Origin: Candidatus Omnitrophica bacterium UBA6253
GTDB taxonomy: Bacteria; Omnitrophota; Gorgyraeia; Gygaellales; Profunditerraquicolaceae
Direction of reading: 5' to 3'
Assembly (NCBI GenBank): GCA_002441245.1
Contig: DJVP01000005.1
Location: 66,303 to 130,302 of the forward strand
Length of the DNA stretch: 64,000 nt
Part shown: in pieces, positions 1-64,000 of the stretch
Layout: each line of letters begins with the position of its first letter
Position numbering within the stretch: position 1 is the first letter of the stretch
The notes under the pieces: model-generated
The model's input: only the letters and a program-made list of their open reading frames with translations
What the model was told of the DNA's origin: nothing
Databases searched by the model: none
Position numbers and translations under genes: made by a program

Positions 1-1
1 T

Positions 2-748
2 TCACAGGAAATCATAGGAGACTGCCTTAAGAGTGTTTATGGCTGGGCAGGAGAAATTATTGTTGTTGATGATATGAGTACCGATAAAACCCTTGAAATA
101 GTAAAAGAATTTACTGATAGAGTATATATTAAGAAATGGATTAAGGAGGGGTCGCATCGTAATTATGCATATTCCCTGGCCAAATATGATTATGTCCTCA
201 GCCTTGATTCCGACGAACGCGTGACGCCTGAATTAAAAAAAGAGATTACTGAAATCCTTAAGGCCGGGCCTGCCTATCTTGGTTATAATATCCCCCATCG
301 TAATTTTATCGGAAATCATTGGATTAGGCATGGAGGCTGGTATCCAAATGCCAAATTAAAAATGTTCGCAAAGGCAAAATTCAGGTATGAAGATGAGGCG
401 GAGTATCATCCCCGGGCTTTTCTTGAAGGTAAAACCTTTACCTTGAAATCCGATATCATACACTATGCTTACCGGGATTTTCAGAACCTATTCAGCAAGC
501 TGAACCATCAAACCGATTTTGAGGCTAAGAAGTGGATAAGGGATAAGCGCAAGATGAATTTTAAAATCTGTGTGTTAAAAATGGCCTCGCGGTTTTTTAA
601 GTTTTATATTATTAAAAAAGGGCACCGGGAAGGATTTGTCGGATTTATGATGGCGCTTGCCTCAGCTCAATATCAATTGATGGCCTATGCGAAATATTGG
701 GAAATAAAGAATTCCCGAAAGCCGTGTCCGGTGATTAACGCCACCTGA
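2..748 (+). CDS. Family 2 glycosyltransferase, C-terminal part. The gene is 5'-truncated by the window edge; the reading frame is open from position 2.
   Basis: From position 2 the translation reads ...QEIIGDCLKSVYGWAGEIIVVDDMSTDKT..., a GT2 'VVDDxSTD' signature, followed by a DSD acceptor-type motif (SLDSDERV). The track ORF 74..748 is only an internal Met of this frame. Confidence 0.7.
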   Translation, partial: SQEIIGDCLKSVYGWAGEIIVVDDMSTDKTLEIVKEFTDRVYIKKWIKEGSHRNYAYSLAKYDYVLSLDSDERVTPELKKEITEILKAGPAYLGYNIPHRNFIGNHWIRHGGWYPNAKLKMFAKAKFRYEDEAEYHPRAFLEGKTFTLKSDIIHYAYRDFQNLFSKLNHQTDFEAKKWIRDKRKMNFKICVLKMASRFFKFYIIKKGHREGFVGFMMALASAQYQLMAYAKYWEIKNSRKPCPVINAT

Positions 749-812
749 TATATTTCCTGCCATTTTCAATATAAAATACACAAAAGAAAGGTGTTTTAGG
801 AAGATTTTTTTC

Positions 813-840
813 TTGACAATATATGCATGATGTATATAAT
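813..840 (+). promoter_or_regulatory. Sigma70-like promoter (TTGACA-16-TATAAT) in an AT-rich intergenic region upstream of the 909 ORF.
   Basis: TTGACA at 813-818, a 16-nt spacer, TATAAT at 835-840. The surrounding sequence contains TGTATGTATA and TGTATGCATA repeats. Confidence 0.4.
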
Positions 841-908
841 TGTATGTATAAGTATATTATTATATTCAAATATATATGTTTGTATGCATAAAGAATATAT
901 AGATAGCT

Positions 909-2483
909 ATGATGAAGCTATTCAGCAAGAATAAACTTAAGCTGCTTAAGCTTTTTTACGACCATCCTGCAAGCCAATTCTACATCCAGGAGATAGGCCG
1001 TAAATTAGGAAAGAAGCCTGGCGTATTCCAAAGGGCTTTAAATACCCTCCATAAAGACGGCCTGCTTTTAAGCGAATATAAAGCTAACGCCAGGTTTTTT
1101 AGAATCAATACGAATAACCCCATATATAATGAATTAAAAAGCATTATTTCTAAGACAGCTTGCGTTTATATAATATTGCTTTTATCCTGCCCGGGGTTCC
1201 TTTTTGCTCAGGATAACCCGTTGTCTCTGCGTGATACCATAATTACCGCGTTCAAAAATAACAAAGATATCCAAATAGAGGAGCAGGAGCTTACAATTTC
1301 ACGCGCAGATATTTTGGAGGCAAAAAGTGAATTCCTGCCGCTCCTTAACCTTAATGCCGGATATACGCGCAATGGGGCCGTAGCTTCTGCTTCAACAAGC
1401 GGCAAAAAAGACAATGGAGTATTCACTGGTTACAAGAATGATAATTCACTGGGGGCTGGTTTAAGCCAGGTAGTTTATAATGGAGGCTTTAATACTGCTA
1501 ATTTAAACCAAGCCAGGCTTAACCTTAAGGTATCTGAAGAAACTCTGCGCGCTAAGAAACTGGATATTGAGTTTGAGGCAAAGCGGCTTTATTACGGGTT
1601 GTTGCTTGCTTATGATACCGAGAGGATTGCTCAGGAGCTTACAGATAATGCCAGGGATCATTATGAGGATGTAAAGAACAGGTATGCTCAAGGATTATCA
1701 TCAAGGTTCGACCTTCTGCAGTCAAGCGTCCAAGTCTCACTGACTATGCCGGAACTGGTAAAGGCGAAGAACGCGGTTGATCTGATCAAGGCGGAGCTAA
1801 AAAAACTCCTTAGTATTAAACAACAGCAGGCCCTGGAGATAACGGATAAACAGCTTGAGTTTACATTAATAGATATCAGAGAGGATGATTTCCTGAAACA
1901 GGCTTACCTGAATAAACCGGAGATGGCTTTAAGGACATTGGGAGTTGATATAAATAAGTGGTCGATACAAATGGCAAAATCAGGATGGCGTCCTCAGATT
2001 AACGCTAATGCAGGATATGATTTTCGCTCCAATAATTGGGGCAATATGATTAATAAGTCGCATAATAACTGGAATATCGGCCTGACTTTATCTTTTGCGG
2101 TATTCGATGGTTTTTCTACCAAGGCCAAGGTGGATGCTGCTAAGGCTCGTTACAGCCAGGCGATCCTGACTAAGGAAAATTTAGTTGAGCAGATTGCCGT
2201 TGATGTGCGCCAGGCCTGCCTTGATTTAAAACAGTCTGAGCAAGTGATTAATTCCCAAAAAGATAATGTTGGACAGGCTAAGGAGGCTTTAGCGATAGCC
2301 AAAGTAAGCTACGATAACGGTGAGGCCAAGAATCTTGATGTGCTTGATGCGCAGGTATCGTTGAGCCAGATTGAGACAAACCTTTCGCAGGGTATTTATG
2401 ATTATCTTATGGCCCAGGCAGAATTAGAGAGGACTTTGGGAAAGAGCTTTTTATCAGGAGGAATAAATGAAAAAGAAAGCTAA
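909..2483 (+). CDS. TolC-family outer-membrane efflux protein, from about residue 80 onward. The first ~80 aa of the same frame resemble a small winged-helix transcriptional regulator. The true TolC start is uncertain, roughly nt 1150.
   Basis: From ...CVYIILLLSCPGFLFAQDNPLSLRDTI... onward the protein has a signal-peptide-like segment and two TolC/OEP repeats, e.g. LNLNAGYTRN and QINANAGYDFRSNN, with alternating coiled-coil and beta segments. The N-terminal MMKLFSKNKLKLLKLFYDHP...FFRINTNNPIYNELKSII looks like a wHTH fold. No in-frame stop or ATG separates the two parts. Confidence 0.75.
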   Translation: MMKLFSKNKLKLLKLFYDHPASQFYIQEIGRKLGKKPGVFQRALNTLHKDGLLLSEYKANARFFRINTNNPIYNELKSIISKTACVYIILLLSCPGFLFAQDNPLSLRDTIITAFKNNKDIQIEEQELTISRADILEAKSEFLPLLNLNAGYTRNGAVASASTSGKKDNGVFTGYKNDNSLGAGLSQVVYNGGFNTANLNQARLNLKVSEETLRAKKLDIEFEAKRLYYGLLLAYDTERIAQELTDNARDHYEDVKNRYAQGLSSRFDLLQSSVQVSLTMPELVKAKNAVDLIKAELKKLLSIKQQQALEITDKQLEFTLIDIREDDFLKQAYLNKPEMALRTLGVDINKWSIQMAKSGWRPQINANAGYDFRSNNWGNMINKSHNNWNIGLTLSFAVFDGFSTKAKVDAAKARYSQAILTKENLVEQIAVDVRQACLDLKQSEQVINSQKDNVGQAKEALAIAKVSYDNGEAKNLDVLDAQVSLSQIETNLSQGIYDYLMAQAELERTLGKSFLSGGINEKES

Positions 2484-3300
2484 AGCGGTAGTATTTATCA
2501 TTATTATTCTAATTGCATGCGGTATTGGAGCCGCTTACTTCTGGAGAATACATAACCATAATCGCGGCCAGATTAAGGTTTCTGGAAATATCGAGGGGGA
2601 TGATGTGCGCCTGTCTTTCCGCGTGCAGGGGCAAATTATCGAATTGCTTACAGATGAGGGTAAGGTAGTTAAAGAAGGGGAGCCGGTAGCTAGGCTTAAT
2701 ACAGATGAGCTGGTTAAAATACGCGATAACGCCGAGGGATCTTTAAAGGCAGCAGAGCATCAGTATGCGCTGGATAAGCTTGATTATGAGCGCGCGGAGA
2801 ATCTTTTTAAGGCAGGAGCGATACCCATGCAAAAGAGAGATGCAGCTAAGACGCAGGCTGATGCGGATAAGGCCAATATTGAAGCATTGAGCGCGTCGTT
2901 TGAATTGGCCAAGACAAGGTTAGGTTTTGCTGAACTTGTTTCTCCGCTTAACGGATTCGTGCTTGTAAAAAGTTCCTTGTCGGGAGAAGTAGTCCAGATA
3001 GGCGCGCCTGTTTTTACGGTTGTTGACCTTAATAATATATGGGTTACAGCTTATATCAACGAAACCGACCTTGGACGTGTAAAACTCGGCCAGGAGGCAT
3101 ATGTTATTACCGATACCTATCCAGGCAAGAGATATAAGGGGTGGGTATCTTTCGTGTCCAGCGAGGCGGAATTTACCCCTAAAACTATACAAACTACGGA
3201 GGAAAGGGTTAAGCTGGTTTACAGGATAAAGGTCAGGGTTGATAATTCCAGCCTTGAACTCAAACCGGGCATGCCCGCGGACGCCTATATCATAGAATAA
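2467..3300 (+). CDS. HlyD-family periplasmic adaptor (membrane fusion protein) of the efflux pump.
   Basis: Single N-terminal TM helix, coiled-coil/lipoyl-like region, and beta-barrel C-terminus (e.g. VSPLNGFVLVKSS...GAPVFTVVDLNNIWV). It overlaps the TolC gene by 17 nt, consistent with an operon. Confidence 0.85.
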   Translation: MKKKAKAVVFIIIILIACGIGAAYFWRIHNHNRGQIKVSGNIEGDDVRLSFRVQGQIIELLTDEGKVVKEGEPVARLNTDELVKIRDNAEGSLKAAEHQYALDKLDYERAENLFKAGAIPMQKRDAAKTQADADKANIEALSASFELAKTRLGFAELVSPLNGFVLVKSSLSGEVVQIGAPVFTVVDLNNIWVTAYINETDLGRVKLGQEAYVITDTYPGKRYKGWVSFVSSEAEFTPKTIQTTEERVKLVYRIKVRVDNSSLELKPGMPADAYIIE

Positions 3301-3301
3301 T

Positions 3302-4042
3302 ATGATTACCATAAAGGCTTCTGTGCTTACCAGGAAATTCGGAGATAATACCGCAGTAGGCGGACTTAATCTTGAAATAGAGGAAGGTGAGATATTCGGC
3401 CTGGTTGGGCCGGATGGAGCTGGCAAGAGTACGACCATGCGCCTTCTGACCGGTATACTTGAGCCTACTTCCGGAGAAGGCTGGGTTTACGGTAAGCATA
3501 TCATAAAAGAATCTGAAGGCCTTAAAGAAAATATTGCTTATATGTCTCAGCGTTTTGGACTCTATGAAGAGCTTACCGTTTTAGAAAATATAAATTTCTA
3601 CGCAGATGTTTTTTGCATACCTAAAAATAAACGCCAGGATGTAATTGAAAAATTGCTGGGATTTTCCGGGCTGCTGCCTTTTAAGCAGCGCTTAGCCGGT
3701 AAGTTATCCGGCGGGATGAAACAGAAGCTTGGGTTATCCTGCGCGCTTGTGCATACCCCGAAAGTATTATTCCTTGATGAGCCGACCAACGGCGTAGATC
3801 CTGTCTCGCGCAGGGATTTTTGGTCGATACTCTATGACCTTTTAAAAGAAAAAGTTACCATCCTTTATTCGACTTCTTATCTTGACGAGGCAGAGCGGTG
3901 CCGCAGGGTAGGCCTTATGCATAAAGGTAAGCTATTGCGTTGTGACACTCCGGATAATATTAAAAAGGAAATTAATGCAAAAACACTGGAACAGGCTTTT
4001 ATAAGGATAGTTAATGACTATGAGTCCGGGCATGGAAAATAG
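3302..4042 (+). CDS. ABC transporter ATP-binding protein; first half of a split YbhF-like ATPase.
   Basis: Walker A GPDGAGKST, ABC signature LSGGMKQK, Walker B LFLDEPT. Confidence 0.9.
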   Translation: MITIKASVLTRKFGDNTAVGGLNLEIEEGEIFGLVGPDGAGKSTTMRLLTGILEPTSGEGWVYGKHIIKESEGLKENIAYMSQRFGLYEELTVLENINFYADVFCIPKNKRQDVIEKLLGFSGLLPFKQRLAGKLSGGMKQKLGLSCALVHTPKVLFLDEPTNGVDPVSRRDFWSILYDLLKEKVTILYSTSYLDEAERCRRVGLMHKGKLLRCDTPDNIKKEINAKTLEQAFIRIVNDYESGHGK

Positions 4043-4985
4043 CCAGGTTGCCGTAAGTGTTAATAATCTTGAAAAAAGATTCGGCGATTTTACCGCAGTA
4101 AATAATATTAACTTTAAAGTTAAGCAAGGGGAGATTTTTGGTTTTCTCGGCCCTAATGGGGCGGGAAAATCCACGACTATCAGGATGCTCTGCGGCATAT
4201 ATACGCCTACCTCCGGCAGCGGCAGAGTAGGAGGGTTTGATATTGTCAAAGAGCAGTATAAAATAAAAGAACATATAGGGTATATGTCCCAGAAGTTTTC
4301 TCTTTACGACGATCTTACTGTTGAGGAAAATATAGATTTTTACAGCCGCATATACAATATACCGGAAAAAGAAAGGAAAAAGCGCAAGGATGAGACGATA
4401 GAGCTAGCTGGTATAGAGGATTTCCGAAAGAGCCTGACCAGCACGCTTTCCGGGGGATGGAAACAACGTTTGGCTTTGGGGTGTGCGATAATCCATCAGC
4501 CAAAGATAATTTTTCTTGATGAGCCGACATCCGGAGTAGACCCGATTACCCGGGCAAATTTCTGGAGCGTGATTAAAGAGATGGCCGGCCAGGGGAGGAC
4601 AATCTTTGTGACTACGCATTATATGGACGAAGCGGAAAATTGCAATCGCCTGTTAATGATCTATCATGGTACGATGATTGCTATGGGCTCACCCGAGGAG
4701 ATGAAGACTAAAGTTATGAAGCATGAGATCCTTGAGGTTATTATGCCGCAGGCAGAGACCTGGCTTGAGAGAATATCCCAGCTTGATTCCATTAAAGAGA
4801 CCGCGCTTTTTGGGGTAAATATCCACGCAGTCGCCTATGACGCGCAAAAGGCCTCGCTTGATTTAAAGAGACTGTTCGAAAATGAAAATATCAGCGATTA
4901 TTCTGTGAATAAGATCAAGGCCTCGTTGGAGGATGTATTTGTTTCGCTGATAGAGAATTACGACGCAGAGCATAAAGATAAATGA
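4014..4985 (+). CDS. ABC transporter ATP-binding protein; second ATPase.
   Basis: Walker A GPNGAGKST, signature LSGGWKQR, Walker B IFLDEPT, followed by a C-terminal extension. The track ORF overlaps the upstream gene by 29 nt, but an in-frame ATG at 4020 (MSPGMEN...) would not overlap, so the start is uncertain. Confidence 0.9.
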   Translation: MTMSPGMENSQVAVSVNNLEKRFGDFTAVNNINFKVKQGEIFGFLGPNGAGKSTTIRMLCGIYTPTSGSGRVGGFDIVKEQYKIKEHIGYMSQKFSLYDDLTVEENIDFYSRIYNIPEKERKKRKDETIELAGIEDFRKSLTSTLSGGWKQRLALGCAIIHQPKIIFLDEPTSGVDPITRANFWSVIKEMAGQGRTIFVTTHYMDEAENCNRLLMIYHGTMIAMGSPEEMKTKVMKHEILEVIMPQAETWLERISQLDSIKETALFGVNIHAVAYDAQKASLDLKRLFENENISDYSVNKIKASLEDVFVSLIENYDAEHKDK

Positions 4986-6115
4986 ACCTTAAAAGAATCT
5001 TAGCTGTATCCAGCAAAGAATTTATCCAGATCCGGCGCGACCCGCGTTCGCTTGCCTTGGCTATATTTATACCAGTGTTGCTGCTTTTGATATTTGGTTA
5101 CGGGTTATCTTTAGATATTGACAGGGTAGCTACTGTTGTATGGAATCAGGATGCTTCATCTAAACTTACGCGTGATTTCCTGCTTAATTTTAAGAATTCC
5201 AAATATTTTAAGATAGTCAAGTATACGGATAATTACCGGGATATCCAGCATATGATTGATAACGGCCAGGTAATGATGGCCATGGTGATCCCTAAAGATT
5301 TCTCGCATTTCATAGAATCCGGAAAGACCTCCACTTTGCAGTTATTGGTTGATGGCAGTGATTCCAATACAGCTACGATTGCCATGGGGTATGTGCGTTC
5401 GGTGGTTGCCAAATATAACCTGAACCTGTTGGTAAATTCGCTTTCAAGTCTGGGGGTGAGCCCGGCAAGATCTGTGGATATGCGTTCAAGGATTTGGTTT
5501 AATATGGGCTTAAACAGCAGGTGGTTTATTGTCCCGGGGGTAATTGCTATGATCATAATGGTTATTGCCGCTTTGCTTACTTCTATATGCGTAGCCAGGG
5601 AATGGGAAAGGGGGACGATGGAGCAGTTGATTTCTACTCCCGTAAAAGCTCCGGAGCTTATTATCGGCAAGTTCATTCCATATTTTGTGATTGGTTTCGT
5701 TGATCTTTTTGTGGCGGTGGTTATGGCCAGGTTCCTGTTCGGCGTGCCTTTTAAGGGCAGTTATTTACTGCTTGTGTTTTTGAGCGCTTTATTTTTGACC
5801 GGCGCCCTCTCCCAGGGGATATTAATTTCCACTGTAGCCAGGACGCAATTATTGGCAAGCCAACTGGCGATGTTGACTACCTTTATCCCGACAATGCTCT
5901 TATCGGGTTTTATTTACCCAATCTTTAATATGCCGCAGATAGTCCAGGGTATAACCTATCTTATCCCCGCGCGTTATTATATTATTATCCTGCGCGGGCT
6001 ATTCCTAAAAGGCAACGGGATAGACGAGATGTGGGATGATGCGTTATTTTTGTTATTGTTTGCGTTTTCCATGTTTGGCCTAGCGATAATAAAATTCAGG
6101 AAGAAGGTGTTTTGA
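4982..6115 (+). CDS. ABC-2 family transporter permease (YbhS/YbhR-like).
   Basis: About 377 aa with an N-terminal TM helix, a large periplasmic loop, then 5 TM helices. This is the ABC-2 topology. It overlaps the preceding ATPase by 4 nt. Confidence 0.85.
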   Translation: MNLKRILAVSSKEFIQIRRDPRSLALAIFIPVLLLLIFGYGLSLDIDRVATVVWNQDASSKLTRDFLLNFKNSKYFKIVKYTDNYRDIQHMIDNGQVMMAMVIPKDFSHFIESGKTSTLQLLVDGSDSNTATIAMGYVRSVVAKYNLNLLVNSLSSLGVSPARSVDMRSRIWFNMGLNSRWFIVPGVIAMIIMVIAALLTSICVAREWERGTMEQLISTPVKAPELIIGKFIPYFVIGFVDLFVAVVMARFLFGVPFKGSYLLLVFLSALFLTGALSQGILISTVARTQLLASQLAMLTTFIPTMLLSGFIYPIFNMPQIVQGITYLIPARYYIIILRGLFLKGNGIDEMWDDALFLLLFAFSMFGLAIIKFRKKVF

Positions 6116-6116
6116 G

Positions 6117-7244
6117 ATGTTTGAAAGAATTAAGGCTATACTGATCAAAGAATTTAAACAGGTTTTGCGTGATCCGCGGATGAAGACAGTAATTATAATC
6201 TCGCCTATTATACAGATAATTATTTTTGGTTATGCTGCCAATAAAGACATTGATTTTATCCCCACGGCGATTTATGACCAGGATAATACTAAAGAAAGCC
6301 GCCTGCTTCTTGATAGCTTTACCTATTCTAAATATTTCGTGCCGAAGTATTATATCCATAGCGAAGGCGAAGAAGACCGCATGCTGGATAAGGGGTTGGT
6401 GAGTGCTGTGTTGCGTATTGACCGTGGGTTCGGCCGTAATATCAAAGCGGGTAAGGATGCCAATGTACAGCTTGCACTTGATGGTTCAGATTCAAATACC
6501 GCAATGATCATTGCCGGTTATGCCAATACGATCATAAATACTTACCAATATAACCTGCTTAAAAGCGACGCGGATACCATGGGGGTGCAGTTTAGTGCCC
6601 CGAGCGTCGATCTAAGGGATCGCGCCTGGTTTAATGAAAACCTTATCTCGCGAAATTATTACCTACCGGGGGTAATTGCCTCAATCGTGACGATCATGTC
6701 GCTTTTATTGACCTCTATGGCCATAGTCAGGGAAAAGGAGATCGGCACTATGGAGCAGCTTATTGTCAGCCCCTTGCGGCCGCTGGAACTTATTTTTGGC
6801 AAGTTGCTTCCGTTTGGGGTTATCGCGTTATTTCAATGCGCCCTCATCACGACGTTGGGGGTATTATGGTTTCACATCCCTTTCAGGGGGAGTTTGGTTT
6901 TATTGGTACTGGCTACCTGTGTGTATTTATTCACCGCCTTAGGAATAGGATTATTCATTTCCACGATAGCCTCAACCCAGCAGGAGGCGATGATGTCTGT
7001 ATTTTTGTTTTACATGCCGACATTCTTACTGTCGGGATTTGCTTATCCTATAGCCAATATGCCCGAGGTTATCCAGTATTTTACCTTGATTAACCCTATG
7101 CGTTATTACCTGATTATTATCAGGGGGATATTTTTAAAAGGTGTGGGCATCGATATCTTATGGACGAATTTTCTGGTGCTTTTGCTCTTCGGTATCTTTG
7201 TAATAACCATGAGTACTCTCAGGTTCCAAAAGAAAATAGCTTAG
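6117..7244 (+). CDS. ABC-2 family transporter permease; second paralog.
   Basis: Paralogous to 4982..6115 with the same architecture. Shared motifs include LRDPR, GSDSNTA and IIRGIFLKG. Confidence 0.85.
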   Translation: MFERIKAILIKEFKQVLRDPRMKTVIIISPIIQIIIFGYAANKDIDFIPTAIYDQDNTKESRLLLDSFTYSKYFVPKYYIHSEGEEDRMLDKGLVSAVLRIDRGFGRNIKAGKDANVQLALDGSDSNTAMIIAGYANTIINTYQYNLLKSDADTMGVQFSAPSVDLRDRAWFNENLISRNYYLPGVIASIVTIMSLLLTSMAIVREKEIGTMEQLIVSPLRPLELIFGKLLPFGVIALFQCALITTLGVLWFHIPFRGSLVLLVLATCVYLFTALGIGLFISTIASTQQEAMMSVFLFYMPTFLLSGFAYPIANMPEVIQYFTLINPMRYYLIIIRGIFLKGVGIDILWTNFLVLLLFGIFVITMSTLRFQKKIA

Positions 7245-7278
7245 ATTTGTTTATATTAACAGCCAGAGGAGGAGTTCC

Positions 7279-7803
7279 ATGAAGAGATTATTGTTTATAT
7301 TCTTGCTAGTTAGCCTGCTTGGTTCTTTGGTTTTATGCCCTGTTTATGCCCAGAATCAGAGTGTTAATGTTGTATTGGAGCAGCTAAGAAGTGATTTGTT
7401 AAATTCGAAAGTGCCTATTAAAGATGTTAATTCGATCACGCAAGTTTTAAAGAAATTGTTAAATCAAGGGGCTGTGAGGGGTGATTTAAGGGGCATAGTG
7501 CTTAATATAACTAAAAAAGGTATTGCTGGTAAAGATTTAAATATTTTTCTTGAATCGGTGAGCACGCTGGTTGAGTCAGGAGCTAAAGTAAGCGAAGCCG
7601 GTAATGTAGTTTTGCAGGCAATTGATCAGGGGCTGGCATATGGGTTTAAGGGTGGAGACTTAGGCTTGGTAGCTAAAGTTAAGGAAGCGGTTAAACAAAA
7701 GAAAACACAATTGTTTGATGAAGCAAAGAAAAAGGCGCAGGAAGAAGGCGTGAGCCAGACAGATGACAGTTTAGGTCCATTAACTAATGCAATGAATAAA
7801 TAA
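7279..7803 (+). CDS. Hypothetical secreted protein, alpha-helical and K/E-rich.
   Basis: Signal peptide MKRLLFIFLLVSLLGSLVLCPVYA. RBS GGAGG 12 nt upstream of the start. No recognisable family. Confidence 0.5.
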   Translation: MKRLLFIFLLVSLLGSLVLCPVYAQNQSVNVVLEQLRSDLLNSKVPIKDVNSITQVLKKLLNQGAVRGDLRGIVLNITKKGIAGKDLNIFLESVSTLVESGAKVSEAGNVVLQAIDQGLAYGFKGGDLGLVAKVKEAVKQKKTQLFDEAKKKAQEEGVSQTDDSLGPLTNAMNK

Positions 7804-7843
7804 ACCTAAGAAAACAAGAGGTATTTAAACGAAGGAGGCAGGT

Positions 7844-8179
7844 ATGAAAGTTTGGCTGTATATTTGTGTTATAGCGATTTCTTTAATGATGCCGGGTATA
7901 TGTTTTTGCCAGCAGGATGAGGGTCCTGCCGAAATGCAGTCCAGGGAGGGGGTTGTTACGCAGGTTGATTCAATCGGCTCGCTTTTGGTGATATTTGATG
8001 GCAGCGAAGAATTAAGGTTTTCCATAGATCCGTCGGCAAGAATCCAGCGCGGTACAGATAATATAATGCTTGATGACCTTGAGTCAAATGACACTGTTAC
8101 TGTAAGATATTACAAATCCACGGATGGTGTTCTTAGAGCAGTTTTAGTTACCGATAATAATATCGCTTCTGATTTTTGA
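7844..8179 (+). CDS. Hypothetical small secreted protein.
   Basis: Signal peptide MKVWLYICVIAISLMMPGICFC. RBS AAGGAGG upstream. Confidence 0.45.
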   Translation: MKVWLYICVIAISLMMPGICFCQQDEGPAEMQSREGVVTQVDSIGSLLVIFDGSEELRFSIDPSARIQRGTDNIMLDDLESNDTVTVRYYKSTDGVLRAVLVTDNNIASDF

Positions 8180-8224
8180 TGGGCGAAGATTAGCAAAAAC
8201 CTATAGGGCAGAGGCCAATCGGAT

Positions 8225-8995
8225 GTGCAGAAGATGAAGATTATAAGGAGGCTGATTATTGTATGCGGCATAGTATTTCTTGTTTTGGTCCTCCTGTTGG
8301 TTGCCGGTTTTTTTGTTACAAAACATTTAAAGATCAGGGAAATTGTAGAGGGGCAGATAGAACAAGGCCTTGGAATCAATGTCTCAATAGAAAGAATAGA
8401 ATTTTCTCCGCTTCTTGCACATGTCGGGGTAATCGGCATAACTATACATAATCCCAGTGGCTTTGAGGAAGAAGAGCTAGCCTATATTAGCTCGATCCAC
8501 TTTATATTTGACCCTATAGAAATTATTACCAATAAAAAACCAAACATTTACCTTTTGGGCCTGGATCTTAAGCGTCTGAATATAATAAAAAATAATGAAG
8601 GCAAGGTTAATATAGAAGAGATTAATCCCCTTAGGAATGAAAATGCTGCCATTCAGGATAAGACTCCCTTTTATTTTGATGTGATAGTGTTAAGTGTCGG
8701 CCAGGTTAGGTTTACTGACTATAGCGGGCCGAATAAAAAGGAACATATCTATCCGATAGGCATAAAGAATGTAGCGTTTGTTAACCTTAGCAATGAGCAG
8801 GAAGTAGTCAGGCTGATTGTTTCCAAGGCAATAGAGAATACAGATATAGGAAAATTAATTAACTTAAAGATTATACCTGTGGTTTCCCAGATAGGGGATA
8901 CCTTTAATTCGGCCTGGGGGACAGCTAAGATTGGGACAAAGGGTGCTTGGGGGATTATCACTTTACCGTTTAATCTGATTTTCGGAAAAAATTGA
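8225..8995 (+). CDS. Hypothetical membrane-anchored protein, possibly resembling an AsmA N-terminal domain.
   Basis: N-terminal TM helix IIVCGIVFLVLVLLLVAGFFV, followed by a beta-rich periplasmic domain. The AsmA-like assignment is weak. Confidence 0.45.
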   Translation: MQKMKIIRRLIIVCGIVFLVLVLLLVAGFFVTKHLKIREIVEGQIEQGLGINVSIERIEFSPLLAHVGVIGITIHNPSGFEEEELAYISSIHFIFDPIEIITNKKPNIYLLGLDLKRLNIIKNNEGKVNIEEINPLRNENAAIQDKTPFYFDVIVLSVGQVRFTDYSGPNKKEHIYPIGIKNVAFVNLSNEQEVVRLIVSKAIENTDIGKLINLKIIPVVSQIGDTFNSAWGTAKIGTKGAWGIITLPFNLIFGKN

Positions 8996-9080
8996 AATCT
9001 TATATTAAGGAACAAGGATATAAAAAATAGTTCTAAGCTGCTAGCGTAATCCTGCCAATTAATCGCAGTATAATTTTTCA

Positions 9081-9130
9081 TTGACAGTATTAAACATTAT
9101 GTTATACTTGTTATGAACATATGTTCATAA
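9081..9130 (+). promoter_or_regulatory. Sigma70 promoter (TTGACA-16-TATACT) immediately followed by a perfect 20-bp palindromic operator, TTATGAACATATGTTCATAA.
   Basis: TTGACA at 9081-9086, TATACT at 9103-9108, perfect palindrome at 9111-9130 covering the predicted +1. It lies about 15 nt upstream of the DUF134 regulator gene. Confidence 0.6.
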
Positions 9131-9145
9131 CTAAAGAGGTTAAAT

Positions 9146-9448
9146 TTGAGGCCTAAAAAGACCAGATGGATAAAATGCGCCCCGGATGAGAGGTGTTTTA
9201 AGCCGCGTTGTAAGCCGCTTAGCAAACTTCAGGGTGTTTATCTTAGCCTCGACGAGTTTGAAGCTATTCGTTTGGCTGATCTTGTGGGGTTAAAGCAGAT
9301 AGATGCTTCAAGGCTTATGCATATATCCCGCCCGACATTTTCACGTATTGTAGCGTTGGCAAGAAAAAAAGTAGCAGATGGCTTAGTGAATATAAAGGTG
9401 ATTAGAATTGAAGGTGGTTGCTGCAGGATTAAAAGGAGGATAAAATGA
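9146..9448 (+). CDS. DUF134 (UPF0251) family predicted DNA-binding protein with a sigma70 region-4-like HTH. Probable regulator of the downstream ars cluster.
   Basis: MRPKKTRWIKCAPDERCFKPRCKP...LSLDEFEAIRLADLVGLKQIDASRLMHISRPTFSRIVALARKKVADGLVNIKVIRIEGG matches the DUF134 pattern (RPRKCR...FKP...L.ELEA.RL.DLEG..Q...A..M.VSR.TF.R....AR.KVA.ALV.GKAI.IEG). It has an N-terminal C-x6-C-x5-C motif and a C-terminal CC pair. Confidence 0.8.
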   Translation: MRPKKTRWIKCAPDERCFKPRCKPLSKLQGVYLSLDEFEAIRLADLVGLKQIDASRLMHISRPTFSRIVALARKKVADGLVNIKVIRIEGGCCRIKRRIK

Positions 9449-9594
9449 AAGATTTAACTGGCCAGGGGAAGATAAAAAAAGGTTTTTTTGCCAGGATGAT
9501 TGATAAATTGGATAAAAAAATGCAAGAAAAGTCAAAATCTAAATCTTGTTGTTGCAATAACGGTAAATCGGATAAGAAATCATGCTGCAGTTAA
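9445..9594 (+). CDS. Unannotated 49-aa cysteine-rich micro-ORF (MKDLTGQGKIKKGFFARMIDKLDKKMQEKSKSKSCCCNNGKSDKKSCCS), a putative thiol/metal(loid)-binding peptide.
   Basis: Its ATG overlaps the DUF134 stop (ATGA at 9445-9448) and its stop overlaps the ArsP start by 13 nt. The RBS AAAAGGAGGA lies 8 nt upstream. The C-terminus carries CCC-x9-CC. It is under 60 aa and therefore absent from the track. Confidence 0.45.
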   Translation: MKDLTGQGKIKKGFFARMIDKLDKKMQEKSKSKSCCCNNGKSDKKSCCS

Positions 9595-10544
9595 TTGTAG
9601 ATTGGCTGGTATATTCTTTATTTAAATTGGACCCGCTTGCTAAATGGGCGCAAGTAATAAACTTTTTTATTTACGATTCTATAAAGATTTTATTACTTTT
9701 GTTTGTTTTGATTTCTATTATTGGATTTTTGAGGTCATATTTACCGGCAGGTAAAATAAAACAGTATTTAAGCGGCAAGAAAGTATTTCCTAACCTTTTG
9801 GCCTCTATGTTTGGTGCAGTAACCCCGTTTTGTTCCTGCTCCTCAATTCCTATATTTATAAGCTTTCTTGAAGCAGGTGTCCCCTTAGGGGTAACATTTT
9901 CCTTTTTGATTACATCGCCCTTGATTAATGAGTATCTTGTTGTGTTGATGATCGGTTTCTTTGGTTTTAAGATTACGTTTTTTTATGTGTTGAGTGGCAT
10001 AATAATAGGGGTTGTTTCCGGGATTGTTTTGGGAAGAATGAGACTGGAGAGGTATCTTGTAAAAGATTTGGTCAATCAGAATAGTCAGAATACTTCTGCA
10101 AAAATACCGAAAGGTTTTAAAGACCGGATATTATTTGGGGTACAAGAGGCAAAATCAATTGTCGAAAAACTCTGGTTCTGGGTTTTAGCCGGGGTAGGCC
10201 TGGGCGCGTTAATCCATAATTTTGTTCCGCAGGAGCTTGTACATAATTTAATAAACAAGGCGGGGTTTTTTAGTGTCCCCCTGGCTGCATTTATCGGAGT
10301 CTTCATGTATGGCAGCTGTGCGGCAATTGTGCCGATAGCCGTAGCTTTATTCCAAAAAGGATTCCCCCTTGGCACTGCGTTAGCTTTTATGATGGCAGTT
10401 TCAGCGTTAAGCCTGCCTGAGGCAATTATGTTAAGAAGGGCGATGCAATTAAAATTGATTGCTATATTCTTTATAGTGACTACTGCGGCGATCATCCTTA
10501 CGGGTTACCTGTTTAATTTCTTGCAAAGAATTTTATTTGGATAA
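9582..10544 (+). CDS. arsP: ArsP-type organoarsenical efflux permease (DUF318 permease family).
   Basis: Eight predicted TM segments. The diagnostic ArsP motif TPFCSCSSIP appears in ...FGAVTPFCSCSSIPIFISFLEAG... Confidence 0.75.
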   Translation: MLQLIVDWLVYSLFKLDPLAKWAQVINFFIYDSIKILLLLFVLISIIGFLRSYLPAGKIKQYLSGKKVFPNLLASMFGAVTPFCSCSSIPIFISFLEAGVPLGVTFSFLITSPLINEYLVVLMIGFFGFKITFFYVLSGIIIGVVSGIVLGRMRLERYLVKDLVNQNSQNTSAKIPKGFKDRILFGVQEAKSIVEKLWFWVLAGVGLGALIHNFVPQELVHNLINKAGFFSVPLAAFIGVFMYGSCAAIVPIAVALFQKGFPLGTALAFMMAVSALSLPEAIMLRRAMQLKLIAIFFIVTTAAIILTGYLFNFLQRILFG

Positions 10545-10546
10545 AA

Positions 10547-10981
10547 TTGAAAAAAATACTTTTGATTTTTCTTATTTTTGCACTCTTTAGTTCCGATGTT
10601 GAGCTTACTGTAAATCTTGTTTGTGCAGCGCAGGCACCAACATCAAAAGTAATAGCCTATTATTTTCATGGTTCTTTCCGGTGTCCGACTTGCCGTAAAC
10701 TTGAACAATATTCTAAAGAGGCTATAGAAACTAATTTCGAAGACGCACTTGCAGCTGGTGAATTGGAATTTAAGGTTATCAACGTGGAAACTAAGGAAAA
10801 TGAGCATTATACAAGAGATTATCAGCTTTACACCAAATCGCTTATTTTGTCTTTTATTAAAGACGGCAAGCAGGAAAGATGGAAGAACCTTGATAAGATT
10901 TGGGAATATGCAGGTAATAGACAGAGATTCATTGATTATGTGAAGGATGAGACCGGAAATTTTCTAAGAGAAGCCCAATGA
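10547..10981 (+). CDS. Periplasmic thioredoxin-fold protein with a CPTC active site.
   Basis: Signal peptide MKKILLIFLIFALFSS. Motif FHGSFRCPTCRKLE has the WCxxC-like geometry of thioredoxin/TlpA-type oxidoreductases. Confidence 0.65.
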   Translation: MKKILLIFLIFALFSSDVELTVNLVCAAQAPTSKVIAYYFHGSFRCPTCRKLEQYSKEAIETNFEDALAAGELEFKVINVETKENEHYTRDYQLYTKSLILSFIKDGKQERWKNLDKIWEYAGNRQRFIDYVKDETGNFLREAQ

Positions 10982-11673
10982 CGGAGATATTAATAAGTTC
11001 AGTGTCGGCGTTGTGGCTTGGCATATTAGCTTCAATAAGCCCTTGTCCTTTGGCCAGTAATGTGGCTGCTGTTTCTTTTTTGTCTAAGAAGATAGTGCAT
11101 CCGGCGCTTGTGTTCATTTCTGGAATTGCCTATACGCTTGGCAGAATGGTTTCCTATGCGGTTTTAGGATGGGTTATTATCAACTCTTTTTTAAGTGTCC
11201 CGCAGGTTGCCCAGTTCCTGCAGAAATATATAGGTAAAGTTTTAGGCCCTCTTTTAATAATTACGGGGCTTATTTTGTTGAGAGTAATAATCCTGCGTTT
11301 GCCAAATATTTCGCTTTCCGAAAAACATCAAAATAGGCTTGGGGAATCATCTGCTGCAGGAGCTTTTCTTTTAGGTTTTATTTTTGCCTTAGCATTTTGT
11401 CCAATTTCAGCAGCACTATTCTTTGGCAGTATTATTCCCTTGGCGCTTAATAGTAAAACGGGGGCATTATTGCCATTTATCTATGGAGTTGGCACCGGGC
11501 TTCCGGTGTTAATATTTGCAGTGGCTATTGCTTTTGGTGTTACCTCTTTTAAGCAATGGTTTGGCCGGATTGCTGAAATAGAATGCTATACCCGTTGTTT
11601 AACCGGAGCGATTTTTATAGTTATTGGAGTTTATTATGTATGGGTGCATATAATATCTATATCTAAAATATAG
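10978..11673 (+). CDS. CcdA/DsbD-family transmembrane thiol:disulfide electron-transfer protein.
   Basis: Six TM helices with one Cys in each of two TM segments, ISPCPLA and LAFCPIS. This is the CcdA/DsbD-beta arrangement. It overlaps the thioredoxin-like gene by 4 nt. Confidence 0.6.
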
Positions 11674-11683
11674 GAGCAATTCT

Positions 11684-12853
11684 ATGAGCAAAATCCGAGA
11701 ACGGAATATGTCAATATTTGAGAAGTACCTGAGCTTTTGGGTTTTGTCGTGTATTGGAATGGGAATTATGATAGGCAGGATCGCTCCGGGTACGGCAAGA
11801 TTTCTTGATGGAATGGCTATTTATGTAAATGGAGCCCCGGTTGTTTCAATACCTATTGCTGTCTGTTTATTCTTTATGATGTATCCTATAATGGTAAAGA
11901 TAGATTTTGCGCAGGTGTTAAAAGCAGGAAGATCTCCTAAGCCGGTAGGCTTGACACTATTTGTGAATTGGGCGGTAAAACCTTTTACTATGTATGCTAT
12001 CGCTTTTTTGTTCCTGGGAATCTTATTTAAAGGATTAATCGGAGTGGATGCGGTAGATCTTGTTAAGCTTCCGCCTGGAGGGGATTGGGTTTTGGGTTCT
12101 ATCCACGGTTCAGGAACAGTTGTTATGAATGAAGGCATAAAAATGCTTCAGGTGCCACTCTGGCGCAGTTATTTCGCTGGGTGTATCTTACTTGGTGTTG
12201 CCCCCTGCACGGCAATGGTTTTGGTCTGGGGCTTCCTTGCTGGAGGCAACGACGGGCATACGCTTGTTATGGTCGCTATTAATTCTCTCGCCATGCTGTT
12301 GTTTTACGGCTTTTTGGGAGGGTTTCTGCTGGGCGTTGGAAGGATGCCGGTCCCTTGGCAGGCGTTATTATTATCAATCGCAATTTATGTGGCATTGCCT
12401 TTAATAACGGGGTATTTTTCAAGAAAATGGATTATTTCGCGTAAGGGGATAGGATGGTTTAATGAAAATTTCTTGCAGGTTTTGGCCCAGGTTTCAATTA
12501 TTGCCTTGTTATTTACTCTAGTCCTTTTGTTTTCATTTAAGGGGGGAGTAATCCTGGCGCAACCATTAACTATCCTTTGGATAGCCATTCCGCTTTTTAT
12601 CCAGACATGCCTTATATTTGCTTTCACTTACTGGATGGCAAAGAAAATTCGTTTAAAATATGAAGATGCGGCGCCTTCGGCCATAGTTGGGGCCAGTAAT
12701 CATTTTGAAGTTGCAATCGCCACGGCTACCATGCTGTTTGGGCTTTCATCGGGAGCAGCTTTGGCTACGGTAGTTGGAGTTTTGATCGAAGTTCCTGTTA
12801 TGCTTATGCTGGTAAAATTCTGTTTAAATACGAGAAATTGGTTTAAACAGTAA
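11684..12853 (+). CDS. acr3: Acr3-family arsenite efflux transporter.
   Basis: N-terminus [13 protein letters not shown] and the conserved [12 protein letters not shown] segment, containing the Acr3 catalytic Cys in the P-C-T-A motif. About 10 TM helices. The true start may be the internal Met at 11708. Confidence 0.85.
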
Positions 12854-12963
12854 AGGCCGGTTGCCCTCCTTTTCTGAAAATAATTGCTTAGCAGTTTTAT
12901 GGTGTTATAATGATTCATTAATTTTTAGGGGTTTAGTATTAGAACCAGTTTTATTAAAATACC

Positions 12964-14586
12964 ATGGTTTTTATTATTTTTATCTTGACCGGGTTAATCT
13001 TTGGGTTGGGTTATTTAAAATACGGTAAATTTCTGGCCCGGTTATTTGAGCTGGATGATAAGAATTCTCCTCCATCGGAGACCATGTATGACGGAGTGGA
13101 TTATGTGCCTGCCCCTGCACCAGTATTGTTTGGGCATCATTTTTCGTCAATCTCCGGAGCCGGTCCGGTTTTAGGCCCGATTATTGCTGGCTTGGCTTTT
13201 GGTTGGCTTCCGGTATGGCTTTGGGTGATTATTGGATCTATTTTTATTGGTGGCGTGCATGATTTTTCCAGTATGGTTATTTCTATGCGTAACCGCGGAA
13301 GGTCAATTGCTGAGATCGCCAGTAACTATATGTCCAGGAGGGCTTACCGGCTGATGCTGGTTTTTATCTGGCTTACCCTGGTCTATGTGCTTGCTGTATT
13401 TATGGACCTGACTGCCGTGACTTTTAAGGCTGATGGTGGGGTAGCTACCTCTTCGATATTATTCATTATACTAGCTATTGGTTTTGGGTTGGCGCTTTAT
13501 CGATTAAAAATTCCGCTTCTTTGGGCTACCGGGATATTTGTTTTTTTGCTTTTTTCTTGTGTTTGGCTTGGGCAAAAGATACCTCTTAATAATGTTCCGG
13601 TTTTATTTGGCGATAGCATAAAAACTTGGAATATTGTCTTGATTGTTTATTGTTTTATTGCCTCGGTTACTCCGGTTTGGATTTTGCTTCAACCAAGAGA
13701 TTATCTTTCAAGTTTTCTGCTTTATGGATCAATTTTAGGCGGTTCTTTAGGAATAGTTTTTGGCGGGTTCACCCTAAAATACCCGGCCTTTACCGGCTTG
13801 GTTTCCTCTGATATAGGCTCAATGTTTCCGCTTTTATTCGTTACTGTGGCTTGCGGTGCTATCAGTGGTTTTCATTCTATTGTTTCCAGCGGCACTTCTT
13901 CTAAGCAAATCAAGAAAGAAACCCATGTCTTGCCAATAGGTTATGGAGCGATGCTGGTGGAAGGGGTAGTAGCAGTAATCGCTCTTTGTACCATAATGAT
14001 AATTGGTAAAAATGATTCTCTAATTAAAGGAAATCCACTTGCTATCTATGGAGCTGGTATGGCTAAATTTTTATCTATATTCGGTATCCCGGAAAAATAT
14101 GGCAGTTCTTTTGGTGTCTTGGCCCTATCCACTTTTATCCTGACTACCCTTGATACTGCTACCCGGCTTGGCCGCTATATTTTCCAGGAATTCTTTCGTA
14201 TGGAAGCAAAGAGTTCCCGTTTTATTTCTACCATAGCGACATTATTCTTACCGGCCGTATTTGTTTTAGTAAACCTAAAAGATGCCAATGGCAATATTGT
14301 CCCGGCCTGGAAAACTATCTGGCCTGTTTTTGGGGCCACTAACCAGCTGTTGGCAGGCTTGGCGTTGATGGTAGTTGGTGTTTGGTTAAAGAAAAAGGGA
14401 AAGCCGTTTTGGTTTGCGGTATTGCCAATGATATTTATGCTTGCAATGACCTTGTGGGCTTTGTTTATCGTAATCATTCAGTATAAAATCAGCCTGCTTG
14501 GGTTTATTGGAGGCATCTTGCTGTTTCTATCTGTTTTCTTGATCCTGGAAGCTATCAAAATATTTAAGCCAGGCATTAACGGCTAA
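12964..14586 (+). CDS. cstA: Carbon starvation protein A (CstA) family peptide/pyruvate transporter.
   Basis: N-terminal CstA signature ...LFGHHFSSISGAGPVLGPIIAGLAFGWLP... and a polytopic membrane protein of about 540 aa. Confidence 0.85.
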   Translation: MVFIIFILTGLIFGLGYLKYGKFLARLFELDDKNSPPSETMYDGVDYVPAPAPVLFGHHFSSISGAGPVLGPIIAGLAFGWLPVWLWVIIGSIFIGGVHDFSSMVISMRNRGRSIAEIASNYMSRRAYRLMLVFIWLTLVYVLAVFMDLTAVTFKADGGVATSSILFIILAIGFGLALYRLKIPLLWATGIFVFLLFSCVWLGQKIPLNNVPVLFGDSIKTWNIVLIVYCFIASVTPVWILLQPRDYLSSFLLYGSILGGSLGIVFGGFTLKYPAFTGLVSSDIGSMFPLLFVTVACGAISGFHSIVSSGTSSKQIKKETHVLPIGYGAMLVEGVVAVIALCTIMIIGKNDSLIKGNPLAIYGAGMAKFLSIFGIPEKYGSSFGVLALSTFILTTLDTATRLGRYIFQEFFRMEAKSSRFISTIATLFLPAVFVLVNLKDANGNIVPAWKTIWPVFGATNQLLAGLALMVVGVWLKKKGKPFWFAVLPMIFMLAMTLWALFIVIIQYKISLLGFIGGILLFLSVFLILEAIKIFKPGING

Positions 14587-14702
14587 AGCCTTGATAATAA
14601 ATGTTTTATATGGTATATTAAGCAACAACAATCATACTATATGAGGTGGAGATGGTTCAGGTAAATAAGCGGAAACGTCCTCACATAAGCTGGTAAATTT
14701 AA

Positions 14703-14748
14703 ACTCAGGCTTCTTGCGTTATTAAACGCAAGGGCTTGAGTTTTTTGT
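14703..14748 (+). terminator. Rho-independent terminator downstream of cstA.
   Basis: Hairpin CTCAGGCTTCTTGCGTT-ATTA-AACGCAAGGGCTTGAG with an inner perfect 8-bp stem (CTTGCGTT/AACGCAAG), followed by TTTTTTG. Coordinates are approximate to within 2 nt. Confidence 0.6.
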
Positions 14749-14768
14749 TTCCGGGAGAGGCCTATTTT

Positions 14769-17700
14769 ATGCGTATACATATAAAATTAATTATTCAAAC
14801 CTGCATCCTTATATTGGTCGCTATTGTTATATTTTCAGTATATGTCAGGGTGGAATTTGAGCAGAACACTATTTTATTCCAGAGCCAGAAGAAGGATATA
14901 GAAGATACCTTCAATAAGATATTAGATCTCAAATCAAAGCCATTGGAAACACTTGCGCTGGATTATAGCTATTGGGATGAATTGGTAAGTTATGTTAAGA
15001 AACCGAATAAGGTATGGGCAGAGCAGTATTTAAAAACCGCCATTTCAACTTATGACGTTGATTTAATGCTGGTTTATGACCGGGGTTTTTCTATGGTTTA
15101 TCATGTTTCTACGGCCGGCAATGAGGCTCTTTATGGTCAATTCAGTCAAAAAGTGGCCTTGCCTGAGGTCTTTATGCAAAAGAGGGTTAACCATTTCTTT
15201 ATTTATGTCGTTGAAGGAGTATTGGAAGTGTGTGGCGCTTCGATACATCCTACAAATGATCCGTTAAGAAAAGGCGAGCCGCAGGGATTTTTATTCGTCG
15301 CTAAGCTGTGGAGTAAGGGGTATATTGATGAAATTTCCAGGATTACCGACTGCCGGTTAGATATAATTTATCCATTCAGCAAAACAACTTTTATAAACAA
15401 TTTTCAATATAGGGATGAGGCAATCCAGTTTTCAAAAATCCTAAGGGATTGGGGCAATAGCCCTGTTGCCAGAGTGGATGTGGCAAAGATATCACAAAGC
15501 GTTATTGAATCCAAATTTATGTCAAGGCTGGAGATCATACTTATCGTATTTTTTATTTTATTCGTAGCCTTGGTTTATATCTGGTTTATTATACGCCAAG
15601 TGTATAGGCCTTTGGTCCTCATATCCAGGGCGCTTAAAGAACATAACTTGCAGCATATTCTTAAGATGCAGTCCGGGAGCAATGAATTTGCCGAGATAGC
15701 CAGGCTTATATTTAAATTCTCGGAAAACAAAATTGAACTTGCCAAAGAGGTGAACTTACTTAAAATCACCGAGAACCAATTAGAAAAAGAACGTGACCGC
15801 GTGCAGGAATATTTGGATATTGCAGGCGTTATGCTGGTAATTTTGGATAAAGAGGGCAATATCAGCATGATTAATAAAAAAGGCTGCGCTATCCTGGGTT
15901 ATGAAGAACGGGAAATAATGGGAAAGAATTGGTTTCAAACCTGCCTGTTACAAGAAAACAAAGAAGAGGTGTCCGGAGTTTTTAGAAAGATTATTTCGGG
16001 TGATGAAGATTTTAAGGAGTATTATGAGAACCAGGTTTTAAGGAAAGATGGGGTATTGCGCATGGTTGCATTTCATAACGCTATCCTTAGGGGTAAAGAT
16101 TCCAAGATTATCGGCATATTATTTTCAGGGGAAGATATCACTGAGCGCAAGCAGATAGAAAAAGATTTGCATAAAATTTCCAGAGAATTGCAGGTAATAA
16201 TTGATTCTTCTCAGAGTATGATTTATTATAAAGATAAAGAGAACCGTTTTATTTTTGTAAATAAAGCCTTCGCGGAGATATCCGGATTACCAAAAGAAAG
16301 TATCGAAGGCAGGACCGCTTTTGAGCTTTTCCCGGAATATGCAGATAAATATTGGCAAGACGACCTCAGTGTTATAAATACAAATTTGCCAAAGTTAGAT
16401 ATCTATGAGTCTTTAATAACAAAAAATGGGGTGCTTTGGCTTAAGACAGATAAGATCCCTTATAAAGATGAGCACGGTAATATCATAGGGGTAATAGGGT
16501 TTTCTTTAGATGTTACCTTGCAAAAACAGGCTGAAGAAGCGTTATTGGAGAGCGAAGAAAAATACCGTAGCATCGTAAACAATATCGGTATCGGCATTGC
16601 GTTGATTAGCCCGGATATGGAGATTTTGTCTTTGAACAGTCAAATGAGGCAGTGGTATCCCGGTATTGATTTGAAACAAAAACATATTTGTTATTGTTGT
16701 TTTAATAATCCTCCGGCGAAGGAAATCTGCTCTTATTGTCCGACTGTCAAGACACTCAAAGACGGACAGGTCCATGAAAGTGTCACGGAGACCCCTATGG
16801 GAGATAAAATCTTTAATTATAGAATTATTTCTTCACCTGTCCGGGGTAAAAACGGGAAGATCGTTGCGGCAATTGAGATGGTTGAGGATATTACTGAGAG
16901 CAGAAGGGCGGAAAAGGCGTTACGGGAGAGTGAGGAGCGTTATCGTGTTCTTTTTAACGGTTCTCATGATGCACTGATGACTTTGGACCCTCCCGGGTTT
17001 AAGTTTACTTCCGGCAATGTCGCAGCCATAGAGTTATTCGGAATTAAAGATATGGCGGAATTTACAACCCTTTGCCCATGGGATATATCTCCAGAAATTC
17101 AGCCTGACGGCAAGGCTTCTGTAGTAAAGGCAAAGGAGATGTTGGAAATCGCCATAAGCAAAGGATCGTCTTATTTTGAATGGACGCATAAGCGTCCTAA
17201 TGGAGAAGAATTTCTTTGTTTAGTTTTGCTTAGCGTGTTTACTTTTTCCGGTAAAAAGATAGTCCAGGCCAGTGTGCGCGATATTACCGAAACCAAGAAG
17301 ATAGAGGATGAGCTGAAGCGAAAAACGGAATTTTTAGAAGCCCAAAAAGAAGCTTCTCTTGATGGTTTGTTAGTTGTCGATGAATACGGAAAGAGGGTTT
17401 TGGCGAATAAACGGTTGATTGAACTATGGAAGATTCCGCAAGAGATCGTTGAAGATGAGAATGATGAAGCGCTCCTGCAGTATGTGGTGGAAAAAGCAAA
17501 AGATCCGCAGCAGTTTTTAGATAAAGTAAATTACCTTTATGCCCATAGGGATGAAAAAAGCCGCGATGAGATAGAGTTTAAAGATGGGATGGTTTTTGAC
17601 AGGTATTCATCCCCGGTTATTGATAAAAACGGAAAATACTTTGGCCGTATATGGACATTCCGGGATATCACCGAGCTTAAACAGGCGGAGCAGGAGCTAA

Positions 17701-17819
17701 AGAAGGACCTGCATGATCTGGAGGTCTTTTATAAAGCTTCTTTAGGCAGGGAAGAACGCATATTGGAACTTAAAAAGCACATAAGGGAGCTCGAGCAAAG
17801 ATTGGGTAACGTAAAATAA
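14769..17819 (+). CDS. Membrane-bound multi-PAS sensor protein with no output domain. It has two TM helices, a periplasmic domain of about 230 aa, four to five PAS/PAC domains, and a C-terminal coiled coil.
   Basis: The track start at 14736 is a TTG inside the terminator, so ATG 14769 (MRIHIKLIIQTCILILVAIV) is the preferred start. The second TM helix is LEIILIVFFILFVALVYIWFII. PAS signatures include MINKKGCAILGYEEREIMGKNWFQ and FVNKAFAEISGLPKESIEGRTAFELFP. No HisKA, HATPase, GGDEF, EAL or HD-GYP domain is present, and the protein ends in a coiled coil. Confidence 0.8.
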   Translation: MRIHIKLIIQTCILILVAIVIFSVYVRVEFEQNTILFQSQKKDIEDTFNKILDLKSKPLETLALDYSYWDELVSYVKKPNKVWAEQYLKTAISTYDVDLMLVYDRGFSMVYHVSTAGNEALYGQFSQKVALPEVFMQKRVNHFFIYVVEGVLEVCGASIHPTNDPLRKGEPQGFLFVAKLWSKGYIDEISRITDCRLDIIYPFSKTTFINNFQYRDEAIQFSKILRDWGNSPVARVDVAKISQSVIESKFMSRLEIILIVFFILFVALVYIWFIIRQVYRPLVLISRALKEHNLQHILKMQSGSNEFAEIARLIFKFSENKIELAKEVNLLKITENQLEKERDRVQEYLDIAGVMLVILDKEGNISMINKKGCAILGYEEREIMGKNWFQTCLLQENKEEVSGVFRKIISGDEDFKEYYENQVLRKDGVLRMVAFHNAILRGKDSKIIGILFSGEDITERKQIEKDLHKISRELQVIIDSSQSMIYYKDKENRFIFVNKAFAEISGLPKESIEGRTAFELFPEYADKYWQDDLSVINTNLPKLDIYESLITKNGVLWLKTDKIPYKDEHGNIIGVIGFSLDVTLQKQAEEALLESEEKYRSIVNNIGIGIALISPDMEILSLNSQMRQWYPGIDLKQKHICYCCFNNPPAKEICSYCPTVKTLKDGQVHESVTETPMGDKIFNYRIISSPVRGKNGKIVAAIEMVEDITESRRAEKALRESEERYRVLFNGSHDALMTLDPPGFKFTSGNVAAIELFGIKDMAEFTTLCPWDISPEIQPDGKASVVKAKEMLEIAISKGSSYFEWTHKRPNGEEFLCLVLLSVFTFSGKKIVQASVRDITETKKIEDELKRKTEFLEAQKEASLDGLLVVDEYGKRVLANKRLIELWKIPQEIVEDENDEALLQYVVEKAKDPQQFLDKVNYLYAHRDEKSRDEIEFKDGMVFDRYSSPVIDKNGKYFGRIWTFRDITELKQAEQELKKDLHDLEVFYKASLGREERILELKKHIRELEQRLGNVK

Positions 17820-17841
17820 ACCCCGGATTCAGGAGACAGGG

Positions 17842-20727
17842 ATGACTATAGTACTATTCTTTTATGGTATGGCTTTTATACTTATGGGCATGGTCTTAAT
17901 CGCCATCCCCAGAAAAGAAGATTTTCTGGGGATTGTAGGGAACTTTTGGGCGCTTGCCCTTTTTGCGGTAATCCACGGGGTCAACTCCTGGGTTAGCATA
18001 TTTATTATAAGGACAGGGGCATTTGATACCGGAATACTTACTGTCATAGGGGCTATTCTTCTTCCTCTTTCTTTTGTTTTTATAGTTTTATTCGGGGTCC
18101 TCAATATTTTACAGCGGCATCCGGCTTACAAATGGTTGAGTTTTTTGCCGATTGCCTGTTTATTGCCGTGGTTTTTTGCCTGTATTACAGGTAAGGGGGC
18201 AATGACTGCCGGGATAATGGCGCGTTATTTTATATGTTTACCCGGGATTGCCATTGTTATAATTGATATATTTCAGCGCCTTGTTTTATATAAAAAAGAA
18301 TTACCGATGCTGGTTTTTGTAAGTACAATAGTTTTTATCTTTGCTAGCTGTGTATATGCCGTTGTTTCAGGGTTAATCGTGCCCAAGGCGGATTTTTTCC
18401 CGGCCTCAGCAATAAACTATACTAATTTTATCAGGGTATTTGGTTTTCCTGTGCAGATTATTAGAATACTGTGTGCTATTATTATGGCAGCAGCAGCCTT
18501 TGGGATGACCGGGGTTTTTTATAAGGATAAAATAAAGGTCCGCCTTATCGGAGGCATCAAACGCAAGGTTTTAGTTTTCACGGTATTATTCAGCTTGGTT
18601 ATTCTTGTGACTAGCGTGTTAATGCTTTATTTTTCAGGGTTGTTTACGCTGCGGCAAGTTACTTTTAGCCAGCAACAGGCTATTGTGCAATTGATGGCCA
18701 ATTCTATGGGTAAGATTATTGAGTCTGAAGTCAAGGAATTGGAGAGCTATGTAGCGAGCCCGAGTATCTGGGGAGCAGTTATTAATGATGTCAATCTTAA
18801 ATATTCTACAGTGCCTGATAAAACTATACAGGAGTATTTCGCAGGTAAGGATAGGGAATGGTTGCAGTCACCCCCCGGCGGTACTGTGGTAAATAAGTAT
18901 GTTAATACACTCTTAGGCCTGCGGCTTAGGAAATTCGTTGAGACAAAAGGCAATATTACAGAGATATTTTTTACCGATAAATACGGCGGGCTTGTAGTAG
19001 CTTCATCAAAAACAAATGATTTCTATCAGGCGGATGAAGCATGGTGGCAGAAAACCTTTGACGCTGGCAGAGGCCGTGTGTTTATCGGTGATATGGAGTT
19101 TAATGCATTCAGTAACAGCTGGTCTATTACTATATCAGTGCCGGTGTACGGTAAGGATGCAGAGGTAGTCGGTGTCTGCAAGGCAGTTTATAATACATTA
19201 AAGTTTTCTGACGTGATTTCTAGATTCGAAATAGGATCTACCGGGCGCGCAATTTTGTTTGATAATAGCGGGGAGCTTATATGCCAAAGCGGGCACAATC
19301 TTGCTAGAAACAAAAGTTCAGTTTTGCCAGAATGGGATGTCATTAAAGAGACGCAATCAAAAAAATCTTTTTTATCTTCTGCTTATGTCCGCCGCGATAC
19401 GGGCAGTGTTTTCCTGATTTCGTGGGCAGTAGTGCCTTATAAGGGGTTGTTGCAGCAAGGAGTAAAATGGTTTGCTTGTGTTGAGCAGGATACTAAAGAA
19501 ATATTTGCAGGGCAGGAGTTGATACTTTTATTGTATTCTATAGTATTGTTCGGGATATTACTGGTTTTGTCAATGTACTTTAGTTTTTTGTTTGTGCGTT
19601 TGTTAATCCTGCCAATTGAAAAGATGCGTTTAGGGATGCGCGAGATTGCCGCAGGCAACTTAAGCTACTATTTAAATTTAAGAAGCGGAGATGAGCTTGA
19701 AGATCTTTCGGATTCTTTTAACGTGATGGTTGACACAATGCGTAAGACCCTGGTTTCCAAGGATGCCTTGATTACTGAAGTTTCCGAGCGCAAACAGGCG
19801 GAATGTATGCTTGAACAATCTAAGGAAAAATTGGAGAAACAGGCACAGGAATTAAGCATCCAATTGGAAGGAAGGGCGAAGACGCATGAAATAATGATGA
19901 GCATGCTAGAGGATAATAATACGATCAGGGATGCGTTAGAGAAGAGTTTGATAGAGTTAAGGCAGACACAGGAGATGATGGTGCAGGTAGCAAAGCTTAG
20001 CGCGGTAGGGCAGCTGGCCAGCGGAGTAGCGCACGAAGTTAAGAATCCCTTGGGAATAATTTTGCAGGGCATAAATTATCTGGAAAATAAGATACCAAGC
20101 GAGGAAAAAGATATCTGCGAAGTCCTGGGGATGATGAAAGACGGCATAGGGCGCGCGGATAAAATTATTAACGGACTCCTTGATTTTTCCAAATCTACTA
20201 AGTTAGATTTCAGGCAGGAGGATATAAAATATGTATTGGAAAGTTCAATAGATTTAGCGCAGGTCTCATCCAGGTTCTCCGGAGTGCAGATTGTTAAAGA
20301 AATGGCAGGGCATATCCCTAAAGTAAATATTGATAAGAATAAGATGGAGCAGGTTTTTATTAATATATTGGTTAATGCGGCTCAGGCCATGGCAGATGGT
20401 AAGGGTAAAATTACTGTCCGTAGTTATGTAAAAAGATTAGAAAAGTCCAAAAAATCAAGAATTAACAAAGAGGTGGATTATTTTGTCGCTGGGGAGGAAG
20501 CCTTGGTAGTTGAAATCGAAGATACAGGAACGGGAATATCAGAAGAGAACCTGAAGAAAATATTTGATGCCTTTTTTTCTACGAAAGGCCCTAAGGGAGG
20601 GGCTGGTTTGGGTTTGGGGATATGCCTGAGCATAGTGGATATGCATAAGGGTATAATTGATGTAGAAAGCCAGTTAGGAAAGGGAACCAAGGTAACCATC
20701 ACCTTGAAGTTAGCCACGGGGGGATAA
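17842..20727 (+). CDS. Sensor histidine kinase: 8-TM N-terminal module, extracytoplasmic Cache-like domain, HAMP, coiled coil, HisKA, HATPase_c.
   Basis: Eight hydrophobic helices in the first ~260 aa. A Cache-like region follows (e.g. ...YQADEAWWQKTFDAGRGRVFIGDMEFNAFSNSWSITISVPV...), then a TM helix and HAMP. The H-box is GVAHEVKNPLGII, and the G-boxes are DTGTGISEENLKKIFDAFFSTK and GGAGLGLGICLSIVDMHKG. Confidence 0.85.
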   Translation: MTIVLFFYGMAFILMGMVLIAIPRKEDFLGIVGNFWALALFAVIHGVNSWVSIFIIRTGAFDTGILTVIGAILLPLSFVFIVLFGVLNILQRHPAYKWLSFLPIACLLPWFFACITGKGAMTAGIMARYFICLPGIAIVIIDIFQRLVLYKKELPMLVFVSTIVFIFASCVYAVVSGLIVPKADFFPASAINYTNFIRVFGFPVQIIRILCAIIMAAAAFGMTGVFYKDKIKVRLIGGIKRKVLVFTVLFSLVILVTSVLMLYFSGLFTLRQVTFSQQQAIVQLMANSMGKIIESEVKELESYVASPSIWGAVINDVNLKYSTVPDKTIQEYFAGKDREWLQSPPGGTVVNKYVNTLLGLRLRKFVETKGNITEIFFTDKYGGLVVASSKTNDFYQADEAWWQKTFDAGRGRVFIGDMEFNAFSNSWSITISVPVYGKDAEVVGVCKAVYNTLKFSDVISRFEIGSTGRAILFDNSGELICQSGHNLARNKSSVLPEWDVIKETQSKKSFLSSAYVRRDTGSVFLISWAVVPYKGLLQQGVKWFACVEQDTKEIFAGQELILLLYSIVLFGILLVLSMYFSFLFVRLLILPIEKMRLGMREIAAGNLSYYLNLRSGDELEDLSDSFNVMVDTMRKTLVSKDALITEVSERKQAECMLEQSKEKLEKQAQELSIQLEGRAKTHEIMMSMLEDNNTIRDALEKSLIELRQTQEMMVQVAKLSAVGQLASGVAHEVKNPLGIILQGINYLENKIPSEEKDICEVLGMMKDGIGRADKIINGLLDFSKSTKLDFRQEDIKYVLESSIDLAQVSSRFSGVQIVKEMAGHIPKVNIDKNKMEQVFINILVNAAQAMADGKGKITVRSYVKRLEKSKKSRINKEVDYFVAGEEALVVEIEDTGTGISEENLKKIFDAFFSTKGPKGGAGLGLGICLSIVDMHKGIIDVESQLGKGTKVTITLKLATGG

Positions 20728-20728
20728 A

Positions 20729-21103
20729 ATGGTTAAGAAGATATTGATAATTGACGATGAGGTGAATTTTGGCAAGCTAGTCAAGAAAAACCTGGAATTA
20801 TCAGGCAACCTTAAAGTAGAGGTTGCTGTAAACGGAAATGAAGGTATCAGGTTAGCCTCAAGGCTAAAACCGCATTTAATCTTGCTGGATATACTCATGC
20901 CTGATATGGACGGATTTCAGGTTTTGGATAAATTGAAGAAAAATGTTAATACTGCTTTGATCCCCGTGATTCTGCTTAGCGCAAAAGGGGATAATGCAAC
21001 CAGGATCCAAGCTTCAAGTAAAGATGTTGAATTGTTCATAACTAAGCCAATAGGTTCAAGCGAGCTAAAGGATAAAATAATAAAAATCTTAAAGAGTATC
21101 TAA
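20729..21103 (+). CDS. Single-domain response regulator (CheY-like receiver).
   Basis: KILIIDDE, phospho-acceptor Asp within HLILLDILMPDMDGF, and the conserved SAKG/K region. It starts 1 nt after the kinase stop. Confidence 0.85.
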   Translation: MVKKILIIDDEVNFGKLVKKNLELSGNLKVEVAVNGNEGIRLASRLKPHLILLDILMPDMDGFQVLDKLKKNVNTALIPVILLSAKGDNATRIQASSKDVELFITKPIGSSELKDKIIKILKSI

Positions 21104-21110
21104 AAGGAGT

Positions 21111-21500
21111 ATGGGGATGGCCAAGAAAAGAATATTAATCATAGATGACGAGAAAAACCTTTGTATTTTATTAAAATCAAATTTAGAAAGTACCGGCGAG
21201 TATGATGTATATACTGCTTATTCGGGAGAAGAGGGTTTGAAGAAGGCAAAAGAAACAGGCTTTGATTTAGTGATTACGGATTTTAAAATGCCCGGGTTAA
21301 ACGGCAGGCAGGTACTAAACGCGCTTAAGGATATGAGGCCAAATTCGCCGGTAGTGCTTTGTTCCGTTTACCATGATGATCCCAGTACGGTCACCGCTTT
21401 AGACATAGCTAAGGCCGATGGAATAATCACAAAGCCATTCGAACATAAACAGCTCTACAGTACGATAAAAAAGATCTTAGCTGATAATACTAATAAGTAA
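21111..21500 (+). CDS. Single-domain response regulator (receiver only).
   Basis: RILIIDDE and DLVITDFKMPGLNG. No output domain. Confidence 0.85.
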   Translation: MGMAKKRILIIDDEKNLCILLKSNLESTGEYDVYTAYSGEEGLKKAKETGFDLVITDFKMPGLNGRQVLNALKDMRPNSPVVLCSVYHDDPSTVTALDIAKADGIITKPFEHKQLYSTIKKILADNTNK

Positions 21501-21529
21501 TAAGACCGAGATTAAAAAGGAGGCGAAAA

Positions 21530-21922
21530 ATGTCAAATAAGAAAATATTAATTGTTGACGATGAAGTGGATTTTACCAGGTTATTAAAATCCAATCTCGA
21601 GGAAACCGGAAAATTTGAAGTATTGGCCTTGCCTAATGCGAACGACATCATATCTCAAGTCCATGCTTTTAAGCCGGATATTATTTTACTCGATATTATT
21701 ATGCCCGGGACAAAGGGGATTGAAGTTTGCGAGATGCTTAATAAAGATGTAGTCGGCAAGGCCATACCCATTATCATTATTTCTGCCTTGGCTAAAGACG
21801 CAGACAAATATAAGGCTTATAGGGTTGGAGTAGTAGACTATATGGAAAAACCAATTGAAATAGAACGCTTAATCGTAAAAATAGATAAGTATATCCAATT
21901 TAAACAAGGCGCAGAAAGCTAA
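21530..21922 (+). CDS. Single-domain response regulator (receiver only).
   Basis: KILIVDDE and DIILLDIIMPGTKG. No output domain. Confidence 0.85.
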   Translation: MSNKKILIVDDEVDFTRLLKSNLEETGKFEVLALPNANDIISQVHAFKPDIILLDIIMPGTKGIEVCEMLNKDVVGKAIPIIIISALAKDADKYKAYRVGVVDYMEKPIEIERLIVKIDKYIQFKQGAES

Positions 21923-21973
21923 TAAAATAATAGAAAACAAAGGCGTCTTATAAAACTAACCTCCCTCTTTAAT

Positions 21974-22015
21974 ACAAAACAATTACCTGGTTTTGGCCAT
22001 AAGCAATTGTTTTGT
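21974..22015 (+). terminator. Inverted-repeat hairpin (ACAAAACAATT...AATTGTTTTGT) downstream of the receiver genes. Possibly a terminator, but it lacks a clear U-tract.
   Basis: Arms of 11 bp at 21974-21984 and 22005-22015 with a 20-nt loop, followed by TAAATC, which is a weak T-run. Confidence 0.3.
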
Positions 22016-22142
22016 AAATCAAGACATAGGAAGATATATAAAATGTCCTGATTAACGATAATTTGACGGTGATTTTTATTGACAAATTATTAAAAAAGTA
22101 ATAATTTTATAGTTATAATTTTCTTAAAAAAGGAGGAAAAAA

Positions 22143-23135
22143 ATGAACACGGGCCTTACTGCTATAAATGAGAAAGTTCAGAAAGAAAGTCTATTTGTGC
22201 AAAGCCTGATTGCTGAAATAGGTAAAGTTATCGTAGGGCAAAAATACCTGGTTGAGAGGCTGCTCGTCGGTTTATTTGCCAATGGGCATATACTTGTTGA
22301 AGGCGTGCCTGGTTTAGCCAAAACCTTGTCCATTAAGACATTAGCTCAGGTTATAAATACAAAGTTTCAAAGGATACAGTTTACTCCGGATTTGCTGCCA
22401 GCTGATTTGATCGGTACGCTTATTTATAATCCCAGGGATGGGGTATTTTCTACCAAGAAAGGGCCTATATTTGCCAATGTCATCTTGGCCGATGAAATAA
22501 ATCGTGCCCCGGCAAAGGTGCAAAGCGCGTTGCTTGAAGCTATGCAGGAAAGGCAGGTTACTATAGGGGAGAGTACCTTTAAACTGGATGACCCGTTTTT
22601 AGTTATGGCCACGCAGAACCCTATAGAACAGGAGGGTACATATCCGCTTCCTGAGGCTCAGATTGACAGGTTTATGCTTAAAATTAATATCACCTACCCG
22701 AATATCGAAGAAGAGCATAAGATTTTAAAACGCATGGGATTTACTGAAAATAAGATTGGAGTAAAATCAATTGTAGAGCCGCAGGATATTCTCAGGGCGC
22801 GCAGTGTGGTTGACGAAGTCTATATAGATGAAAAAATAGAAAAATATATCCTGGATATAGTTTTTGCTACAAGAGAGCCGCAGAAATACAAGCTTGATGA
22901 ACTTGCCGGGCTTATACAATATGGCGCTTCTCCCAGGGCGACGATTTATCTTATGTTGGCCTCCAAGGCCTATGCTTTTATCCAGGGCAGAGGTTATGTG
23001 ACTCCTCAGGATGTAAAGTCTATCGGGCCGGATGTATTGCGGCATAGAGTAATTGTAAGCTATGAAGCAGAGGCCGAAGAGAAGAATTCCGATGATATAA
23101 TAAAGAAGATATTTAACGACATAGAGGTTCCTTAA
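22143..23135 (+). CDS. MoxR-family AAA+ ATPase.
   Basis: Walker A GHILVEGVPGLAKT, Walker B VILADEINRA, sensor and arginine-finger regions. Typical size of about 330 aa. Confidence 0.9.
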   Translation: MNTGLTAINEKVQKESLFVQSLIAEIGKVIVGQKYLVERLLVGLFANGHILVEGVPGLAKTLSIKTLAQVINTKFQRIQFTPDLLPADLIGTLIYNPRDGVFSTKKGPIFANVILADEINRAPAKVQSALLEAMQERQVTIGESTFKLDDPFLVMATQNPIEQEGTYPLPEAQIDRFMLKINITYPNIEEEHKILKRMGFTENKIGVKSIVEPQDILRARSVVDEVYIDEKIEKYILDIVFATREPQKYKLDELAGLIQYGASPRATIYLMLASKAYAFIQGRGYVTPQDVKSIGPDVLRHRVIVSYEAEAEEKNSDDIIKKIFNDIEVP

Positions 23136-23144
23136 AATACAGAT

Positions 23145-24029
23145 ATGATTCCTAAGGAAGTCTTAAAAAATATCCGCCGTATCCAGATAACTACTTCCCG
23201 CATGGTTACTGATGTCTTTGCCGGGCAGTACCAGAGCGTGTTTAAGGGGAAGGGGATGGAGTTTGATGAGGTGCGGGAATACCAGCCGGGGGATGAAATT
23301 CGTTCCATAGACTGGAACGTTACCGCCAGGATGGGCAGTCCGTATATTAAGAAGTTTGTGGAAGAGAGGGAATTAACCGTGATGCTTCTTTTAGATATGT
23401 CGCCTTCCTCTTTTTTTGGTACCAGAAATCAACTTAAGATGCAGCTTGCGGCTGAAGTTTGTTCGGTCCTGGCGCTTGCCGCTATAAAAAATAACGATAA
23501 GGTGGGTTTTATTGCTTTCAGCGAAAGGATCGAAAAGTTCATCCCGGCGCGCAAAGGATTGCGGCATGTTTTGCGCATCATTAGCGAGGCTTTATATTCC
23601 AAGCCCAGAGGCAAGAAGACAGATATCGCAGATGCCTTGGAGTATCTGAATAAAATTACTACACGCAAGACAGTAGTATTCATCATTTCTGATTTCTACG
23701 CCCCTGATTTTAAGAAAATGTTGGCAGTAAGTAATAAGCGCCATGATATTGTAGCTATAACCGTAACTGACCCGAGGGAATTGGAACTTACGGATGTAGG
23801 AATTATAAAATTAGAGGATTTGGAGAGCGGCCAAATATTTACGGTGGATACCTCAGATTCTCAATTGCGAAAAGAATACAGTGAAGAAGCCAGGAAAAGA
23901 CAGCAGGAGAGGAGTATGTTATTCCGTTCGGTAAACGTAGATACTATTGACATAAGGACAGATGTACCTTATTCACAGAGCCTGTTCAGATTCTTTAGGG
24001 CCAGGGAGAGGAGGCTAAGGATAAGATGA
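23145..24029 (+). CDS. DUF58 protein, the VWA-like partner of MoxR.
   Basis: GQYQSVFKGKGMEFDEVREYQPGDEIRSIDWNVTAR is the DUF58 signature. The position immediately after moxR is canonical. Confidence 0.8.
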   Translation: MIPKEVLKNIRRIQITTSRMVTDVFAGQYQSVFKGKGMEFDEVREYQPGDEIRSIDWNVTARMGSPYIKKFVEERELTVMLLLDMSPSSFFGTRNQLKMQLAAEVCSVLALAAIKNNDKVGFIAFSERIEKFIPARKGLRHVLRIISEALYSKPRGKKTDIADALEYLNKITTRKTVVFIISDFYAPDFKKMLAVSNKRHDIVAITVTDPRELELTDVGIIKLEDLESGQIFTVDTSDSQLRKEYSEEARKRQQERSMLFRSVNVDTIDIRTDVPYSQSLFRFFRARERRLRIR

Positions 24030-25228
24030 AGAAGAATTCGAAGATTATTTTAACTTTAATTATTCTGTTTATAATAGCTGGACTATTTTTTATAAGGAAT
24101 ACGGGGAGTTTTGTAAATAAAAACCAGGAATCGGCCTGGACGGATAAAATGCAATTGGAATATGCTAATACTTTACTTGCTAAAGGGCTGAATGCCGACG
24201 CAGCGCAGGCATTTGAGGCCTATATAGAAGGAGGTCATGCGGATAAAAATGATTTGGCAGGTATATGTTATAAGCTGGGTAATATTTATCTGGATTTAAA
24301 AGAATATGAAAAGGCTCTGGCTAATTTCTATAAAAGTGAATTACTTAATCCTGACTCTGAATACAGGCAGGATATGAATCAAAAGATAGTCAGCACATTA
24401 GAAAACCTGGGCTTGAGCCAGCAGGCGCAATATGAATTAGAGAGCCGTACATCTATTAAGCCAACTGTTCAAAAGAATGAAAAGATTGCCGTCAGGATCG
24501 GCAAAAGAGAGATTACAAACGATGAGATTGATATGGTAATTAACCGGCTCCCTGAGCAGGCAAGGAAGGGATTAGGCAGCAATGATGCAAAATTAAGATT
24601 TGTCCGGGAGTACGTGGCCACGGAGGTGCTTTATGAAAAAGGCAAGAAACTTGGGTTGGATAAAGATGTAAATATCCGTTCAGCAGTAGAGGATTTTAAG
24701 AAACAGCTTGTCTTGCAGGAACTGCTGCGCGATGAAATAAAAAAAGAATTAAAGATTACTCCTGAAGATATCTTGTTGTATTATAGGGCCAATAAAGATA
24801 AATACAGCATCCCTGAAAGGTCCAGGGTATCGTTTCTTGAGCTTAATAATCCGGTTAAAAGTGATGAAACAGCCGTTAATCTCAAACAGGGTAAAGGTAA
24901 AAGAATAGAACAGTGGATTGGAAAGGGCTCTGATTTTTTGCCGGGGATAGGAGAATCAAAAGAGGCGGTGGAAGCTATTCTTAAAAAAGAGAAGGGGGAG
25001 GTTGTTGATCCGGTTAAGATTAAAGATAAGGTGTATATGTTTATTATTAATGAGAAAGAGTCCAGGAGGCAAGAATCATTTGAAGAGGTAAAGGACCGGG
25101 TTGAAAAAGAATACCGCTCACAGAAAGAGCAGCAGATCGTGCAATCCTTTCTGGATAAAGCCTTGGAGCAGCAGGAGATTGAGATTTTATACCAACCGAA
25201 AACAGAAGATGAGAAAGCTGTAAAATGA
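24026..25228 (+). CDS. Membrane-anchored protein with TPR-like and SurA/PpiD-like chaperone regions.
   Basis: N-terminal TM helix IILTLIILFIIAGLFFI, TPR-like helices, then a SurA-N-like segment (KIAVRIGKREITNDEIDMVINRLPEQAR...). It overlaps DUF58 by 4 nt. Confidence 0.5.
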   Translation: MKKNSKIILTLIILFIIAGLFFIRNTGSFVNKNQESAWTDKMQLEYANTLLAKGLNADAAQAFEAYIEGGHADKNDLAGICYKLGNIYLDLKEYEKALANFYKSELLNPDSEYRQDMNQKIVSTLENLGLSQQAQYELESRTSIKPTVQKNEKIAVRIGKREITNDEIDMVINRLPEQARKGLGSNDAKLRFVREYVATEVLYEKGKKLGLDKDVNIRSAVEDFKKQLVLQELLRDEIKKELKITPEDILLYYRANKDKYSIPERSRVSFLELNNPVKSDETAVNLKQGKGKRIEQWIGKGSDFLPGIGESKEAVEAILKKEKGEVVDPVKIKDKVYMFIINEKESRRQESFEEVKDRVEKEYRSQKEQQIVQSFLDKALEQQEIEILYQPKTEDEKAVK

Positions 25229-26172
25229 AATTATTAAGCAAAATACTGTTTTTAGGATTAAGTATTTCTTTCGTAGCCGTAACATTAACCGGTTGCGCCA
25301 AAGGGAAAAAGGAGCCGGGCGTACCGATTATAGTTAAGGCAACAGTAGATAAGACAACAGCAGCAATTGGAGATAAAATAAAATATACGATCTTTATTGA
25401 AAAGGATAAGGATATTGAGATTGAACCTTCTTTTTTTGGCAAGAATTTAGGCAATTTTGCAGTTAAAGATTTTGGTTCAAAGAAAAGCGAATCTTTAAAT
25501 AAAGATAAGATATTCCAATGGTATATATTGGATACATATATTACCGGAAAAACTACCATACCTAAAGCTACGATTAAATATAAAAGAAAAAAAGATAATG
25601 ATTGGAGCCAGGTTGAGACTGGCCAACTTTCTGTGGAGGTAAAAAGCTCCCTGGATAAGGGCGGGCCCAATGTTCAGATGCGGGATATAAAAGATCCGGT
25701 AGGTCTGCATTCGGCAATAAGTAAATACTTTATTTTTGCAGGTGTTTTGTTTTTGATTGCTTTAGGCTTATCCGGCGCTTATTTCATGAAGAGGAATAAA
25801 GAAGGATTGGTTGTTCCTAAGAAGCCTGCTCATGAAATAGCTTATGAGCAACTCGAGCGGTTAGGTGCAAAAGACTATATCGGCCAGGGCTTGATTAAGG
25901 AATATTATACGGAGATTTCAGATATTATCAGGCATTATCTTGAGAATAGATTTGAGCTTAGGGCTCCGGAGATGACCACGGAAGAATTTTTGGTTAGCGC
26001 CAGGGACGCTGCGAAATTAATCAGTGAACATAAGAATTTACTTAAAGAGTTTTTGCTCTGTTGCGATTTGGTGAAATTTGCCAAGTACGCGCCTCCTACG
26101 GATGAGACAAACTCTATTTTTAATTCAGCAAAGAATTTCATAGACCAGACAAAAGAAAATGAGCCTGCATGA
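25225..26172 (+). CDS. Lipoprotein / single-pass membrane protein, BatD-like (DUF4381-type) hypothetical.
   Basis: Lipobox LTGCAKG. A beta-rich N-terminal domain similar to the N-terminus of 29035..30906. TM helix YFIFAGVLFLIALGLSGAYFM, then a cytoplasmic tail. Confidence 0.5.
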   Translation: MKLLSKILFLGLSISFVAVTLTGCAKGKKEPGVPIIVKATVDKTTAAIGDKIKYTIFIEKDKDIEIEPSFFGKNLGNFAVKDFGSKKSESLNKDKIFQWYILDTYITGKTTIPKATIKYKRKKDNDWSQVETGQLSVEVKSSLDKGGPNVQMRDIKDPVGLHSAISKYFIFAGVLFLIALGLSGAYFMKRNKEGLVVPKKPAHEIAYEQLERLGAKDYIGQGLIKEYYTEISDIIRHYLENRFELRAPEMTTEEFLVSARDAAKLISEHKNLLKEFLLCCDLVKFAKYAPPTDETNSIFNSAKNFIDQTKENEPA

Positions 26173-27157
26173 TCCGCTTGCTTTAATCTTTATTCCCATA
26201 ATAATACTGCTTTTTTTATACAAGCAGAAAAAACAGAGGTCTGCATCTGCCTTTAAGTTTTCCTCTGGAGAATTGATTGGGAAATTAAAGGGTTCTTTTA
26301 AGCTTAAACTGAGCAAGAACCTGATTTATCTGAGGTTTTTAGCAATTGCGTTGTTAATATTTGCCTTGGCCCGTCCGCAAACTCCGATAGCTGATTCTAA
26401 AATACATTCAGAAGGTATTGATATCGTCTTAGCGATTGATTGTTCAACCAGTATGCTTGCCGAAGATTTTAGGTTAGGAGGCCAAAGGCAAAACAGGATT
26501 GAGGTTGTAAAAAGTGTGGTTAAGGATTTTATCATGGGCAGAAAAAATGACCGTATTGCTATTGTTGCTTTTGCTTCCCGGGCATATACGGTTTGTCCGT
26601 TAACTCTTGATTATGGTTGGTTGCTGGATAATCTGGAAAGGGTTAAAACAGGCCTGGTCGAGGATGGCACAGCAATAGGTTCTGGTATAGCCACTTCTTT
26701 AAACCGGCTCAAAGATGCCAAGGCAAAAAGCAAGGTGGTTATTTTGCTCACTGATGGACGCAATAATACAGGAAAGATTTCACCTTTAACTGCCGCAGAA
26801 GCAGCTAAGGCTTTAAAGATTAAGGTGTATACGATTGGCGCAGGTTCAAAAGGGCCGGTGCCTTATCCGGTAAAGGATTTCTTCGGTAATACTGTATACC
26901 AGCCGGTACAGATAGATATTGATGAGGATACTCTGATCAAGATTGCGGAGATGACAGGGGCAAAATATTTTCGAGCTACGGATACAGAAAGCCTGCGTAA
27001 AATATATAAAGAGATAGATAGCCTTGAGAAGACCGATATAGAGGAAAGCGGGTACCTGGAATATAATGAATTATTTAACGTATTCTTAATCCTGGCTCTT
27101 GTGTTCTTGCTTTCGGACATTGTTTTATCTAATACTGTTTTAAGGAAAATACCATGA
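26159..27157 (+). CDS. BatA-like membrane protein with a von Willebrand factor A domain.
   Basis: N-terminal TM helix and MIDAS motif DIVLAIDCSTSM followed by VILLTDGRNN. C-terminal TM helix present. Confidence 0.8.
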   Translation: MSLHDPLALIFIPIIILLFLYKQKKQRSASAFKFSSGELIGKLKGSFKLKLSKNLIYLRFLAIALLIFALARPQTPIADSKIHSEGIDIVLAIDCSTSMLAEDFRLGGQRQNRIEVVKSVVKDFIMGRKNDRIAIVAFASRAYTVCPLTLDYGWLLDNLERVKTGLVEDGTAIGSGIATSLNRLKDAKAKSKVVILLTDGRNNTGKISPLTAAEAAKALKIKVYTIGAGSKGPVPYPVKDFFGNTVYQPVQIDIDEDTLIKIAEMTGAKYFRATDTESLRKIYKEIDSLEKTDIEESGYLEYNELFNVFLILALVFLLSDIVLSNTVLRKIP

Positions 27158-28167
27158 GATTTGCGGCAGGAAACTTTGTTTTCGGGTTTATTATCGTTTT
27201 GGCCTTGGCGCTATTTTATCTATGGGCAGCTAAATTACGAAAGAGCGCCTTAGAGAAATTCGCCCAAAAAGAGTTGTTGGGTGAATTATTATCGCGCTTT
27301 GATTATAAGAAAAGATTTATGAAAATAATACTGATAGTTTTGGCAATAACACTTATGCTTTTTGCTTTGATGCGGCCACAATGGGGTTTTCATTGGGAAG
27401 AGGTAAGAAGAAAAGGAGTAGATATTCTGATAGCCCTGGATACTTCAAAAAGTATGCTTGCGGAGGATGTAAAGCCCAGCAGGTTAGAGCGCTCAAAGTT
27501 AGCAATTAAAGATTTGGTGCGTAATCTTAAAGGGGATAGAATCGGCTTGATTGCTTTCTCCGGAAGCGCATTTTTACAATGTCCTTTAACGCTGGATTAT
27601 GGAGGATTTCTGCTTTCGCTGGATAATACAGGCATAGACACTATCCCTAAGGGCGGCACTTCTATAACCAGCGCGATAAAAGAGGCCTTAAGGAGCTATG
27701 AAGGCGGCCAGAAGAGATATAAGGTCCTCGTCATTATTACTGACGGAGAAGACCATGAAGGCGACCCTGAACAGGCAGCTGAAGAGGCTAAAAAGGAAGG
27801 AATTAAGATATTTTGTATCGGGATAGGCACTAAGGAAGGAGACCTTATACCTGTTACGGATGAAAACGGGCAGAGATTATTCGTTAAAGATAACCAGGGT
27901 AATGTGGTTAAGTCGCATCTTGATGAGGCTAGCCTCCAGAAGATTGCTTTGAATACCGGCGGCGTATATGTGAGAGCTACTAATGCCGAGTTTGGCCTGG
28001 ATTTGATTTATCGGGAAAAAATAGCCAGGATGGAAAAGAGGGAACTTGAAGCTAAAATGAACAAGCATTATGAAGAAAGGTTCCAGATATTTCTAGGACT
28101 AGCTTTATCTTTGTTTATAATTGAGCATTTTATAAGTGAAAAGAAGACATCCAGGAGCATCTCTTAG
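27154..28167 (+). CDS. BatB-like membrane protein with a von Willebrand factor A domain.
   Basis: MIDAS motif DILIALDTSKSM followed by VLVIITDGEDH. N- and C-terminal TM helices. Confidence 0.8.
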   Translation: MRFAAGNFVFGFIIVLALALFYLWAAKLRKSALEKFAQKELLGELLSRFDYKKRFMKIILIVLAITLMLFALMRPQWGFHWEEVRRKGVDILIALDTSKSMLAEDVKPSRLERSKLAIKDLVRNLKGDRIGLIAFSGSAFLQCPLTLDYGGFLLSLDNTGIDTIPKGGTSITSAIKEALRSYEGGQKRYKVLVIITDGEDHEGDPEQAAEEAKKEGIKIFCIGIGTKEGDLIPVTDENGQRLFVKDNQGNVVKSHLDEASLQKIALNTGGVYVRATNAEFGLDLIYREKIARMEKRELEAKMNKHYEERFQIFLGLALSLFIIEHFISEKKTSRSIS

Positions 28168-29041
28168 TATGAGAAGATATATATTCATTATATCACAGGT
28201 TTTATTTATTTTATCCGGGTTTTATCTATATTCATTCGCAGAAGATAGCGCTGGCCTGGTGAATAAGGCAAACAGTTTATACAGACAAAAGCGATACGAT
28301 GAGGCGATCAAATTATATAATGAGGCGCAAATTAAATCACCTGATTCCAAGGAGATTAACTATAATATAGGTATAGCCCAGTATAAAAAAGGTGATTATA
28401 ATACGGCAATCAACTTACTTGAAAAGGCAACTGTATCTAAAGATAAGATTTTAGAGTCTAAGGCAAACTACAATATTGCCAATGCAAAATATAAGCTTGG
28501 CAAGTTAAAGGAGAATACCGATCTTAAGGAAACCGTAAATTTATTGCGGCAGTCCTTGGATTATTATAAAAGGGCAATAGAGTTGAATTCTAAGGATGAG
28601 GATGCGAAAATAAACCATGAACTGGTGGAAAAAGAGTTAAAAATGCTTCTGGATAAGTTAAAACAAGAACAGGATAAGAAAAAGGAGCAGTCTGAGCATA
28701 AAAATGAGACAAAAGAAGGCCAGGGGCAGTCTCAGGAAGGGCAACAGGAAAATAAACAGGGTGGGCAGGGGGAGAAGCAACAGGCAGCTCAAGCTGAGGA
28801 GCAAAAAATAGATGAGCAAAGTAAAGAAGAGACCAGGTTGGCCCGGGAAGCTAAAGATTCCGAAGAGGGGAAAGAAAAGCAAGAGGGAGAATCAAAAAGG
28901 CAGGCCTCGGAAGAAGCAAAAGAAATGTCTGAGAAAGAAGCAAATATGCTCTTGGAAGGATATAGGCAAGAAGAAAATTCCTCCGGGAAGCTGGAGGACC
29001 GGAAAAGAGGGCCTCTTGGAGATGTATTAAAGGATTGGTAA
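28136..29041 (+). CDS. BatC-like TPR protein with a K/E/Q-rich low-complexity tail.
   Basis: TPR helices (YRQKRYDEAIKLYNEA..., YKKGDYNTAINLLEKA...) and a low-complexity region EQDKKKEQSEHKNETKEGQGQSQEGQQENKQGGQGEKQQAAQAEEQK. The real start is probably the MRRYIF Met at 28169. Confidence 0.65.
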   Translation: MKRRHPGASLSMRRYIFIISQVLFILSGFYLYSFAEDSAGLVNKANSLYRQKRYDEAIKLYNEAQIKSPDSKEINYNIGIAQYKKGDYNTAINLLEKATVSKDKILESKANYNIANAKYKLGKLKENTDLKETVNLLRQSLDYYKRAIELNSKDEDAKINHELVEKELKMLLDKLKQEQDKKKEQSEHKNETKEGQGQSQEGQQENKQGGQGEKQQAAQAEEQKIDEQSKEETRLAREAKDSEEGKEKQEGESKRQASEEAKEMSEKEANMLLEGYRQEENSSGKLEDRKRGPLGDVLKDW

Positions 29042-30906
29042 TTGATAAGATTATGAATATTATAACCAGGATTCTTAAATTCTTGATACTAAGCGCAAGC
29101 CTTCTGTTTTATGCTTTAAGCCTTCCTCCTGCCTGTTTGGCCAAAGATATTAGTTTTGAGGCGACGGTAGACAGGAACAAGGTATCTTTGGGGGATTCTT
29201 TGCAACTAGCTTTAAGTTTTAACAATGCGCAAGATATGCCCGCACCGGATCTACCATCCATGGACGGATTTAAAATTCGTTATTTAGGCCCTTCCACAAT
29301 GATGTCTTTTGTTAATGGAAAAGTCTCAGGCTCTATAACGCATAATTATGTGCTTTTACCTACGAAAATAGGAAATTTTAAGATAGGGCCTTTTAAATTT
29401 GAACGCAATGGCGATAAATATGCCTCTAATCAGTTGAATGTGGAAGTATTAAAGGGGCAGGTGCAAGGTTCTGTTGACCGGTCCGGCAGCCAGCCGGAAT
29501 CAGCACCGGAGTTAGGAGATTTAAGTAGCAGGTTGTTTGTAACAATTCAGGCTAAAAAAGATAAAGCTTATTTGAATGAAACCGTACCTTTAACCATAAA
29601 ATTATATGTAAACAGATTGAGTATAAGGGATATACAATATCCGGAGTTTAACCATGAAGGTTTTTCGGCAGCTGCATTTGATAAGCCCAGCCAGTATCAG
29701 GAGGTGCGTAACGGGGTAAACTTTGATGTCATAGAATTTAATACCTCTATTTTTGGTTTAAGGCCGAATGAGTTCAAGCTCGGGCCAGCGCATATTAAAT
29801 GTAATTTGATTATGCGTAAGCAGACGAACCGCAGGTCTACTTTTACATCCAACAGTTCTTTTGATGCGGATATATTTGATAATTTCTTCGGCAGATATGA
29901 GACTTACCCCTTGGATTTAAAATCCGGGGATATTGAATTTACTGTGTTGGCCTTGCCGCAAGAAAATAAACCCGTGGATTTCTCCGGCGCCCTGGGTAAT
30001 TTTAATCTGGATATAACAGCTGCGCCCTTAGAGGTGAAACTGGGTGATCCGGTTACCCTTAAGATGATTGTCAGTGGGGAAGGAAATTTTAACACTGTTG
30101 GGGTCCCCAAGCTTAAATCAGAGAAGGGTTTTAAGGTTTACGAGCCTCAGATAAAGCAGGAAACCAATCAAAAGATATTTGAACAGATAGTCATGCCGAT
30201 GAGTTTGGAAGTTAAAGAAATTCCTCCGTTATCTTTTGATTTTTTTGATATTGGTTCCGGAGAGTACAAAACTATCACCCGCGGCCCGTTTCCCCTGATA
30301 ATAGTTAAGCCTGAGAAGGAAGAAGAATCTAAAATAGTCGAGAATAAACAGCCTGCCCTTGCTATTTCCGCCAAGGAGGAGAAGCTGGGAAGGGATATTA
30401 TCTATATTAAGGATAGCCCCGGTATTTTGAAGAAGAAAAACGATTATCTTTATAAGAATAAAATATTCCTGATGTTCCAGGTCCTCTTGCTGTTGTTCTA
30501 TTTGATTGCGGCTATAATTTATGCAAAGAAACAAAGATTAAAAACAGATTTAAAATACGCCAGGGGACTTTTAGCTCCCCGTAAAGCCAAGGCGGGTTTG
30601 CGCCAGGCAAAGAAATATCTAGATAAAGCAGACGCGCAAAAATTCTACGATATTTTATTCATGACTATGCAGGAATACCTGGGGGATAAATTTCATTTGT
30701 CCTCAAAAGGGATTACTATAAGTATTATAGATGAGTATTTACGTAAAAATGGTGTAGCTGAAGATGTTTTAACAAGACTAAGAGATCTCTTCCGGGAATG
30801 CGATATAGTAAGGTATGCGTCTTCGCAGTTAACCAGGGAAGATATGCGCGCTTCTTTAATTAAATTAGAAGAAGCGATAGATTATTTGCAGAGGAAGAAG
30901 GCATGA
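29035..30906 (+). CDS. BatD-like large membrane protein.
   Basis: Signal/TM N-terminus, repeated beta domains, and a C-terminal TM helix IFLMFQVLLLLFYLIAAIIYA with a cytoplasmic tail. Position and size of 623 aa fit BatD. Confidence 0.6.
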   Translation: MVIDKIMNIITRILKFLILSASLLFYALSLPPACLAKDISFEATVDRNKVSLGDSLQLALSFNNAQDMPAPDLPSMDGFKIRYLGPSTMMSFVNGKVSGSITHNYVLLPTKIGNFKIGPFKFERNGDKYASNQLNVEVLKGQVQGSVDRSGSQPESAPELGDLSSRLFVTIQAKKDKAYLNETVPLTIKLYVNRLSIRDIQYPEFNHEGFSAAAFDKPSQYQEVRNGVNFDVIEFNTSIFGLRPNEFKLGPAHIKCNLIMRKQTNRRSTFTSNSSFDADIFDNFFGRYETYPLDLKSGDIEFTVLALPQENKPVDFSGALGNFNLDITAAPLEVKLGDPVTLKMIVSGEGNFNTVGVPKLKSEKGFKVYEPQIKQETNQKIFEQIVMPMSLEVKEIPPLSFDFFDIGSGEYKTITRGPFPLIIVKPEKEEESKIVENKQPALAISAKEEKLGRDIIYIKDSPGILKKKNDYLYKNKIFLMFQVLLLLFYLIAAIIYAKKQRLKTDLKYARGLLAPRKAKAGLRQAKKYLDKADAQKFYDILFMTMQEYLGDKFHLSSKGITISIIDEYLRKNGVAEDVLTRLRDLFRECDIVRYASSQLTREDMRASLIKLEEAIDYLQRKKA

Positions 30907-31685
30907 AAAAAATAGTTTTGGCTATTCTGTTGATATTTTTTGTGTTGGGTTTTATCTTAACCTTTTACCTACGCAACTCTTTGGCTCAAGAAGCAGTAAA
31001 TACGCCAGGCGCTGTCTTTTATCAAGCAAATATTTATTATCAGGAAGGTAAATATGACGAAGCTATCAAGGATTATGAAAGGCTTATTGGCCGAGGATTA
31101 GAAAGCGGTAATCTTTATTATAATTTAGGCAATAGTTATTTTAAGAAAGGCGAACTTGGATTGGCTGTTTTAAATTATGAGAAAGCAAAGGGTTTTATCC
31201 CCAATGATGGCGATCTGAAATCTAATTATAGCTATGTCCTGCAGGTATTAAACTTAGAACCCGAGCTTTTTGGAAATTGGTTTGATAAAATGGTTTATGT
31301 TTTGTTCCAGGGGACAACAATCGATTCTTTAACAATTCTATTGTCTTTTATCTATGTTGTTTTAATAGTATTTCTTATTTTAAGCTTATTTTTTAACAGG
31401 TTGAAACGATTTTCCGGGTTAGTTGTTTGCATCCTTGCAGCGTTATTCATATTATCAGCTTACGCGCTGAATAGGAAAATTAATTATTTGAATAAAACCG
31501 CGGTTGTTATAAGTAACGAGGCAGATGTCAAGTTTGAGCCATTAGAAAACGCCACGACATACTTTAAACTTAGCAAAGGCAGCAGGGTTGAGGTAGTGGA
31601 GAAGGTAGAAGGTTGGTATAAAGTGCGGCGTTTTGATAACAAACTTGGCTGGGCAATTAGAACTGCTTTTGCAAAACTAAATTAA
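30903..31685 (+). CDS. BatE-like protein: TPR repeats, TM helix and a C-terminal SH3b domain.
   Basis: TPR helices (YQEGKYDEAIKDYERLI, YNLGNSYFKKGELGLAVLNYEKA) and an SH3-like C-terminus (VVISNEADVKFEPLENATTYFKLSKGSRVEVVEKVEGWYKVRRFDNKLGWA). Confidence 0.6.
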   Translation: MKKIVLAILLIFFVLGFILTFYLRNSLAQEAVNTPGAVFYQANIYYQEGKYDEAIKDYERLIGRGLESGNLYYNLGNSYFKKGELGLAVLNYEKAKGFIPNDGDLKSNYSYVLQVLNLEPELFGNWFDKMVYVLFQGTTIDSLTILLSFIYVVLIVFLILSLFFNRLKRFSGLVVCILAALFILSAYALNRKINYLNKTAVVISNEADVKFEPLENATTYFKLSKGSRVEVVEKVEGWYKVRRFDNKLGWAIRTAFAKLN

Positions 31686-31834
31686 ATAAGGGGCGTTCCC
31701 GTTTTTTCTTACCTTAATTCTTAAAAAACAGGCGCGCCATTATTTTTACTATAGCAAAATTAAGCATTGGCATGGTTAGGCCTTAAAAGTAAAAGCGCGA
31801 AATATTCTTGCCTAAGTGTATCCCGATTCTTCTT

Positions 31835-31925
31835 GACAAATGCGGAAAATATGCTATACATATAGTATATTCAGTACTTTTAGTAACTGCTAAAACTAAT
31901 GAGTTGCCCTCACAACTAAAGCGCC
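31835..31925 (+). promoter_or_regulatory. Promoter (TTGACA...TATACA) and conserved 5'UTR of the MerR-like gene. The same ATATGCTATACAT...AGTACTTnTAGTAAyT block is duplicated upstream of the paralog at 37306.
   Basis: TTGACAAATGCGGAAAATATGCTATACAT followed by AGTACTTTTAGTAACT. Compare 37222-37290: GATATGCTATACATGCAGTATGTTTAGTACTTATAGTAATTACT. Confidence 0.45.
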
Positions 31926-32153
31926 ATGGAAAAGAAAACCATATCCGCGCAGGAAATAGTCTCTAAATTCAATACGCCATATCAAACAGTAAATTATTAT
32001 ACTGCCATAGGATTGCTGCCGGTTGCCGGAAAGATAGGCAATAAGCGCATGTATGAAGAAGCGGTAATAAAGGAGCGGCTGCAGAAGATTTCGGAGCTGG
32101 CGAGGGAAGGATATCCTCTTAATTTGATTCGCAAGAAACTGTTAGGAATGTAA
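31926..32153 (+). CDS. Short MerR-family HTH DNA-binding protein (DNA-binding domain only).
   Basis: ISAQEIVSKFNTPYQTVNYYTAIGLLPVAGKIGNKRMYEE matches the MerR N-terminal HTH signature (...tlRyYe..GLl.p.r...g.R.Y.e). At 75 aa it has no effector domain. Confidence 0.65.
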   Translation: MEKKTISAQEIVSKFNTPYQTVNYYTAIGLLPVAGKIGNKRMYEEAVIKERLQKISELAREGYPLNLIRKKLLGM

Positions 32154-32209
32154 CAAGATTGTAACTATTGATTTAACAATAGGTTAAGTTTCTGATAAAA
32201 ACAATAAAA

Positions 32210-33073
32210 ATGAGTTATTTCGCAGTAATAGGATTAAATAAAGAGCCATTTTCCACTAGCCCGGATCCTAATTTCTTTTATGAATCAAGCGAGCACCGCG
32301 CGGCTTTGATGCGCCTGGTGATTGAGATACGCTTAAAAAGAGGATTGAGTGTGGTATTGGGTGATGTGGGTACTGGAAAAACTACTCTTTCCAGGAAGTT
32401 ATTCCAGATGTTAAAAGAAAGAGATGATGTTGTTTTTCATATGATCCTAGATCCTACTTTTGATACGGAAGAAATTTTTCTCGATTCCCTTGTCCGTACC
32501 TTTAACATAGAAATACCTGTTTTAAAACCTACAGTCCTAGATTATAAAGAGGCAATAAAAAGATATCTTTTTGAACAGGGGGCGGAACAAAATAAAACTA
32601 TAGTTTTATTAATCGATGAAGCCCAAAAATTAAATTCACTTTCTCTGGAAGCATTGCGCATGCTTTTAAATTATGAAACTAATGAATTTAAATTGTTGCA
32701 ATTGGTCATACTGGGACAGATGGAACTATTGCCGCGCCTGACTGAAGTCAGGAATCTTATAGACAGGGTAAGCCTGTTGTATACGCTTACTCCTTTTGGT
32801 ATCGATGAAACTAAGGAAATGATTGAATTTCGCGTAAGGCAGGCTGGTTACAGAGGCAGGGATAAATTATTCAACGAATCGGCAATCAGGGAGATATTTA
32901 AATACACTGAGGGTTACCCGCGGCGCATCGGGATGTTATGCCATAAGGCACTAAAGTTATTGGTAATGAAAAATAAGCCCATTGTGGATAATGAGATTAT
33001 TAAGGAACTTATTGAACATGAGGCAAATCTAAGATGGCAAAAAACAAACCTACTCCTGAAGAACAGTTATTGA
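32210..33073 (+). CDS. ExeA/GspA/MshM-like AAA ATPase.
   Basis: YFGLxxxPF-type N-terminus (YFAVIGLNKEPFSTSPDPNFFYESSEHRAAL), Walker A GDVGTGKTT, Walker B LLIDEAQ. Confidence 0.8.
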   Translation: MSYFAVIGLNKEPFSTSPDPNFFYESSEHRAALMRLVIEIRLKRGLSVVLGDVGTGKTTLSRKLFQMLKERDDVVFHMILDPTFDTEEIFLDSLVRTFNIEIPVLKPTVLDYKEAIKRYLFEQGAEQNKTIVLLIDEAQKLNSLSLEALRMLLNYETNEFKLLQLVILGQMELLPRLTEVRNLIDRVSLLYTLTPFGIDETKEMIEFRVRQAGYRGRDKLFNESAIREIFKYTEGYPRRIGMLCHKALKLLVMKNKPIVDNEIIKELIEHEANLRWQKTNLLLKNSY

Positions 33074-33699
33074 ATTTAATTGAAGACGGAGAAGGGCCCA
33101 GTACCTTAAGCCTAAAGCGTAAGAAATCATCCCGGTTTTCATTTATGAGTTTAAGTGCGCTGTCAACTTTATTTGCGCGGCTTAAGATTACCATAAAAGA
33201 TTGGTTAATACAGTTAAAGGGCGGCATTGATGAACCTAACCTGAAAGCCTGGAACAAGGTTTTAGCTGTGGCGGCGCTTATTTTATTTGTTTATTTAACA
33301 GCGGATTTTACTCTTAGGCGTTTAGATATAAAACAGTTCACTAAGAAAGTCTCTGCGACAAAAGGCAGGAGTTTCCATGAAGATGTAAAGGCTGAGATAC
33401 GTCCATTTTTGTATTATTTGGAAATGGTGCAGCGTAGGGATATTTTTTCGCCTGTTAAGTTGATAAGTACGGAAAATCCTCAAGAGGAAACCAGGAAAGC
33501 CCTATCTACATTGATTAAAGACCTTAAATTGGTAGGCATATCTTGGGGCAAGGATCCGGAAGTAATTATTGAAGATACAAAAGAAAATAAGACTTATTTT
33601 CTTAAGGCCGGCGATACGATTAGTAAATTTAAGATAGATGTTATTTTAAAAGATAAAGTCATCCTGGAATCCGAGGGACAGAAAATGGAGCTAATATAG
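33034..33699 (+). CDS. Hypothetical single-pass membrane protein, possibly GspC/PilP-like. The start is uncertain; the track ORF overlaps the upstream gene by 40 nt.
   Basis: TM helix VLAVAALILFVYLTADFTL and a C-terminal beta segment TYFLKAGDTISKFKIDVILKDKVILESEGQKMEL, reminiscent of PilP/GspC HR domains. Its position directly upstream of the secretin supports this. Confidence 0.45.
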   Translation: MAKNKPTPEEQLLNLIEDGEGPSTLSLKRKKSSRFSFMSLSALSTLFARLKITIKDWLIQLKGGIDEPNLKAWNKVLAVAALILFVYLTADFTLRRLDIKQFTKKVSATKGRSFHEDVKAEIRPFLYYLEMVQRRDIFSPVKLISTENPQEETRKALSTLIKDLKLVGISWGKDPEVIIEDTKENKTYFLKAGDTISKFKIDVILKDKVILESEGQKMELI

Positions 33700-35361
33700 A
33701 TGAAGAGAATAATTATTGGAATTTCAATCCTGTTTTTTATAGGCCTGAGTTTTAGATTGATAGATGCACAGACTGCTCCTGAAGAAAAACAGTTTTCTGA
33801 GGAAAGGCAGGCATCCTCAGAAGCCTTGGATAAAAAATCCACCAAACAAAAAGGACAGGATGCTGCAACAGAAGATACTGCTAACCAAGAGGCTGTGGAG
33901 GATGCTAACGATCCTTTCTCCGGGTTATCCAGGAAAATATCCCTTGATTTGCGCAGTATGGATATTATGGATACGGTTAAGTTCTTATCTAAGCAGGGGG
34001 ATTTAAATATCGTCGCCACTAAAAATGTGAACGGAAAGGTAACTGTATTCTTAAAAGATGTGACTATAGCGGATGTCCTGGATATGATCCTGCTTACCAA
34101 TAACCTTGCCTGCGAGAAAAAGGCCGGGATAATTACTCTGATGACGGAAAATGAATATGAAGCGCTTTATGGCGAGAAATACACAAATAAAAAACAAACC
34201 AAGACTATAACTCTTAAATATGCCGATCCTAAAAGGGTAGGTACTATATTGGGAAGCCTTAAGAGTTCAGTGGGCAAGGTGATTATAGATGAGGCTACGG
34301 GGATGATTATTTTGATTGATACCCCGGATAAGATAAAGGAGATGGAGGATGCTGCAGCAAGGGCCGATCTGTCTACCGTTAACCGGGTATTGCCTACGGT
34401 TAGGGAAACATTTGAGTTAGAGTATGCCAAGATAGGCGAGGTCAAAGGGGAAATAACTAAGGCCTTGACCAAAGATATCGGGACTATTGAAGTGGACGAA
34501 AGGACTAACAAGCTTGTAGTTACGGATCTGCCTCATAACATGGAGAGGATTAGGGCGCTGGTTGCAGATTTTGATTCCAAGACAAGGGAGGTGCTTATCG
34601 AAGCGAAGATCATCGAGATAACCTTAAGTGATGATTTTGCTATGGGTGTGGATTGGCAAAAGGTTTATGGTTTGGCCGAGGATTCCCTGACTTTTACCGG
34701 CTCTTTTCCATTTAGCGCCCCGACTTCCACCGCTTCCACTATGAAACTTAGTGTGGGCACATTAGCCAATAATAAATATAGTGTTGCCTTAACGCTTATA
34801 AAAAGTTTCGGTAAGTTGAAAGTAGTTTCTTCGCCGCATATCGTTGTCTGTAATAACGAAGAGGCAAAATTCATGGTTGGTACGCGCGAGGCGTATATAA
34901 CTACTACTATTACTACCGGAGATGTAACCACCACTACTTCCGAAAGTGTCCAATTTATAGACGTGGGGGTAACCCTGTATGTTACGCCGACGATTAATAA
35001 GGGCGGTTTTGTCAAGATGCATATAAAGCCTGAAGTCAGCTCAATATCAGAATGGCTGGAGACTACGGAAGGGAATAAGATCCCAATAGTAGATACCTCG
35101 AATGTTGAGACAGATGTTTTAGTCAAGGACGGCAACACAATTATTTTGGCCGGGCTGATAAAAACGACAACAGATAAAAATGTATCCAGGATGCCTTTAT
35201 TAGGCAGCCTGCCGGTTTTAGGAAAATTGTTCAGTAATGTTTCGGATTTAAATGCGAAAAAGGAGCTGGCTATCTTTTTGACCCCGCATGTCATTTCTGG
35301 AACAAATGAGATGACTAGATTAAAAGACGAGATGAAGACAAGAAAGCCTCCCAAGAGATGA
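33700..35361 (+). CDS. Secretin (GspD/PilQ/MshL family outer-membrane channel).
   Basis: Signal peptide, N0/N1-type domains (DIMDTVKFLSKQGDLNIVATKNVNGKVTVFLKDVTIADVLDMIL), and a secretin C-domain (VLIEAKIIEITLSDDFAMGVDW...VSSPHIVVCNNEEAKFMVG...ILAGLIKTTTDKNVSRMPLLGSLPVLGKLFS...LAIFLTPHVI). Confidence 0.85.
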   Translation: MKRIIIGISILFFIGLSFRLIDAQTAPEEKQFSEERQASSEALDKKSTKQKGQDAATEDTANQEAVEDANDPFSGLSRKISLDLRSMDIMDTVKFLSKQGDLNIVATKNVNGKVTVFLKDVTIADVLDMILLTNNLACEKKAGIITLMTENEYEALYGEKYTNKKQTKTITLKYADPKRVGTILGSLKSSVGKVIIDEATGMIILIDTPDKIKEMEDAAARADLSTVNRVLPTVRETFELEYAKIGEVKGEITKALTKDIGTIEVDERTNKLVVTDLPHNMERIRALVADFDSKTREVLIEAKIIEITLSDDFAMGVDWQKVYGLAEDSLTFTGSFPFSAPTSTASTMKLSVGTLANNKYSVALTLIKSFGKLKVVSSPHIVVCNNEEAKFMVGTREAYITTTITTGDVTTTTSESVQFIDVGVTLYVTPTINKGGFVKMHIKPEVSSISEWLETTEGNKIPIVDTSNVETDVLVKDGNTIILAGLIKTTTDKNVSRMPLLGSLPVLGKLFSNVSDLNAKKELAIFLTPHVISGTNEMTRLKDEMKTRKPPKR

Positions 35362-36590
35362 ATAAACGGCTTATATTAATTATCGCTTCAGGTATAGTAT
35401 TGGCATCGCTCCTTATTGCTTTAGGCCTGACCATATTCGCGGTATCCAAGAAAAAAGCGGAGATAAATGAATTGAACAATGACCTTAAAAATAAGGACGC
35501 AAAATTGAGCCAGATGGAAAAGCAAATGGAATCATTGAATGCGGAGAAAAGTTCTCTGGCAGGCGTAAAATTAAGCTTAGAAGGAAAATTGATAAAATTG
35601 GAGCAGGATATTGATAGCGCAAAAGAAAAAGAAATTAACCTGAGTAAAAAGCTCAGCCTTTTTGCGGGAGAAAAGAAAAAACTTGAAGATAGCTTAGCGC
35701 AGACTACCCAGTTGATGCAGGATAAGCTCCGGATTTCAGAGCAGGAAAGCAGGAAGGAGCTGTTGCGTAAAAGCAAGCAGTATCTTGCTAAAAAGAAAGA
35801 ATTTACCAGCCAGATAGTGGATTTAAATAAAAAACTTAATAACTTAAACGAAGAAAAAGATACGCTGGAGAAAAATGCGGTTAATGCCGCAGAAGTAACT
35901 GCCAGGTTGATGAAGGAAAAAGAAAAGCTTGACCATTACAAGCTCGGGTTATCATATGAAAATAAACAGGATTATGAAGCAGCCGTAAAAGAATACGAGG
36001 CAATCCTGGAGATTGACCCTCAGGATGCGAATATCTATCTTCGCCTGGCCAGTATTTATATCTACAGCATAAAGGATCCTGAGAGGGCGGACTTTTACGC
36101 CAAGGGCTATGCTGTTTTGAACAGCAGGAAAGGAGTCAATACTCAACAGTCCCCCGGGGGTTCTTTGGCCGGCACCATGGTTAATGAGAAAATAGCTATT
36201 ACCAAAAAATTAAATGAGGCAGAACAGAAGCTAATCCAGAAAGATAAACAAAGGCATACTCAACCTGGGGATTTAAGCGAGGTATTTGGTACCTACAGGG
36301 AAAAAGCGCTCAAGCGGCATTATAATTTGGCGATAATATACGAAAATGCAGGAAGGTATAAGGAGGCGGCCGATGAGTACGAAAAGACATTGGAGCTGGC
36401 TCCTGATGATGCGGATATCCACTATAACTTAGCCATTGTTTATGATGACCATTTGCAAAATAATGAAAAGGCTATATTACATTACCGCAGGTATCTTGAG
36501 TTGTCTCCTGATGCTAAAGATGCTAACGTAGTGGCAGAATGGATGTTTGAAGCCAGGGAAGATTTAGAGTGGCAGAGGAAAATGAGGTAG
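35358..36590 (+). CDS. Membrane-anchored coiled-coil + TPR protein (MshN-like).
   Basis: N-terminal TM helix, about 170 aa of coiled coil, then TPR motifs (YENKQDYEAAVKEYEAILEIDPQDANIY..., YENAGRYKEAADEYEKTLELAPDDADIHYNLAIVY). Confidence 0.6.
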   Translation: MNKRLILIIASGIVLASLLIALGLTIFAVSKKKAEINELNNDLKNKDAKLSQMEKQMESLNAEKSSLAGVKLSLEGKLIKLEQDIDSAKEKEINLSKKLSLFAGEKKKLEDSLAQTTQLMQDKLRISEQESRKELLRKSKQYLAKKKEFTSQIVDLNKKLNNLNEEKDTLEKNAVNAAEVTARLMKEKEKLDHYKLGLSYENKQDYEAAVKEYEAILEIDPQDANIYLRLASIYIYSIKDPERADFYAKGYAVLNSRKGVNTQQSPGGSLAGTMVNEKIAITKKLNEAEQKLIQKDKQRHTQPGDLSEVFGTYREKALKRHYNLAIIYENAGRYKEAADEYEKTLELAPDDADIHYNLAIVYDDHLQNNEKAILHYRRYLELSPDAKDANVVAEWMFEAREDLEWQRKMR

Positions 36591-36593
36591 GGA

Positions 36594-36944
36594 GTGCAAA
36601 GGAAGGTTATCTTGGCTGTCAAATTATTTTTACTTATATTTTGCGGCATAGGTGGTTATCTTTTAATTTCTAATTTGATGCTCAAGGAATCACTTAAGAA
36701 GATAACTAAGGCGGTAACAATTGTAAAAAACAAAGACCCCCAGAAGCATAAGAAATTAGAAGAAGACATAAGAAGAAAAATGGAGGAAAAATACCGGGCA
36801 GATATGATTTCTTATAAAGTCGTGATGAAGAGACTAAAACAGGAGCAAGACAGGCAGAAGAATTCATCTGGAAAGGTAAATACTTTGAATAAAAAGGATA
36901 AAGCAGGAGCCGTAAAAAAGGAGGCTATAGATGGACCTCGGTAA
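36594..36944 (+). CDS. Small single-pass membrane coiled-coil protein with a GTG start. It has a paralog in the C-terminus of 37794..38786.
   Basis: TM helix LFLLIFCGIGGYLLISNL. The motif KMEEKYRADMISYKVVMKRLKQEQDRQK matches LEEKYRADMVSYKATAMRLQEIEKKDREK at 38680-38770. Confidence 0.5.
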   Translation: MQRKVILAVKLFLLIFCGIGGYLLISNLMLKESLKKITKAVTIVKNKDPQKHKKLEEDIRRKMEEKYRADMISYKVVMKRLKQEQDRQKNSSGKVNTLNKKDKAGAVKKEAIDGPR

Positions 36945-37206
36945 TAAAGTAGTTGTAAAGCAGAAGATAATTATAATTTTCGGAATTTTACTGGCTTTGG
37001 GTTTTATCAGTATTGCAATAAGGGGAAAACATGTAAAGATGCTGATTGAAAAGGTAGATCAGCAGGCCCTGATAATCAAGGAAAAGGATAAACAGCTTGA
37101 GACAGATAAGATTCAGTATACTAGTTTAGCGGCAAGGCTGCATAAGGAGGTTAAAAGGGTCGGTGAGTTAGAGGAGGAGTTAAAAAAATATAAGCGGGGC
37201 AGATGA
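36931..37206 (+). CDS. Small single-pass membrane coiled-coil protein.
   Basis: TM helix IIIIFGILLALGFISIAI followed by a charged coiled coil. It overlaps the upstream gene by 14 nt. Confidence 0.45.
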   Translation: MDLGNKVVVKQKIIIIFGILLALGFISIAIRGKHVKMLIEKVDQQALIIKEKDKQLETDKIQYTSLAARLHKEVKRVGELEEELKKYKRGR

Positions 37207-37305
37207 ATTCTTTAGAATTGAAGATATGCTATACATGCAGTATGTTTAGTACTTATAGTAATTACTAGAATAACTAAGTTATTTTTATTTGTGCAGGTAA
37301 ACGCC

Positions 37306-37533
37306 ATGGAAAAGAAAGTAATATCCGCGCAGGAAATAGTCTCTAAATTCAATACGCCTTATTATACGGTGAATTATTATACCGCTATTGGCCTGCTGCC
37401 AGTTAGCGCCAAGGTGGGCAATAAACGTATGTATGAGGAGAGTATGGTAAAGGAACGCTTACAGAAGATTTCTGAATTATCCAGGGAAGGATATCCCCTG
37501 AATTTGATACAAAAAAAGCTTTCCGGCGCCTAA
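37306..37533 (+). CDS. Short MerR-family HTH protein, a paralog of 31926..32153 with about 84% aa identity.
   Basis: MEKKVISAQEIVSKFNTPYYTVNYYTAIGLLPVSAKVGNKRMYEE... The track start at 37291 (MQVNAMEKK) is probably an upstream extension. ATG 37306 aligns with the paralog start, and its upstream sequence GCCATGGAAAAGAAA matches. Confidence 0.65.
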   Translation: MEKKVISAQEIVSKFNTPYYTVNYYTAIGLLPVSAKVGNKRMYEESMVKERLQKISELSREGYPLNLIQKKLSGA

Positions 37534-37565
37534 AAAACAGGTAAAGTACCACGTACTATTAAAAT

Positions 37566-37739
37566 TTGACAAATAAATATAATATGTTATACTTTTATTG
37601 TGACAGGAACAAAAAGATCCGAAAAGGTAAACTCATAGTAATATGGGGGCGCAAAGCCAAGGGTCCTGAGGTTAAGGATAGCCAGGTTGCCGAAGATTAG
37701 GATTTACCCCGGTTGGTGAGTTTACCGGGGTTTTTTTTT
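37566..37739 (+). ncRNA. Candidate small RNA or cis-regulatory leader of about 140 nt. It has its own sigma70 promoter (TTGACA-16-TATACT) and an intrinsic terminator (CCCCGGT...ACCGGGG + T9).
   Basis: Promoter at 37566-37593, predicted TSS near 37600. Terminator stem at 37707-37713 / 37724-37730, T-run at 37731-37739. GGTAAACTCA (37625-37634) is complementary to TGAGTTTACC (37717-37726), which overlaps the terminator 3' arm and gives a possible antiterminator. Not assignable to a known RNA family by eye. Confidence 0.45.
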
Positions 37740-37793
37740 GAAGAAAAATAAAAGTACCACGTACTTTGTGAGAAAAAAGAGGTTAAAAGCAAA

Positions 37794-38786
37794 ATGCCAA
37801 GGCTGCCGAGGATAAATTTAGAAGGTGCGCTGTATTATATAACTACTAAGGCAGATTATAAACTTAATCTTTTTAGGGATGATAGCGATAAAAGTCGCTA
37901 TCTTTTTTTTATCTTTGAATATAAGGGGCTATATAATTTTAAATTGTATTCTTTTGCCCTGACCTCTAATGAAAGCCACCTGCTTATAGAGCCTTCCCAG
38001 CAGTTTACTGTTTCCCAGATTATGCATGATGTGAATGCCAATTATACAAAATACTATAATAAAAAATATGAAAAGAAAGGCCATCTTTTTGAGGAAAGAT
38101 TCAAGGCAGTCTTGATTGAAAAACAGGGGTATTTGCTTGAGATGACCCGTTTTGTGCACCGCATTGTTTTAAAAGACAATCCACCGTTGCAGTTAAAGGA
38201 TTATAAATGGAGCAGTTATTTGTCTTACCTAAAAACTGAACAGGATAAAAATATTAGCGCCAATGTTGATTGCGAAGAAGCCTTAAATTTATCCTCTTTG
38301 CCTTTGGAAGGCAGGCATGCAAAGTACCAGGAGTTTGTGGAAAAGGCCAGCCTGACTGACCTGGAGGCTTTTGAAAATAAAATGTACAGGGCCTCTGTTG
38401 TAGGAAGCGAAAAGTTTGTGGAAAGGATAAGGGAGATTTTAAAAGCCGCCGCGGAGGCAGGGCAGGAACAGCCGGATGGGAACGCGGAGTTGTTCCTGGA
38501 AAAAAAGAAAAGAAGCCTCATGGTTTATATTTTAGTTGTTTTTATATTGGCATCCTTAGGGGCAGGCAGTTTTCTTCTTTCGGGTAACGCAAATCTAAAA
38601 CGCGAAATTAAAGAGGCCGCTTTGGAAAAAGATGAGATTTTTGCAAAAGATATTATCGCCACAAAGAAAGAGATCAGCAGGGAGCTAGAGGAAAAATACC
38701 GCGCGGATATGGTTTCTTATAAGGCTACTGCGATGCGGCTTCAGGAGATAGAGAAGAAAGACAGGGAAAAAAGGGAGAAACTATGA
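37794..38786 (+). CDS. Fusion protein: an N-terminal IS200/RAYT-like (Y1 HUH) domain with a degenerate HUH motif, a TM helix, and a C-terminal coiled-coil segment paralogous to 36594..36944.
   Basis: NESHLLIEP aligns to the IS200 HxH box (hIHmLlEiP) but reads Ser-His, not His-x-His. The RAYT-like distal region is HLFEERFKAVLIEKQGYLLEMTRFVHRIVLKDNPPLQLKDYKWSSY. TM helix MVYILVVFILASLGAGSFLL. Shared motif EEKYRADMVSYK. Confidence 0.6.
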   Translation: MPRLPRINLEGALYYITTKADYKLNLFRDDSDKSRYLFFIFEYKGLYNFKLYSFALTSNESHLLIEPSQQFTVSQIMHDVNANYTKYYNKKYEKKGHLFEERFKAVLIEKQGYLLEMTRFVHRIVLKDNPPLQLKDYKWSSYLSYLKTEQDKNISANVDCEEALNLSSLPLEGRHAKYQEFVEKASLTDLEAFENKMYRASVVGSEKFVERIREILKAAAEAGQEQPDGNAELFLEKKKRSLMVYILVVFILASLGAGSFLLSGNANLKREIKEAALEKDEIFAKDIIATKKEISRELEEKYRADMVSYKATAMRLQEIEKKDREKREKL

Positions 38787-39205
38787 CCTGTGATATGGAT
38801 AAAAGAGGCATGGGGATATTATTCATCTGCGCCTGTTTTATTTTATGCCTGGATTTAGTTTTTGCCAAGAATGAGGTTTATGATGTTCCTGATCCTAGCA
38901 AGTTGGTGTTAGAAGCCCAGAAGATGGTATCAGTTGGAGAGTTGGCAGCTTATGAGCAGTTACCCGTAGAGGAAAGCTCAAGAGATGGCTATTGGTGGAA
39001 TAAACAAGATAGAGATGAGAAACTGGAATATGTCAAGGGGCTTATTGCAGGGTTTAAGCTGACTGACAAAAAACTTTCAGCAAAGAAAGTAGTTAGGGTT
39101 CTTGACAGGGAGTATAACCCCAGGGATAACCCCCTGGATATTAAGATGGATAAGAGCGTAGAAAGGATGTTTAACATTGTCATTAAGGAGATGATGTTAA
39201 AATGA
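38783..39205 (+). CDS. Hypothetical secreted protein.
   Basis: Signal peptide MGILFICACFILCLDLVFA. Overlaps the upstream gene by 4 nt. Confidence 0.45.
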   Translation: MTCDMDKRGMGILFICACFILCLDLVFAKNEVYDVPDPSKLVLEAQKMVSVGELAAYEQLPVEESSRDGYWWNKQDRDEKLEYVKGLIAGFKLTDKKLSAKKVVRVLDREYNPRDNPLDIKMDKSVERMFNIVIKEMMLK

Positions 39206-39720
39206 AAGCAGCCATATTGATTTTAACGGTTTATGCTGCATTTTTATTGGCGTTTCCAACCAATACTTATTGTGAGGACAGTCCGTCTTCGGGTGTAATT
39301 ATAATTGGTTCTTCCGAGGCCAGTTCATCTGAAAATCAAGGTTCCGAGAATCTTTCTTCCGGTAGCGAAGACTCTTCTAAGCCGGCGGCAGATGAACCAG
39401 CTGCCGCTCTTCTTTATGAGATTAGCGGCAGCAAAATAGGAAGTACCAGAGTTTCGCAGGAGGTCACCCTTCCATCAGCCGGGGAGGTTATGTTTGTAGA
39501 TGCCGGGATAACAGGAGCTTGTACCATTGTCCGGGTTGATAAAAACGGAAAAGAAACGCAGGTGTTAAACATGATCCCGGATCGGGCGATTGGGCAAAGG
39601 CTGCCTAAGGGTACTTATAAAGTGTACCCTGAGGATTTAGATGGCAGTTTTCCGCTTGATAAACTGACGGCAAAAGTACAGGTTAAACTGATTGAAGGTA
39701 CAACAGGAGGCGCGCAATGA
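39202..39720 (+). CDS. Hypothetical secreted protein with a Ser-rich linker.
   Basis: Signal peptide MKAAILILTVYAAFLLAFPTNTYC, then a Ser-rich low-complexity segment (SSEASSSENQGSENLSSGSEDSSKP) and a beta-rich C-terminal domain. Overlaps upstream by 4 nt. Confidence 0.45.
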   Translation: MKAAILILTVYAAFLLAFPTNTYCEDSPSSGVIIIGSSEASSSENQGSENLSSGSEDSSKPAADEPAAALLYEISGSKIGSTRVSQEVTLPSAGEVMFVDAGITGACTIVRVDKNGKETQVLNMIPDRAIGQRLPKGTYKVYPEDLDGSFPLDKLTAKVQVKLIEGTTGGAQ

Positions 39721-40376
39721 GGAAGATATTAATATGCGTAGTCTCATTATTGATGCTGTTTCTAAATGCAGGCGTTATTTATGCAGGCGCCTTTTTATCT
39801 CCGGAGAAGACAAAAGGGGCCCTCAGGGAAGAGATTCCCAATGAGGGTTATGAAAATGATTCAGCGGATAAAAAAAAGGCTTTTGAAAATTTTAAGGCTA
39901 CAAGAAAACTGTTATATGAAAAAATGATTAAGCGCACCGGCGACTGCAGGGATGAGTTGGATAATATGTTTCTTATGGTAAACAACCTTTTTAAAAAGGC
40001 TCGCGAGGAAAAAGATATTAAAAAAGAAAAAGAGCTGGTTACGGTGATGAGCGATTATAACAGCGTGCTTGGTGACTTGGGGCTTATGCAGGTAGTTTTA
40101 GACCTGGGGAAATTCGCTGAAGGCGATAAGTTTATAGAATATTATGTGGTTATGGAAAACGGTTTTGAGCGGTTGAAGGGAAACTTCAGCTTAAAAAATG
40201 AAATATTCTTGGGCAGGATAGATGCTTTAACGAATCAGGATGCCTTGCGTTATGAGAAAAAGCTCTTAAGGATCTATAGGGATTATTTTGAGTATGATCC
40301 AAAGATTGACAGGATGGTTGAGATAGAAGATGCGCCTAAGCAGGAAAAAGGCAAGCTTAATAAAAGGGGAGGATAA
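39717..40376 (+). CDS. Hypothetical secreted alpha-helical protein.
   Basis: Signal peptide MRKILICVVSLLMLFLNAGVIYAGA. Overlaps upstream by 4 nt. Confidence 0.45.
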   Translation: MRKILICVVSLLMLFLNAGVIYAGAFLSPEKTKGALREEIPNEGYENDSADKKKAFENFKATRKLLYEKMIKRTGDCRDELDNMFLMVNNLFKKAREEKDIKKEKELVTVMSDYNSVLGDLGLMQVVLDLGKFAEGDKFIEYYVVMENGFERLKGNFSLKNEIFLGRIDALTNQDALRYEKKLLRIYRDYFEYDPKIDRMVEIEDAPKQEKGKLNKRGG

Positions 40377-40378
40377 AG

Positions 40379-43300
40379 GTGTCCGGGCGTAATCTAAAGA
40401 ATATAGGTATATATCTTGCGATCTTAGCCGCAGCTATCTGTTTGCCGGGCGACCGTTTAAACAGCGCGGATGCGCTTTATACATTTACCCAGTCAACCTG
40501 GAGCGCTGGCCAATCCTCTGCAAGCGCTGTCCATCCTACAAACCAGTCAAGCTGGGACTCTTATTACTCAAAAGATGATTATGCAACTACCACGGAAACC
40601 GACGGGTATTTGACTCTTGCTCCTGATACAGCTACTTTAACCGATACTACGGATGTGGATTTTGATAAAGGTGAGATGGAAAAGGTGGTTGTGGATGGTA
40701 CCGGCAATGATGCATTGTTACAGGTTACTCCTTCTGTGGCAGATCCGTTTGCCTCAACACTCGGAGAATGGCTTACCCTGCCTGCGCAGCCAAGGCCGGA
40801 CAGGTTTACGGTATTTTGCCGGGCAGGCACGGTTGTATATTGCCTATTTGCAACAGGAGACGGAAGGCAGTTCGGGAAATTTATTCCGGCTACGGGAAAA
40901 TGGGTAATGCTTGCTCCTTTACCGGCGCCGGCTGCTGCCGGCTGTTGTATTGCCTGGGACGGAGAGGCGGTTTTTGCCTTGCGCGGAGAGGGTTCTAAAC
41001 AGGTATATAAATACACCCCTTCAACTGATACCTGGGCGGTTTTTACTTCTTTATCAAAGGGCGTAGAATACGGGGCGGCAATATGCGCCACAGGGATTAT
41101 TTCTACCAAGGTGGGAAAATTATTTGTCCTTTTAGGCGGCAATACCACAGATTTCTTATGTTTTGACCCTACTATAGGAACATCCGGCGTATGGAAAGGC
41201 GCATCCAGCGCTCCGGCAACTGTAGAGGCTGGAGGCAGGTTAGTTTATCCGGGCTCAGGGAATTACATTTATGCCTGCCGCGGCCAGTCAACAAGTACTA
41301 TCTGGCAGTATAGTATCTCTGCTGATGCCTGGGATACAACGACTCCGGATCTTCCCGTACCAACTGAAAGTACAGCAGGTTATGAAGCAAGGATGTGGAG
41401 CGCCTCAAATATGTTTTGGCCGGGAACAGGGGATTATATATATGCGGCTATGACATATTATTGCTATAACAAGTCCAACATAACTAATTACCAGACATTC
41501 TGGCGCTTAGGGCCGCTTAGCGGTACGCCTGCATGGGAAAGGCTGGCAGATTGCCCGCGTTATACCGATAATAAAGGGTTTATTTTATATGACCCTGACG
41601 GCGCTGGAACAGAGATACAGCTTCTTTCAGGAAATAACTATACCAATCCCTGGCATTATAATATTGCCAAGAATAGATGGAAGGAGTTAACTCAGCCTCT
41701 GTGGAATTCATCCAGTTGGGGTAGGGATATATATTGGGTAAAGAACCATACTCATTCAGATATTGTTTTAGGCTCAGACGGGTTTGATTATATATGCATA
41801 CTCGATCATACTTCCAGTAATCAGACTAAGCCTGTAACCGGGGCCTCATGGGAGACTTACTGGAGGAGGTTAAACCCGTATGATACAAAATCCTGGGCAA
41901 CAGGCACAGTTTATGCAGAAGGGGATATAATTACAGGCACAGACAGCCTTGATTACAGGTGTATAAGGCGCCATTTATCAGCTGATACAAATAAACCTAT
42001 AACCGGGGCTTCATATTCCACATACTGGCAGACCCCTGCCGTAACTACAAGAGGCTCTGCCTGGATAAATGCCAAGGCTTATGTATCCGGGCCTTATGAT
42101 GATTATCTCTATTGGTGGGGAGGATATTATAATTACAATTTCTGGAGGTATAAAATATCAACGGATACATGGGAGCGTTTGGCTGATTTGCCCTGGAGCG
42201 GCAGTTATAGCGGTGCGAATATGACAGATATAGGGGACGGATATTTATATTTCCACAGAGGGAATAACGGTTATAATTTCGCGCGTTATAATATGTCGAC
42301 TGATGTATGGGAGACGCTTACAGATTCACCTAATTCTGCCGGTTTTGTCTATGGTTTTGGGGTGATAGGGGTTATATCAAAGGCTGACCGGGTTCTAGGC
42401 AGTGATGGCCTTGGGTATATATGTAAAAAGAGGCATGTCTCAAGTACACTTAATAAGCCTATAAGCGGGGCTAACTGGGCAAAATATTGGGAGCTTAATG
42501 GCTCGACCACTGATTGCGTTACTTGGGTTGAGTCTAAGGATTATGGCCCGGGATTAGAAAATATCAAGCCGTCAATAGTAGTGGGTACTGACGGTAATGA
42601 TTACCGGTGCATTAAGAATCATATATCCGCAACTTCCAGTTGTCCAATTACCGGCACAACCTCTACCTGGCAGACTTATTGGGTTGCTACAGGGACAACA
42701 GGGCAGGGTGATACATGGGCAAGCGGAACCATGTATAACTCGCGCACCGGCACAGTTGGCCATTATAAATTTATTTTTGGATTTCCAGGTTATAGCACAT
42801 CTTATTGGTACCGGTATGACCCGATAGATAATACCTGGCTTACTTGCGAAAATGTGATTACTTCTATTTATGGAGGTGAGGCTACTTGGACAGGGCTTAA
42901 TGCTCCTGATAAAGGAAGATATATTTATCTGGAACGAGGGCATGGGGGTACATATTTCTATCGCTATGATATTGAAATGGATGGCTGGGTCCGTAAAACA
43001 GATAGTTTTATCCCTACCTATTATCATTATTCGGCAGGAGGGCTGGCAAATGACGGAAGCTCTCAATATATTTACCATTTATCCGGTTATCATGAAACGC
43101 CTTATGATTACAGGCTTGAGAGGTATGACACATCAACTGATTCCTGGAGCGAATTTGCTTCCTTACCGTTTTGTTCTATATACAGGGCTGTATGCCAGAC
43201 TCCGGATGCTATATGGGCATCCCCGTATTACGGCAATGACCAGTTGATGAAATACGATTTGACAAAGCCTACGCATAACCAGCCGGGTATTTGGGAAGAG

Positions 43301-46300
43301 AGGGTGTATGATACCTGTTATTCGTCTTATGCTGATGGTAATATCGCGGTGGACAGTAACGGGTATAATTATATGATCTTTGGAGATATGTATTATTATA
43401 CAAACAGTAATATATGGATTTTTGACACAAATGCAAAGCAGTCAAAGATAGTGGGAAGCGATGGCGCTGATTATGATTGTATCTTAAGCCATACCTCCAG
43501 CGCTGATAATTACCCGACAACAGGGGCAAATTGGACAACTTACTGGCAGACATCCCGCTCAACAGGTAAAGGTGTAATATGGACAGATAGCACAGGGTAT
43601 TATTGCTCAAAGCATGCCAATCGCTGGAGCGGTTTGATCAGGGCGCCGTTTTATCTGGGGCCGGGCACCAAAGGTCAGTATATGGCCAATGAGAATTCTA
43701 TATATTTCCTGGAAGGCAAGAATACCAAATATGTATGGCAGTATGATATTACTAATGACCGCTGGTTAAGGGCCAAGGATACCTTGACAGTTGTAAACAG
43801 GGGTTCTGAATTAACCGGCGGATGCGGGGTGAATATTTCAGGACATGAGAGCCCGAGGGATGTGCTTTTTTGCCTCGGAGGTAATGGTGCAACGCAGTTT
43901 AACCTGTATTTTGTCGAGCCGGGGTATGATTACTGGACCTCTTATCTTTCTGCGCTTGACGGCCACTCTTATAGGGGCACTAACAGTATGACGTATTCAT
44001 CGTATGACAACCGGGTATATAAATTGCGCACAGAGATTACCAGCACTTGTTATGTATATAACCCGGAGCAGGATACCTGGGGTACGATTAACCCGGTAGG
44101 TACAGGAGGCTCTTCAGGCACCACTTATACCTGTGATGAGTCAGCGGTATTATATTACCCTAATGACGGGCAGAAATACGTGTATTGTATGACAGGAGAC
44201 GGCAATTACTCCCTTCTGCGTTATGATATAGATAATTTAACATGGGAGGAATTGGAACCGCCGCCTGCGGTTATTTCTAGTTATGGTTCGGCAATGTCCA
44301 GCGTGGGAAATGATTATATATATATATTTAATGCTACCCAGATGGATTATCTTTTCAGGTATCATAAGACTGAGAATGAGTATGATATACCGGCATATCT
44401 TCCGGTTGCCCTTGATGAAGGAGGGGTAATCTGCGGGTATAAGGGGAATATATATTATTTGTGCGGAGATTCAGGGGCATTCTATAGGTTTAATATAGGC
44501 CAAAAGAAATGGGGAGTTTTGGCAACCTGCCCTTCTACTATGCCCAATGAAGACCCATGTATGAAGGCAGTGGAGTATGAAGGGGATGTAAGTATCTACG
44601 TAACCGGAGGCCAGGGTACGCAAACATTTTACAGGTATTCTGTGGCTAATGATGCCTGGGAGACATTGGAGCCGCCTTCTTATAGCTGGGGCTGGGGCAA
44701 TGCGATTGAACATGTTTATGGCAGCAGGTATATTTACGCTATGCGCGGCGGGGCAGTCAGTTTTTGGAAATATGATATAGCAAATAATGATTGGGATACC
44801 CTGGCTGATCTCCCGACTACAGTAGGCAGGGGCGGCGCGCTTACATATCCTGATAAAGGTAATTATCTATATGCATTATCAGGGAACAGGAGTTCAAATT
44901 TCTACCGGTATAATTATACCACAGATACATGGACTACTCTTAATCCCTGCATGGTTAAGATCCTTGATTCGCACTCCGAACTGATATATCCGGGGTTCGG
45001 CAATTACCTGTATGTATTACACGGCTCAAGCTGGGGGGATAGCTATGAGTCTTATACTTATATGAGGTATGAGATAAAATCGGATGGAACAGGTACCTGG
45101 AGCGAGCTTGCTCCGGCCTCATTCGGGGTTGACCATCCCGGCAGTATGATCTGGCCGGGTGGCGAATATTATTATGCCACCAAGGGTAATGGCAGGCTTG
45201 AGCTTGCCATGTATTATGCGTTTTGTTATGGCACTTACATTTCAGGTATAAAGCCGGTAGGCGCCCATTCAGGGTGGGGTAATGTCAGCTGGACCTTTAA
45301 TGACACACAGGCAGCTGAGGTGTCTTTCAGGTCAGGCAATAAAACGGATTTATCAGATGCGCTTAGCTGGGACTTGTGTTCGGATATAGTGAATGGGGCT
45401 GACCTAAGCACTGCCTCCTCAATCAGCGCGCAGGATGTATATATACAGTATAAAATAGGGTTTTCTACTGATAATCTTTTACAGCTTCCTAAAATATCAG
45501 ATGTAAATATCAATTATGAGTTTTATCCTCTTAAGCAGGAGGTTGTTTCTTCGCCTTATAATACCTCATTTGCCACTAACAGGCTGGTAAAATTTGAATG
45601 GGCTGATCAGCAACTGACAGGAACAGATGTACGTTTTAAGATACGTACCGGAGCGGACCTGGCAAGTTTATTAACCGCATCATGGTATGGCCCGGCAGGC
45701 ACAACCATTGAACAGTTTACCTTCAATGATAAAGAGGATTATGTGGCAAATTCAGAGGTTTTCTTTACCGGAAGCTCAATAAAATTATACAAAAAACTGG
45801 CGGATTTTACCTATTCTGAAACACTCTATGTGGATAATACCGGGGGCGCGGCAAAGACTGATTCTGTAGTAAGCATTATTATTTCATCAACTAACAATCA
45901 TTTCTGGAACCATATAAAGTCAGACGGAGCGGATATGCGTTTCCACGACGGCACGCAGGAGTTGAGCTATTATCTGGTTAGCTTTGACAGTGTGAATAAA
46001 GTAGCAGAGATAAACGTGCATTTTCCCAGTATAGGAGCAAATTCTATTAAAACTTTTTATATGGTTTATGGCAGCGAGGATGCCTTGTCCGCAAGTGACG
46101 CCACTTATGTGAGCAAGCCCGGGGACGGCCTTGTGGGTTATTGGAAGTTTGATGAAGGCGCAGGGCTTATGGCGTATGATTCTTCAGGAAACGGCAATAC
46201 CGGGGCGCTGTATCCGACCACCAAGAATATGCCTACCTGGGATAGTAATGGCAAGTACGGTTCCTGTATTTATTTTGACGGTATAGATGATTATGTCAGG

Positions 46301-49300
46301 GTGACTGTGCCGGATTTAGGCACTGATTATACTATGGCATTCTGGGGTACAATAGATGAGGTGCCTATAGCCAGCAACAGTTGGCAGGCAGCTATGGGTT
46401 CTCAAACTAGCTATCCGGTTGTCTGGTTAAATCCGAATAACTGGATGTACCATTACTGGTATGATTCCAAGAATGCCAGCCATGGAGATAATTTCTCATA
46501 TCATACAAAAAGGGATGAAGTCTGGAGGCATTATGTAGTAATTCATGATGCTTTGGGATACCGGGCATATACAGATGCAGCTTTAAATCGCGATTACAGA
46601 AGTTTTATCTATACATCCAGGGATGTGCCAAGTATGCAGTGGGATTTTGGTCGCTATTTCAATAGTACTTCCTATAACTGGAAAGGCAAACTTGATGAAA
46701 TCGTCCTTTATAATAAGGCATTAACAGGCATTGAGGTAGGTTATTTATATCAGGGTATATCCAGGGATTTTACGTATGGAGTAACCTTTGGGAGTAATGA
46801 GACAGATGCAACATGCGCCAGTTTAGTATCCGGAGGCTGGCAGAAAAAGATTCCTGTGCAGGTAACTAATGCCGGAGGTTTAAAAAGCAATGCCATCATA
46901 AGGATTGATTTAGGCAAATGGTATGAATTCTGGGCGCATGTAAAGAGCGACGGAAGCGATATCCGCGTGGTGGATTCGGATGATTCAACAGTTTTAAGTT
47001 ATTATATCCCTGAATGGGATTATGCTAATAAGAAAGGTTTTGTGCTTGCCAAGACAGCCTCGCTTGCGGCATCCAGTACAAAGACAGTTTATATTTATTA
47101 CGGCAACAGCAGTGCGGTATCGGCTGCTGATTCATCCAGCTTTATGGGCCTAGAGGAAGGTTTTAACAGTTGCAACCAGGTTGCAGGTGATTCTACTGCG
47201 CTTTCAGGATGGTTGTATAAAATTCCGCTTATGCTTAAGAATGATTCAGGCGCTCCCCAGGGGCAGGCATTGGTAGTGGGTACGGACGGCAAGGATTATA
47301 AGTGTATTAAAAGCCATAGCTCTACTACTTTTGATAAACCGAATGTAGGGGCAAACTGGGCAACATACTGGCAGGATAATTCCACTACCGGTAAAGGGGT
47401 TACCTGGGCTACCGGGATTGCGTATAGCAGCAGCCCGGCTGTGGTCAGGGTGGATATGGAGGATAGTTGGGATAATTTCTGGGCAAATGTAAACAGTGAT
47501 GGTTCGGATGTCCGGATAGTAGCATCTGACAACGAGACGGTAATGACGTATTTTCTTGATTTCTTTGACGCGGACCTTAAGCAGGGCAGCTTTTTGGTAA
47601 GCGTGCCTTTTATTAATACCGCAGCCGAACAAAAATATTGGTTATACTACGGAAAATCCGATGCCACCTCTTTGAGCACAAACAGTTTTCTCAATCCCCT
47701 TAAACAGGTTTCCAGTACTCCCACGCAGGTATCGCGTTCAGGGGCAACATTTAACCCTGACTGGCAGTATAAGATGGATTTTACAGTAAGCAATGTGTCA
47801 ACAGACCCGGATAATGTTGTAAACAGGTGTGTCAATATACAGATACCTTCTACCTGGACGAGTTTTTGGTCCAATGTGCGCTCTGACGGCGGGGATATCC
47901 GTTTTTATGACGAGAATGTAACTTCAGGTGACCCCACTTACCTATATTATGATATTGATTATTTTGATTACGATAAAAAAACCGCCAGTATTGATGTGCG
48001 CATCCAGAGCCAAAATACAGTCCCTATAACTACCTGGCCAAGGACAATATCCCTTTATTATGGAAACCCATTGGTACTTACCGACTTTAATAATATATAC
48101 AACGCTTACGATCTTTATATGTACAGTGCTGTAGATGAAACAAGATTTACCGCAGGAGGCGCGGCAACATCCGATAAATCACCCATTATAAATCAAGGGT
48201 ATGTTACCTTGTATAACAATAGCGATGCCTGGGATTCTTATATTAAATGGAACGGAACAGCCTTTGCAAGGACAGCAGGCAGGACCTTCCAGGCAAAGAT
48301 ATACCCTAGTTATAACGCCCAGGTAATGATTGGCTGGAAGGATAATGAAATCGGGGTATCGTATTCAAACCTCATATATGGGATTTATTTTAACAACGGT
48401 TCAATGTATATCTATGAAGACGGTTCAAACGTCTATAGCTGCGGCACATACATTAGGGATACCTGGTATGATATCAGGATAGAGCTGAAGGTAATGGGCG
48501 CGCTCTATTATTACAAGAAATCCGAAGATGTGGACTGGACGTTACTTTATACTTCTACGTATTCAACAGAAAGCAATTTAAGGCCGCATATAGTCAATGA
48601 TAGAAGGGATTATTTTACGCGTACGACTGATTGGAAGGTGTTCTTGAATATGACGTATGATGTAACAGTTGGCTTGGGAGACATCATAAAAGGAATTACC
48701 AATACCTTCTCTCTTAATGAATATTATCAGGATAATCCGGTTATTCAGCCTTTAGGCGGTGTTTTTTATGACAGTAACCTTGCTTCTATTGTTGAGACAT
48801 CAACTGTCCCGGCGGGATCCGGGCTAAAACATCAGATTTCCCCTGATGCCTGGAACTGGTATTGGTATAACTCTACGGCCATAAGCAAGGTGGTGGGCAC
48901 AGACAACAAAGATTATAAATGTATATTAAGCCATACCTCAAGCGATTCCACCAAGCCTATAACCGGGGCCTTATATGAAACATACTGGCAGGATAATTCT
49001 ACTACAGGTACAGGTTCTGTCTGGGCCAGTGGAACCGCGTACAATAGTATTTCAACAGGCTGGAACCTGGCTACAGCCGGCTATACGCAGGCAAATACCG
49101 GAGCGGAGATTAATACAAACCTGGCAAGCTTCCAGACTTTATTCCCATCAGGGTCATTAAATTTCAGGACATATTTGCATTCAAATGACGGTACATATAC
49201 CCCTGAATTAGATAATATTGCTGTGGCTTTAAATGCTTCAGAGACATTTTATACGGCAAAAGATGGAGCTGACGCGATTAATGCTTTAAATTGCGATATC

Positions 49301-52300
49301 GCCAACGATCAATGGGTGCAATATAAAGCTATTCTTTATTCCGATGGCCGAAATACGCCTACTGTCAGTAGTGTTACTTTGACCTATACTGACGCCTGGC
49401 TGAATATAACCGCGCCTAATGGCGGGGAATCCTGGCTTGAGGGGACAGCCCACAATATTACCTGGACATCCCAGGGCATAGACGCAGGGGCAAGTAATGT
49501 AAAATTAGAGTATTCCCCTGATAATGAGGCAACCTGGAAAACGATTATTGCCTCAACTCCTAATACCGGTACTTATACCTGGACGCTTCCTAATGACCCG
49601 GGTTTATTAACCAAAGTAAGGATTACCAGTATTGAATACCCTAATGTAGTTGATAAATCAAATACAACATTCAGGTTGATGGGCGCGGAGATTACCTCTC
49701 CTAATGGCGGAAATATCTGGGAATTAGGAAGGAGCCATGCGATAACCTGGAATTCAGGAGGGACCCTTGGTTCAAGTACCTTAAAATTTGAGTATTCAAT
49801 TGATGGCGGTTCTACGTGGGTCTCTCCGGAAATTGCCTCCGGCCAGACAGATGACGGGGATTTGACCTGGAATATTACAACGAGCACTTCTTACGCATCA
49901 GATAATGTCAAGGTGCGTATGACAGATACAGATAATACGCAAGTGGATGATTCTTCAGACGCGGTGTTTGCTTTGGTGCCGCAACCGGCAATTACCTTTA
50001 CTTACCCCTTGGGGGCAGAGCAGCTAAAGGTAGGAGCGCAATGTAATATTACCTGGACCACGAATTCACAGCAATTCGGCAGCCAGTTTGATTTGTATTA
50101 TTCCAAAGACGGTTTTACCACAGAGACATATATAGCAACAGTATCTTCCGGAGCTCCTGCTTCACCGCTTACCCCGAACACAGATTTATCATGTTCTTAT
50201 GCCTGGACTGTCCCGGATGACTTAAGCGATAATGTTACAATCAGGGTAAGGGAGGTTTCCGTCCCGACGGGAAGGGACACGACTACAAAGGTTTCGAAGG
50301 TTTCTTCAATATTCGAAATCGTTGACCCCAAGATCACCCTGACGTCGCCTAATGGCGGGGAGTTATGGGTAAAAGAGGAAACCAATAATATTACCTGGAC
50401 TTCGGAAGGAACTATACATAGCGGGAGTTTAGCTTTGCAGTATTCTATGGATGGAGGCAGTAACTGGATAACTATCACAGGCTTTGACGGGATCAATGAC
50501 GGCCTTTTTGCCTGGACCATACCTACGGATGCGGTATCGGATTTATGTAAGGTCAAGATAAAAGATACCGCGAGGACCACAGTCAGCGATGTGTCCGATA
50601 ATACTTTTAAGATAATCCCGAGCGCGACAATAGAGGTCAGGAGCCCTAACGGCGGAGAAATCTGGACAATCGGAGATACCTATACTATAACCTGGGCAGT
50701 TGCGGGGCAAATTACAGGCCACGATGTAACAATTGAATATTCCAAAGATAATTTCGTTAACGATATCAACCTTATCAAATCATCCACTCCCAACGACGGT
50801 TCGGAAACCTGGGTAGGGGTGCCTAATGATCCGTCCGCGGATGTAAAGATCAGGATAACCAGCATACAGGATCCGACTATTACGGATATATCCGACGCTG
50901 TCTTTACTATATGTACTTCCGGGATTACCGTGATATCCCCTAACGGGGGAGAGTTATGGGAGGTGCGTAACGCAAGCGACGCAACCCAGACAATCCATAA
51001 TATTAAATGGGTCTCCGGCAGCGGAGTCCCCGACGGGACTACGGATATCGTGCTTAAGATGTCTACAAATTCCGGCTCAAGTTATGATACTACTATAGCC
51101 ACAGGCAGGGCCAAGACCGGGTTATATCCATGGTCAGTGCCGGATAGCGTAAGTTCCCAGGTTAGAGTAAAGGCGTATTCGTTCGGTACTCCTACTAAAA
51201 CAGATGAGTCAAATGCTGATTTTTCTATTGTGCCTGTCCCCAAGATGACGATTACCTCGCCGTTATCTACCGGATTAACTGTGTGGAAGGTAGGCGCCTC
51301 TTATAATATCACTTGGACTAAGGTAGGGAATTTATCCAGCACAGTTGACCTGTATTATTCAATTAATGGCTCTACCCCTACTACTGTAATAGCAAAGGGT
51401 GTTTCTAACTCCGGAACGTATAGCTGGAGGGTGCCTAATGTCGGCCTGACCAGCCTTGCCAAGGTTAAGGTCATTGAGTCTACTATTCCTGTTAGAGATA
51501 CTATCAAAAAGATTGAAAGCACCTCTTCAGTATTTACTATTGTAGACCCAACTCTTACAATTACTTCTCCTAATGGCGCCGCATCTATAAATGATGCTGA
51601 GGCCTGGGTGCAGAGTGAGCAAAATTATATTACCTGGACACCGGATGGATTAGTGTCAAACGGCCTCCTAATAGAATATTCGAGGGATTCCGGCTCCAGT
51701 CCAACCAGGTATACTATTTATGACGGTATTGTCCCGGGTACGGGATTGACTCCCGGATCAAATTATGCCCGGGCTGTAACTATTAATAATACCGCTTCCG
51801 CTTTAAGCCTTGAAAATTATCAGGTTAAATTTACGCTTGATACCAGTTCTTTGATCTCAGCGAAAATGCGTGCGGATGGCTATGATATTATGTTCGCTGA
51901 TGAAGATGAGGTCTGCCCGTATTGGATTGAGCCGGGTACTATAAATACCACTCAAACTAAAATATGGGTGAAGGTCCCCCAGATACCGGCTGGCGCAACC
52001 AAGAAGATATATATGTATTACGGCAATCCCAATGCCACTGTTAACCAAAATTTCGATAATACATTTATAAAAAATGTAATTAATGATGATATCGCAGGGT
52101 ACTGGCATTTTGATGAAGGGGCAGGGACGGTTGCCTATGATGCCAGCGGTACCGGCAGGGACCTAAGTGTAGTAGGGGCTACTTGGCATACGGCTGACGG
52201 AGGAAGATGGAGCACTCAAAAGAGCGTAAGTTTTAACACGGGGTCGTGCCTGATCTTTGACGGAAATGATTACGCGGGATATTCCGACAATATTATTACT

Positions 52301-55300
52301 GATCCGCAGAAATTCAGCGTAGAGGCATGGATATATCCTACAGATGTTACTACTGAGGGGTATATTGTTCAAAAGACCGGCGATACAAGCAGTTATTCCC
52401 TTAAAATAGCCGCAGGAGGGTCTCTGCAATTCTGTATATATGACGCAACTAATACGCCTCAAATAGCTTCGGGGAATGAGGCGCTCTCTGCCGGCATTCC
52501 TTATCATATCGCTGGAACATACGATAGTACTGATGGACTGGTAAAATTATATATAGATGGCGCATTACAGGTTAGCACTGCTACAGCTACTGAGATTAAC
52601 ACTACATCGGCACCGTTTAAGATCGGGGATACTTTTAAGGGAAGGATAGATGAGGTTTCTATTTATAATAAAGCCTTGTCTTTAGCTGAGATAACCGCGC
52701 ATTTTGAGAGAAGGCAATATGCAAGCACAGCTCCGGCTACTCCGGTAGTTGCGGCAGAAGAGCCGATAAATAAATATTTGTGGACTATACCTTCTGATCC
52801 TGCGGACCTATCGCAGTACGTAAAGGTGTATATTACTGACCGCAATACCGTAGTCGGCGGCAGCACGATCTCCGATGCATCCGATAATTATTTCAGTATT
52901 ATCAGTTATCCAAGGGTTATTATTAAGCAGCCAAACGGCGGCGAGGTGCTTACCACTGCGGATTCCTACGATATAACCTGGAGATACGATGGTAATATAG
53001 GTAAGGATACTGATTATATGACATTGGATTATTCTATTGACGGAGGTACTAATTGGGTAACTCCCGCTATAAACGATTATGTGCTTAATAGAAACGGTAC
53101 CTTTACCTGGCTCTCTATACCGGATGCTCCATCTTCGGATGTGCGGGTTAGAATCAGGCATAATAGTGATCCGCTCGTTGTCGATGTATCTGATGCGTCT
53201 TTTAAGATCCAGGGTAAATTAATACTTCCATCAGTGGATCATCTTCCTCAGTTTACCGAGGTTCAGGGGGGGAGCACTGAATATATTTATTGGGATACAG
53301 TAGGTACGATTAATCAGGTAATACTTCAATATTCCAAGGATGGTTTTGTTTCCGACGTACACACTATCGTAGAAGGACTGGCTAATTCCGGCTCTTATTT
53401 ATGGACAGTGCCGCGCGATTGCTCTGAGTCAGTGGAGTTGCGCGTAATAAATTATGTTGATGCAGATGTATATGATGTTTCTGAGGTATTTACCATTAAA
53501 GGGCTTACGCTTACTTCTCCTAACGGATCCGAGAACTGGGCGATAGCTACTGTGCATAATATAACCTGGAGTTCAGTCTCCTTGCAAAGTTCAAACGTCA
53601 AGTTAGAGTATTCCGTAGACAATGGCACAACCTGGGATGAAATTATTGCCTCTACGCCGAACACCGGTTCTTATAGCTGGACTATACCTAATAACGGGGT
53701 CAGTGATGGAGAGGCGTTAGTCAGGGTAAGCGATGCTTCGTTGTCAGGGGTATGGGATATATCAAATGCCAATTTTACCATAACCGCCGGGGCCTTAAGC
53801 GGCATAACTATCCAGCCGGTTTCTAATATTGCCCGCTCAACAACTAATTATAATATAGATTTTACTGTTCAAAGCCCTATACCGGCTGATGGAGATGTGG
53901 AGATAGTTTTTGATGCGGATTATAATATCTCAGCTGCCGCAGTCTCCTTGCCTACGGATGGTACCAGTATTGTCAGCAAGCTGAATAACTGCCTGGTAAT
54001 AAACCTTGCTACTGCAATAGATGAAGGTACTCAATCGGTCTATCAGTACAGGCGGTTAATTAACCTTAGTTCTGCCACCACAATAGCTAATTATCAGGTG
54101 CAGGTTGATTTGACTGCTGCTGATTTTGATTATGGCCATGCTAAATCAGATGGAGGCGATATAAGATTCTATGATACAGCTATGAATACATTGGATTACT
54201 GGATAGAAACATGGGTCAGCGGAGGAACTTCCAAGATTTGGGTAAAGATCCCTAATATCGGCACAACATCATTCTATATATATTACGGAAAGGCTGACGC
54301 GATAACAACATCCAGCATAGACGCTACAATGGATGCGGGGTTAAGATTTAAATATTATGATGGGATTGCCTTTGCGGATCCTTCGTTGGGAAACGCCATA
54401 GATACGGATATCAACCATGATTGGGGTAGTGATGTTGTTTCAATTAACGGGGTGGGAACGGATTCTGATACGCTTAGTATAAGGTGGGAAGGGTGGGTAA
54501 AAAATAAAGGCAGCGGTACGCATAATTTCTATACTACTACAGATGACGGAGCCAGGCTTTATGTAAACGATACGCTGGTTATTAATCATTTCATTGATCA
54601 AGCTGAAACCGAATATGTTGCTGCAGTCAGTCTTTCTTCCGTAGTGCCTATTAAATTTGAATATTATGAAAATACAGGAAGCGCTGTAGCGCAATTAGGA
54701 TGGGCCCCTGCTGATAGCACGGGTAAAGTTTATCCTATACCTTCAACTTATTTGTATTGCCACAAATATTCCGCAAGCGCGCCAACCTTGACTATGGATG
54801 ATGAAACCGCGGTTCCCGCCGGTAAAGCCGTTTCCTTGGTAATCTCTGGTATTAAAAATCCAGCTGCCCAGATAACCGACTCATTCTTTATAGAAACCCA
54901 GGATGCAGAGGATAGGGCGATGGATAGGGGTACGACAGATGGCTTAACAATAGTGCCTGGTACAATATCTCCTACAGTTACTTCTGGGAGTTTGAAGGTG
55001 AGCACTCTAACCAGTTATGGTTTTATTTTTACGCCGGCGCATACGGTTGAAGCAGGTGGTAAGGTAGTGATCGGATTTGATGCCGACTATGATTTAAGCG
55101 CGGTAGGCGCAAGTAATATCACAGGAAATACCGGTGCCACTCTTTCAGTGGATAATAGCGCCAAGATTATAACCGTAAACTTAGGCTCGGGGATAACCAG
55201 TACGGCCACTCTTACTATAGCTAATATCAAGAATCCTCCCTATGTCCAAACCACGCAGGCATTTTCAGTGGCTACAAAGACAGCGGCCTTGAATACAATA

Positions 55301-58300
55301 GACCAGGGGGTAGCGGCCGGCGTGGGCATAACAGCGGGTACATTGAGCAGCCTTTCCGTTTCCGCGGCAAGCTTAGAGGTGAGCGCGGTTACGGATTATA
55401 ACTTTGGTTTTACCACTGAACATGCTTTAGCGGCAGGTCATAAAGTCAGCATTCAGTTTGACCCTGATTATGATTTAACCGGAGTGGGAGTATCTAGCGT
55501 GGGAGGGAACTCCGGCTCAACCGTTAGTGTTAATGGAAATATCCTAACGGTTACCTTGGGCGAGAGTATCCCGGCAACAACCGCAGAGGTATTAACTATA
55601 AACAATATAAAGAATCCTTCTTATGTGCAGACAGTGAACAATTTCTCAATAATAAGCAAGGATCCTAATGAAGAGATTATTGACCAGGCAACTATAAGTG
55701 GTGTTACTACGGTTGCCGGTAATTTTAATGCTACTGTTTCTATATCTAATGTTTCCAGTGATAAAACCGGAGCCACGCTGGTACAGTACACCTTTAATTT
55801 TACTCCTATCCATAGCGTAGCGGCAGGAGGTACCGTAAGGATAGATTTTGATGCTGATTATAATACGAGTTCGGCGAGCCTGATCTCTCCATCCTCTGAC
55901 TATACAATTAATTCAAGAGGGAGTAACTATGTGATATTAAATTTGGTAAATGCTCTTGAAACCGGAGTTGCCGAGGCCATTAGGCTGGGAAACATAACTA
56001 ATCCTGCCTATGTGCAGTCAGTTACTTTTAGTATCAGCACTTACAATGCCTCCGGAAGGGTTGACAGCGGCACTTCGCCAAACTTCAGTATCCTGGCATC
56101 AGTTTTAGTAAATTGTTCGGTTACGCCGTCTTCTTATATTGCCACTGAAACAAGTACTAATTATATTGCGTTTGCCCCGGTTAACCCCCTTAGTATAGGG
56201 GATTTGGTAGAGATTACATTTGACAGCGATTATGTTTTGACAAGTGCTGTTTTCTCAAGCGGTAATAGCGGCGCCACATTAAGTATTTCATCCAATAAAC
56301 TCATTGTTACCTTAGGCACGGCGATTGAAAGCCTGACTCCTGCAACTTTTGCTATTTCCGGAATCAAGAACCCCGGGGCGCAGGTTACGGATTATTATTC
56401 CATTGTTACTAAAAAGTCCACAGGCGAAATCAGGGATGAAAATTCCCAGGTGGCTAAAAATACAATCGTAACGGGTACTCTGACAAGCTTGTCAGTCTCT
56501 TCCAGCACAACCGAGGTAAGCGAAAGGATAGAAGCTACTCCGTATTTAAGCTTTAATTTTACATTGGCACATGAGCTTCCTGTTGGAGGGTATGTTAAGA
56601 TATATTTCGATCCGGATTATGTATTCCAGGTGGATACTTTCTGCGTTACTAATGATTATAACCTTTCCAAAGATGACACAAATAAGATTATCAGCCTGCA
56701 AAGGACAAGTTCTGCTGTGCAGACAGGCGCAACGACTATACAACTGGCAAATATCAAGAACCCGCCTTATGTCCAGACTACCGGGAATTTCTTAATAAGA
56801 ACCGAGCTTTCCAATCAAACTGCTATAGATGTAGGATCTGCAAGCGGCATTGGGATTACAGCAGGTGCATTGACCGGTATTACTTTAACTGCGGATTCTG
56901 CAATTGTTAGTGAATTTACAACCTATGCGTTAGACTTTACTAGCGACCATGCGGTAGAAGCAGGGGGTAAGATCAGCGTTGCTTTTGATACGGACTATGA
57001 ATTCAAATTATCTGGAAGATATGCCTGCGTGGTTTCTATGGTAGATAGCTCTTTAACTATTATAGATATATCGACTTCTGCCGGACCTACACTTGTCTCT
57101 GAAATCTCGGATGGGACAGGAGGATTTACTAAATTAGCCGGCGTTAAGTCAGTTTATGTATCAGGCAATTATGTATATGCGGTTTCCTCAATTGACAGTT
57201 CTTTAACCATTATAGATATATCTACTCCTGCCAGCCCGGTGCTTGTCTCTGAAATCTCGGATGGGACAGGAGGATTTACTAAATTAGACGGAGCTCAGTC
57301 AGTTTATGTATCAGGCAACTATGCTTATGTTGCAGCTTCAACAGATAACGCGTTAACCATTATAGATATATCTACTCCTGCCAGCCCGGTGCTTGTCTCT
57401 GAAATCTCGGATGGGACAGGAGGATTTACTAAATTAGGCGGAGCCAAATCAGTTTATGTATCAGGCAACTATGCTTATGTTGCAGCTTCAACAGATAACG
57501 CGTTAACCATTATAGATATATCTACTCCTGCCAGCCCGGTGCTTAAGTCTGAGGTGTATGATGGGGATGGAGAATTCAGCAGGCTGGCCGGAATTGAATC
57601 CGTCTATGTATCAGGTAACTATGCATATGTTAGTTCTTCAACGGACAGTTCTTTGACTATCATGGATATATCAGACCCGGCTAATCCGGTGCTTAAGTCT
57701 GAGGTGTATGATGAAGACGGGCAGTTTACTAAATTAGGCGGTGCTTATTCAACTTATGTATCGGGTAATTACGCTTTTGTTGCTTCTGCTACGGACAGTT
57801 CTTTGACTATCATGGATATATCAGACCCGGTTAATCCGGTGCTTAAATCTGAAGTTTACAATGGTGACGGGCAATTTACTAAAATAGGCGCTCCGCTTGC
57901 AGTTTTTATATATGGAGATCAGGTTGTTTTTGGCAATAATGCAGGGGCGACAGTTGCATCCAGCGGCAACCTGTTAAACATTACTTTAGGTACTGCTGTG
58001 GGGTCTAACCAGGCTGTCAGCCTGGAGCTAGATAATATAAGGAACCCATATTATGTGCAGACACCAGAGGTTTTTCAAGTGCAGACCAAGAATTCCGCAG
58101 GCGGAGTAATAGATCAGAATCTTTCTGTTGCTTCTACGTCTATCGTAAAGGGTAGCTTTACAGGTTTAAGTGTTGCGGCTGTGGACAGGGAAATCAGCAA
58201 GTCTGATAACTATACATTTACTCTTACTTATAGCCATCCGGTGCCAAAAGATGGTTATTTGAAGATTGAATTTGATACCGACTACGATTTAAGTTCGGCG

Positions 58301-61300
58301 TATCTGGTCAGTCCTACTGACCGCTATACCTATTTATGGAATACTGGCTGGACATATATAGAACTTAAATTAAAAGAGGGAGTTATAGCTAATACTACCG
58401 ATACTATCGTGTTGGGGTCAGTGAAAAATCCAAGTTTTGTACAGCAGACCAGCGAACATCAGATTACAAGTTTAAGTACGGATGCCACAGGCAATGCGAT
58501 TATAGACCAATCTACGCTTACCGGCCTGGTAATTATCGGTGGAAAACTGACCGGCGTATCTGTCAATACTACTAATAATATTGTTACCGAAACTTCAAAT
58601 TACACAATTAACCTTACAACTAAGAATCCAATGTCGCTTAATCCTTCGATCAAGGTGCGTTTTGATGCAGATTATAATATATCGGGGGCTACTTTTGTTT
58701 CCGGAACAGTCGATGGGGCAGCTATGGTCACGCAGGCTACTCCCCTTACCATAGATGCAGTTAATAATATTGTGACACTTGGGCTTGCTATGGATATAAC
58801 CAACTCTACAGCTGTTATATCTTTTACTCTCTCGGGTATTGTTAACCCTAAGTATGAACAAGCAGTGGAGTTTGATATAACTACCCAGTATGGCGGTAAT
58901 GATATAGATATTACTGATCCGGCTGCCAAGCCTGTAGTGTCTATATCCGCAGGCGCCATAACCGCTGCGAGCGTTAGCCCGGTTACAACAGAGGTAAGTG
59001 AATCCGGAAATTACACATTTAATTTTACTCTGCCGCATGTTTTGTATACGGGAGGTTTCTTAAGAATACAGTTTGACGCGGATTATAACTTGACCAATAC
59101 CAACTGTCAGACAAGTGGTTATTCATTGTCAAAAGGCGCAGACTATATTTCCCTGCAAAGGACAGGTGCGCAATTAACAGGCAGCCAGAGTTTAGTTTTG
59201 GGTAATGTTAAAAACCCTTCCTATATTCAAACTACCGGTAATTTTGTTATGCGTACAGAGGATTCGGCGCATAACAAAATTGACGGGGCGGAGATTGCGG
59301 GAGTTACAACAACAACCGGTACTTTAACCGCTCTTTCTTTGACGCCGACTGATTCTACTGTGGCAAATACCACCTCTTATATTATAGCCTTTACTACGGA
59401 TCATGCGATAGTGCAAAATGGCAAGGTTGAAGTTACCTTTGATTCTGATTATACGTTAACCGGCGTAGGGGCCAATGATGTTTCAGGCAATGCAAACTCA
59501 ACAGTGGCAGTAAGCGGCAATAAGATGATCATAACATTAGGTACTGCCGTAGCCGCAGCAACGCCTGTATCTTTGCAGGTATCGAATATTGTGAATCCAA
59601 CTTATGTTAAGACTACTAACAGTTTTGCATTTGAAACAAAAGATGCTACGGCAGGGCTTCTGGACCAGGGGACGGCTTCAGGCATAACAACCGTAGCCGG
59701 TACATTTACCGGGGTAAGCGTAAGCTCTAACTACTACACTACGGGCAAGTCCGATGTTTCCTATACATTTAATTTTACGTACGCGCATGATGTACCTCTG
59801 GATGGATTTTTGAGGATAGATTTTGATACTGATTATGATACGTCTGCTGTTGCGGTAGCGCACGCTGATTACACAAAGCAGGAGGCCGGAGCTAATTATG
59901 TGGTATTAAAGTTGCTTGCGGCAAAGGCAAAAGGAACAGTAGAGTCGGTAGTATTAAGCAATATCAAAAATCCAGGGTATGCCCAGACCGTAACTTTTAA
60001 TATCAAGAGCATGAACACGGCAGGTTCTGTGATTGATATTGTTACTACGCCTTCGCTTGGCATTGTCCCTGCCAGCCTTACGGCGCTTACCAGGGGATCG
60101 AATAGTTATATTGCAACTGAAACAGCTACCTACACAGTGAACTTTACTACATTTAATGCGATTCCCGCAGGAGGAAAGGTTGAGATAGCCTTTGATTCGG
60201 ATTATGTATTAACAGGGGTAGGGGCTAATGATGTTTCAGGCAATACAGGCTCAACAGTAGCCGTAAGCGGAAGTACTTTAATTGTAACTATAGGTACTGA
60301 GATTCCCGCTTCTACTGCGGAAAGTCTGTCTATAGCTAATATCAAAAACCCAGGTGCTCAGACTACAGGCAGTTTTTCTCTGCTTACTAAAAATGCCTCC
60401 GGATACAGCCTTGACCAGGGTACTATAACAGGAGTAACTATCACTACCGGTTCCTTGAGCGCCCTTACTACGACACCCGTGCATACCGAAGTAAGCTATA
60501 GCACTAATTATACCTTTGGTTTTACTGTTGGGCATACAGTACCTGTAGGCGGGTTTATCAAAGTGCAGTTTGATAGTGAATATGATCTTTCTTCAGCTTA
60601 TGTGGTAGGTGATTATACAATATCCAAGGGGGCTAATTATGTTTCATTGCAAAGGAATGTTTCTGCTTTAACCGGCGCCATCACAGTAGAGTTGAGGAAC
60701 ATTAAGAACCCGTCTTATGTCCAAACCACAGATACATTTATTATAACCACGGAATTATCAAATCATGATTCCATAGATGTGGGGAACGCGCCTGCTATAA
60801 CTACAACAGCCGGAACATTAACATCTACAAGCATTGTGCCTGCGACAACTATTGTGGCAGAGCCGACTTCTTATACGCTTAACTTTACCACCGACCATGC
60901 TATAGGACAATATGGCATGGTGGAGGTTAGTTTTGATTCCAGCTGTGATATATCCCTGGTTTTCCCAGGTGATGTCAGTGGCAATGACGGTTCAACAGTG
61001 GCAGTAAGCGGAAATAAATTAATCATAACTTTAGGCACTGCCTTGGATGCGGGCGTGTCAGAAGAATTAGTAATCTCGAATATTACAAATCCTACTTATG
61101 TGAAAACCACGGATACTTTCTTTGTGCAGACTAAAAATCCTACAGGCGGAGTTATAGATGAAGTGACTGCTGCCAGCATAACTACCATTACAGGGGCATT
61201 AGGGTCGCCTTCTGTTACTCCAGCTTCTTTAGTTTCCGGCGCGACAACATCTTATGCCTTTGTATTTACACCGGCTCACGCCGTGCCCTTGAATGGTTAC

Positions 61301-64000
61301 TTAAGGATTGATTTTGACACTAGTTATGAACTTGTCAGCCCGGGAGCAGTGGTTATGAGCAGTACTACTCCATGCGATATTACTTTAAGAGGATCAGGCT
61401 ATTTATTGATTAAATTTCCATCTTCCGGATTGAGTGCCGGAGTAGAACAGTCGATAGAGATAGCTAATGTGGTAAACCCGCCGAATGTTAAGGATCTTTC
61501 GTTTACCCTCATGACTAAGGATACTTCTTTGTATGATATTGATACTGCAAACGTAACCGGCCTTAGTACTACTGCCGGCAGTCTTACCAGCGCAACTTTG
61601 AGCGCAACTACTTATGTTGTTTCAGAGTATGCTACATATATGGCTTATTTTACAACTGCTAACCCTATAGCAGCCGGCGGAAAGGTTGAGATAACTTTTG
61701 ATACTGATTATAATTTGTCATCAGTTGAGTCTACAGATGTATCCGGTAACGCTAGTTCAACAGTAGCGGTAAGCGGTAGCAAGTTAATTGTAACTATCGG
61801 TACGGCTGTTGCCAAAAATACCCAGGTTTATTTGTCCATAGCAAATATCAAAAACCCCGTATACGTGCAGGCTACTGATTCATTTTTAATCCAGACCAAA
61901 ACCGCAAGCGGGGCTATTATTGACACAGTAACCGTGACATCTTTAAATATAGTAACCGGTTCATTAAGCGGCCTGTCTGTAACTGCTGTATCCAAGAAAA
62001 TATCAGATATTACGTCTTATACGTTTAATTTTACGGTACAACATGTCGTTCCCGCGGATGGCTTTATAAGGATCCAATTTGATAGTAATTATTCGTTAGG
62101 AAGCGCTTATCTTGATACGGCCAGTTTCTACAGTTTGCAAAAGGGGAGCGATTACCTGAAGTTTAAGACAGTCTCGCAGATAAATGCCGGCCAATCAGTG
62201 AGTATTCCTATAAGCATGATTGCTAACCCGTCCTATGTGTATACTGTAAGCAATTTCCAGGTAAAAACTTTAACTGCTGTTACGGAGACCCAGCAGATAA
62301 TGGATTCAGGCGTTATTGCCGGTGTTACTTTGACTGCAGGAACCCTGTCCAATATTTCTGTAACACCGGAATCCACAGAGGTAAGCGCACTGACGAGCTA
62401 TACCTTTAATTTCAAGACAGAGAACAGTATTGCTGCCGGTACCGGTAAAGTGGTAATTAACCTTGATAGTGATTATGATTTAAGTGCTGTACAATTAGAT
62501 GATGTGTCGGGAAATGATAATTCGATAGTATCGGTAAGCGGCAATAATTTGGTTGTGACACTGGGCACGGCGGTAGGTTCATCTACGAGTGTCTCCCTGA
62601 TAATCTCCCATATTAAGAATCCTCCTTATGTCCAGACTACAAATAATATAACAATTACCAGCAAGGTTCAGATAAGTACGGTAGATTATGACAAGGATAG
62701 CGGTATTCTCACTCCTGGCCCTGTGATAACCTCGGGCAGCTTTGCCAATGTATCTATAAGCGCTACTTCGCAGGTGGCCGGTGAAGAATCTATTTATACT
62801 TTTGGATTTGCCCCAGCCCATGATGTGGCAGCCGGAGGGCTTCTCTATATTGTGTTTGAATCCGGATACGATGCATCTGGCGCCTATATTACTGGTTCAA
62901 CAGGGACAGGAGTATACGCTGTTTCAAGCTTAACTGCTAATTTGGTGACTTTGAATGTTGCTGCAGCTTTAAACGCGACAGAGGTTCAGACTATTAGTTT
63001 AGGCGGCATAGTTAATCCAGCATTTGTAAAAGATGTTTCCTGCACGATTAAAAGTGCCAATGCCTCTTCTGGCATAATAGATGAAGGCGATACTCCTTTA
63101 TTTAGCATAACACCTGCTCCGCTGGCCGTTTTATCTATAGGCGGATCTTCTTATGTTGCCAGGGATTTGACATCATATACTATTGCCTTTACGAGTATTA
63201 ACCCTATTGACCAGGGCGGAAAGGTAGAGGTTGAGTTTGACGCGGACTACGATTTAACCGCTATCCAGTCGAATAATGTTTCGGGCAATACAGGCTCAAC
63301 AGTAGCCGTAAGCGGCAATACCTTAATTATAACCCTGGGTACGGCAGTTTCTGCCGGAGGGTCGGCTTCCCTGACTGTCTCTAATATTAAAAACCCGGGT
63401 GTCCAAACAACCAGTAATTTTAATCTTATAACCAGGAATTCAAGCGGCAATCAGCTGGATTATGGTTTGGTTGCAGGAAAAAATATTACCGCCGGAACAT
63501 TATCGGGCCTTTTGGCAACTCCCGGCACGGCAGAGATTAGCGAAAGCACTACCTATAATTTTGGTTTTACTTTAGGGCATGATGTGCCTACCAATGGTTA
63601 TATAAGGATACAATTTGATGACAATTATACCTTGACCAACGCCACGGTAGTAACCAGCGGGTATTCTTTAACTAAGGGTGCCAATTATGTTTTACTTAAG
63701 AGGACGGGTTCGGCATTAACAGGCGCAATCTCCATACAGCTTAACACTATTGTTAATCCGGCTTTCGTATCCAGTACCCTTGCGGGATTTTCCATTCAGA
63801 CACAGTTGTCTAATAATCAGGTAATTGATACGGGTATCGCAGCAGCAGTCACTACAACAGCAGGTGCCTTATCAGCTACATCAGTTATACCCACTTCTTT
63901 GGGTGTAAGCACCCTGGCTGATTATACATTTAATTTCACTACGGATCATGCCGTGCTAGGAGGCGGCAAGGTCATTATTACCCTTGATTCTGATTATGAT
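40379..64000 (+). CDS. Giant secreted multidomain surface protein. The gene is 3'-incomplete: there is no stop codon from 40364 to the window end, giving at least 7,874 codons. The start is a probable GTG at 40379, two nt after the upstream stop, with RBS AGGGGAGGA.
   Basis: The +2 frame was translated by eye across the whole span and spot-checked at 49382, 53822, 57002, 60002 and 63902; all checks fit the domain repeats and no stop was met. N-terminal signal peptide NLKNIGIYLAILAAAICLPG. Domains are listed separately below. The ORF track omits it because it has no in-window stop. Confidence 0.85.
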   Translation, partial: MSGRNLKNIGIYLAILAAAICLPGDRLNSADALYTFTQSTWSAGQSSASAVHPTNQSSWDSYYSKDDYATTTETDGYLTLAPDTATLTDTTDVDFDKGEMEKVVVDGTGNDALLQVTPSVADPFASTLGEWLTLPAQPRPDRFTVFCRAGTVVYCLFATGDGRQFGKFIPATGKWVMLAPLPAPAAAGCCIAWDGEAVFALRGEGSKQVYKYTPSTDTWAVFTSLSKGVEYGAAICATGIISTKVGKLFVLLGGNTTDFLCFDPTIGTSGVWKGASSAPATVEAGGRLVYPGSGNYIYACRGQSTSTIWQYSISADAWDTTTPDLPVPTESTAGYEARMWSASNMFWPGTGDYIYAAMTYYCYNKSNITNYQTFWRLGPLSGTPAWERLADCPRYTDNKGFILYDPDGAGTEIQLLSGNNYTNPWHYNIAKNRWKELTQPLWNSSSWGRDIYWVKNHTHSDIVLGSDGFDYICILDHTSSNQTKPVTGASWETYWRRLNPYDTKSWATGTVYAEGDIITGTDSLDYRCIRRHLSADTNKPITGASYSTYWQTPAVTTRGSAWINAKAYVSGPYDDYLYWWGGYYNYNFWRYKISTDTWERLADLPWSGSYSGANMTDIGDGYLYFHRGNNGYNFARYNMSTDVWETLTDSPNSAGFVYGFGVIGVISKADRVLGSDGLGYICKKRHVSSTLNKPISGANWAKYWELNGSTTDCVTWVESKDYGPGLENIKPSIVVGTDGNDYRCIKNHISATSSCPITGTTSTWQTYWVATGTTGQGDTWASGTMYNSRTGTVGHYKFIFGFPGYSTSYWYRYDPIDNTWLTCENVITSIYGGEATWTGLNAPDKGRYIYLERGHGGTYFYRYDIEMDGWVRKTDSFIPTYYHYSAGGLANDGSSQYIYHLSGYHETPYDYRLERYDTSTDSWSEFASLPFCSIYRAVCQTPDAIWASPYYGNDQLMKYDLTKPTHNQPGIWEERVYDTCYSSYADGNIAVDSNGYNYMIFGDMYYYTNSNIWIFDTNAKQSKIVGSDGADYDCILSHTSSADNYPTTGANWTTYWQTSRSTGKGVIWTDSTGYYCSKHANRWSGLIRAPFYLGPGTKGQYMANENSIYFLEGKNTKYVWQYDITNDRWLRAKDTLTVVNRGSELTGGCGVNISGHESPRDVLFCLGGNGATQFNLYFVEPGYDYWTSYLSALDGHSYRGTNSMTYSSYDNRVYKLRTEITSTCYVYNPEQDTWGTINPVGTGGSSGTTYTCDESAVLYYPNDGQKYVYCMTGDGNYSLLRYDIDNLTWEELEPPPAVISSYGSAMSSVGNDYIYIFNATQMDYLFRYHKTENEYDIPAYLPVALDEGGVICGYKGNIYYLCGDSGAFYRFNIGQKKWGVLATCPSTMPNEDPCMKAVEYEGDVSIYVTGGQGTQTFYRYSVANDAWETLEPPSYSWGWGNAIEHVYGSRYIYAMRGGAVSFWKYDIANNDWDTLADLPTTVGRGGALTYPDKGNYLYALSGNRSSNFYRYNYTTDTWTTLNPCMVKILDSHSELIYPGFGNYLYVLHGSSWGDSYESYTYMRYEIKSDGTGTWSELAPASFGVDHPGSMIWPGGEYYYATKGNGRLELAMYYAFCYGTYISGIKPVGAHSGWGNVSWTFNDTQAAEVSFRSGNKTDLSDALSWDLCSDIVNGADLSTASSISAQDVYIQYKIGFSTDNLLQLPKISDVNINYEFYPLKQEVVSSPYNTSFATNRLVKFEWADQQLTGTDVRFKIRTGADLASLLTASWYGPAGTTIEQFTFNDKEDYVANSEVFFTGSSIKLYKKLADFTYSETLYVDNTGGAAKTDSVVSIIISSTNNHFWNHIKSDGADMRFHDGTQELSYYLVSFDSVNKVAEINVHFPSIGANSIKTFYMVYGSEDALSASDATYVSKPGDGLVGYWKFDEGAGLMAYDSSGNGNTGALYPTTKNMPTWDSNGKYGSCIYFDGIDDYVRVTVPDLGTDYTMAFWGTIDEVPIASNSWQAAMGSQTSYPVVWLNPNNWMYHYWYDSKNASHGDNFSYHTKRDEVWRHYVVIHDALGYRAYTDAALNRDYRSFIYTSRDVPSMQWDFGRYFNSTSYNWKGKLDEIVLYNKALTGIEVGYLYQGISRDFTYGVTFGSNETDATCASLVSGGWQKKIPVQVTNAGGLKSNAIIRIDLGKWYEFWAHVKSDGSDIRVVDSDDSTVLSYYIPEWDYANKKGFVLAKTASLAASSTKTVYIYYGNSSAVSAADSSSFMGLEEGFNSCNQVAGDSTALSGWLYKIPLMLKNDSGAPQGQALVVGTDGKDYKCIKSHSSTTFDKPNVGANWATYWQDNSTTGKGVTWATGIAYSSSPAVVRVDMEDSWDNFWANVNSDGSDVRIVASDNETVMTYFLDFFDADLKQGSFLVSVPFINTAAEQKYWLYYGKSDATSLSTNSFLNPLKQVSSTPTQVSRSGATFNPDWQYKMDFTVSNVSTDPDNVVNRCVNIQIPSTWTSFWSNVRSDGGDIRFYDENVTSGDPTYLYYDIDYFDYDKKTASIDVRIQSQNTVPITTWPRTISLYYGNPLVLTDFNNIYNAYDLYMYSAVDETRFTAGGAATSDKSPIINQGYVTLYNNSDAWDSYIKWNGTAFARTAGRTFQAKIYPSYNAQVMIGWKDNEIGVSYSNLIYGIYFNNGSMYIYEDGSNVYSCGTYIRDTWYDIRIELKVMGALYYYKKSEDVDWTLLYTSTYSTESNLRPHIVNDRRDYFTRTTDWKVFLNMTYDVTVGLGDIIKGITNTFSLNEYYQDNPVIQPLGGVFYDSNLASIVETSTVPAGSGLKHQISPDAWNWYWYNSTAISKVVGTDNKDYKCILSHTSSDSTKPITGALYETYWQDNSTTGTGSVWASGTAYNSISTGWNLATAGYTQANTGAEINTNLASFQTLFPSGSLNFRTYLHSNDGTYTPELDNIAVALNASETFYTAKDGADAINALNCDIANDQWVQYKAILYSDGRNTPTVSSVTLTYTDAWLNITAPNGGESWLEGTAHNITWTSQGIDAGASNVKLEYSPDNEATWKTIIASTPNTGTYTWTLPNDPGLLTKVRITSIEYPNVVDKSNTTFRLMGAEITSPNGGNIWELGRSHAITWNSGGTLGSSTLKFEYSIDGGSTWVSPEIASGQTDDGDLTWNITTSTSYASDNVKVRMTDTDNTQVDDSSDAVFALVPQPAITFTYPLGAEQLKVGAQCNITWTTNSQQFGSQFDLYYSKDGFTTETYIATVSSGAPASPLTPNTDLSCSYAWTVPDDLSDNVTIRVREVSVPTGRDTTTKVSKVSSIFEIVDPKITLTSPNGGELWVKEETNNITWTSEGTIHSGSLALQYSMDGGSNWITITGFDGINDGLFAWTIPTDAVSDLCKVKIKDTARTTVSDVSDNTFKIIPSATIEVRSPNGGEIWTIGDTYTITWAVAGQITGHDVTIEYSKDNFVNDINLIKSSTPNDGSETWVGVPNDPSADVKIRITSIQDPTITDISDAVFTICTSGITVISPNGGELWEVRNASDATQTIHNIKWVSGSGVPDGTTDIVLKMSTNSGSSYDTTIATGRAKTGLYPWSVPDSVSSQVRVKAYSFGTPTKTDESNADFSIVPVPKMTITSPLSTGLTVWKVGASYNITWTKVGNLSSTVDLYYSINGSTPTTVIAKGVSNSGTYSWRVPNVGLTSLAKVKVIESTIPVRDTIKKIESTSSVFTIVDPTLTITSPNGAASINDAEAWVQSEQNYITWTPDGLVSNGLLIEYSRDSGSSPTRYTIYDGIVPGTGLTPGSNYARAVTINNTASALSLENYQVKFTLDTSSLISAKMRADGYDIMFADEDEVCPYWIEPGTINTTQTKIWVKVPQIPAGATKKIYMYYGNPNATVNQNFDNTFIKNVINDDIAGYWHFDEGAGTVAYDASGTGRDLSVVGATWHTADGGRWSTQKSVSFNTGSCLIFDGNDYAGYSDNIITDPQKFSVEAWIYPTDVTTEGYIVQKTGDTSSYSLKIAAGGSLQFCIYDATNTPQIASGNEALSAGIPYHIAGTYDSTDGLVKLYIDGALQVSTATATEINTTSAPFKIGDTFKGRIDEVSIYNKALSLAEITAHFERRQYASTAPATPVVAAEEPINKYLWTIPSDPADLSQYVKVYITDRNTVVGGSTISDASDNYFSIISYPRVIIKQPNGGEVLTTADSYDITWRYDGNIGKDTDYMTLDYSIDGGTNWVTPAINDYVLNRNGTFTWLSIPDAPSSDVRVRIRHNSDPLVVDVSDASFKIQGKLILPSVDHLPQFTEVQGGSTEYIYWDTVGTINQVILQYSKDGFVSDVHTIVEGLANSGSYLWTVPRDCSESVELRVINYVDADVYDVSEVFTIKGLTLTSPNGSENWAIATVHNITWSSVSLQSSNVKLEYSVDNGTTWDEIIASTPNTGSYSWTIPNNGVSDGEALVRVSDASLSGVWDISNANFTITAGALSGITIQPVSNIARSTTNYNIDFTVQSPIPADGDVEIVFDADYNISAAAVSLPTDGTSIVSKLNNCLVINLATAIDEGTQSVYQYRRLINLSSATTIANYQVQVDLTAADFDYGHAKSDGGDIRFYDTAMNTLDYWIETWVSGGTSKIWVKIPNIGTTSFYIYYGKADAITTSSIDATMDAGLRFKYYDGIAFADPSLGNAIDTDINHDWGSDVVSINGVGTDSDTLSIRWEGWVKNKGSGTHNFYTTTDDGARLYVNDTLVINHFIDQAETEYVAAVSLSSVVPIKFEYYENTGSAVAQLGWAPADSTGKVYPIPSTYLYCHKYSASAPTLTMDDETAVPAGKAVSLVISGIKNPAAQITDSFFIETQDAEDRAMDRGTTDGLTIVPGTISPTVTSGSLKVSTLTSYGFIFTPAHTVEAGGKVVIGFDADYDLSAVGASNITGNTGATLSVDNSAKIITVNLGSGITSTATLTIANIKNPPYVQTTQAFSVATKTAALNTIDQGVAAGVGITAGTLSSLSVSAASLEVSAVTDYNFGFTTEHALAAGHKVSIQFDPDYDLTGVGVSSVGGNSGSTVSVNGNILTVTLGESIPATTAEVLTINNIKNPSYVQTVNNFSIISKDPNEEIIDQATISGVTTVAGNFNATVSISNVSSDKTGATLVQYTFNFTPIHSVAAGGTVRIDFDADYNTSSASLISPSSDYTINSRGSNYVILNLVNALETGVAEAIRLGNITNPAYVQSVTFSISTYNASGRVDSGTSPNFSILASVLVNCSVTPSSYIATETSTNYIAFAPVNPLSIGDLVEITFDSDYVLTSAVFSSGNSGATLSISSNKLIVTLGTAIESLTPATFAISGIKNPGAQVTDYYSIVTKKSTGEIRDENSQVAKNTIVTGTLTSLSVSSSTTEVSERIEATPYLSFNFTLAHELPVGGYVKIYFDPDYVFQVDTFCVTNDYNLSKDDTNKIISLQRTSSAVQTGATTIQLANIKNPPYVQTTGNFLIRTELSNQTAIDVGSASGIGITAGALTGITLTADSAIVSEFTTYALDFTSDHAVEAGGKISVAFDTDYEFKLSGRYACVVSMVDSSLTIIDISTSAGPTLVSEISDGTGGFTKLAGVKSVYVSGNYVYAVSSIDSSLTIIDISTPASPVLVSEISDGTGGFTKLDGAQSVYVSGNYAYVAASTDNALTIIDISTPASPVLVSEISDGTGGFTKLGGAKSVYVSGNYAYVAASTDNALTIIDISTPASPVLKSEVYDGDGEFSRLAGIESVYVSGNYAYVSSSTDSSLTIMDISDPANPVLKSEVYDEDGQFTKLGGAYSTYVSGNYAFVASATDSSLTIMDISDPVNPVLKSEVYNGDGQFTKIGAPLAVFIYGDQVVFGNNAGATVASSGNLLNITLGTAVGSNQAVSLELDNIRNPYYVQTPEVFQVQTKNSAGGVIDQNLSVASTSIVKGSFTGLSVAAVDREISKSDNYTFTLTYSHPVPKDGYLKIEFDTDYDLSSAYLVSPTDRYTYLWNTGWTYIELKLKEGVIANTTDTIVLGSVKNPSFVQQTSEHQITSLSTDATGNAIIDQSTLTGLVIIGGKLTGVSVNTTNNIVTETSNYTINLTTKNPMSLNPSIKVRFDADYNISGATFVSGTVDGAAMVTQATPLTIDAVNNIVTLGLAMDITNSTAVISFTLSGIVNPKYEQAVEFDITTQYGGNDIDITDPAAKPVVSISAGAITAASVSPVTTEVSESGNYTFNFTLPHVLYTGGFLRIQFDADYNLTNTNCQTSGYSLSKGADYISLQRTGAQLTGSQSLVLGNVKNPSYIQTTGNFVMRTEDSAHNKIDGAEIAGVTTTTGTLTALSLTPTDSTVANTTSYIIAFTTDHAIVQNGKVEVTFDSDYTLTGVGANDVSGNANSTVAVSGNKMIITLGTAVAAATPVSLQVSNIVNPTYVKTTNSFAFETKDATAGLLDQGTASGITTVAGTFTGVSVSSNYYTTGKSDVSYTFNFTYAHDVPLDGFLRIDFDTDYDTSAVAVAHADYTKQEAGANYVVLKLLAAKAKGTVESVVLSNIKNPGYAQTVTFNIKSMNTAGSVIDIVTTPSLGIVPASLTALTRGSNSYIATETATYTVNFTTFNAIPAGGKVEIAFDSDYVLTGVGANDVSGNTGSTVAVSGSTLIVTIGTEIPASTAESLSIANIKNPGAQTTGSFSLLTKNASGYSLDQGTITGVTITTGSLSALTTTPVHTEVSYSTNYTFGFTVGHTVPVGGFIKVQFDSEYDLSSAYVVGDYTISKGANYVSLQRNVSALTGAITVELRNIKNPSYVQTTDTFIITTELSNHDSIDVGNAPAITTTAGTLTSTSIVPATTIVAEPTSYTLNFTTDHAIGQYGMVEVSFDSSCDISLVFPGDVSGNDGSTVAVSGNKLIITLGTALDAGVSEELVISNITNPTYVKTTDTFFVQTKNPTGGVIDEVTAASITTITGALGSPSVTPASLVSGATTSYAFVFTPAHAVPLNGYLRIDFDTSYELVSPGAVVMSSTTPCDITLRGSGYLLIKFPSSGLSAGVEQSIEIANVVNPPNVKDLSFTLMTKDTSLYDIDTANVTGLSTTAGSLTSATLSATTYVVSEYATYMAYFTTANPIAAGGKVEITFDTDYNLSSVESTDVSGNASSTVAVSGSKLIVTIGTAVAKNTQVYLSIANIKNPVYVQATDSFLIQTKTASGAIIDTVTVTSLNIVTGSLSGLSVTAVSKKISDITSYTFNFTVQHVVPADGFIRIQFDSNYSLGSAYLDTASFYSLQKGSDYLKFKTVSQINAGQSVSIPISMIANPSYVYTVSNFQVKTLTAVTETQQIMDSGVIAGVTLTAGTLSNISVTPESTEVSALTSYTFNFKTENSIAAGTGKVVINLDSDYDLSAVQLDDVSGNDNSIVSVSGNNLVVTLGTAVGSSTSVSLIISHIKNPPYVQTTNNITITSKVQISTVDYDKDSGILTPGPVITSGSFANVSISATSQVAGEESIYTFGFAPAHDVAAGGLLYIVFESGYDASGAYITGSTGTGVYAVSSLTANLVTLNVAAALNATEVQTISLGGIVNPAFVKDVSCTIKSANASSGIIDEGDTPLFSITPAPLAVLSIGGSSYVARDLTSYTIAFTSINPIDQGGKVEVEFDADYDLTAIQSNNVSGNTGSTVAVSGNTLIITLGTAVSAGGSASLTVSNIKNPGVQTTSNFNLITRNSSGNQLDYGLVAGKNITAGTLSGLLATPGTAEISESTTYNFGFTLGHDVPTNGYIRIQFDDNYTLTNATVVTSGYSLTKGANYVLLKRTGSALTGAISIQLNTIVNPAFVSSTLAGFSIQTQLSNNQVIDTGIAAAVTTTAGALSATSVIPTSLGVSTLADYTFNFTTDHAVLGGGKVIITLDSDYD
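40900..45200 (+). other. Region of about 16 Kelch-type beta-propeller blades with five interspersed CBM5/12-like (ChtBD3-like) modules.
   Basis: Blade motifs such as YIYACRGQSTSTIWQYSISADAWDT, LYFHRGNNGYNFARYNMSTDVWETLTDSP, IYAMRGGAVSFWKYDIANNDWDTLADLP. CBM5/12-like modules, e.g. LGSDGFDYICILDHTSSNQTKPVTGASWETYW at about 41767-41875 and VVGTDGNDYRCIKNHISATSSCPITGTTSTWQTYW at about 42580-42690. The other three are at about 41935, 42395 and 43450. Confidence 0.6.
45860..48700 (+). other. Four DUF2341 modules and two LamG-like (concanavalin-A-like lectin) jelly-roll domains, with two more CBM5/12-like modules at about 47270-47410 and 48890-49035.
   Basis: DUF2341-like segments: FWNHIKSDGADMRFHDGTQELSYYLVSFDSVNKVAEINVHFP...FYMVYG; WAHVKSDGSDIRVVD...VYIYYGNS; FWANVNSDGSDVRIV...YWLYYGKS; FWSNVRSDGGDIRFYD...ISLYYGNP. 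LamG: LVGYWKFDEGAGLMAYDSSGNGNTGAL...CIYFDGIDDYVRV...KGKLDEIVLYNKALT. Confidence 0.6.
49390..51690 (+). repeat. Eight tandem Ig-like domains of about 100 aa, Kre9/KNH-like, with a period of about 295-310 nt.
   Basis: Each unit follows I[TS]SPNGGE.W..G....ITW[TN]..G.....V.LEYS.DGG.TW..I......G.Y.WT.P.......V[RK]. Units begin near 49399, 49693, 49990, 50338, 50641, 50935, 51250 and 51556. Confidence 0.65.
51780..52710 (+). other. A DUF2341 module followed by a LamG-like domain.
   Basis: MRADGYDIMFADEDEVCPYWIEPGTINTTQTKIWVKVPQI...IYMYYGNPNA, then IAGYWHFDEGAGTVAYDASGTGRDLSVVGATW...LIFDGNDYAGYSD...GRIDEVSIYNKALSLAEI. Confidence 0.6.
52905..53770 (+). repeat. Three more Kre9/KNH-like Ig-like domains.
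   Basis: IKQPNGGEVLTTADSYDITWRYDG...LDYSIDGGTNWVT...; ...YIYWDTVGTINQVILQYSKDGF...GSYLWTVP; LTSPNGSENWAIATVHNITWSS...VKLEYSVDNGTTWDEIIASTPNTGSYSWTIP. Confidence 0.6.
54050..54720 (+). other. A DUF2341 module (about 54050-54310) followed by a PA14 domain (about 54340-54720).
   Basis: DUF2341: DFDYGHAKSDGGDIRFYDTAMNTLDYWIETWVSGGTSKIWVKIPNIGTTSFYIYYG. PA14: FKYYDGIAF...SIRWEGWVKNKGSGTHNFYTTTDDGARLYVNDTLVINHF...VPIKFEYYENTGSAVAQLGWAP. Confidence 0.65.
54740..64000 (+). repeat. Array of at least 27 tandem domains of about 105-110 aa (period about 320-340 nt), of unassigned beta-sandwich/Ig-like type. It continues past the window end.
   Basis: Recurring unit: ...G.L..LSV.......VS....Y.F.FT..H.V..GG.V.I.FD.DYDL......V.GN.GSTV.VSGN.L..TLGT.......L.I.NIKNP.YVQTT..F...T.......ID.G... 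The [IV]KNP[SP]YVQTT motif recurs about every 330 nt, e.g. near 55218, 55600, 56757, 58030, 59210, 60705 and 62615. Confidence 0.65.
57030..57900 (+). repeat. Five to six LVIVD-type beta-propeller repeats. They are encoded by near-identical direct repeats of about 180 nt inside the giant gene.
   Basis: Protein units YVSGNYAYVAASTDNALTIIDISTPASPVLVSEISDGTGGFTKLGGAKSV repeat. At nucleotide level 57361-57540 is essentially identical to 57181-57360 (ATATATCTACTCCTGCCAGCCCGGTGCTTGTCTCTGAAATCTCGGATGGGACAGGAGGATTTACTAAATTAG...). The flanking copies are more diverged. Confidence 0.7.

Follow-up and report, generated by a model that had tools for sequence, protein, structure and literature searches.

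Gene content and layout of the ars locus

The window analyzed here is a 64,000-nt stretch of Candidatus Omnitrophica bacterium UBA6253 (GCA_002441245.1; DJVP01000005.1, 66,303 to 130,302, forward strand). It contains an ars cluster of six co-directional open reading frames (ORFs; 9146 to 12853, + strand), all of which were found at the coordinates given in the initial annotation. The features of the locus are as follows.

9081 to 9108, + strand: sigma-70-type promoter, -35 and extended -10 elements (11/12 positions matched, plus the TG extension)
9111 to 9130, unstranded: predicted DUF134 operator, a perfect palindrome (unique in the window)
9146 to 9448, + strand: DUF134/UPF0251 protein, 100 amino acids (aa), TTG start (PF02001, 79.7 bits; cut-off, 27)
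9445 to 9594, + strand: pep49, a 49-aa Lys/Cys-rich micropeptide (no family assigned; kept in relatives)
9582 to 10544, + strand: PF03773 (ArsP_1) permease, 320 aa (Pfam E = 8e-69)
10547 to 10981, + strand: ArsF-family protein, 144 aa, TTG start (NF040494, 117 bits; cut-off, 60)
10978 to 11673, + strand: ArsG-family membrane protein, 231 aa (NF040495, 270 bits; cut-off, 200; PF13386 [DsbD_2])
11684 to 12853, + strand: ACR3-family arsenite efflux transporter, 389 aa (TIGR00832, 363.9 bits; cut-off, 282.8)

The genes had been described as tightly coupled by overlaps of 4 to 13 nt. This holds for three of the five junctions (4, 13, and 4 nt), but at the remaining two the genes are separated by 2 and 10 nt. 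A single promoter and operator, also proposed previously, agree with our results: the promoter (TTGACA-16-TATACT; -35 at 9081 to 9086, extended -10 TGtTATACT at 9100 to 9108) is the sole strong match within positions 8900 to 13100. Searches of the whole 64-kb window with tblastn and Pfam detected no homologs of ArsR, ArsC, ArsM, or ArsE/Trx3, in line with the annotated lack of the first three. The effector genes are of known kinds (i.e., PF03773 permease, ArsF, ArsG, and Acr3). Acr3 carries the GVAPCTAMV motif, and its Cys175 is kept in 67/67 homologs.

A Cys-rich DUF134 clade at the head of ars operons

The DUF134 protein has a helix-turn-helix (HTH) core of the sigma-70-region-4/SorC type (residues about 35 to 81) that matches Bacillus subtilis DeoR and ECF sigma region 4 (AF2 model; pLDDT, 89); neither a winged helix nor a PF01022 (ArsR) match was found in it. 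Strands at the N- and C-terminal sides of the HTH bear C11, C17, C22, C92, and C93. The previously noted C-terminal CC pair is present (within GGCC), but the N-terminal spacing is C11-x5-C17-x4-C22 rather than C-x6-C-x5-C. Each of the five cysteines is kept in 78 to 81 of the 81 clade members; C11, C17, or C22 is missing in some, and divergent ars-linked members retain at least C11, C92, and C93. Related loci have ATG at the position aligned with the TTG start.

Of the 80 species-representative genomes that encode a clade member, all 80 have ars genes directly downstream of the Cys-rich DUF134 gene on the same strand. Among the loci with sufficient downstream sequence (L011 to L144), DUF134 heads the ars operon in 112 of 113. 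Operon content (ArsP, ArsM, ArsE, ArsF, ArsG, Acr3, and ArsC) and the flanking genes vary from locus to locus, with DUF134 constantly first. The minimal operons are DUF134-Acr3 and DUF134-ArsM-Acr3; DUF134-ArsF-ArsG also occurs, and the full effector set behind DUF134 is ArsP-ArsM-ArsE-ArsF-ArsG-Acr3-ArsC. The absence of ArsM and ArsC is a feature of the window's variant only (ArsM, 26/65 relatives; ArsC, 16/65). The ArsM proteins of related operons score 329 and 362 bits (NF008823; cut-off, 263), and ArsE scores 103 bits (TIGR00412; cut-off, 62). ArsR homologs are found nearby in just 3 of about 160 loci. In Bacteroidota, an equivalent effector set stands under ArsR-type regulators.

Generic DUF134/UPF0251 proteins (PF02001, COG1342) share the domain, at 45 to 55% identity to the Cys-rich clade, and have a palindrome of the TTATGnnC-N4-GnnCATAA type upstream. 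However, their consensus lacks C17, C22, C92, and C93 (C11 is found in some members), they often have a Zn-ribbon-like C-terminal tail, and they are followed by a NifX-like PF02579 gene (6/6 checked) instead of ars genes. Thus, the suggestion that DUF134 is an arsenic-linked family applies to the Cys-rich clade but not to generic members. A literature search on DUF134 function found none, and the link between this clade and ars genes provides a first testable function for the uncharacterized family.

A conserved palindrome downstream of the -10 element

The perfect 20-bp palindrome TTATGAACATATGTTCATAA (chance expectation in the window, 0.01) begins 2 nt past the -10 element and spans the expected transcription start. 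Its halves are arranged as TTATGAAC-ATAT-GTTCATAA in the window, and the general box is TTATGAAC-N4-GTTCATAA. Palindromes of the TGAAC..GTTCA form also serve other regulator families. The box lies 2 to 3 nt past the -10 element in 80/80 genomes. With ≤4 mismatches allowed, 75 of the 80 species have it 24 to 44 nt 5' of the DUF134 start; the remaining 5 also have it, with variation in the 4 nt at its center. The upstream regions of related loci are otherwise divergent but retain the -35 and TGnTAnnnT elements.

Half-site changes are symmetric across the palindrome (i.e., TGCAC..GTGCA and TGAGC..GCTCA variants). Residue 63 of the DUF134 helix (P/S) tracks operator base 6 (A/C), with counts of 200/2/8/50 that are uncorrected for shared ancestry and include eight counterexamples (S63 with A6); variation at G66 and N67 accompanies other changes in the half-sites. 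Generic DUF134 genes outside ars contexts have their own related palindromes upstream, which points to family-wide autoregulation.

Predicted regulation of the operon

On the basis of its position in the ars operons, the kept operator, the helix covariation, and the clade-specific cysteines, the DUF134 protein is very probably the regulator of the operon, in place of ArsR as initially annotated. This regulator, from the Cys-rich DUF134 clade, is the new element of the locus. We estimate a probability of roughly 0.6 that the window holds one variant of a phylum-wide ars operon in which a Cys-rich, autoregulated DUF134 repressor replaces ArsR and is probably released by trivalent arsenicals. Comparative genomics suggests that DUF134, presumably dimeric, binds the box and represses all six genes, its own included; the placement of the palindrome over the transcription start is consistent with such repression. 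By analogy with ArsR and its three-thiolate sites, As(III), and perhaps also MAs(III) or Sb(III), would bind clade-specific thiolates (i.e., C92-C93 plus C11, C17, or C22) and free the repressor from DNA. On derepression, Acr3 would export arsenite.

The predicted system resembles those of the ArsR/SmtB repressors (R773 ArsR, AfArsR, and CgArsR) in several respects: a small first ars gene that is autoregulated (a prediction for DUF134), a palindromic operator overlapping the promoter, downstream effectors identical in kind, and a Cys set whose vicinal pair suits As(III) binding by three thiolates. In contrast, DUF134 is unrelated to them in sequence and fold, with its sigma-70-region-4/SorC-type HTH in place of a winged helix, and its predicted sensing cysteines lie in an N-terminal arm and the C-terminal GGCC.

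It is also conceivable, albeit unlikely, that DUF134 is an autoregulated repressor whose cysteines, rather than detecting arsenic directly, hold a structural Zn or Fe-S center or respond to thiol/redox stress or to a different soft metal (e.g., Cd, Cu, Hg, or Sb). The five conserved cysteines exceed the three required for As(III), many generic DUF134 proteins have Zn-ribbon-like CxxC...CPxC tails at their C termini, the relatives of the permease include the SO_0444 (Cu/Zn efflux) and SaoE families, and one variant operon runs on into desulforedoxin and rubrerythrin genes. However, every operon contains dedicated arsenic genes (Acr3, ArsM, ArsC, or ArsEFG), down to the smallest (DUF134-Acr3 or DUF134-ArsM-Acr3), and the clade cysteines are dispensable for the DUF134 fold, since generic members lack them. 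Moreover, the As(III) sites of ArsR consist of a vicinal Cys pair and a third Cys, a pattern that DUF134 shares.

The arsenic-responsive DUF134 repressor is set against one further reading, in which the palindrome is the operator of another regulator (e.g., an ArsR/SmtB protein encoded elsewhere) and DUF134 is a co-transcribed DNA-binding protein with a different role. The operators of ArsR/SmtB repressors have a 12-2-12 form, to which TGAACA..TGTTCA is similar, and a different factor may bind the box, since at L060 a near-identical copy (TTATGACCATATGTTCATAT) lies 40 nt 5' of a Cys-free ArsR-family gene; weaker boxes precede a TetR-like gene at L054. We consider this reading very improbable, given that the box always accompanies a DUF134 gene, even where DUF134 genes of other phyla lie outside ars loci (there with a different box sequence), that half-site bases co-vary with residues of the recognition helix in three or more helix backgrounds, and that ArsR homologs are missing from the window and from nearly all related loci.

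The ArsF/ArsG pair

ArsF has a signal peptide and a thioredoxin-fold domain with CPTC. The CxxC is kept in 76 to 77 of 77 homologs, and all homologs have a hydrophobic N-terminal segment. Its best AF2/Foldseek matches are thioredoxins, Bcp, and PDI (TM-score, 0.3 to 0.45). ArsG is of the CcdA/DsbD_2 type, with Cys23 (SPCP) and Cys141 (FCP) both kept in 69/69 homologs; its sole PDB sequence relative is Thermus thermophilus CcdA (5VKV), with which the first active-site Cys is aligned and the second is shifted by one position. The pair had been interpreted as a thioredoxin and a CcdA-like electron conduit. This reading is favored by the kept CcdA active-site cysteines of ArsG and the thioredoxin fold of ArsF, but the pair is not novel: both proteins belong to curated families and also occur under the ArsR-type regulators of Bacteroidota. 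By homology, ArsG would hand reducing equivalents to the exported ArsF, which may support a step outside the cytoplasm that depends on thiols and acts on arsenicals or on thiols damaged by arsenic. As in CcdA/DsbD plus ResA/CcmG-type relays, ArsG is a six-transmembrane (TM) DsbD_2 protein with cysteines in TM1 and TM4, and its gene adjoins (with a 4-nt overlap) that of an exported CxxC thioredoxin-fold protein. Unlike in those relays, the genes lie in an ars operon rather than a cytochrome c maturation locus, and the ArsF domain is very divergent.

A competing view, doubtful but with appreciable support, is that ArsF is a nitro-group reductase subunit (roxarsone/nitarsone-type) and that ArsG is a permease exporting the amino-aromatic products, with no thiol relay. 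Chen, Zhang, and Rosen reportedly assigned nitro-aromatic arsenical reduction and efflux to ArsEFG in 2019. The window's ArsF and ArsG exceed the curated cut-offs of families named, at odds with an electron relay, for a nitroreductase subunit and an efflux permease; PGAP annotation of Omnitrophota homologs agrees with these names. The ArsEFG system is that of Shewanella putrefaciens 200 (Chen, Zhang, and Rosen 2019, Environ Sci Technol 53:6182; cited in PMC9144182), and many related Omnitrophota operons carry a full ArsE-ArsF-ArsG set in that order. Nevertheless, ArsG shares homology with CcdA, no flavin or nitroreductase domain was detectable in the exported CxxC protein ArsF, and ArsE, a component of the published system, is missing from the window and elsewhere tracks the ArsP-type permease, not ArsFG. 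Synthetic nitro-aromatic arsenicals would also be an unlikely selective agent for Omnitrophota of groundwater, lakes, and sediments. Sequence and fold suggest a CcdA-thioredoxin relay.

The PF03773 permease and its putative micropeptide partner

The permease carries a Cys-x-Cys motif (TPFCSCSSIP) and falls short of the NCBIfam cut-offs for both SaoE and SO_0444. All permease subtypes in related loci keep the CSC motif, as do generic permeases from other phyla. TPFCSCS, which had been used to recognize ArsP, is not a signature of it, as generic PF03773 permeases of Ilyobacter and Citrobacter also have it. We regard the protein as a putative trivalent (organo)arsenical efflux permease, and export may proceed via the Cys-x-Cys motif. 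The likeness to Campylobacter jejuni ArsP (Chen et al. 2015, Mol Microbiol 98:625) is by family only (PF03773, Cys-x-Cys in a TM segment), together with the pairing of permease and ArsM in related operons. Unlike C. jejuni ArsP, the window's 320-aa subtype never occurs with ArsM (0/14 loci) and has a peptide partner, and the motif is family-wide.

This partner, pep49, is a second new element and is predicted to be translationally coupled to one permease subtype only. It has an amphipathic segment (KKGFFARMIDKLDKKM) and, after this, CCC-x9-CC-S. The first 4 nt of its ORF are shared with the end of the DUF134 gene, and the last 13 nt with the beginning of the permease gene. Among 24 loci with the same permease subtype, 22 keep pep49 (41 to 78% identity; motif, CC(C)-x8-11-CC), always with the 13-nt overlap, and none was found beside other permease subtypes among related loci. 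Independent annotators also annotated it as a gene. Of 13 database clusters, the 3 labeled ones are all Omnitrophota/Omnitrophica, and no other label was found among the 13.

pep49 may be a thiol chaperone or partner that aids the permease, instead of the ArsE-type thioredoxin of other permease subtypes. Like the metallochaperone ArsD, it has vicinal Cys pairs and lies directly 5' of a transporter gene, which suggests an As(III) thiol hand-off. However, ArsD is about 120 aa, has a thioredoxin fold, and serves the ArsA ATPase, whereas the 49-aa pep49 has no detectable homology and is predicted to serve a secondary permease. There is a small chance that the ORF instead acts on the permease as a regulatory leader or a coupling uORF (e.g., one sensing Cys-tRNA or thiol depletion) that yields no functional peptide, as its shortness, its overlaps with both neighbors, its clustered Cys codons, and its confinement to one lineage might indicate. 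In favor of a functional peptide, the amino acid identity extends outside the 13-nt overlap, to the GFFARhhDKLDKKM segment and both CC pairs, and what pep49 largely replaces in the gene order is itself a protein (i.e., ArsE/Trx3).

Gene content of the cluster

The interval 9081-12853 carries six closely packed ORFs on the + strand, five of which are named by Pfam and NCBIfam. This observation of the initial annotation was confirmed, and the motifs that it quoted were all found.

Genes of the cluster (9146-12853), in order, with their family matches
DUF134/UPF0251 protein, 100 aa; + strand; PF02001 (79.7 bits versus a cutoff of 27; residues 2 to 92)
9445-9594, 49-aa ORF between the DUF134 and permease genes (pep49); + strand; no family match in Pfam or NCBIfam
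"ArsP_1" permease, 320 aa; + strand; PF03773 (E = 8e-69)
ArsF-family protein, 144 aa; + strand; NF040494 (117.1 bits versus 60)
ArsG-family protein, 231 aa; + strand; NF040495 (270.2 bits versus 200) and Pfam DsbD_2 (PF13386; 64 bits versus 24.9)
ACR3 arsenite exporter, 389 aa; + strand; TIGR00832 (363.9 bits versus 282.8)

The genes had been described as joined by overlaps of 4 to 13 nt, which applies to three junctions (overlaps of 4, 13, and 4 nt); the other two are gaps of 2 and 10 nt. No internal promoter or terminator exceeded the shuffled expectation within the cluster. Searches with tblastn and Pfam detected no homologs of ArsR, LMW-PTP ArsC, ArsM, or ArsE in the 64-kb window, so that the initially reported absence of ArsR, ArsC (searched as the LMW-PTP type), and ArsM was borne out. 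The identical six-gene cluster is present in three NCBI assemblies, where annotators call the 49-aa ORF as a gene. Candidatus Omnitrophota MAGs contain an annotated protein with 100% identity to the DUF134 protein, and more than 120 database clusters match the latter at 75 to 100% identity.

Effector genes

The ArsEFG system is represented in the window by ArsF and ArsG, while ArsE (TIGR00412) is missing. The initial annotation had viewed the two proteins as a redox pair, i.e., an exported thioredoxin supplied by a membrane electron conduit. The proteins themselves agree with this view, while their curated names (i.e., "nitroreductase subunit" and "efflux permease" in NCBIfam, and in PGAP annotations of Omnitrophota homologs) say otherwise; these names reportedly derive from a study of ArsEFG in Shewanella. 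The sole solved relative of ArsG is CcdA (5VKV; E = 9e-4); the first active-site Cys coincides in the alignment, the second is shifted by one position, and both active-site Cys residues (TM1 and TM4 type) are invariant in 69 of 69 homologs. ArsF has a hydrophobic N terminus in all homologs and keeps its CxxC motif in 76 to 77 of 77. Its AF2 model reaches pLDDT values of about 82 to 96 over most of residues 31 to 144 (70 to 76 over approximately residues 81 to 100), and the top Foldseek matches are thioredoxins, Bcp, and PDI (probability of about 1, with TM-scores of only 0.3 to 0.45). On the basis of this model, ArsF is predicted to be a divergent thioredoxin fold with a CxxC motif and an export signal. 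The CcdA homology and the thioredoxin fold favor a relay in which ArsG would serve as a membrane electron conduit feeding the exported thioredoxin ArsF, and the curated names speak for a nitroreductase subunit with an efflux permease; of the two readings, we lean toward the relay.

The window permease contains the PF03773 domain and a vicinal Cys-x-Cys motif (TPFCSCSSIP). The motif had been taken to identify ArsP. It is kept across all permease subtypes and equally in "permeases" of the generic kind (Citrobacter, Ilyobacter), including ones that have no linkage to ars genes; thus, it is a feature of the family and no proof of ArsP specificity. A homologous permease with TPFCSCS is encoded on a Citrobacter plasmid (NZ_CP011133.1; locus L171, 3893-5947) in a permease-thioredoxin-rhodanese-DUF2703 cluster, which adjoins CDF and TauE/SafE transporters and has no ars genes. 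The permease family is therefore not confined to arsenic. The best NCBIfam matches of the window permease (i.e., SaoE and SO_0444) fall far short of their cutoffs; with partner genes that are arsenic specific, a Cu/Zn efflux operon was rejected. Acr3 shows the conserved Cys175 of the GVAPCTAMV segment in 67 of 67 homologs. In all, the effector genes are ordinary and are already named by PGAP.

Neighborhoods of DUF134 genes

A 12-sequence DUF134 alignment was used to scan one genome per species, and metagenomes were scanned as well, with about 500 relatives detected in each scan. The best 80 genome loci were analyzed; all belong to a Cys-rich clade (DUF134 identity, 62 to 88%), and nearly all are from Omnitrophota. 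Arsenic genes lie directly behind DUF134 on the same strand in 80 of these 80 loci, in a conserved order: DUF134-[49-aa peptide]-ArsP-type permease-[ArsM]-[ArsE-type thioredoxin]-ArsF-ArsG-Acr3-[ArsC]. The methyltransferase of the related operons was identified as an arsenite methyltransferase (NF008823; 329 and 362 bits versus 263), and the small thioredoxin was identified as a member of the MTH895/ArsE family (TIGR00412; 103 bits versus 62). Minimal operons consist of DUF134-Acr3, DUF134-ArsM-Acr3, or DUF134-ArsF-ArsG. Since the flanking genes vary between loci, the module is conserved and the wider neighborhood is not.

After 54 metagenomic members were added, downstream sequence of 900 nt or more was available for 113 loci, and in 112 of these an ars gene comes next after DUF134. 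Operon content was counted where the downstream sequence reached 5.5 kb or more (65 loci).

Operon content (loci of 65)
ArsP-type permease, 55
ArsF, 51
Acr3, 51
ArsG, 50
ArsE, 43
ArsM, 26
ArsC, 16
49-aa peptide, 12

The architecture of the window occurs in 6 of the 65 and is the second most frequent. ArsR-family genes were found near only 3 of approximately 160 loci. In Bacteroidota plasmids, the order is ArsR-ArsE-ArsF-ArsG-permease or wHTH-ArsF-ArsG-Trx-permease-ArsC-Acr3, and Ilyobacter carries ArsR-permease-thioredoxin. The same effectors thus stand under ArsR or wHTH regulators elsewhere, which indicates that the effector set is of a known kind and that the regulator is what differs in Omnitrophota.

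The survey of neighborhoods suggested in the initial annotation gave a split answer: the Cys-rich clade is linked to ars genes, and generic members of the family are not. Generic DUF134 proteins were sampled through the metagenome scan (L145-L170), and in all six neighborhoods examined the Cys-poor DUF134 gene is followed by a small PF02579 (NifX/NifB-C-like) gene (e.g., L169, 5995-7431; L170, 5989-6863; L149, 934-1724).

Several loci had further features. In L004 (8001-10485) and L005, DUF134, a 390-aa permease, and ArsE are followed directly by desulforedoxin-like and rubrerythrin genes, and rubrerythrin genes lie near several further loci; these neighbors may link the system to oxidative-stress defense. 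L036 (6-209), L075 (944-1156), L131 (9751-9987), and L135 (470-730) each contain a second, divergent DUF134 paralog (46 to 56% identity) no more than 8 kb from the ars-linked gene, and in L075 a different palindrome, TTATTGACATATGTCAATAA, is located about 90 nt 5' of the matched segment of the paralog. The sole non-GGCC DUF134 found near arsenic genes (L152, 32-3048) has an Acr3 fragment upstream, an ArsM-like methyltransferase gene downstream, and additional N-terminal Cys residues (RPCKCRWVC).

Promoter and predicted operator

The sole strong promoter of the region is TTGACA-16-TATACT with a TG extension (11 of 12 positions). A perfect 20-bp palindrome, TTATGAACATATGTTCATAA (9111-9130), starts two bases past the -10 element, in agreement with the single promoter and operator initially proposed. 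It occurs once in the window, with 0.01 copies expected by chance. Rfam returned no match in 8700-13200, so the palindrome was no longer considered part of a riboswitch or leader RNA. In 75 of 80 species, the palindrome is found 24 to 44 nt 5' of the DUF134 start with no more than four mismatches; the remaining five also have it there, with a variable central tetranucleotide. The -35 and extended -10 elements precede it in related loci whose upstream regions are otherwise unalignable. As judged from the sequence, it extends from the -10 element over the expected start of transcription, a placement typical of repressor sites.

Changes in the half-sites are symmetric (i.e., TGCAC...GTGCA and TGAGC...GCTCA) and follow the predicted recognition helix: SRPTFSR is paired with TGAAC, and HRST(I/V)SR and most SRSTF(S/T)R helices are paired with TGCAC. 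Residue 63 (P/S) and operator base 6 (A/C) are associated with counts of 200/2/8/50 (Fisher p = 2e-42, kinship being ignored), and S63 arose on three or more helix backgrounds. Remote family members with unrelated gene contexts, i.e., the generic loci, have related palindromes of their own upstream: TTATGAGCATATGCTTATAA with SRQTFGR and TTATTAGCATATGCTAATAA with SRQTFGN. The simplest reading is that the promoter of a DUF134 gene generally holds a TTATGnnC-N4-GnnCATAA box to which its own product binds. The generic loci also suggest, along with this family-wide autoregulatory box, an unexplored DUF134-NifX-like module. TGAAC..GTTCA boxes serve other regulators as well. In L060 (13482-13892), a Cys-free ArsR/SmtB-family gene situated 3 kb past the DUF134 ars operon has an almost identical version of the DUF134 box, TTATGACCATATGTTCATAT, 40 nt upstream; cross-regulation or convergent operators could explain it.

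The DUF134 protein

PF02001 is matched by 3151 representatives of 50% identity clusters (E <= 0.001), and a full-text literature search returned no paper on the function of DUF134/UPF0251 (PF02001, COG1342). The AF2 model of the window protein (pLDDT, 89) has a three-helix core between N- and C-terminal strands that bear the cysteines. The core matches sigma-70 region 4 and the DNA-binding domain of Bacillus subtilis DeoR (7bhy; profile E = 2e-7; Foldseek rmsd of 0.7 Å over 41 columns). Neither Pfam nor NCBIfam reported an ArsR-type winged helix (PF01022/PF12840) in the protein. In contrast to ArsR/SmtB proteins, the modeled DUF134 protein has an HTH of the sigma-70 region 4/DeoR type and no ArsR-type winged helix.

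The cysteines, initially described with the spacing C-x6-C-x5-C, are in fact arranged as C11-x5-C17-x4-C22 plus C92-C93. Within the clade, all five are kept in 78 to 81 of 81 sequences; some main-clade proteins do not have C11 and retain the others, and divergent ars-linked proteins keep at least C11, C92, and C93. At these positions, the wider family has the consensus ...FKPxGxP... and ...EGGxx, and many generic members have a C-terminal CxxC...CPxC tail instead. Since the cysteines are present in the ars-linked clade and missing in generic members, they are specific to the clade, and the fold does without them. The As(III) sites of ArsR proteins evolved independently, and their cysteines are likewise not needed by the fold. 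We propose that the DUF134 cysteines may sense arsenic directly; a redox, Zn, or Fe-S role for the same residues is possible instead. Arsenic-released binding to an operator in the promoter of its own gene, as in ArsR/SmtB regulators, is a prediction for this protein, with the conserved, helix-covarying operator as indirect evidence.

The micropeptide and ArsE

The 49-aa peptide is conserved at 41 to 78% identity. Its K/E-rich N terminus precedes an amphipathic stretch (KKGFFARhhDKLDKKM), which is followed by the cysteines as CC(C)-x8-11-CC(S). Its stop codon always lies 13 nt inside the permease gene, and this overlap is identical in 22 loci. Since the N terminus of the 390-aa permeases is also unrelated to the peptide, a permease N terminus split off by a frameshift was rejected. 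Thirteen database clusters contain pep49; three are labeled with an organism (Omnitrophota/Omnitrophica), and none bears another label.

Of 24 loci whose permease is of the 320-aa subtype, 22 encode the peptide, which is absent wherever the permease is of another subtype. ArsE follows these other subtypes in 41 of 41 loci but accompanies the 320-aa subtype in only 2 of 14. In the survey set (L011-L144), ArsE occurs only alongside the ArsP-type permease (43 of 43), and 10 loci contain ArsFG without ArsE. This distribution suggests that the permease has either ArsE or pep49 as its thiol partner, and it does not fit a strict ArsE-ArsF-ArsG functional unit. By analogy with ArsD, we propose that pep49 may have a chaperone or hand-off role; a leader peptide is the weaker alternative reading of this ORF.

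Overall interpretation

Comparative evidence points to three new elements: a Cys-rich DUF134 clade that appears to displace ArsR across the phylum, an operator predicted for the whole family, with a specificity code that can be read, and a CC...CC micropeptide. Taken jointly, we give even odds (a probability of about 0.5) to the reading that DUF134/UPF0251 is an overlooked family of autoregulated transcription factors sharing a palindromic TTATGnnC-N4-GnnCATAA box, one clade of which independently evolved a Cys site and became the arsenic sensor of the phylum, working with the 49-aa CC...CC peptide.

In textbooks, bacterial arsenic sensing is the task of ArsR/SmtB proteins, and to our knowledge and in the papers searched, no small repressor structurally unrelated to ArsR has been described in ars operons. 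If the joint reading is true, DUF134 would solve the ArsR problem a second time with an unrelated structure and would offer a new chassis for arsenic biosensors; pep49 would be the first arsenic chaperone of peptide size that serves a secondary permease; and the control of arsenic detoxification would be accounted for in an uncultured phylum that is very abundant in groundwater and sediment. DUF134 is widespread, with approximately 3,150 clusters at the 50% identity level, and has had no assigned function; the analysis provides its first concrete testable prediction. The parts of this prediction are a defined operator sequence, cysteines as candidate ligands, a helix residue that would set specificity (P63/S63 versus A/C at position 6 of the operator), and a probable inducer. 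The analysis also puts the functional naming of ArsE, ArsF, and ArsG in doubt.

Other features of the window

A CstA-like transporter gene (12964-14586) lies behind Acr3. In another MAG (L007, 10677-12323), a CstA-like gene lies past a DUF134-ArsM-Acr3 operon, with a response-regulator gene in between. The proximity to both operons may represent residual synteny or, as no terminator stands out behind Acr3 in the window, cotranscription. Two ORFs of about 1000 aa (14736-17819 and 17842-20727) precede three tandem stand-alone response-regulator receiver genes (20729-21922; 124, 129, and 130 aa; PF00072). On the + strand, 40364-64000 is a single stop-free frame of at least 7,879 codons that runs past the window end, i.e., a giant gene, with a slightly higher G+C content (0.43 to 0.45 versus about 0.40).

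Follow-up and report, generated by a model that had tools for sequence, protein, structure and literature searches.

What does the short intergenic region between a small MerR-like gene and a gene for a HUH-fold protein control in Candidatus Omnitrophica bacterium UBA6253, and by what means? In the 64,000-nucleotide stretch of contig DJVP01000005.1 analyzed here (the window), the first-pass annotation had recognized a promoter-to-terminator RNA element bracketed by two identical 15-mers. All the features it listed exist, but the RNA is a cis-acting leader of the gene that follows rather than a free-standing RNA gene. We consider it probable, with good confidence, that the region as a whole is a c-di-GMP-I leader with a termination platform, which would be OFF at high c-di-GMP and which heads an operon, and that the 15-mers belong to a separate layer of control. 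The intergenic region is 87–91% identical, versus 52–75% at the third codon positions of the adjacent gene.

The promoter on the forward strand (TTGACA-16-TATACT, 37566–37593) was found as annotated, with 11 of 12 consensus matches and an extended −10 TG at 37585–86. Both hexamers and the TGnTATACT motif of this sigma-70-type promoter are kept across clades, and transcription is inferred to start near 37600. A sigma-54 promoter was rejected: the AGTGCCTGGCACT variant contains TGGCAC, but by eye the next GC lies 9 nt further on, not 11.

The c-di-GMP-I aptamer

The sole Rfam match in the 64-kb window is a c-di-GMP-I (GEMM-I, RF01051) aptamer on the forward strand at 37616–37694, which reaches 59.9 bits where the gathering score is 35 (E 3e-9 over 64 kb) and covers the model over its full length (model positions 1–87). 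The Rfam/Infernal scan and the comparative alignment proposed by the first-pass annotation therefore turn its tentative link to this class, made from the segment GCAAAGC, into an identification far above the gathering score and backed by covariation. P2 is formed by 37627–28/37651–52 and 37632–37/37642–47 and is closed by a GUAA tetraloop (37638–37641), and P3 by 37655–67/37675–88. On 57 distinct homologous sequences, 98.1% of the cells in the aptamer helices are paired and 13 of 19 pairs show compensatory changes, compared to 32–43% and 2–5 pairs in slid controls, the alignment having been fitted to the Rfam model, which favors structure. The related genomes all match a model of the aptamer's clan (7/7): six match RF01051, and L003 falls under RF03167 at 59.5 bits.

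Mapped to Vc2 numbering through the Rfam consensus, the presumed equivalents of the bases that contact the ligand are G37626 (G20), A37653 (A47) and C37690 (C92), whose roles have been described (PMC5888326). They are conserved in 56/57, 57/57 and 57/57 of the distinct aptamers, respectively, which is consistent with predicted binding of c-di-GMP. The element resembles Vc2 of Vibrio cholerae (RF01051) in its P2 with a GNRA tetraloop, its bulged P3, these three equivalents and its location in a 5′ UTR. It departs from the type in that its P2 is A/U-rich and has U17-G40 instead of C-G, in its host phylum, Omnitrophota, and in the giant-protein operon that it would regulate. Judged by its sequence, the element is an ordinary class-I c-di-GMP riboswitch, and the riboswitch class is one already known.

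That the aptamer senses another ligand (3′3′-cGAMP, like GEMM-Ib, or whichever one the GGC variant binds), or works as an ON switch, appears very unlikely to us. The c-di-GMP-I-GGC model RF03167 does come near on the window element, at 57.5 bits against a gathering score of 59, and L003 just passes. However, the canonical RF01051 score is far above its threshold, and the base after the conserved GC is A in all 57 sequences (GCAAAGC in the window) and not the G of the variant (GCGAA). In GEMM-Ib an A reportedly replaces G at position 20, the 3′3′-cGAMP riboswitches being defined in this way, while the aptamers studied here have G at the equivalent position in all but one case. ON logic would lack a structural basis, because the terminator does not overlap the aptamer.

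Terminator, antiterminator and predicted direction of the switch

The strong intrinsic terminator annotated as ending at 37739 is present (37706–37739, forward strand). It consists of an 8-bp stem, 37706–37713/37724–37731 (ACCCCGGU/ACCGGGGU), with a 10-nt loop and a U9 tract (37731–37739), and the hairpin by itself has a predicted energy of −14.4 kcal/mol. A simple terminator scan overlooked it because such a scan permits loops of at most 8 nt. The terminator is universal among the homologous leaders: a hairpin followed by a T-run of at least 6 occurs after the aptamer in 59 of the 60 distinct elements with a locatable T-run, L054 having gone unscored as the script had anchored on an earlier T-run.

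Part of the terminator loop and 3′ arm, TGAGTTTACC at 37717–37726, is complementary to GGTAAACTCA at 37626–37635, which overlaps the 5′ strand of P2 and the G20 equivalent on the forward strand. The alternative helix had been predicted in the first-pass annotation; its 3′ strand was placed exactly, and its 5′ strand lies one base to the right of the original placement. Folding of the two conformers puts the antiterminator in the unliganded minimum free energy structure (−42.3 kcal/mol), with the best terminator-containing fold at −41.9 kcal/mol. In an alignment of 45 sequences, 82.7% of the antiterminator cells are paired, against 8–49% when slid. One pair (18/147) covaries across clades, with C-G in 23 sequences and U-A in 19, although these changes trace back to only a handful of separate events in evolution, and the terminator stem restricts position 147 as well. 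Outside the GG(Y)AA core the helix is extended differently from clade to clade, and some clades are left with just 5–6 bp. With the antiterminator in the minimum free energy fold and covariation in the helix, the folding and comparative data lend support to the riboswitch-like control of read-through into 37794 that had been suggested.

We propose the following sequence of events. Transcription would begin near 37600 from the strong sigma-70-type promoter. When there is little c-di-GMP, GGUAAACUCA (37626–37635) would pair with UGAGUUUACC (37717–37726), removing the 3′ arm of the terminator, and RNA polymerase would continue into the genes for a RAYT-like membrane protein, three small proteins and a giant surface protein. 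When c-di-GMP is bound, 37626–37635 would be locked into P2 and the binding pocket, the terminator at 37706–37739 could form, and an RNA of about 140 nt would be released. The aptamer and the 5′ arm of the terminator do not overlap, and the ligand would therefore act solely through the antiterminator; since it frees the terminator, high c-di-GMP would turn the giant-gene operon OFF. High c-di-GMP thus probably stops transcription of the operon. We note that an OFF response is opposite to the common pattern, in which c-di-GMP promotes adhesins, and we counted this against the model. Among the window ORFs scanned, no diguanylate cyclase, phosphodiesterase or PilZ gene was found. Conserved PilZ genes have been described beside the giant genes of Omnitrophota (West-Roberts et al., bioRxiv 10.1101/2023.11.21.568195), which points to c-di-GMP signaling.

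A close counterpart is Cd1 of Clostridioides difficile, a c-di-GMP-I riboswitch that lies in front of the flgB operon and, by terminating transcription, yields a 160-nt RNA (PMC5386303). In both cases a class-I aptamer is followed by an intrinsic terminator, with a short RNA of about 140–160 nt as the product (predicted here), a very long operon is controlled, and a second cis-element is found in the same regulatory region. Next to Cd1 this role falls to an invertible segment of 154 bp, which has 21-bp inverted repeats, lies downstream of the riboswitch and is flipped by RecV, whereas the window has 13-bp near-palindromic boxes on both sides of the promoter-riboswitch module, and inversion was seen at 0 of 70 homologous loci.

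The strength of both promoter and terminator, with a discrete product of about 140 nt predicted, would also suit a separate small RNA gene with a trans-acting product, or else a sponge for c-di-GMP, instead of a cis-regulator. We give this very little credence: at 70 loci the element always lies directly upstream of, and co-oriented with, the same gene family, there is no separate promoter-like site between the terminator and 37794, and the alternative antiterminator helix is conserved.

The operon downstream of the riboswitch

The first gene that would be regulated (37794–38786, forward strand) encodes a 330-aa protein with an N-terminal HUH-fold domain of the RAYT/IS200 type, one transmembrane helix and a C-terminal coiled coil with a EEKYRADMVSYK motif. 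It matches Pfam Y1_Tnp (E 4e-9), and its NCBIfam REP_Tyr_transpos score of 32.6 stays below the cut-off of 80. A sequence search of this HUH-TM family against the PDB gave no match, so a fold search was needed; with the predicted model (pLDDT 80.5), Foldseek returned 4ER8 as the best PDB match (TM 0.72). By alignment, the catalytic residues of the window protein are degenerate, with ESH in place of the HUH motif (NESHLLI) and Phe in place of the catalytic Tyr (TRFVH), while distant homologues retain HUH and Tyr (NHLHLLI, AYIHLNP). The C-terminal module is 40% identical to p116, a small membrane protein from the neighboring secretion-system locus.

Three small ORFs of 140, 172 and 219 aa follow with 4-nt overlaps (38783–40376, forward strand), and have orthologues in the same order in related genomes. 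Searches of NCBIfam and Pfam gave nothing significant for these three ORFs, p116 or p91. The giant ORF begins with a GTG 3 nt past the preceding stop codon and runs off the window (40379–64000, forward strand; at least 7,874 aa). Its N-terminus resembles a signal peptide, and the domains recognized in it are Kelch, DUF2341, Laminin_G_3, PA14, LVIVD and CBM_5_12. As the genes overlap by 4 nt or sit 3 nt apart, their spacing in the window is that of an operon, and from this arrangement we conclude that the riboswitch is at the head of an operon for the RAYT-like membrane protein, the three small ORFs and the giant surface-protein ORF.

Upstream of the giant ORF the window encodes a Rotamase_2 protein, a secretin, TPR proteins and an ATPase, the same layout as the type II secretion-like locus of West-Roberts et al. 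(bioRxiv 10.1101/2023.11.21.568195). For the stretch from the secretion locus to the giant gene, their description makes no mention of a riboswitch, c-di-GMP, a promoter, a transposase-like gene or a MerR gene.

The linkage between riboswitch and operon is conserved. The aptamer is found upstream of the HUH-TM gene in 7/7 genomes and, more widely, upstream of this gene family at 70 loci down to approximately 33% protein identity, in each case on the strand of the gene. Homologues of the N-terminus of the giant ORF lie downstream of the riboswitch in most clades, and at L084 the riboswitch immediately precedes a giant-like ORF. No known riboswitch was detected with Rfam at L068, which has a short leader, or at L080, where the leader belongs to no recognized class and includes a terminator. 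Homologues of the HUH protein from outside Omnitrophota (L009–L012) have neither the aptamer nor a comparable box upstream.

Conserved boxes around the promoter and the ribosome-binding site

The identical 15-mer AAAGTACCACGTACT occurs at 37543–37557 and 37751–37765, its sole exact copies in the window. Taken in the window alone it is unremarkable, as 3 matches with up to 3 mismatches were found against 1.1 expected and 11 of 100 shuffles equaled this number; that the repeat is not due to chance follows from its conservation across genomes. The 12-mer AGTACCACGTAC is invariant at both sites in 8/8 genomes, where absence of the repeats from relatives would have spoken against their significance. 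Across the 70 loci a generalized box core is enriched 40–65-fold at the two positions, and the box density elsewhere in 556 kb of related loci is at chance level. This core is a 13-bp near-palindrome with the consensus AGTRCCASGYACT that recurs at the same two positions across clades.

The upstream box (AGTACCACGTACT, 37545–37557) ends 8 bp before the −35 hexamer, with its center approximately 50 bp upstream of the inferred transcription start. The equivalent position is filled in most clades and empty in several. The downstream box (37753–37765) starts 14 nt past the U-tract and ends 28 nt before the ATG, and its equivalent precedes the ribosome-binding site in nearly all clades. At L058 an insertion parts the downstream box from the terminator and the box stays beside the ribosome-binding site; L068 has boxes around the promoter though it lacks a riboswitch; at L046 and L048 the downstream box is inverted; and distant clades have a second box exactly 32 nt further on, overlapping the first codons. 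The 15-mers were correctly located in the first-pass annotation, but they belong to the promoter and gene unit rather than to the riboswitch that they bracket. Of the two origins it had offered for them, the comparative data favor protein-binding sites and reject the footprint of an insertion. We propose that the boxes are a separate, older control layer, found throughout the phylum around the promoter and right beside the ribosome-binding site, and that each box most probably serves a dimeric protein as an operator in double-stranded DNA. Symmetric positions 2 and 12 change together (AGTGC..GCACT versus AATGC..GCATT), a pattern that a hairpin fits as well as a dimer site. Looping of the DNA with helical phasing was rejected: the box-to-box spacing is 208–212 bp in the close clade, or about 20 turns, but clade-level spacings range from 208 to 352 bp without a consistent phase.

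As a partner for these putative operators, the neighboring MerR-like winged-HTH protein (75 aa, paralog 2; 37306–37533, forward strand; Pfam MerR_1, E 1e-7) was considered and rejected as a general box binder. Its gene adjoins the boxes in no clade except the one with 65% protein identity or more, and there are clades with the boxes in which no such gene lies within 5 kb. The protein is 85% identical to a paralog encoded at 31926–32153, and the region upstream of its own gene has different repeats (tandem TATAGTA). MerR-type activation involves an operator within an overlong 19–20-bp spacer and a protein with a dimerization helix and effector domain; here the spacer measures 16 bp, neither box is within the promoter, and the protein matches just the N-terminal HTH part of MerR (4ua1). 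The switch probably does not involve the MerR-like gene. By association only, the best candidate for the box binder is the co-transcribed RAYT-fold protein.

Similarity to REP/RAYT units is partial. In such units a gene for a REP-associated tyrosine transposase (RAYT) has repetitive extragenic palindromes (REPs) on either side, which are inverted, carry a GT(A/G)G head and occur in many copies per genome (PMC2817692). The window shares with them the RAYT-like fold and short palindromic repeats that adjoin the gene. In contrast to them, both boxes are upstream, direct, 13 bp long and without the GT(A/G)G head, and the next gene overlaps the stop codon; there are just 2 box copies in 64 kb, against the chance background of the related loci; and the protein is membrane-anchored and, in the window clade, lacks the HUH motif and Tyr.

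The fold of the adjacent protein is that of HUH transposases that recognize hairpins, and distant homologues keep the HUH motif and the Tyr. Given that nearly all clades have boxes on either side of the promoter, as direct repeats in the window and as inverted ones at L046 and L048, and given the precedent of a c-di-GMP riboswitch combined with an invertible element (PMC5386303), the boxes could be recombination or processing sites at which the HUH protein or another recombinase excises (direct repeats) or inverts the cassette, making the giant gene phase-variable. We regard this as improbable. An invertible promoter calls for inverted repeats, which only L046 and L048 have, and all 70 cassettes are oriented with the gene, with no inverted or excised state at any locus, a count from assembled contigs and not from reads that would miss rare variants. 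In the window clade the boxes are invariant even though the protein has ESH and a Phe for the Tyr; the upstream box is absent in several clades, and the boxes span just 13 bp.

It is likewise improbable that the downstream box or boxes work at the RNA level, through a 5′-UTR hairpin (AAAGUAC-CAC-GUACUUU) that is recognized by a protein or that influences how the read-through transcript is translated or how stable it is. In every case the downstream box is situated between terminator and ribosome-binding site, and both the second box of distant clades and the paired changes at positions 2 and 12 would suit a hairpin. On the other hand, the upstream box is outside the transcript, A-C mismatches at positions 4 and 10 are common (AGTACCACGCA, AATACCACGCAT), the stems have only 4–5 bp with 3-nt loops, and the forward-strand hairpin is weakened at L046 and L048 because the box is inverted there.

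A target-site duplication left by insertion of a promoter-riboswitch cassette, as identical direct repeats around a compact module of about 200 bp might suggest, has next to no credibility, given boxes at both positions phylum-wide that differ in sequence or orientation in many clades, both boxes without a riboswitch at L068, the extra boxes at +32 nt, and purifying selection on the core.

Returning to the boxes as DNA operators, a more specific scenario is speculative and, in our estimate, unlikely: a two-layer switch across the giant-protein operons of Omnitrophota, in which the OFF riboswitch is joined by a domesticated, membrane-anchored HUH protein of RAYT/IS200 type that still recognizes its ancestral palindromic ends, now bracketing the promoter and the ribosome-binding site. 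Its C-terminal module being a paralogue of p116, this protein could make transcription of the giant cargo depend on the state of the secretion apparatus. If this scenario were true, a transposase would have become a membrane-tethered transcription factor.

Giant genes, which range in size from 20 kb to over 100 kb, are characteristic of Omnitrophota and presumably serve to attach to prey or host cells and to digest them. The Omnitrophota papers compared here describe the secretion locus and PilZ, and mention neither regulation of the giant genes nor a riboswitch or boxes. A conserved riboswitch at the head of the operon offers a defined regulatory input that is open to experiment in organisms for which genetic manipulation is not yet possible: its RNA is amenable to in vitro assays, and the ON or OFF state could be read from metatranscriptomes as the leader of about 140 nt versus read-through. 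The conserved box and the catalytically degenerate RAYT-like membrane protein provide leads to a second control layer. If the predicted OFF response is true, the giant protein would be deployed at low c-di-GMP, the opposite of the usual adhesin pattern.

A c-di-GMP-I riboswitch upstream of the 330-aa gene

The sole Rfam family found in the entire 64-kb window is the c-di-GMP-I riboswitch (RF01051), which matches positions 37616–37694 of the + strand over the full length of the model, with 59.9 bits against a gathering score of 35. Helix P2 of this aptamer is capped by a GUAA tetraloop, and the equivalents of Vc2 G20, A47 and C92 are G37626, A37653 and C37690. In Vc2, G20 and C92 engage both guanines of c-di-GMP; the backbone of A47 contacts a ribose 2'-hydroxyl (PMC5888326). 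The Rfam match, the tetraloop and the contact-base equivalents therefore bear out the c-di-GMP-I class, which the first-pass annotation had suggested tentatively. With this RNA, a well-known riboswitch class gains a new member, which any Rfam-based annotation would detect. The model for the GGC variant scored 57.5, below its threshold of 59, and the window reads GCAAAGC where the variant has GCGAA.

All promoter-to-terminator features noted in the first-pass annotation are present in the sequence. The promoter TTGACA-16-TATACT (37566–37593, + strand), with a TG extension, matches the consensus at 11 of 12 positions and ranks top among promoter-like sites in a scan of the 3-kb region 36500–39500. 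The intrinsic terminator comprises the arms ACCCCGGU (37706–37713) and ACCGGGGU (37724–37731), a 10-nt loop and nine U residues (37731–37739), with a computed energy of -14.4 kcal/mol for the hairpin alone; a simple terminator scan omits this terminator (37706–37739) because of the scan's loop limit of 8 nt. A T-run of at least six residues preceded by a hairpin is found 3' of the aptamer in 59 of 60 distinct elements, counting only those with a locatable T-run; related locus L054 was anchored on an earlier T-run and its terminator was left unscored. Inside the 330-aa gene, approximately 90 nt into the ORF, a terminator-like 9-bp hairpin (GATAGCGAT/GTCGCTATC) followed by T8 is observed (37881–37910, + strand), which is retained in the seven closest genomes (the window and L001–L006) and gone in distant clades. 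Possibly it serves as a second attenuation point; alternatively, the codons for DDSDKSRYLFFIF may give rise to it incidentally.

The 5' arm of the terminator starts 8–12 nt past the aptamer end, and aptamer and terminator therefore do not compete directly. The aptamer segment GG(U/C)AAAC(UCA), which includes the G20 equivalent and the P2 5' strand, is complementary to the loop and 3' arm of the terminator. In the window, GGTAAACTCA (37626–37635, + strand) can form 10 contiguous pairs with TGAGTTTACC (37717–37726, + strand); of this previously proposed helix both strands are present and TGAGTTTACC was correctly placed, with GGTAAACTCA lying one base further right than reported. The antiterminator is part of the computed minimum-energy fold of the unliganded RNA (-42.3 kcal/mol), in agreement with the proposed terminator/antiterminator alternative, and the most stable fold containing the terminator reaches -41.9 kcal/mol, so that the two states are near-isoenergetic. 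Pairing of the helix reaches 82.7% in a set of 45 diverse sequences, compared to 8–49% when slid, and one pair alternates between C-G (23 sequences) and U-A (19 sequences). This covariation, which comprises few independent events and a 3' partner also constrained by the terminator stem, lends moderate support to the putative alternative helix.

In the proposed mechanism, c-di-GMP would stabilise the aptamer and thereby block the antiterminator, upon which the terminator would form and an RNA of approximately 140 nt would be released. Termination induced by c-di-GMP is the only logic consistent with this anatomy and most likely applies here; that the RNA binds c-di-GMP, where transcription starts and which way the switch works are inferences. 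Experiments on Cd1, the riboswitch preceding the flgB operon of C. difficile, have demonstrated the same mechanism (PMC5386303).

Conservation of the riboswitch and the giant-gene operon

In each of the seven related genomes whose sequence reaches upstream of the gene, the aptamer occupies the equivalent place, and gene order is shared as well. Searching with the 330-aa protein identified Omnitrophota metagenome-assembled genomes at 66–89% identity, and a metagenome scan with the alignment of its family yielded 80 more loci (99% to 32% identity). A covariance model built from eight genome copies found the aptamer in 70 loci, always on the strand of the gene and 66–330 nt 5' of an MPRxPR-type start; most of the loci lacking a match simply lack upstream sequence. 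Among 57 distinct aptamers, standard pairs occupy 98.1% of cells and both sides have changed in 13 of 19 pairs, versus 32–43% and 2–5 pairs in slid controls; the alignment is model-fitted and thus biased toward the structure, and the margin over the controls is large. Across the aptamers compared, little or no variation is seen at the three ligand-contact positions. Locus L080 (1–360) has boxes (see below), promoter and terminator, and a leader without an Rfam match at gathering score, which may be a degenerate or divergent aptamer.

The large genes of the window are all encoded on the + strand. A MoxR/Bat operon (22143–31685) is followed by a small MerR-like gene (31926–32153), a type II secretion/type IV pilus-like set (ATPase, secretin at 33700–35361 and TPR protein), two small membrane proteins and a second MerR-like gene (37306–37533), 85% identical to the first. 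Behind it lie the riboswitch, the 330-aa gene (37794–38786), three small ORFs with 4-nt overlaps, and a giant ORF of at least 7,874 aa (40379–64000, still open at the window end), with a GTG start 3 nt past the previous stop, a GGGGAGG ribosome-binding site and a signal-peptide-like N-terminus. It contains Kelch, DUF2341, Laminin_G_3, PA14, LVIVD and CBM_5_12 domains, and is missing from the ORF listing because it reaches no stop codon in the window.

Homologues of the N-terminus of the giant ORF are located downstream of the riboswitch in most clades with enough sequence, and in distant clades a giant-like ORF follows the 330-aa gene directly. At locus L084 (1447–2445, 4594–4814), riboswitch and two boxes stand directly before a giant-like ORF and the HUH gene is 2 kb upstream; the riboswitch therefore tracks the giant gene, not the HUH gene. 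Together, this gene order across clades and the layout of L084 argue that the conserved regulated unit is the giant-gene operon.

PilZ genes are conserved beside giant genes (West-Roberts et al., bioRxiv 10.1101/2023.11.21.568195). Among the window ORFs scanned, no GGDEF, EAL, HD-GYP or PilZ domains were found. The region 5' of the MoxR/Bat operon (14736–21922, + strand) encodes a CHASE4 multi-PAS protein (1,027 aa, no output domain recognised at E ≤ 1e-5), a histidine kinase with dCache and HAMP domains, and three single-domain response regulators in a row.

Paired boxes around the promoter and riboswitch

The 15-mer AAAGTACCACGTACT occurs exactly twice in the window (37543–37557 and 37751–37765), bracketing promoter and riboswitch. 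Within a single window this repeat is not significant, and the case for it comes from comparative data. In an intergenic alignment of eight genomes, the 12-mer AGTACCACGTAC shows no variation at either site, in contrast to its immediate flanks; the intergenic region is 87–91% identical, versus 52–75% at third codon positions of the neighbouring gene. Distant clades carry related 13-bp near-palindromes (AGTGCCACGTACT, AGTGCCAGGCACT or ATGCCACGCAT) at both positions. The degenerate core TRCCW[C/G]GYA is enriched 40–65-fold at the box positions relative to the remainder of 556 kb, in which its frequency is close to chance. The downstream box is inverted in L046 and L048; in L058 an insertion parts it from the terminator and it remains beside the ribosome-binding site. 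Several clades have a second downstream box exactly 32 nt further, overlapping the codons for xPR(I/T). At clade level no helical phasing between the two boxes is seen. Locus L068 (4700–5000) has the order box, promoter, box, gene, with no Rfam riboswitch between. Conservation, variants and the L068 layout argue that the boxes belong to the promoter/gene unit, predating or independent of the riboswitch, and are under selection.

Since the upstream box lies outside the transcript of this promoter and box orientation can flip, the most economical reading is a putative double-stranded DNA site for a dimeric protein; protein-binding sites were one of two options raised in the first-pass annotation. 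Recombination between the boxes, by which the promoter cassette would be excised or inverted, is improbable, as none of the 70 loci shows either state. The other earlier option, an insertion footprint in the form of a target-site duplication, is ruled out by the cross-clade boxes, their selection and the riboswitch-free L068.

Box ATGCCACGCAT, when downstream, translates to Met-Pro-Arg-Ile, and in some clades (L063 4810–5000, L054, L074; L050 100–170) it starts an upstream ORF of approximately 60 aa or a truncated duplicate of the N-terminus of the gene. In L062 and L053 the downstream box coincides with the real start codon, and CCACG is common to the box and the conserved MPRxPR N-terminus. 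In one clade (L051 500–760, L069 4700–4860, L072 50–225) the downstream box is absent, and the terminator-gene space is filled by tandem GGTTACAGGTTTCAGG-type units; after these comes an array in inverted orientation (CTTGCAACTTGTAGC...) that surrounds a GC-rich hairpin.

Candidate box-binding proteins

The constant companion gene of the boxes encodes the 330-aa protein, whose N-terminal 140–150 residues match Pfam Y1_Tnp. The closest structural match to this domain, as modelled by AlphaFold (pLDDT 80.5), is a REP-associated tyrosine transposase (RAYT) bound to a REP hairpin (4ER8, TM 0.72), followed by the IS608 and ISDra2 transposase-hairpin complexes. Such REP-associated transposases recognise short palindromes beside their own gene (PMC2817692). 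The present boxes differ from REP/RAYT units in that both are upstream and in direct orientation, lack a GTAG head and, in the DNA sampled, do not recur in many copies. The window clade has ESH in place of the HUH motif and Phe in place of the catalytic Tyr (NESHLLI and TRFVH in alignment A2 of the family), whereas distant Omnitrophota homologues retain HUH and Tyr (NHLHLLI, AYIHLNP) and some intermediates retain Tyr. Judging from the alignment, the catalytic residues decay progressively within the family, and binding, not catalysis, is the sole activity that the window clade could have retained.

The 330-aa protein further contains a single transmembrane helix and, at its C-terminus, a coiled coil. 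This part (38484–38786) is 40% identical (E 9e-14, shared EEKYRADM(I/V)SYK) to p116, a small membrane protein (36594–36944) at the end of the upstream secretion-system operon, and the 330-aa protein is hence an HUH domain fused to a p116-like module. An attractive idea, based on association and fold, is that the 330-aa protein could be a transposase-derived, membrane-tethered regulator.

The MerR-like protein (75 aa, HTH only) is unlikely to be the general partner of the boxes, as its gene adjoins them in the close clade only and a different repeat lies upstream of it. Three tandem TATAGTA-type units, approximately 10 bp apart, precede both paralogues (31816–31925 and 37196–37305) in a duplicated promoter region and may serve them as operators. 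The second paralogue is apparently a close-clade-specific insertion.

Riboswitches and c-di-GMP are not mentioned in West-Roberts et al., a 2026 preprint on complete Omnitrophota genomes or a 2023 Nature Microbiology survey. Nor do these papers describe the conserved place of the riboswitch at the head of Omnitrophota giant-gene operons, an OFF response to c-di-GMP as predicted here, or the palindromic box found across the phylum beside a gene for a RAYT-like membrane protein. Ordinary as riboswitch biology, the element provides a useful, testable handle on giant-gene biology.

Follow-up and report, generated by a model that had tools for sequence, protein, structure and literature searches.

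The window, a 64-kb stretch of Omnitrophota DNA, contains an open reading frame at 37794..38786 (+) that encodes a protein of 330 aa, here called the Y1-TM protein. Its domains, together with the leader in front of it and the neighboring genes, are listed in Table 1. The stop codon of the gene overlaps the start of the next one, and the preliminary description was right in placing it upstream of three small secreted (signal-peptide-like) ORFs and a giant ORF. Pfam domains found in the giant ORF are DUF2341 (five copies), Laminin_G_3 (two copies), Kelch, Kre9_KNH, PA14, and Reelin-B. An orthologue in the related locus L012 is called at 7,867 aa. The three small ORFs are kept in a close clade (L001, L009, L012, and L013) and not beyond it. 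The 140-aa downstream protein was considered as a universal component and rejected, as it displays no detectable kinship to the small protein of the loci termed type b. The type-b small proteins are related to one another.

Table 1. Features of the Y1-TM locus (window coordinates)
Feature	Position	Strand	Details
Stand-alone paralogue of TM helix and coiled-coil tail	36594..36944	+	116 aa; motif EEKYRADMISY; BLASTP E=4e-12
Small MerR-like HTH protein	37291..37533	+	80 aa; ends 10 nt before box 1; Pfam MerR_1 E=1.1e-7
Box 1	37543..37557	+	AAAGTACCACGTACT; core GTACCACGTAC at 37546-37556; 9 nt upstream of the -35 hexamer
Sigma-70-like promoter	37566..37593	+	TTGACA-16-TATACT with TG extension; 11 of 12 consensus positions
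c-di-GMP-I riboswitch aptamer (RF01051)	37616..37694	+	59.9 bits against a gathering score of 35; E=3.4e-9
Intrinsic terminator	37707..37739	+	CCCCGG...CCGGGG stem and T9; by sequence and folding
Box 2	37751..37765	+	AAAGTACCACGTACT; between terminator and RBS
RAYT-like Y1 HUH domain, residues 1-145	37794..38228	+	E60-S61-H62, F120, I124; predicted cytoplasmic and catalytically dead
Helical domain, residues 146-222	38229..38459	+	Conserved; Y178, G204, and F208 near-invariant
Single TM helix, residues 242-262	38517..38579	+	KKKR just before; Kyte-Doolittle window
Predicted periplasmic coiled-coil tail, residues 263-330 and stop	38580..38786	+	LEEKYRADMVSY motif at 38688-38720
Three small ORFs with signal-peptide-like N-termini	38783..40376	+	140, 172, and 219 aa; starts and stops overlap by 4 nt, translationally coupled
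Giant ORF, 5' part	40379..64000	+	GTG start after GGGGAGGA RBS; at least 7,874 aa, runs off the window

The leader combines a promoter, an aptamer, and a terminator, and its parts recur in other loci. The -35 (TTGAC/A) and -10 (TATACT) hexamers are found again upstream of the aptamer elsewhere, and RF01051 matches at the same place in relatives. In an alignment of 57 distinct aptamers that was fitted to the model, pairing holds for 98% of cells, and compensatory changes occur in 13 of the 18 pairs. A hairpin followed by a U-tract comes after the aptamer in nine of the ten loci inspected. In the window, folding lets the 5' arm of the terminator compete with an aptamer strand. The same competition test over nine loci gave a mixed outcome, and thermodynamic folding is ambiguous on the ON/OFF direction.

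Promoter and riboswitch are bracketed by a pair of near-palindromic 11-nt boxes, which in the window extend to an exact 15-nt direct repeat with no further copy at up to 2 mismatches. The close relatives L012 and L013 carry box 2 without change, and as a single strand it could fold into a 7-bp stem with a 3-nt loop. The strict pattern GTACNNNGTAC was not found in other loci. The box is degenerate between loci and becomes visible only once the leaders are lined up. A degenerate 11-nt pattern derived from the first 10 loci is 182-fold enriched there within 450 nt upstream of the gene. When it was afterwards tested on independent GTDB loci, at least one box was present in 63 of 76. The box accompanies the promoter/riboswitch unit even where that unit sits downstream of the Y1 gene.

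Because box 1 lies upstream of the -35 hexamer, it falls outside the transcript from this promoter, and a double-stranded operator fits it better than a hairpin target. Known Y1/RAYT domains, for their part, bind single-stranded DNA hairpins with stems far longer than the 4-7 bp possible at the box. It could equally be the operator of the MerR-like protein encoded just upstream or of an unlinked factor. As a universal neighbor the MerR-like protein was rejected, since homologues turned up in just 27 of 91 loci when flanks of 10 kb were considered; this count speaks neither for nor against it as the factor that binds the box.

Fold and catalytic residues of the Y1-TM protein

The N-terminal domain adopts the IS200/RAYT-like HUH fold that the preliminary description had proposed. 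Pfam Y1_Tnp (PF01797) matches residues 16-121 (E=3.8e-9; 37.1 bits against a gathering score of 23), and an AF2 model (pLDDT 82.3) displays the beta-alpha-beta-beta-alpha-beta-alpha HUH fold at residues 12-123. The top Foldseek match of this model is E. coli TnpA_REP (4er8_A; TM 0.73 over 149 columns, rmsd 2.6), followed by the TnpA proteins of IS608, ISDra2, and IS200 at TM 0.58-0.67. The NCBIfam model NF047646 (REP_Tyr_transpos) gives 32.6 bits at a cut-off of 80, so that the curated RAYT score is not reached. The P..DYKWSSY signature pointed out earlier was recovered as DYKWSSY at residues 136-142, and a C-terminal DYxWSS extension is common to TnpA_REP proteins.

A phmmer search of PDB sequences with the single window protein returned no match, and the residue register was therefore taken from the family profile aligned to 4er8. 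In this alignment, H59-M60-H61 of RAYT corresponds to E60-S61-H62. The motif is thus broken, as had been claimed, and the earlier reading of it as SHL was a matter of register: the first His alone is lost from HUH, and the aligned triplet is therefore ESH. PF01797 scores above its gathering threshold, and the triplet in the family-profile alignment lacks that first His. Two losses overlooked in the preliminary description concern the RAYT nucleophile Tyr115, which has F120 as its counterpart, and the metal ligand N119, which has I124. With respect to IS200/IS605 TnpA proteins, the Y1_Tnp/HUH fold is present by both Pfam and Foldseek, one of the two HUH histidines is missing, and neither the Tyr on helix alpha-D nor a polar ligand at +4 is present. 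Loss of the first His, the Tyr nucleophile, and the Asn ligand supports the earlier view that the domain is probably catalytically inactive. Judged from the alignment, residual metal binding by E60, H62, and possibly D128 could persist.

The helical domain that follows is shared with soluble TIRYT-like relatives, and no Pfam domain was detected over its residues 146-222. Beyond it, the AF2 model predicts one long helix from 242 to 329 whose first part, L242-L262, is the transmembrane (TM) helix. The fusion reported earlier to a TM helix and a coiled-coil tail is thereby borne out, and it is widespread: a hydrophobic window (Kyte-Doolittle mean of at least 1.6) occurs in 77 of 80 homologues. 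Three features are compatible with an N-in bitopic topology: the protein has one TM helix, it lacks a signal peptide, and its family displays a moderate positive-inside bias (K+R richer on the N-side flank in 52 of 74 homologues). On these grounds, the HUH and helical domains would lie in the cytoplasm, followed by one membrane-spanning helix and a periplasmic coiled coil.

The tail is indeed paralogous to the product of ORF 36594-36944, with 40% identity over 81 aa. Small genes equivalent to this ORF precede the riboswitch in three relatives (L001, L003, and L009). Its homologues are few and consist solely of unannotated Omnitrophota hypotheticals. The representative library contains the tail module in two settings only, C-terminal in Y1 proteins and by itself in proteins of 87-133 aa. 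The periplasmic module itself is variable, being a coiled coil in some members and a small beta domain in the type-b relatives.

Conservation and selection across Omnitrophota

A survey of 80 species-level GTDB Omnitrophota loci places the gene in a constant setting. Y1-TM homologues, full-length and ranging from 99% down to about 30% identity, occupy the same genomic position across the phylum; together with the single copy and the absence of insertion-sequence ends described below, this agrees with the domestication suggested previously. A riboswitch lies no more than 500 nt upstream in 65 of 76 loci. Within 4 kb downstream, an ORF of at least 1,000 aa was found in 50 of 52 loci, and 46 of these 50 are still open at the locus end. 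In 11 of 11 distinct additional contigs, the Y1-TM gene precedes a giant ORF wherever the contig continues. The module of riboswitch, Y1-TM protein, and giant gene is ancestral and phylum-wide in Omnitrophota. The conserved partner of the gene is the giant gene together with a c-di-GMP riboswitch and not the secretin operon, which is missing from several loci.

Catalytic residues follow a different course from the rest of the domain. H-u-H and Tyr are intact in only 31 of 79 species representatives (~39%), most of which also have Asn at +4. In a set of 58 non-redundant members, His is found at position 60 in 40%, Tyr at position 120 in 59%, and Asn at position 124 in 33%; H62 is retained in 81% and H122 in 100%. 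Replacements of the HUH triplet differ by clade (Q-x-N, Y-x-K, R-x-E, or S-x-Y), and the Tyr has given way to F, H, A, Q, C, or L in different clades. A neighbor-joining tree separates these losses into at least three clades. The catalytic columns are the least conserved among the motif columns, while gene context and architecture are unchanged across clades. Some members with the intact set may still be nucleases, and the ancestral role was possibly catalytic.

Fully conserved over the 79 species representatives are F27, D32, S74, Y84, K86, G96, and G204, and over the 58 non-redundant members Y14, F27, D32, S74, K86, N89, G96, L98, R102, E109, H122, and S141. Invariant R102 aligns to R97 of RAYT, which contacts a base at the hairpin foot (PMC3479197), and near-invariant H78 aligns to R78. 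The polar face of helix alpha-C is invariant across the family, as are the surroundings of the pocket from which the catalytic residues were lost (H78, H97, E109, and H122). The domain is basic, with a median net charge of +5. Values of dN/dS for the HUH domain (0.045 and 0.075) are the lowest of any part of the protein, and those for linker and TM helix (0.17-0.44) indicate the least constraint. The low values for a dead HUH domain imply that it is not decaying. Catalysis appears dispensable, and the HUH fold and one of its faces are strictly maintained.

Candidate functions of the Y1-TM protein

On balance, it seems probable that a RAYT-type Y1 HUH domain was exapted as a non-nuclease part of a bitopic inner-membrane protein that serves the giant-protein operon. 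The Y1-TM gene would be the first cistron of this operon, driven by the conserved sigma-70-like promoter. As predicted from sequence, the c-di-GMP-I riboswitch and the intrinsic terminator would gate its expression. The transcription unit would then run on, translationally coupled, through the three small secreted proteins to a giant adhesin-like surface protein.

More tentatively, the RAYT-derived domain may have kept the ability to bind nucleic acid at the membrane, in the form of a short hairpin or box. Binding of single-stranded DNA or RNA is suggested by the invariant Arg at the RAYT base-contact position, by the conserved face of helix alpha-C, and by the basic charge. As its target, the most promising candidate is the near-palindromic 11-nt box conserved in its own operon; once bound there, the domain would regulate the giant-gene transcription unit or tether it. 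On the periplasmic side, the tail would pair with the stand-alone paralogue and so connect the protein to the state of the envelope or of the secretion machinery; type-b relatives have the small beta domain instead of the coiled coil. A bolder version, which we consider doubtful, would turn the dead RAYT domain into the output of a new membrane-tethered, ToxR-like regulator dedicated to giant genes. The box or hairpin would be bound as double-stranded DNA, as non-template single-stranded DNA, or in the 5' UTR. The periplasmic module would couple envelope or secretion-machine status to transcription or membrane tethering. A gene of 24 to more than 100 kb would thereby be controlled, in a layer on top of the c-di-GMP riboswitch.

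Public annotation calls these proteins "transposase" or "REP element-mobilizing transposase RayT", and with Y1_Tnp above its gathering score, one could take the gene for an ordinary or decaying IS200/IS605, REP-associated, or TIRYT-type element that sits beside a giant gene by chance. This reading is hardly credible. The gene is single-copy in the 64-kb window, and no subterminal hairpins, REP arrays, or TIRYT-type inverted repeats were found near it, in line with the absence of element ends reported in the preliminary description. No IS200-type flanking hairpin pair exists, the upstream hairpin being the riboswitch terminator. Repeated 20-40 nt palindromes of REP/BIME type (GTAG or CGTC head) do not flank the gene, the sole repeat being the 15-nt box pair. 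No TIRYT TIR motif was recorded within 15 kb; matches to GGGG[AT][CG]A[CG] are not above chance in number, the nearest falling at 22566 and 47928. A C-terminal HTH (Bac_DnaA_C, HTH_23, or HTH_28) is absent from members of the membrane family and was seen only in the soluble outgroup proteins P0100, P0103, and P0105. The stop codon overlaps the next start, the space upstream is taken up by promoter, riboswitch, and terminator, the genomic position is constant over the whole identity range, dN/dS stays at 0.045-0.145, and the TM helix is fused in nearly all homologues. Because the same arrangement recurs across Omnitrophota, we take the gene for a repurposed component of the giant-protein system rather than a mobile element. 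Selection also bears on the very improbable proposal of a "pioneer" membrane cistron, whose TM helix would be inserted co-translationally and drag the long mRNA to the membrane, with the HUH domain as a functionless passenger. A translationally coupled first cistron whose TM helix emerges before the giant ORF is translated suits this proposal, but the HUH domain is the most constrained part, linker and TM helix the least, and more than 12 HUH-domain residues are invariant phylum-wide. Continued enzymatic activity, in the form of a membrane-tethered nuclease or strand-transferase acting on single-stranded DNA or RNA, is improbable as well. Members with an intact triad would use it, and the clade of the window would be hydrolytic through a rebuilt site of E60, H62, H122, and D128, with no covalent Tyr intermediate. 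Retention of H-u-H and Tyr in a minority of representatives, the persistence of H62 and H122, and the potential of E60 and D128 as metal ligands speak for such activity. However, the catalytic columns are the least conserved ones and are replaced by chemically unrelated residues in different clades at constant architecture and context, and every characterized Y1 HUH enzyme requires the Tyr nucleophile (PMC3479197).

Somewhat unlikely, and the most serious of the rivals, is an envelope adaptor or inside-out signaling subunit with no DNA or RNA target. The dead HUH domain would bind a protein or a small nucleotide (c-di-GMP, pGpG, or another dinucleotide), and the tail or beta domain would control export, anchoring, or release of the giant protein. 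LapD, which controls the giant adhesin LapA through degenerate GGDEF-EAL domains, would be the analogue. Several observations suit this proposal: the protein is bitopic and its periplasmic module differs from clade to clade, the tail paralogue is encoded beside a secretin/TPR module, and the operon is under predicted c-di-GMP control. Lost catalytic residues amid invariant pocket surroundings also match the pattern of receptors derived from degenerate enzymes. Moreover, West-Roberts et al. described Omnitrophota giant genes with PilZ genes downstream and secretion genes upstream. Yet HUH domains are not known to act as protein adaptors or second-messenger receptors, and this one is basic and has kept the Arg through which RAYT contacts DNA. 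In addition, the module is accompanied by a conserved cis-element, and several loci have no secretin operon. The exapted, non-nuclease HUH domain at the inner membrane remains our preferred reading.

Relation to known systems

A catalytic-residue-free Y1 HUH domain that is fused to the membrane and fixed phylum-wide in one operon position appears to be undescribed. Our literature searches found no mention of a membrane-anchored dead Y1 HUH protein or of its link to a riboswitch. Transposase domestication as such is already known from RAYTs, which are catalytically active, and from nuclease-dead TnpB derivatives. For Omnitrophota giant genes, the present family brings in two regulatory elements that are open to experiment, namely a c-di-GMP riboswitch and a conserved box pair. 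It also identifies a universally co-encoded accessory protein of giant genes that is now mislabeled in annotation, and this "transposase" label can mislead counts of transposases beside giant genes as signs of mobility. Furthermore, the family offers a natural experiment on what the HUH fold is retained for after catalysis is lost. The ToxR-like reading, if true, would amount to a transposase-derived regulatory system dedicated to giant genes.

RAYT/TnpA_REP (E. coli YafM, PDB 4ER8) ranks first both by structure and in the profile search of PDB. Both groups are single-copy, host-maintained derivatives of IS200-type Y1 transposases, and they share the motifs G-x-L-F/W-x-x-R-F, Y-I-x-x-N-P (in intact relatives), and DYxWSS as well as the Arg at R97/R102. 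RAYT, however, is a soluble and active Mn2+-dependent nuclease (H59/H61/Y115/N119/H123) flanked by REP/BIME arrays, whereas the window protein has E60, F120, and I124, is membrane-anchored, has no REPs, and is linked with a riboswitch and a giant gene. Outside the membrane family, the closest relatives by sequence belong to TnpA_REP-like subclass 2.1/TIRYT (Quentin et al. 2018, PMC6006769; Di Nocera et al. 2013, PMC3733652). In the TIRYT-like proteins P0099-P0105, Y1_Tnp is joined to a helical extension and a C-terminus that resembles DnaA_C/HTH. Both groups have the serine motif that follows the core, and neither has REPs nearby. In TIRYTs, however, the catalytic residues are intact, the C-terminal domain is an HTH, and inverted repeats of the form GGGG[AT][CG]A[CG] lie on either side; in the membrane family, TM helix and periplasmic module replace the HTH. 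The TnpA_REP-like survey of Quentin et al. (2018, PMC6006769) mentions no transmembrane forms.

TnpA proteins of IS200/IS605 elements (IS608, ISDra2, and IS200) have the same HUH/RRM-like fold. They differ in being obligate dimers with intact HUH and Tyr, encoded by multicopy elements with subterminal hairpins, none of which applies to the window gene. TldR, a derivative of TnpB, has lost catalysis, is retained beside host genes, and exerts gene-specific regulation of surface structures. Regulators of this type are soluble and belong to the RuvC-type, RNA-guided TnpB family, not to Y1 HUH TnpA. The concept of an IS200/IS605-family protein that loses catalysis is the same as for the window gene, where no guide RNA is evident.

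Membrane-bound regulators and receptors offer a second set of comparisons. ToxR and CadC share with the window protein an N-in bitopic layout (predicted for the latter), in which a conserved cytoplasmic domain of nucleic-acid-binding type is connected through one TM helix to a periplasmic module that varies. The gene likewise adjoins its presumed target promoter, which carries the conserved box pair. The output domain of ToxR-type proteins is an OmpR-like winged helix, whereas Y1_Tnp is the only domain detected in the window protein, with no winged helix of that type, and no HUH domain is known in such a role. The LapD/LapG-LapA system resembles the locus in joining an inner-membrane protein with a degenerate enzyme domain to a giant adhesin under c-di-GMP control. 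LapD is built from HAMP-GGDEF-EAL and binds c-di-GMP itself, whereas in the window, the predicted sensor is an RNA and the degenerate domain is an HUH.

Fold and active site of the Y1-TM protein

The Y1-TM gene, which encodes a RAYT-like Y1 HUH domain joined to a helical domain, a transmembrane (TM) helix and a coiled-coil tail, lies exactly where the preliminary description had placed it. The proposed Y1 nature of the N-terminus is borne out by the Pfam model Y1_Tnp (37.1 bits against a gathering score of 23), and the HUH domain occupies the N-terminal third of the protein. The NCBIfam RAYT model scores 32.6 bits, below its cut-off of 80. A PDB search with the single window sequence returned no match; with a profile of 40 homologues, E. 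coli TnpA_REP (4er8) was the sole meaningful match. An AlphaFold2 model built with 83 homologues as input (pLDDT 82.3) comprises the HUH fold (residues 12-123), a helical domain (residues 142-222), a disordered basic linker and a single long helix (residues 242-329). Foldseek ranks 4er8_A first for this model (TM 0.73, 149 columns), followed by IS608, ISDra2 and IS200 TnpA. The net charge of the HUH domain is basic, with a median of +5.

The active site of TnpA_REP comprises H59-M60-H61, Y115, N119, H123 and E161 (PMC3479197). Mapping these published residues through the profile alignment to 4er8 places E60-S61-H62 at the HUH triplet, F120 at Y115, I124 at N119 and, probably, D128 at H123. The HUH motif is broken, as had been described, although the register was off by one residue and the triplet reads ESH rather than SHL. 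The nucleophile and one more metal ligand are also missing. Covalent Y1 chemistry can be excluded for the window protein, and a residual metal site may be formed by E60, H62 and D128. RAYT R78 aligns with a near-invariant H78, and no counterpart of K82 is retained in the window family.

Across 58 non-redundant family members, conservation within the motifs is lowest at the catalytic columns. Position 60, the first His of the motif, is His in 40% and Glu in 31%, and position 62, the second, is His in 81%. The nucleophile position 120 holds Tyr (59%), Phe (28%) or His (12%), and the metal-ligand position 124 is Asn in 33%. Y14, F27, D32, S74, K86, N89, G96, L98, R102, E109, H122, S141 and G204 are conserved at 100%, and H78, N81, Y84, H97, F99, K110 and F208 at 97% or more. 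Only 31 of 79 GTDB species representatives retain both His and the Tyr, and the losses fall in at least three separate clades of a neighbour-joining tree computed with the catalytic columns left out. In the 'dead' clade to which the window protein belongs, dN/dS is lower in the HUH domain (0.045 against the close relative L012 and 0.075 against L013) than anywhere else in the protein; the linker and TM helix reach 0.17-0.37. Judged from the aligned sequences, catalysis is dispensable, whereas the HUH domain itself is not.

A probable c-di-GMP-gated giant-protein operon

The Y1-TM protein very probably belongs with a c-di-GMP-gated giant-protein operon of Omnitrophota. This operon with its riboswitch is an addition to the preliminary description, which had missed it. 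Stop-to-start overlaps of 4 nt link the four small cistrons, and the start of the giant ORF follows the last of their stop codons by 2 nt. Covariation supports the riboswitch structure: in an alignment fitted to the model, pairing holds in 98% of cells and compensatory changes occur at 13 of 18 pairs, against 0 of 500 shuffles. In the leaders of L001 and L008, two other homologue-bearing contigs, the variant family RF03167 (c-di-GMP-I-GGC) outscores RF01051. Ligand specificity may differ among lineages.

Features of the window around the Y1-TM gene, in genomic order
Feature	Position	Details
Bat/MoxR-type operon	22143-31685	MoxR AAA_3, DUF58, TPR-rotamase, two VWA/BatA-like, TPR protein, BatD, TPR-SH3
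Secretin module	32210-36590	AAA_22 ATPase, 221-aa protein, secretin, TPR/coiled-coil protein
Tail paralogue	36594-36944	Stand-alone ORF
MerR-like HTH protein	37291-37533	80 aa; ends 10 nt 5' of box 1
Box 1	37543-37557	15 nt, AAAGTACCACGTACT; core 37546-37556
Promoter	37566-37593	TTGACA-16-TATACT, 11/12 matches
c-di-GMP-I riboswitch aptamer	37616-37694	RF01051, 59.9 bits vs 35
Terminator hairpin	37707-37739	With T9
Box 2	37751-37765	Exact second copy of box 1; core 37754-37764
RBS		Between box 2 and ATG
Y1-TM gene	37794-38786	+ strand, 330 aa
Three small ORFs		Signal peptides; downstream of Y1-TM gene
Giant ORF	starts 40379	At least 7,874 aa; DUF2341, Laminin_G_3, Kelch, PA14, Kre9_KNH modules

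Lining up the leaders brought out a near-palindromic element of 11 nt, [GA]T[GA]CCA[CG]G[CT]A[CTA]; in the form GT[AG]CCA[CG]G[CT]AC, it recurs at equivalent positions in L001-L093, the other loci with Y1-TM homologues. The first copy is usually found 0-12 nt before the -35 hexamer, the second between terminator and RBS. With a pattern derived from the same loci, the box is enriched 182-fold (19 matches across the 450-nt upstream regions of 10 loci vs 5 in 215 kb elsewhere). At least one box is present in 63/76 independent GTDB loci, and at least two in 40/76. The box accompanies the promoter/riboswitch unit, including units downstream of the Y1 gene. Locus L029 (9757-9976) carries three boxes and the conserved promoter without a recognisable aptamer, so the box system can exist without the riboswitch.

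The Y1-TM protein is the sole nucleic-acid-binding-type protein common to all loci. An alternative candidate binder of the box is the small MerR-like HTH protein, homologues of which occur within the flanks of only 27 of 91 loci. In close relatives, a second MerR-like copy heads the secretin module.

The tail is paralogous to the stand-alone ORF next to the secretin module, as had been noted (40% identity over 81 aa, E=4e-12). In L001, L003 and L009, equivalent stand-alone TM and coiled-coil genes also precede the riboswitch. Among 1.8 billion representatives, the tail module has two settings only, the C-terminal end of Y1 proteins and stand-alone proteins of 87-133 aa; its hetero-oligomerisation with the stand-alone paralogue is a reasonable inference. 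The secretin module, downstream of the Bat/MoxR-type operon, presumably resembles ExeA/MshM-type secretin-assembly modules in gene order. It is found in many Y1-TM loci, not all (missing from L003, L005, L007 and L011 among eleven contigs).

Conservation and family relationships

The eleven distinct homologue contigs (L001, L003, L005-L013; L002 and L004 duplicate L001 and L003, respectively) encode proteins that share between 90% and about 31% identity with the window protein. The Y1-TM gene is followed by 0-3 small genes and then a giant ORF, with called lengths of up to 12,503 aa, in 10/10 contigs whose sequence goes on; L008 stops just past the Y1-TM gene. An Rfam riboswitch (RF01051 or RF03167) lies just 5' of the gene in 10/11 contigs, and the L005 aptamer (9757-9883) falls below threshold because of an insertion. 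Such insertions, located in the first hairpin and about 45 nt long, also occur in L047, L068 and L069; at 27 bits, these aptamers stay below the Rfam gathering score, yet reach 57-59 bits with a clade-specific model.

GTDB was scanned systematically with one genome per species; the resulting 80 loci, titled Omnitrophota for the most part, were searched with a covariance model from 11 of the aptamers. The riboswitch lies on the same strand within 500 nt upstream (median 125 nt) in 65/76 evaluable loci; in 5 more it instead follows the Y1 gene and precedes the giant ORF. Of the 52 loci that extend 5 kb or more downstream, 50 have an ORF of 1,000 aa or longer starting within 4 kb; 46 of these ORFs are still open at the locus end, as judged from open frames that the 10-kb flanks cut off. 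A TM-like hydrophobic segment is present in 77/80 homologues. In L026, L034, L045, L066 and L087, riboswitch and box come after the Y1-TM gene and before the giant ORF, indicating that the switch gates the giant gene and not the Y1-TM gene. L091 (MBAA01000064.1, titled Promethearchaeota archaeon CR_4) combines a riboswitch of 80 bits with a Y1-TM homologue, and no giant ORF follows the homologue on that contig; it is probably a bacterial contig misbinned into an archaeal MAG.

A search of 5.8 billion proteins yielded 105 relatives, most matching over the full length (99% down to about 30% identity), and every named one belongs to Candidatus Omnitrophota. The predicted cytoplasmic part (HUH and helical domains) and the TM helix are constant and are joined to either of two predicted periplasmic parts. 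In type a, which includes the window protein, this part is a coiled coil bearing the motif LEEKYRADMVSY. In type b, a beta domain of ~110 aa takes its place; the AlphaFold2 model of this domain has eight strands and only weakly resembles the NHBA C-terminal barrel. The remotest relatives are soluble, combine Y1_Tnp with a DnaA_C/HTH-like C-terminus and match what Quentin et al. 2018 class as the TIRYT-like subclass 2.1. Seen from these relatives, the membrane family appears to derive from a TIRYT-type protein in which a membrane anchor replaced the HTH.

Interpretation and comparison with known systems

The protein very probably represents a domesticated, catalysis-independent RAYT-type domain within a membrane protein. 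The preliminary description had proposed a domesticated, probably inactive HUH domain at the membrane, and the lost catalytic residues, lowest dN/dS, single gene copy in the 64-kb window and missing IS ends agree with it. The gene flanks hold neither a subterminal hairpin pair nor a REP array, in keeping with the earlier reading, and no TIRYT-type inverted repeat was found within 15 kb of the gene. The Y1-TM stop codon overlaps the start codon of the next gene, and regulatory elements fill the 260 nt upstream. An ordinary IS is highly improbable. Retained enzymatic activity is also unlikely, and a purely 'pioneer cistron' role more so.

West-Roberts et al. 2023 (bioRxiv 10.1101/2023.11.21.568195) described giant genes with a type II secretion-like locus on the upstream side and PilZ genes on the downstream side, and mentioned neither a transposase-like gene nor a riboswitch. 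In a 2026 preprint, transposases that flank giant genes were counted as mobile DNA. Literature searches combining Omnitrophota with riboswitch returned nothing relevant, and transmembrane forms are unmentioned in the HUH superfamily survey. The module appears undescribed within the searchable literature.

As to how the protein acts, binding of nucleic acid at the membrane is our tentative preference. The basic charge, the orphan conserved box and the conservation of both the RAYT contact residue and the helix face would all count for binding. The main rival, an envelope adaptor or inside-out signalling role, is drawn by analogy with LapD and seems only slightly less likely. Nucleic-acid binding would also fit the joining of a variable periplasmic module to a constant cytoplasmic one, a pattern shared with ToxR-type regulators.
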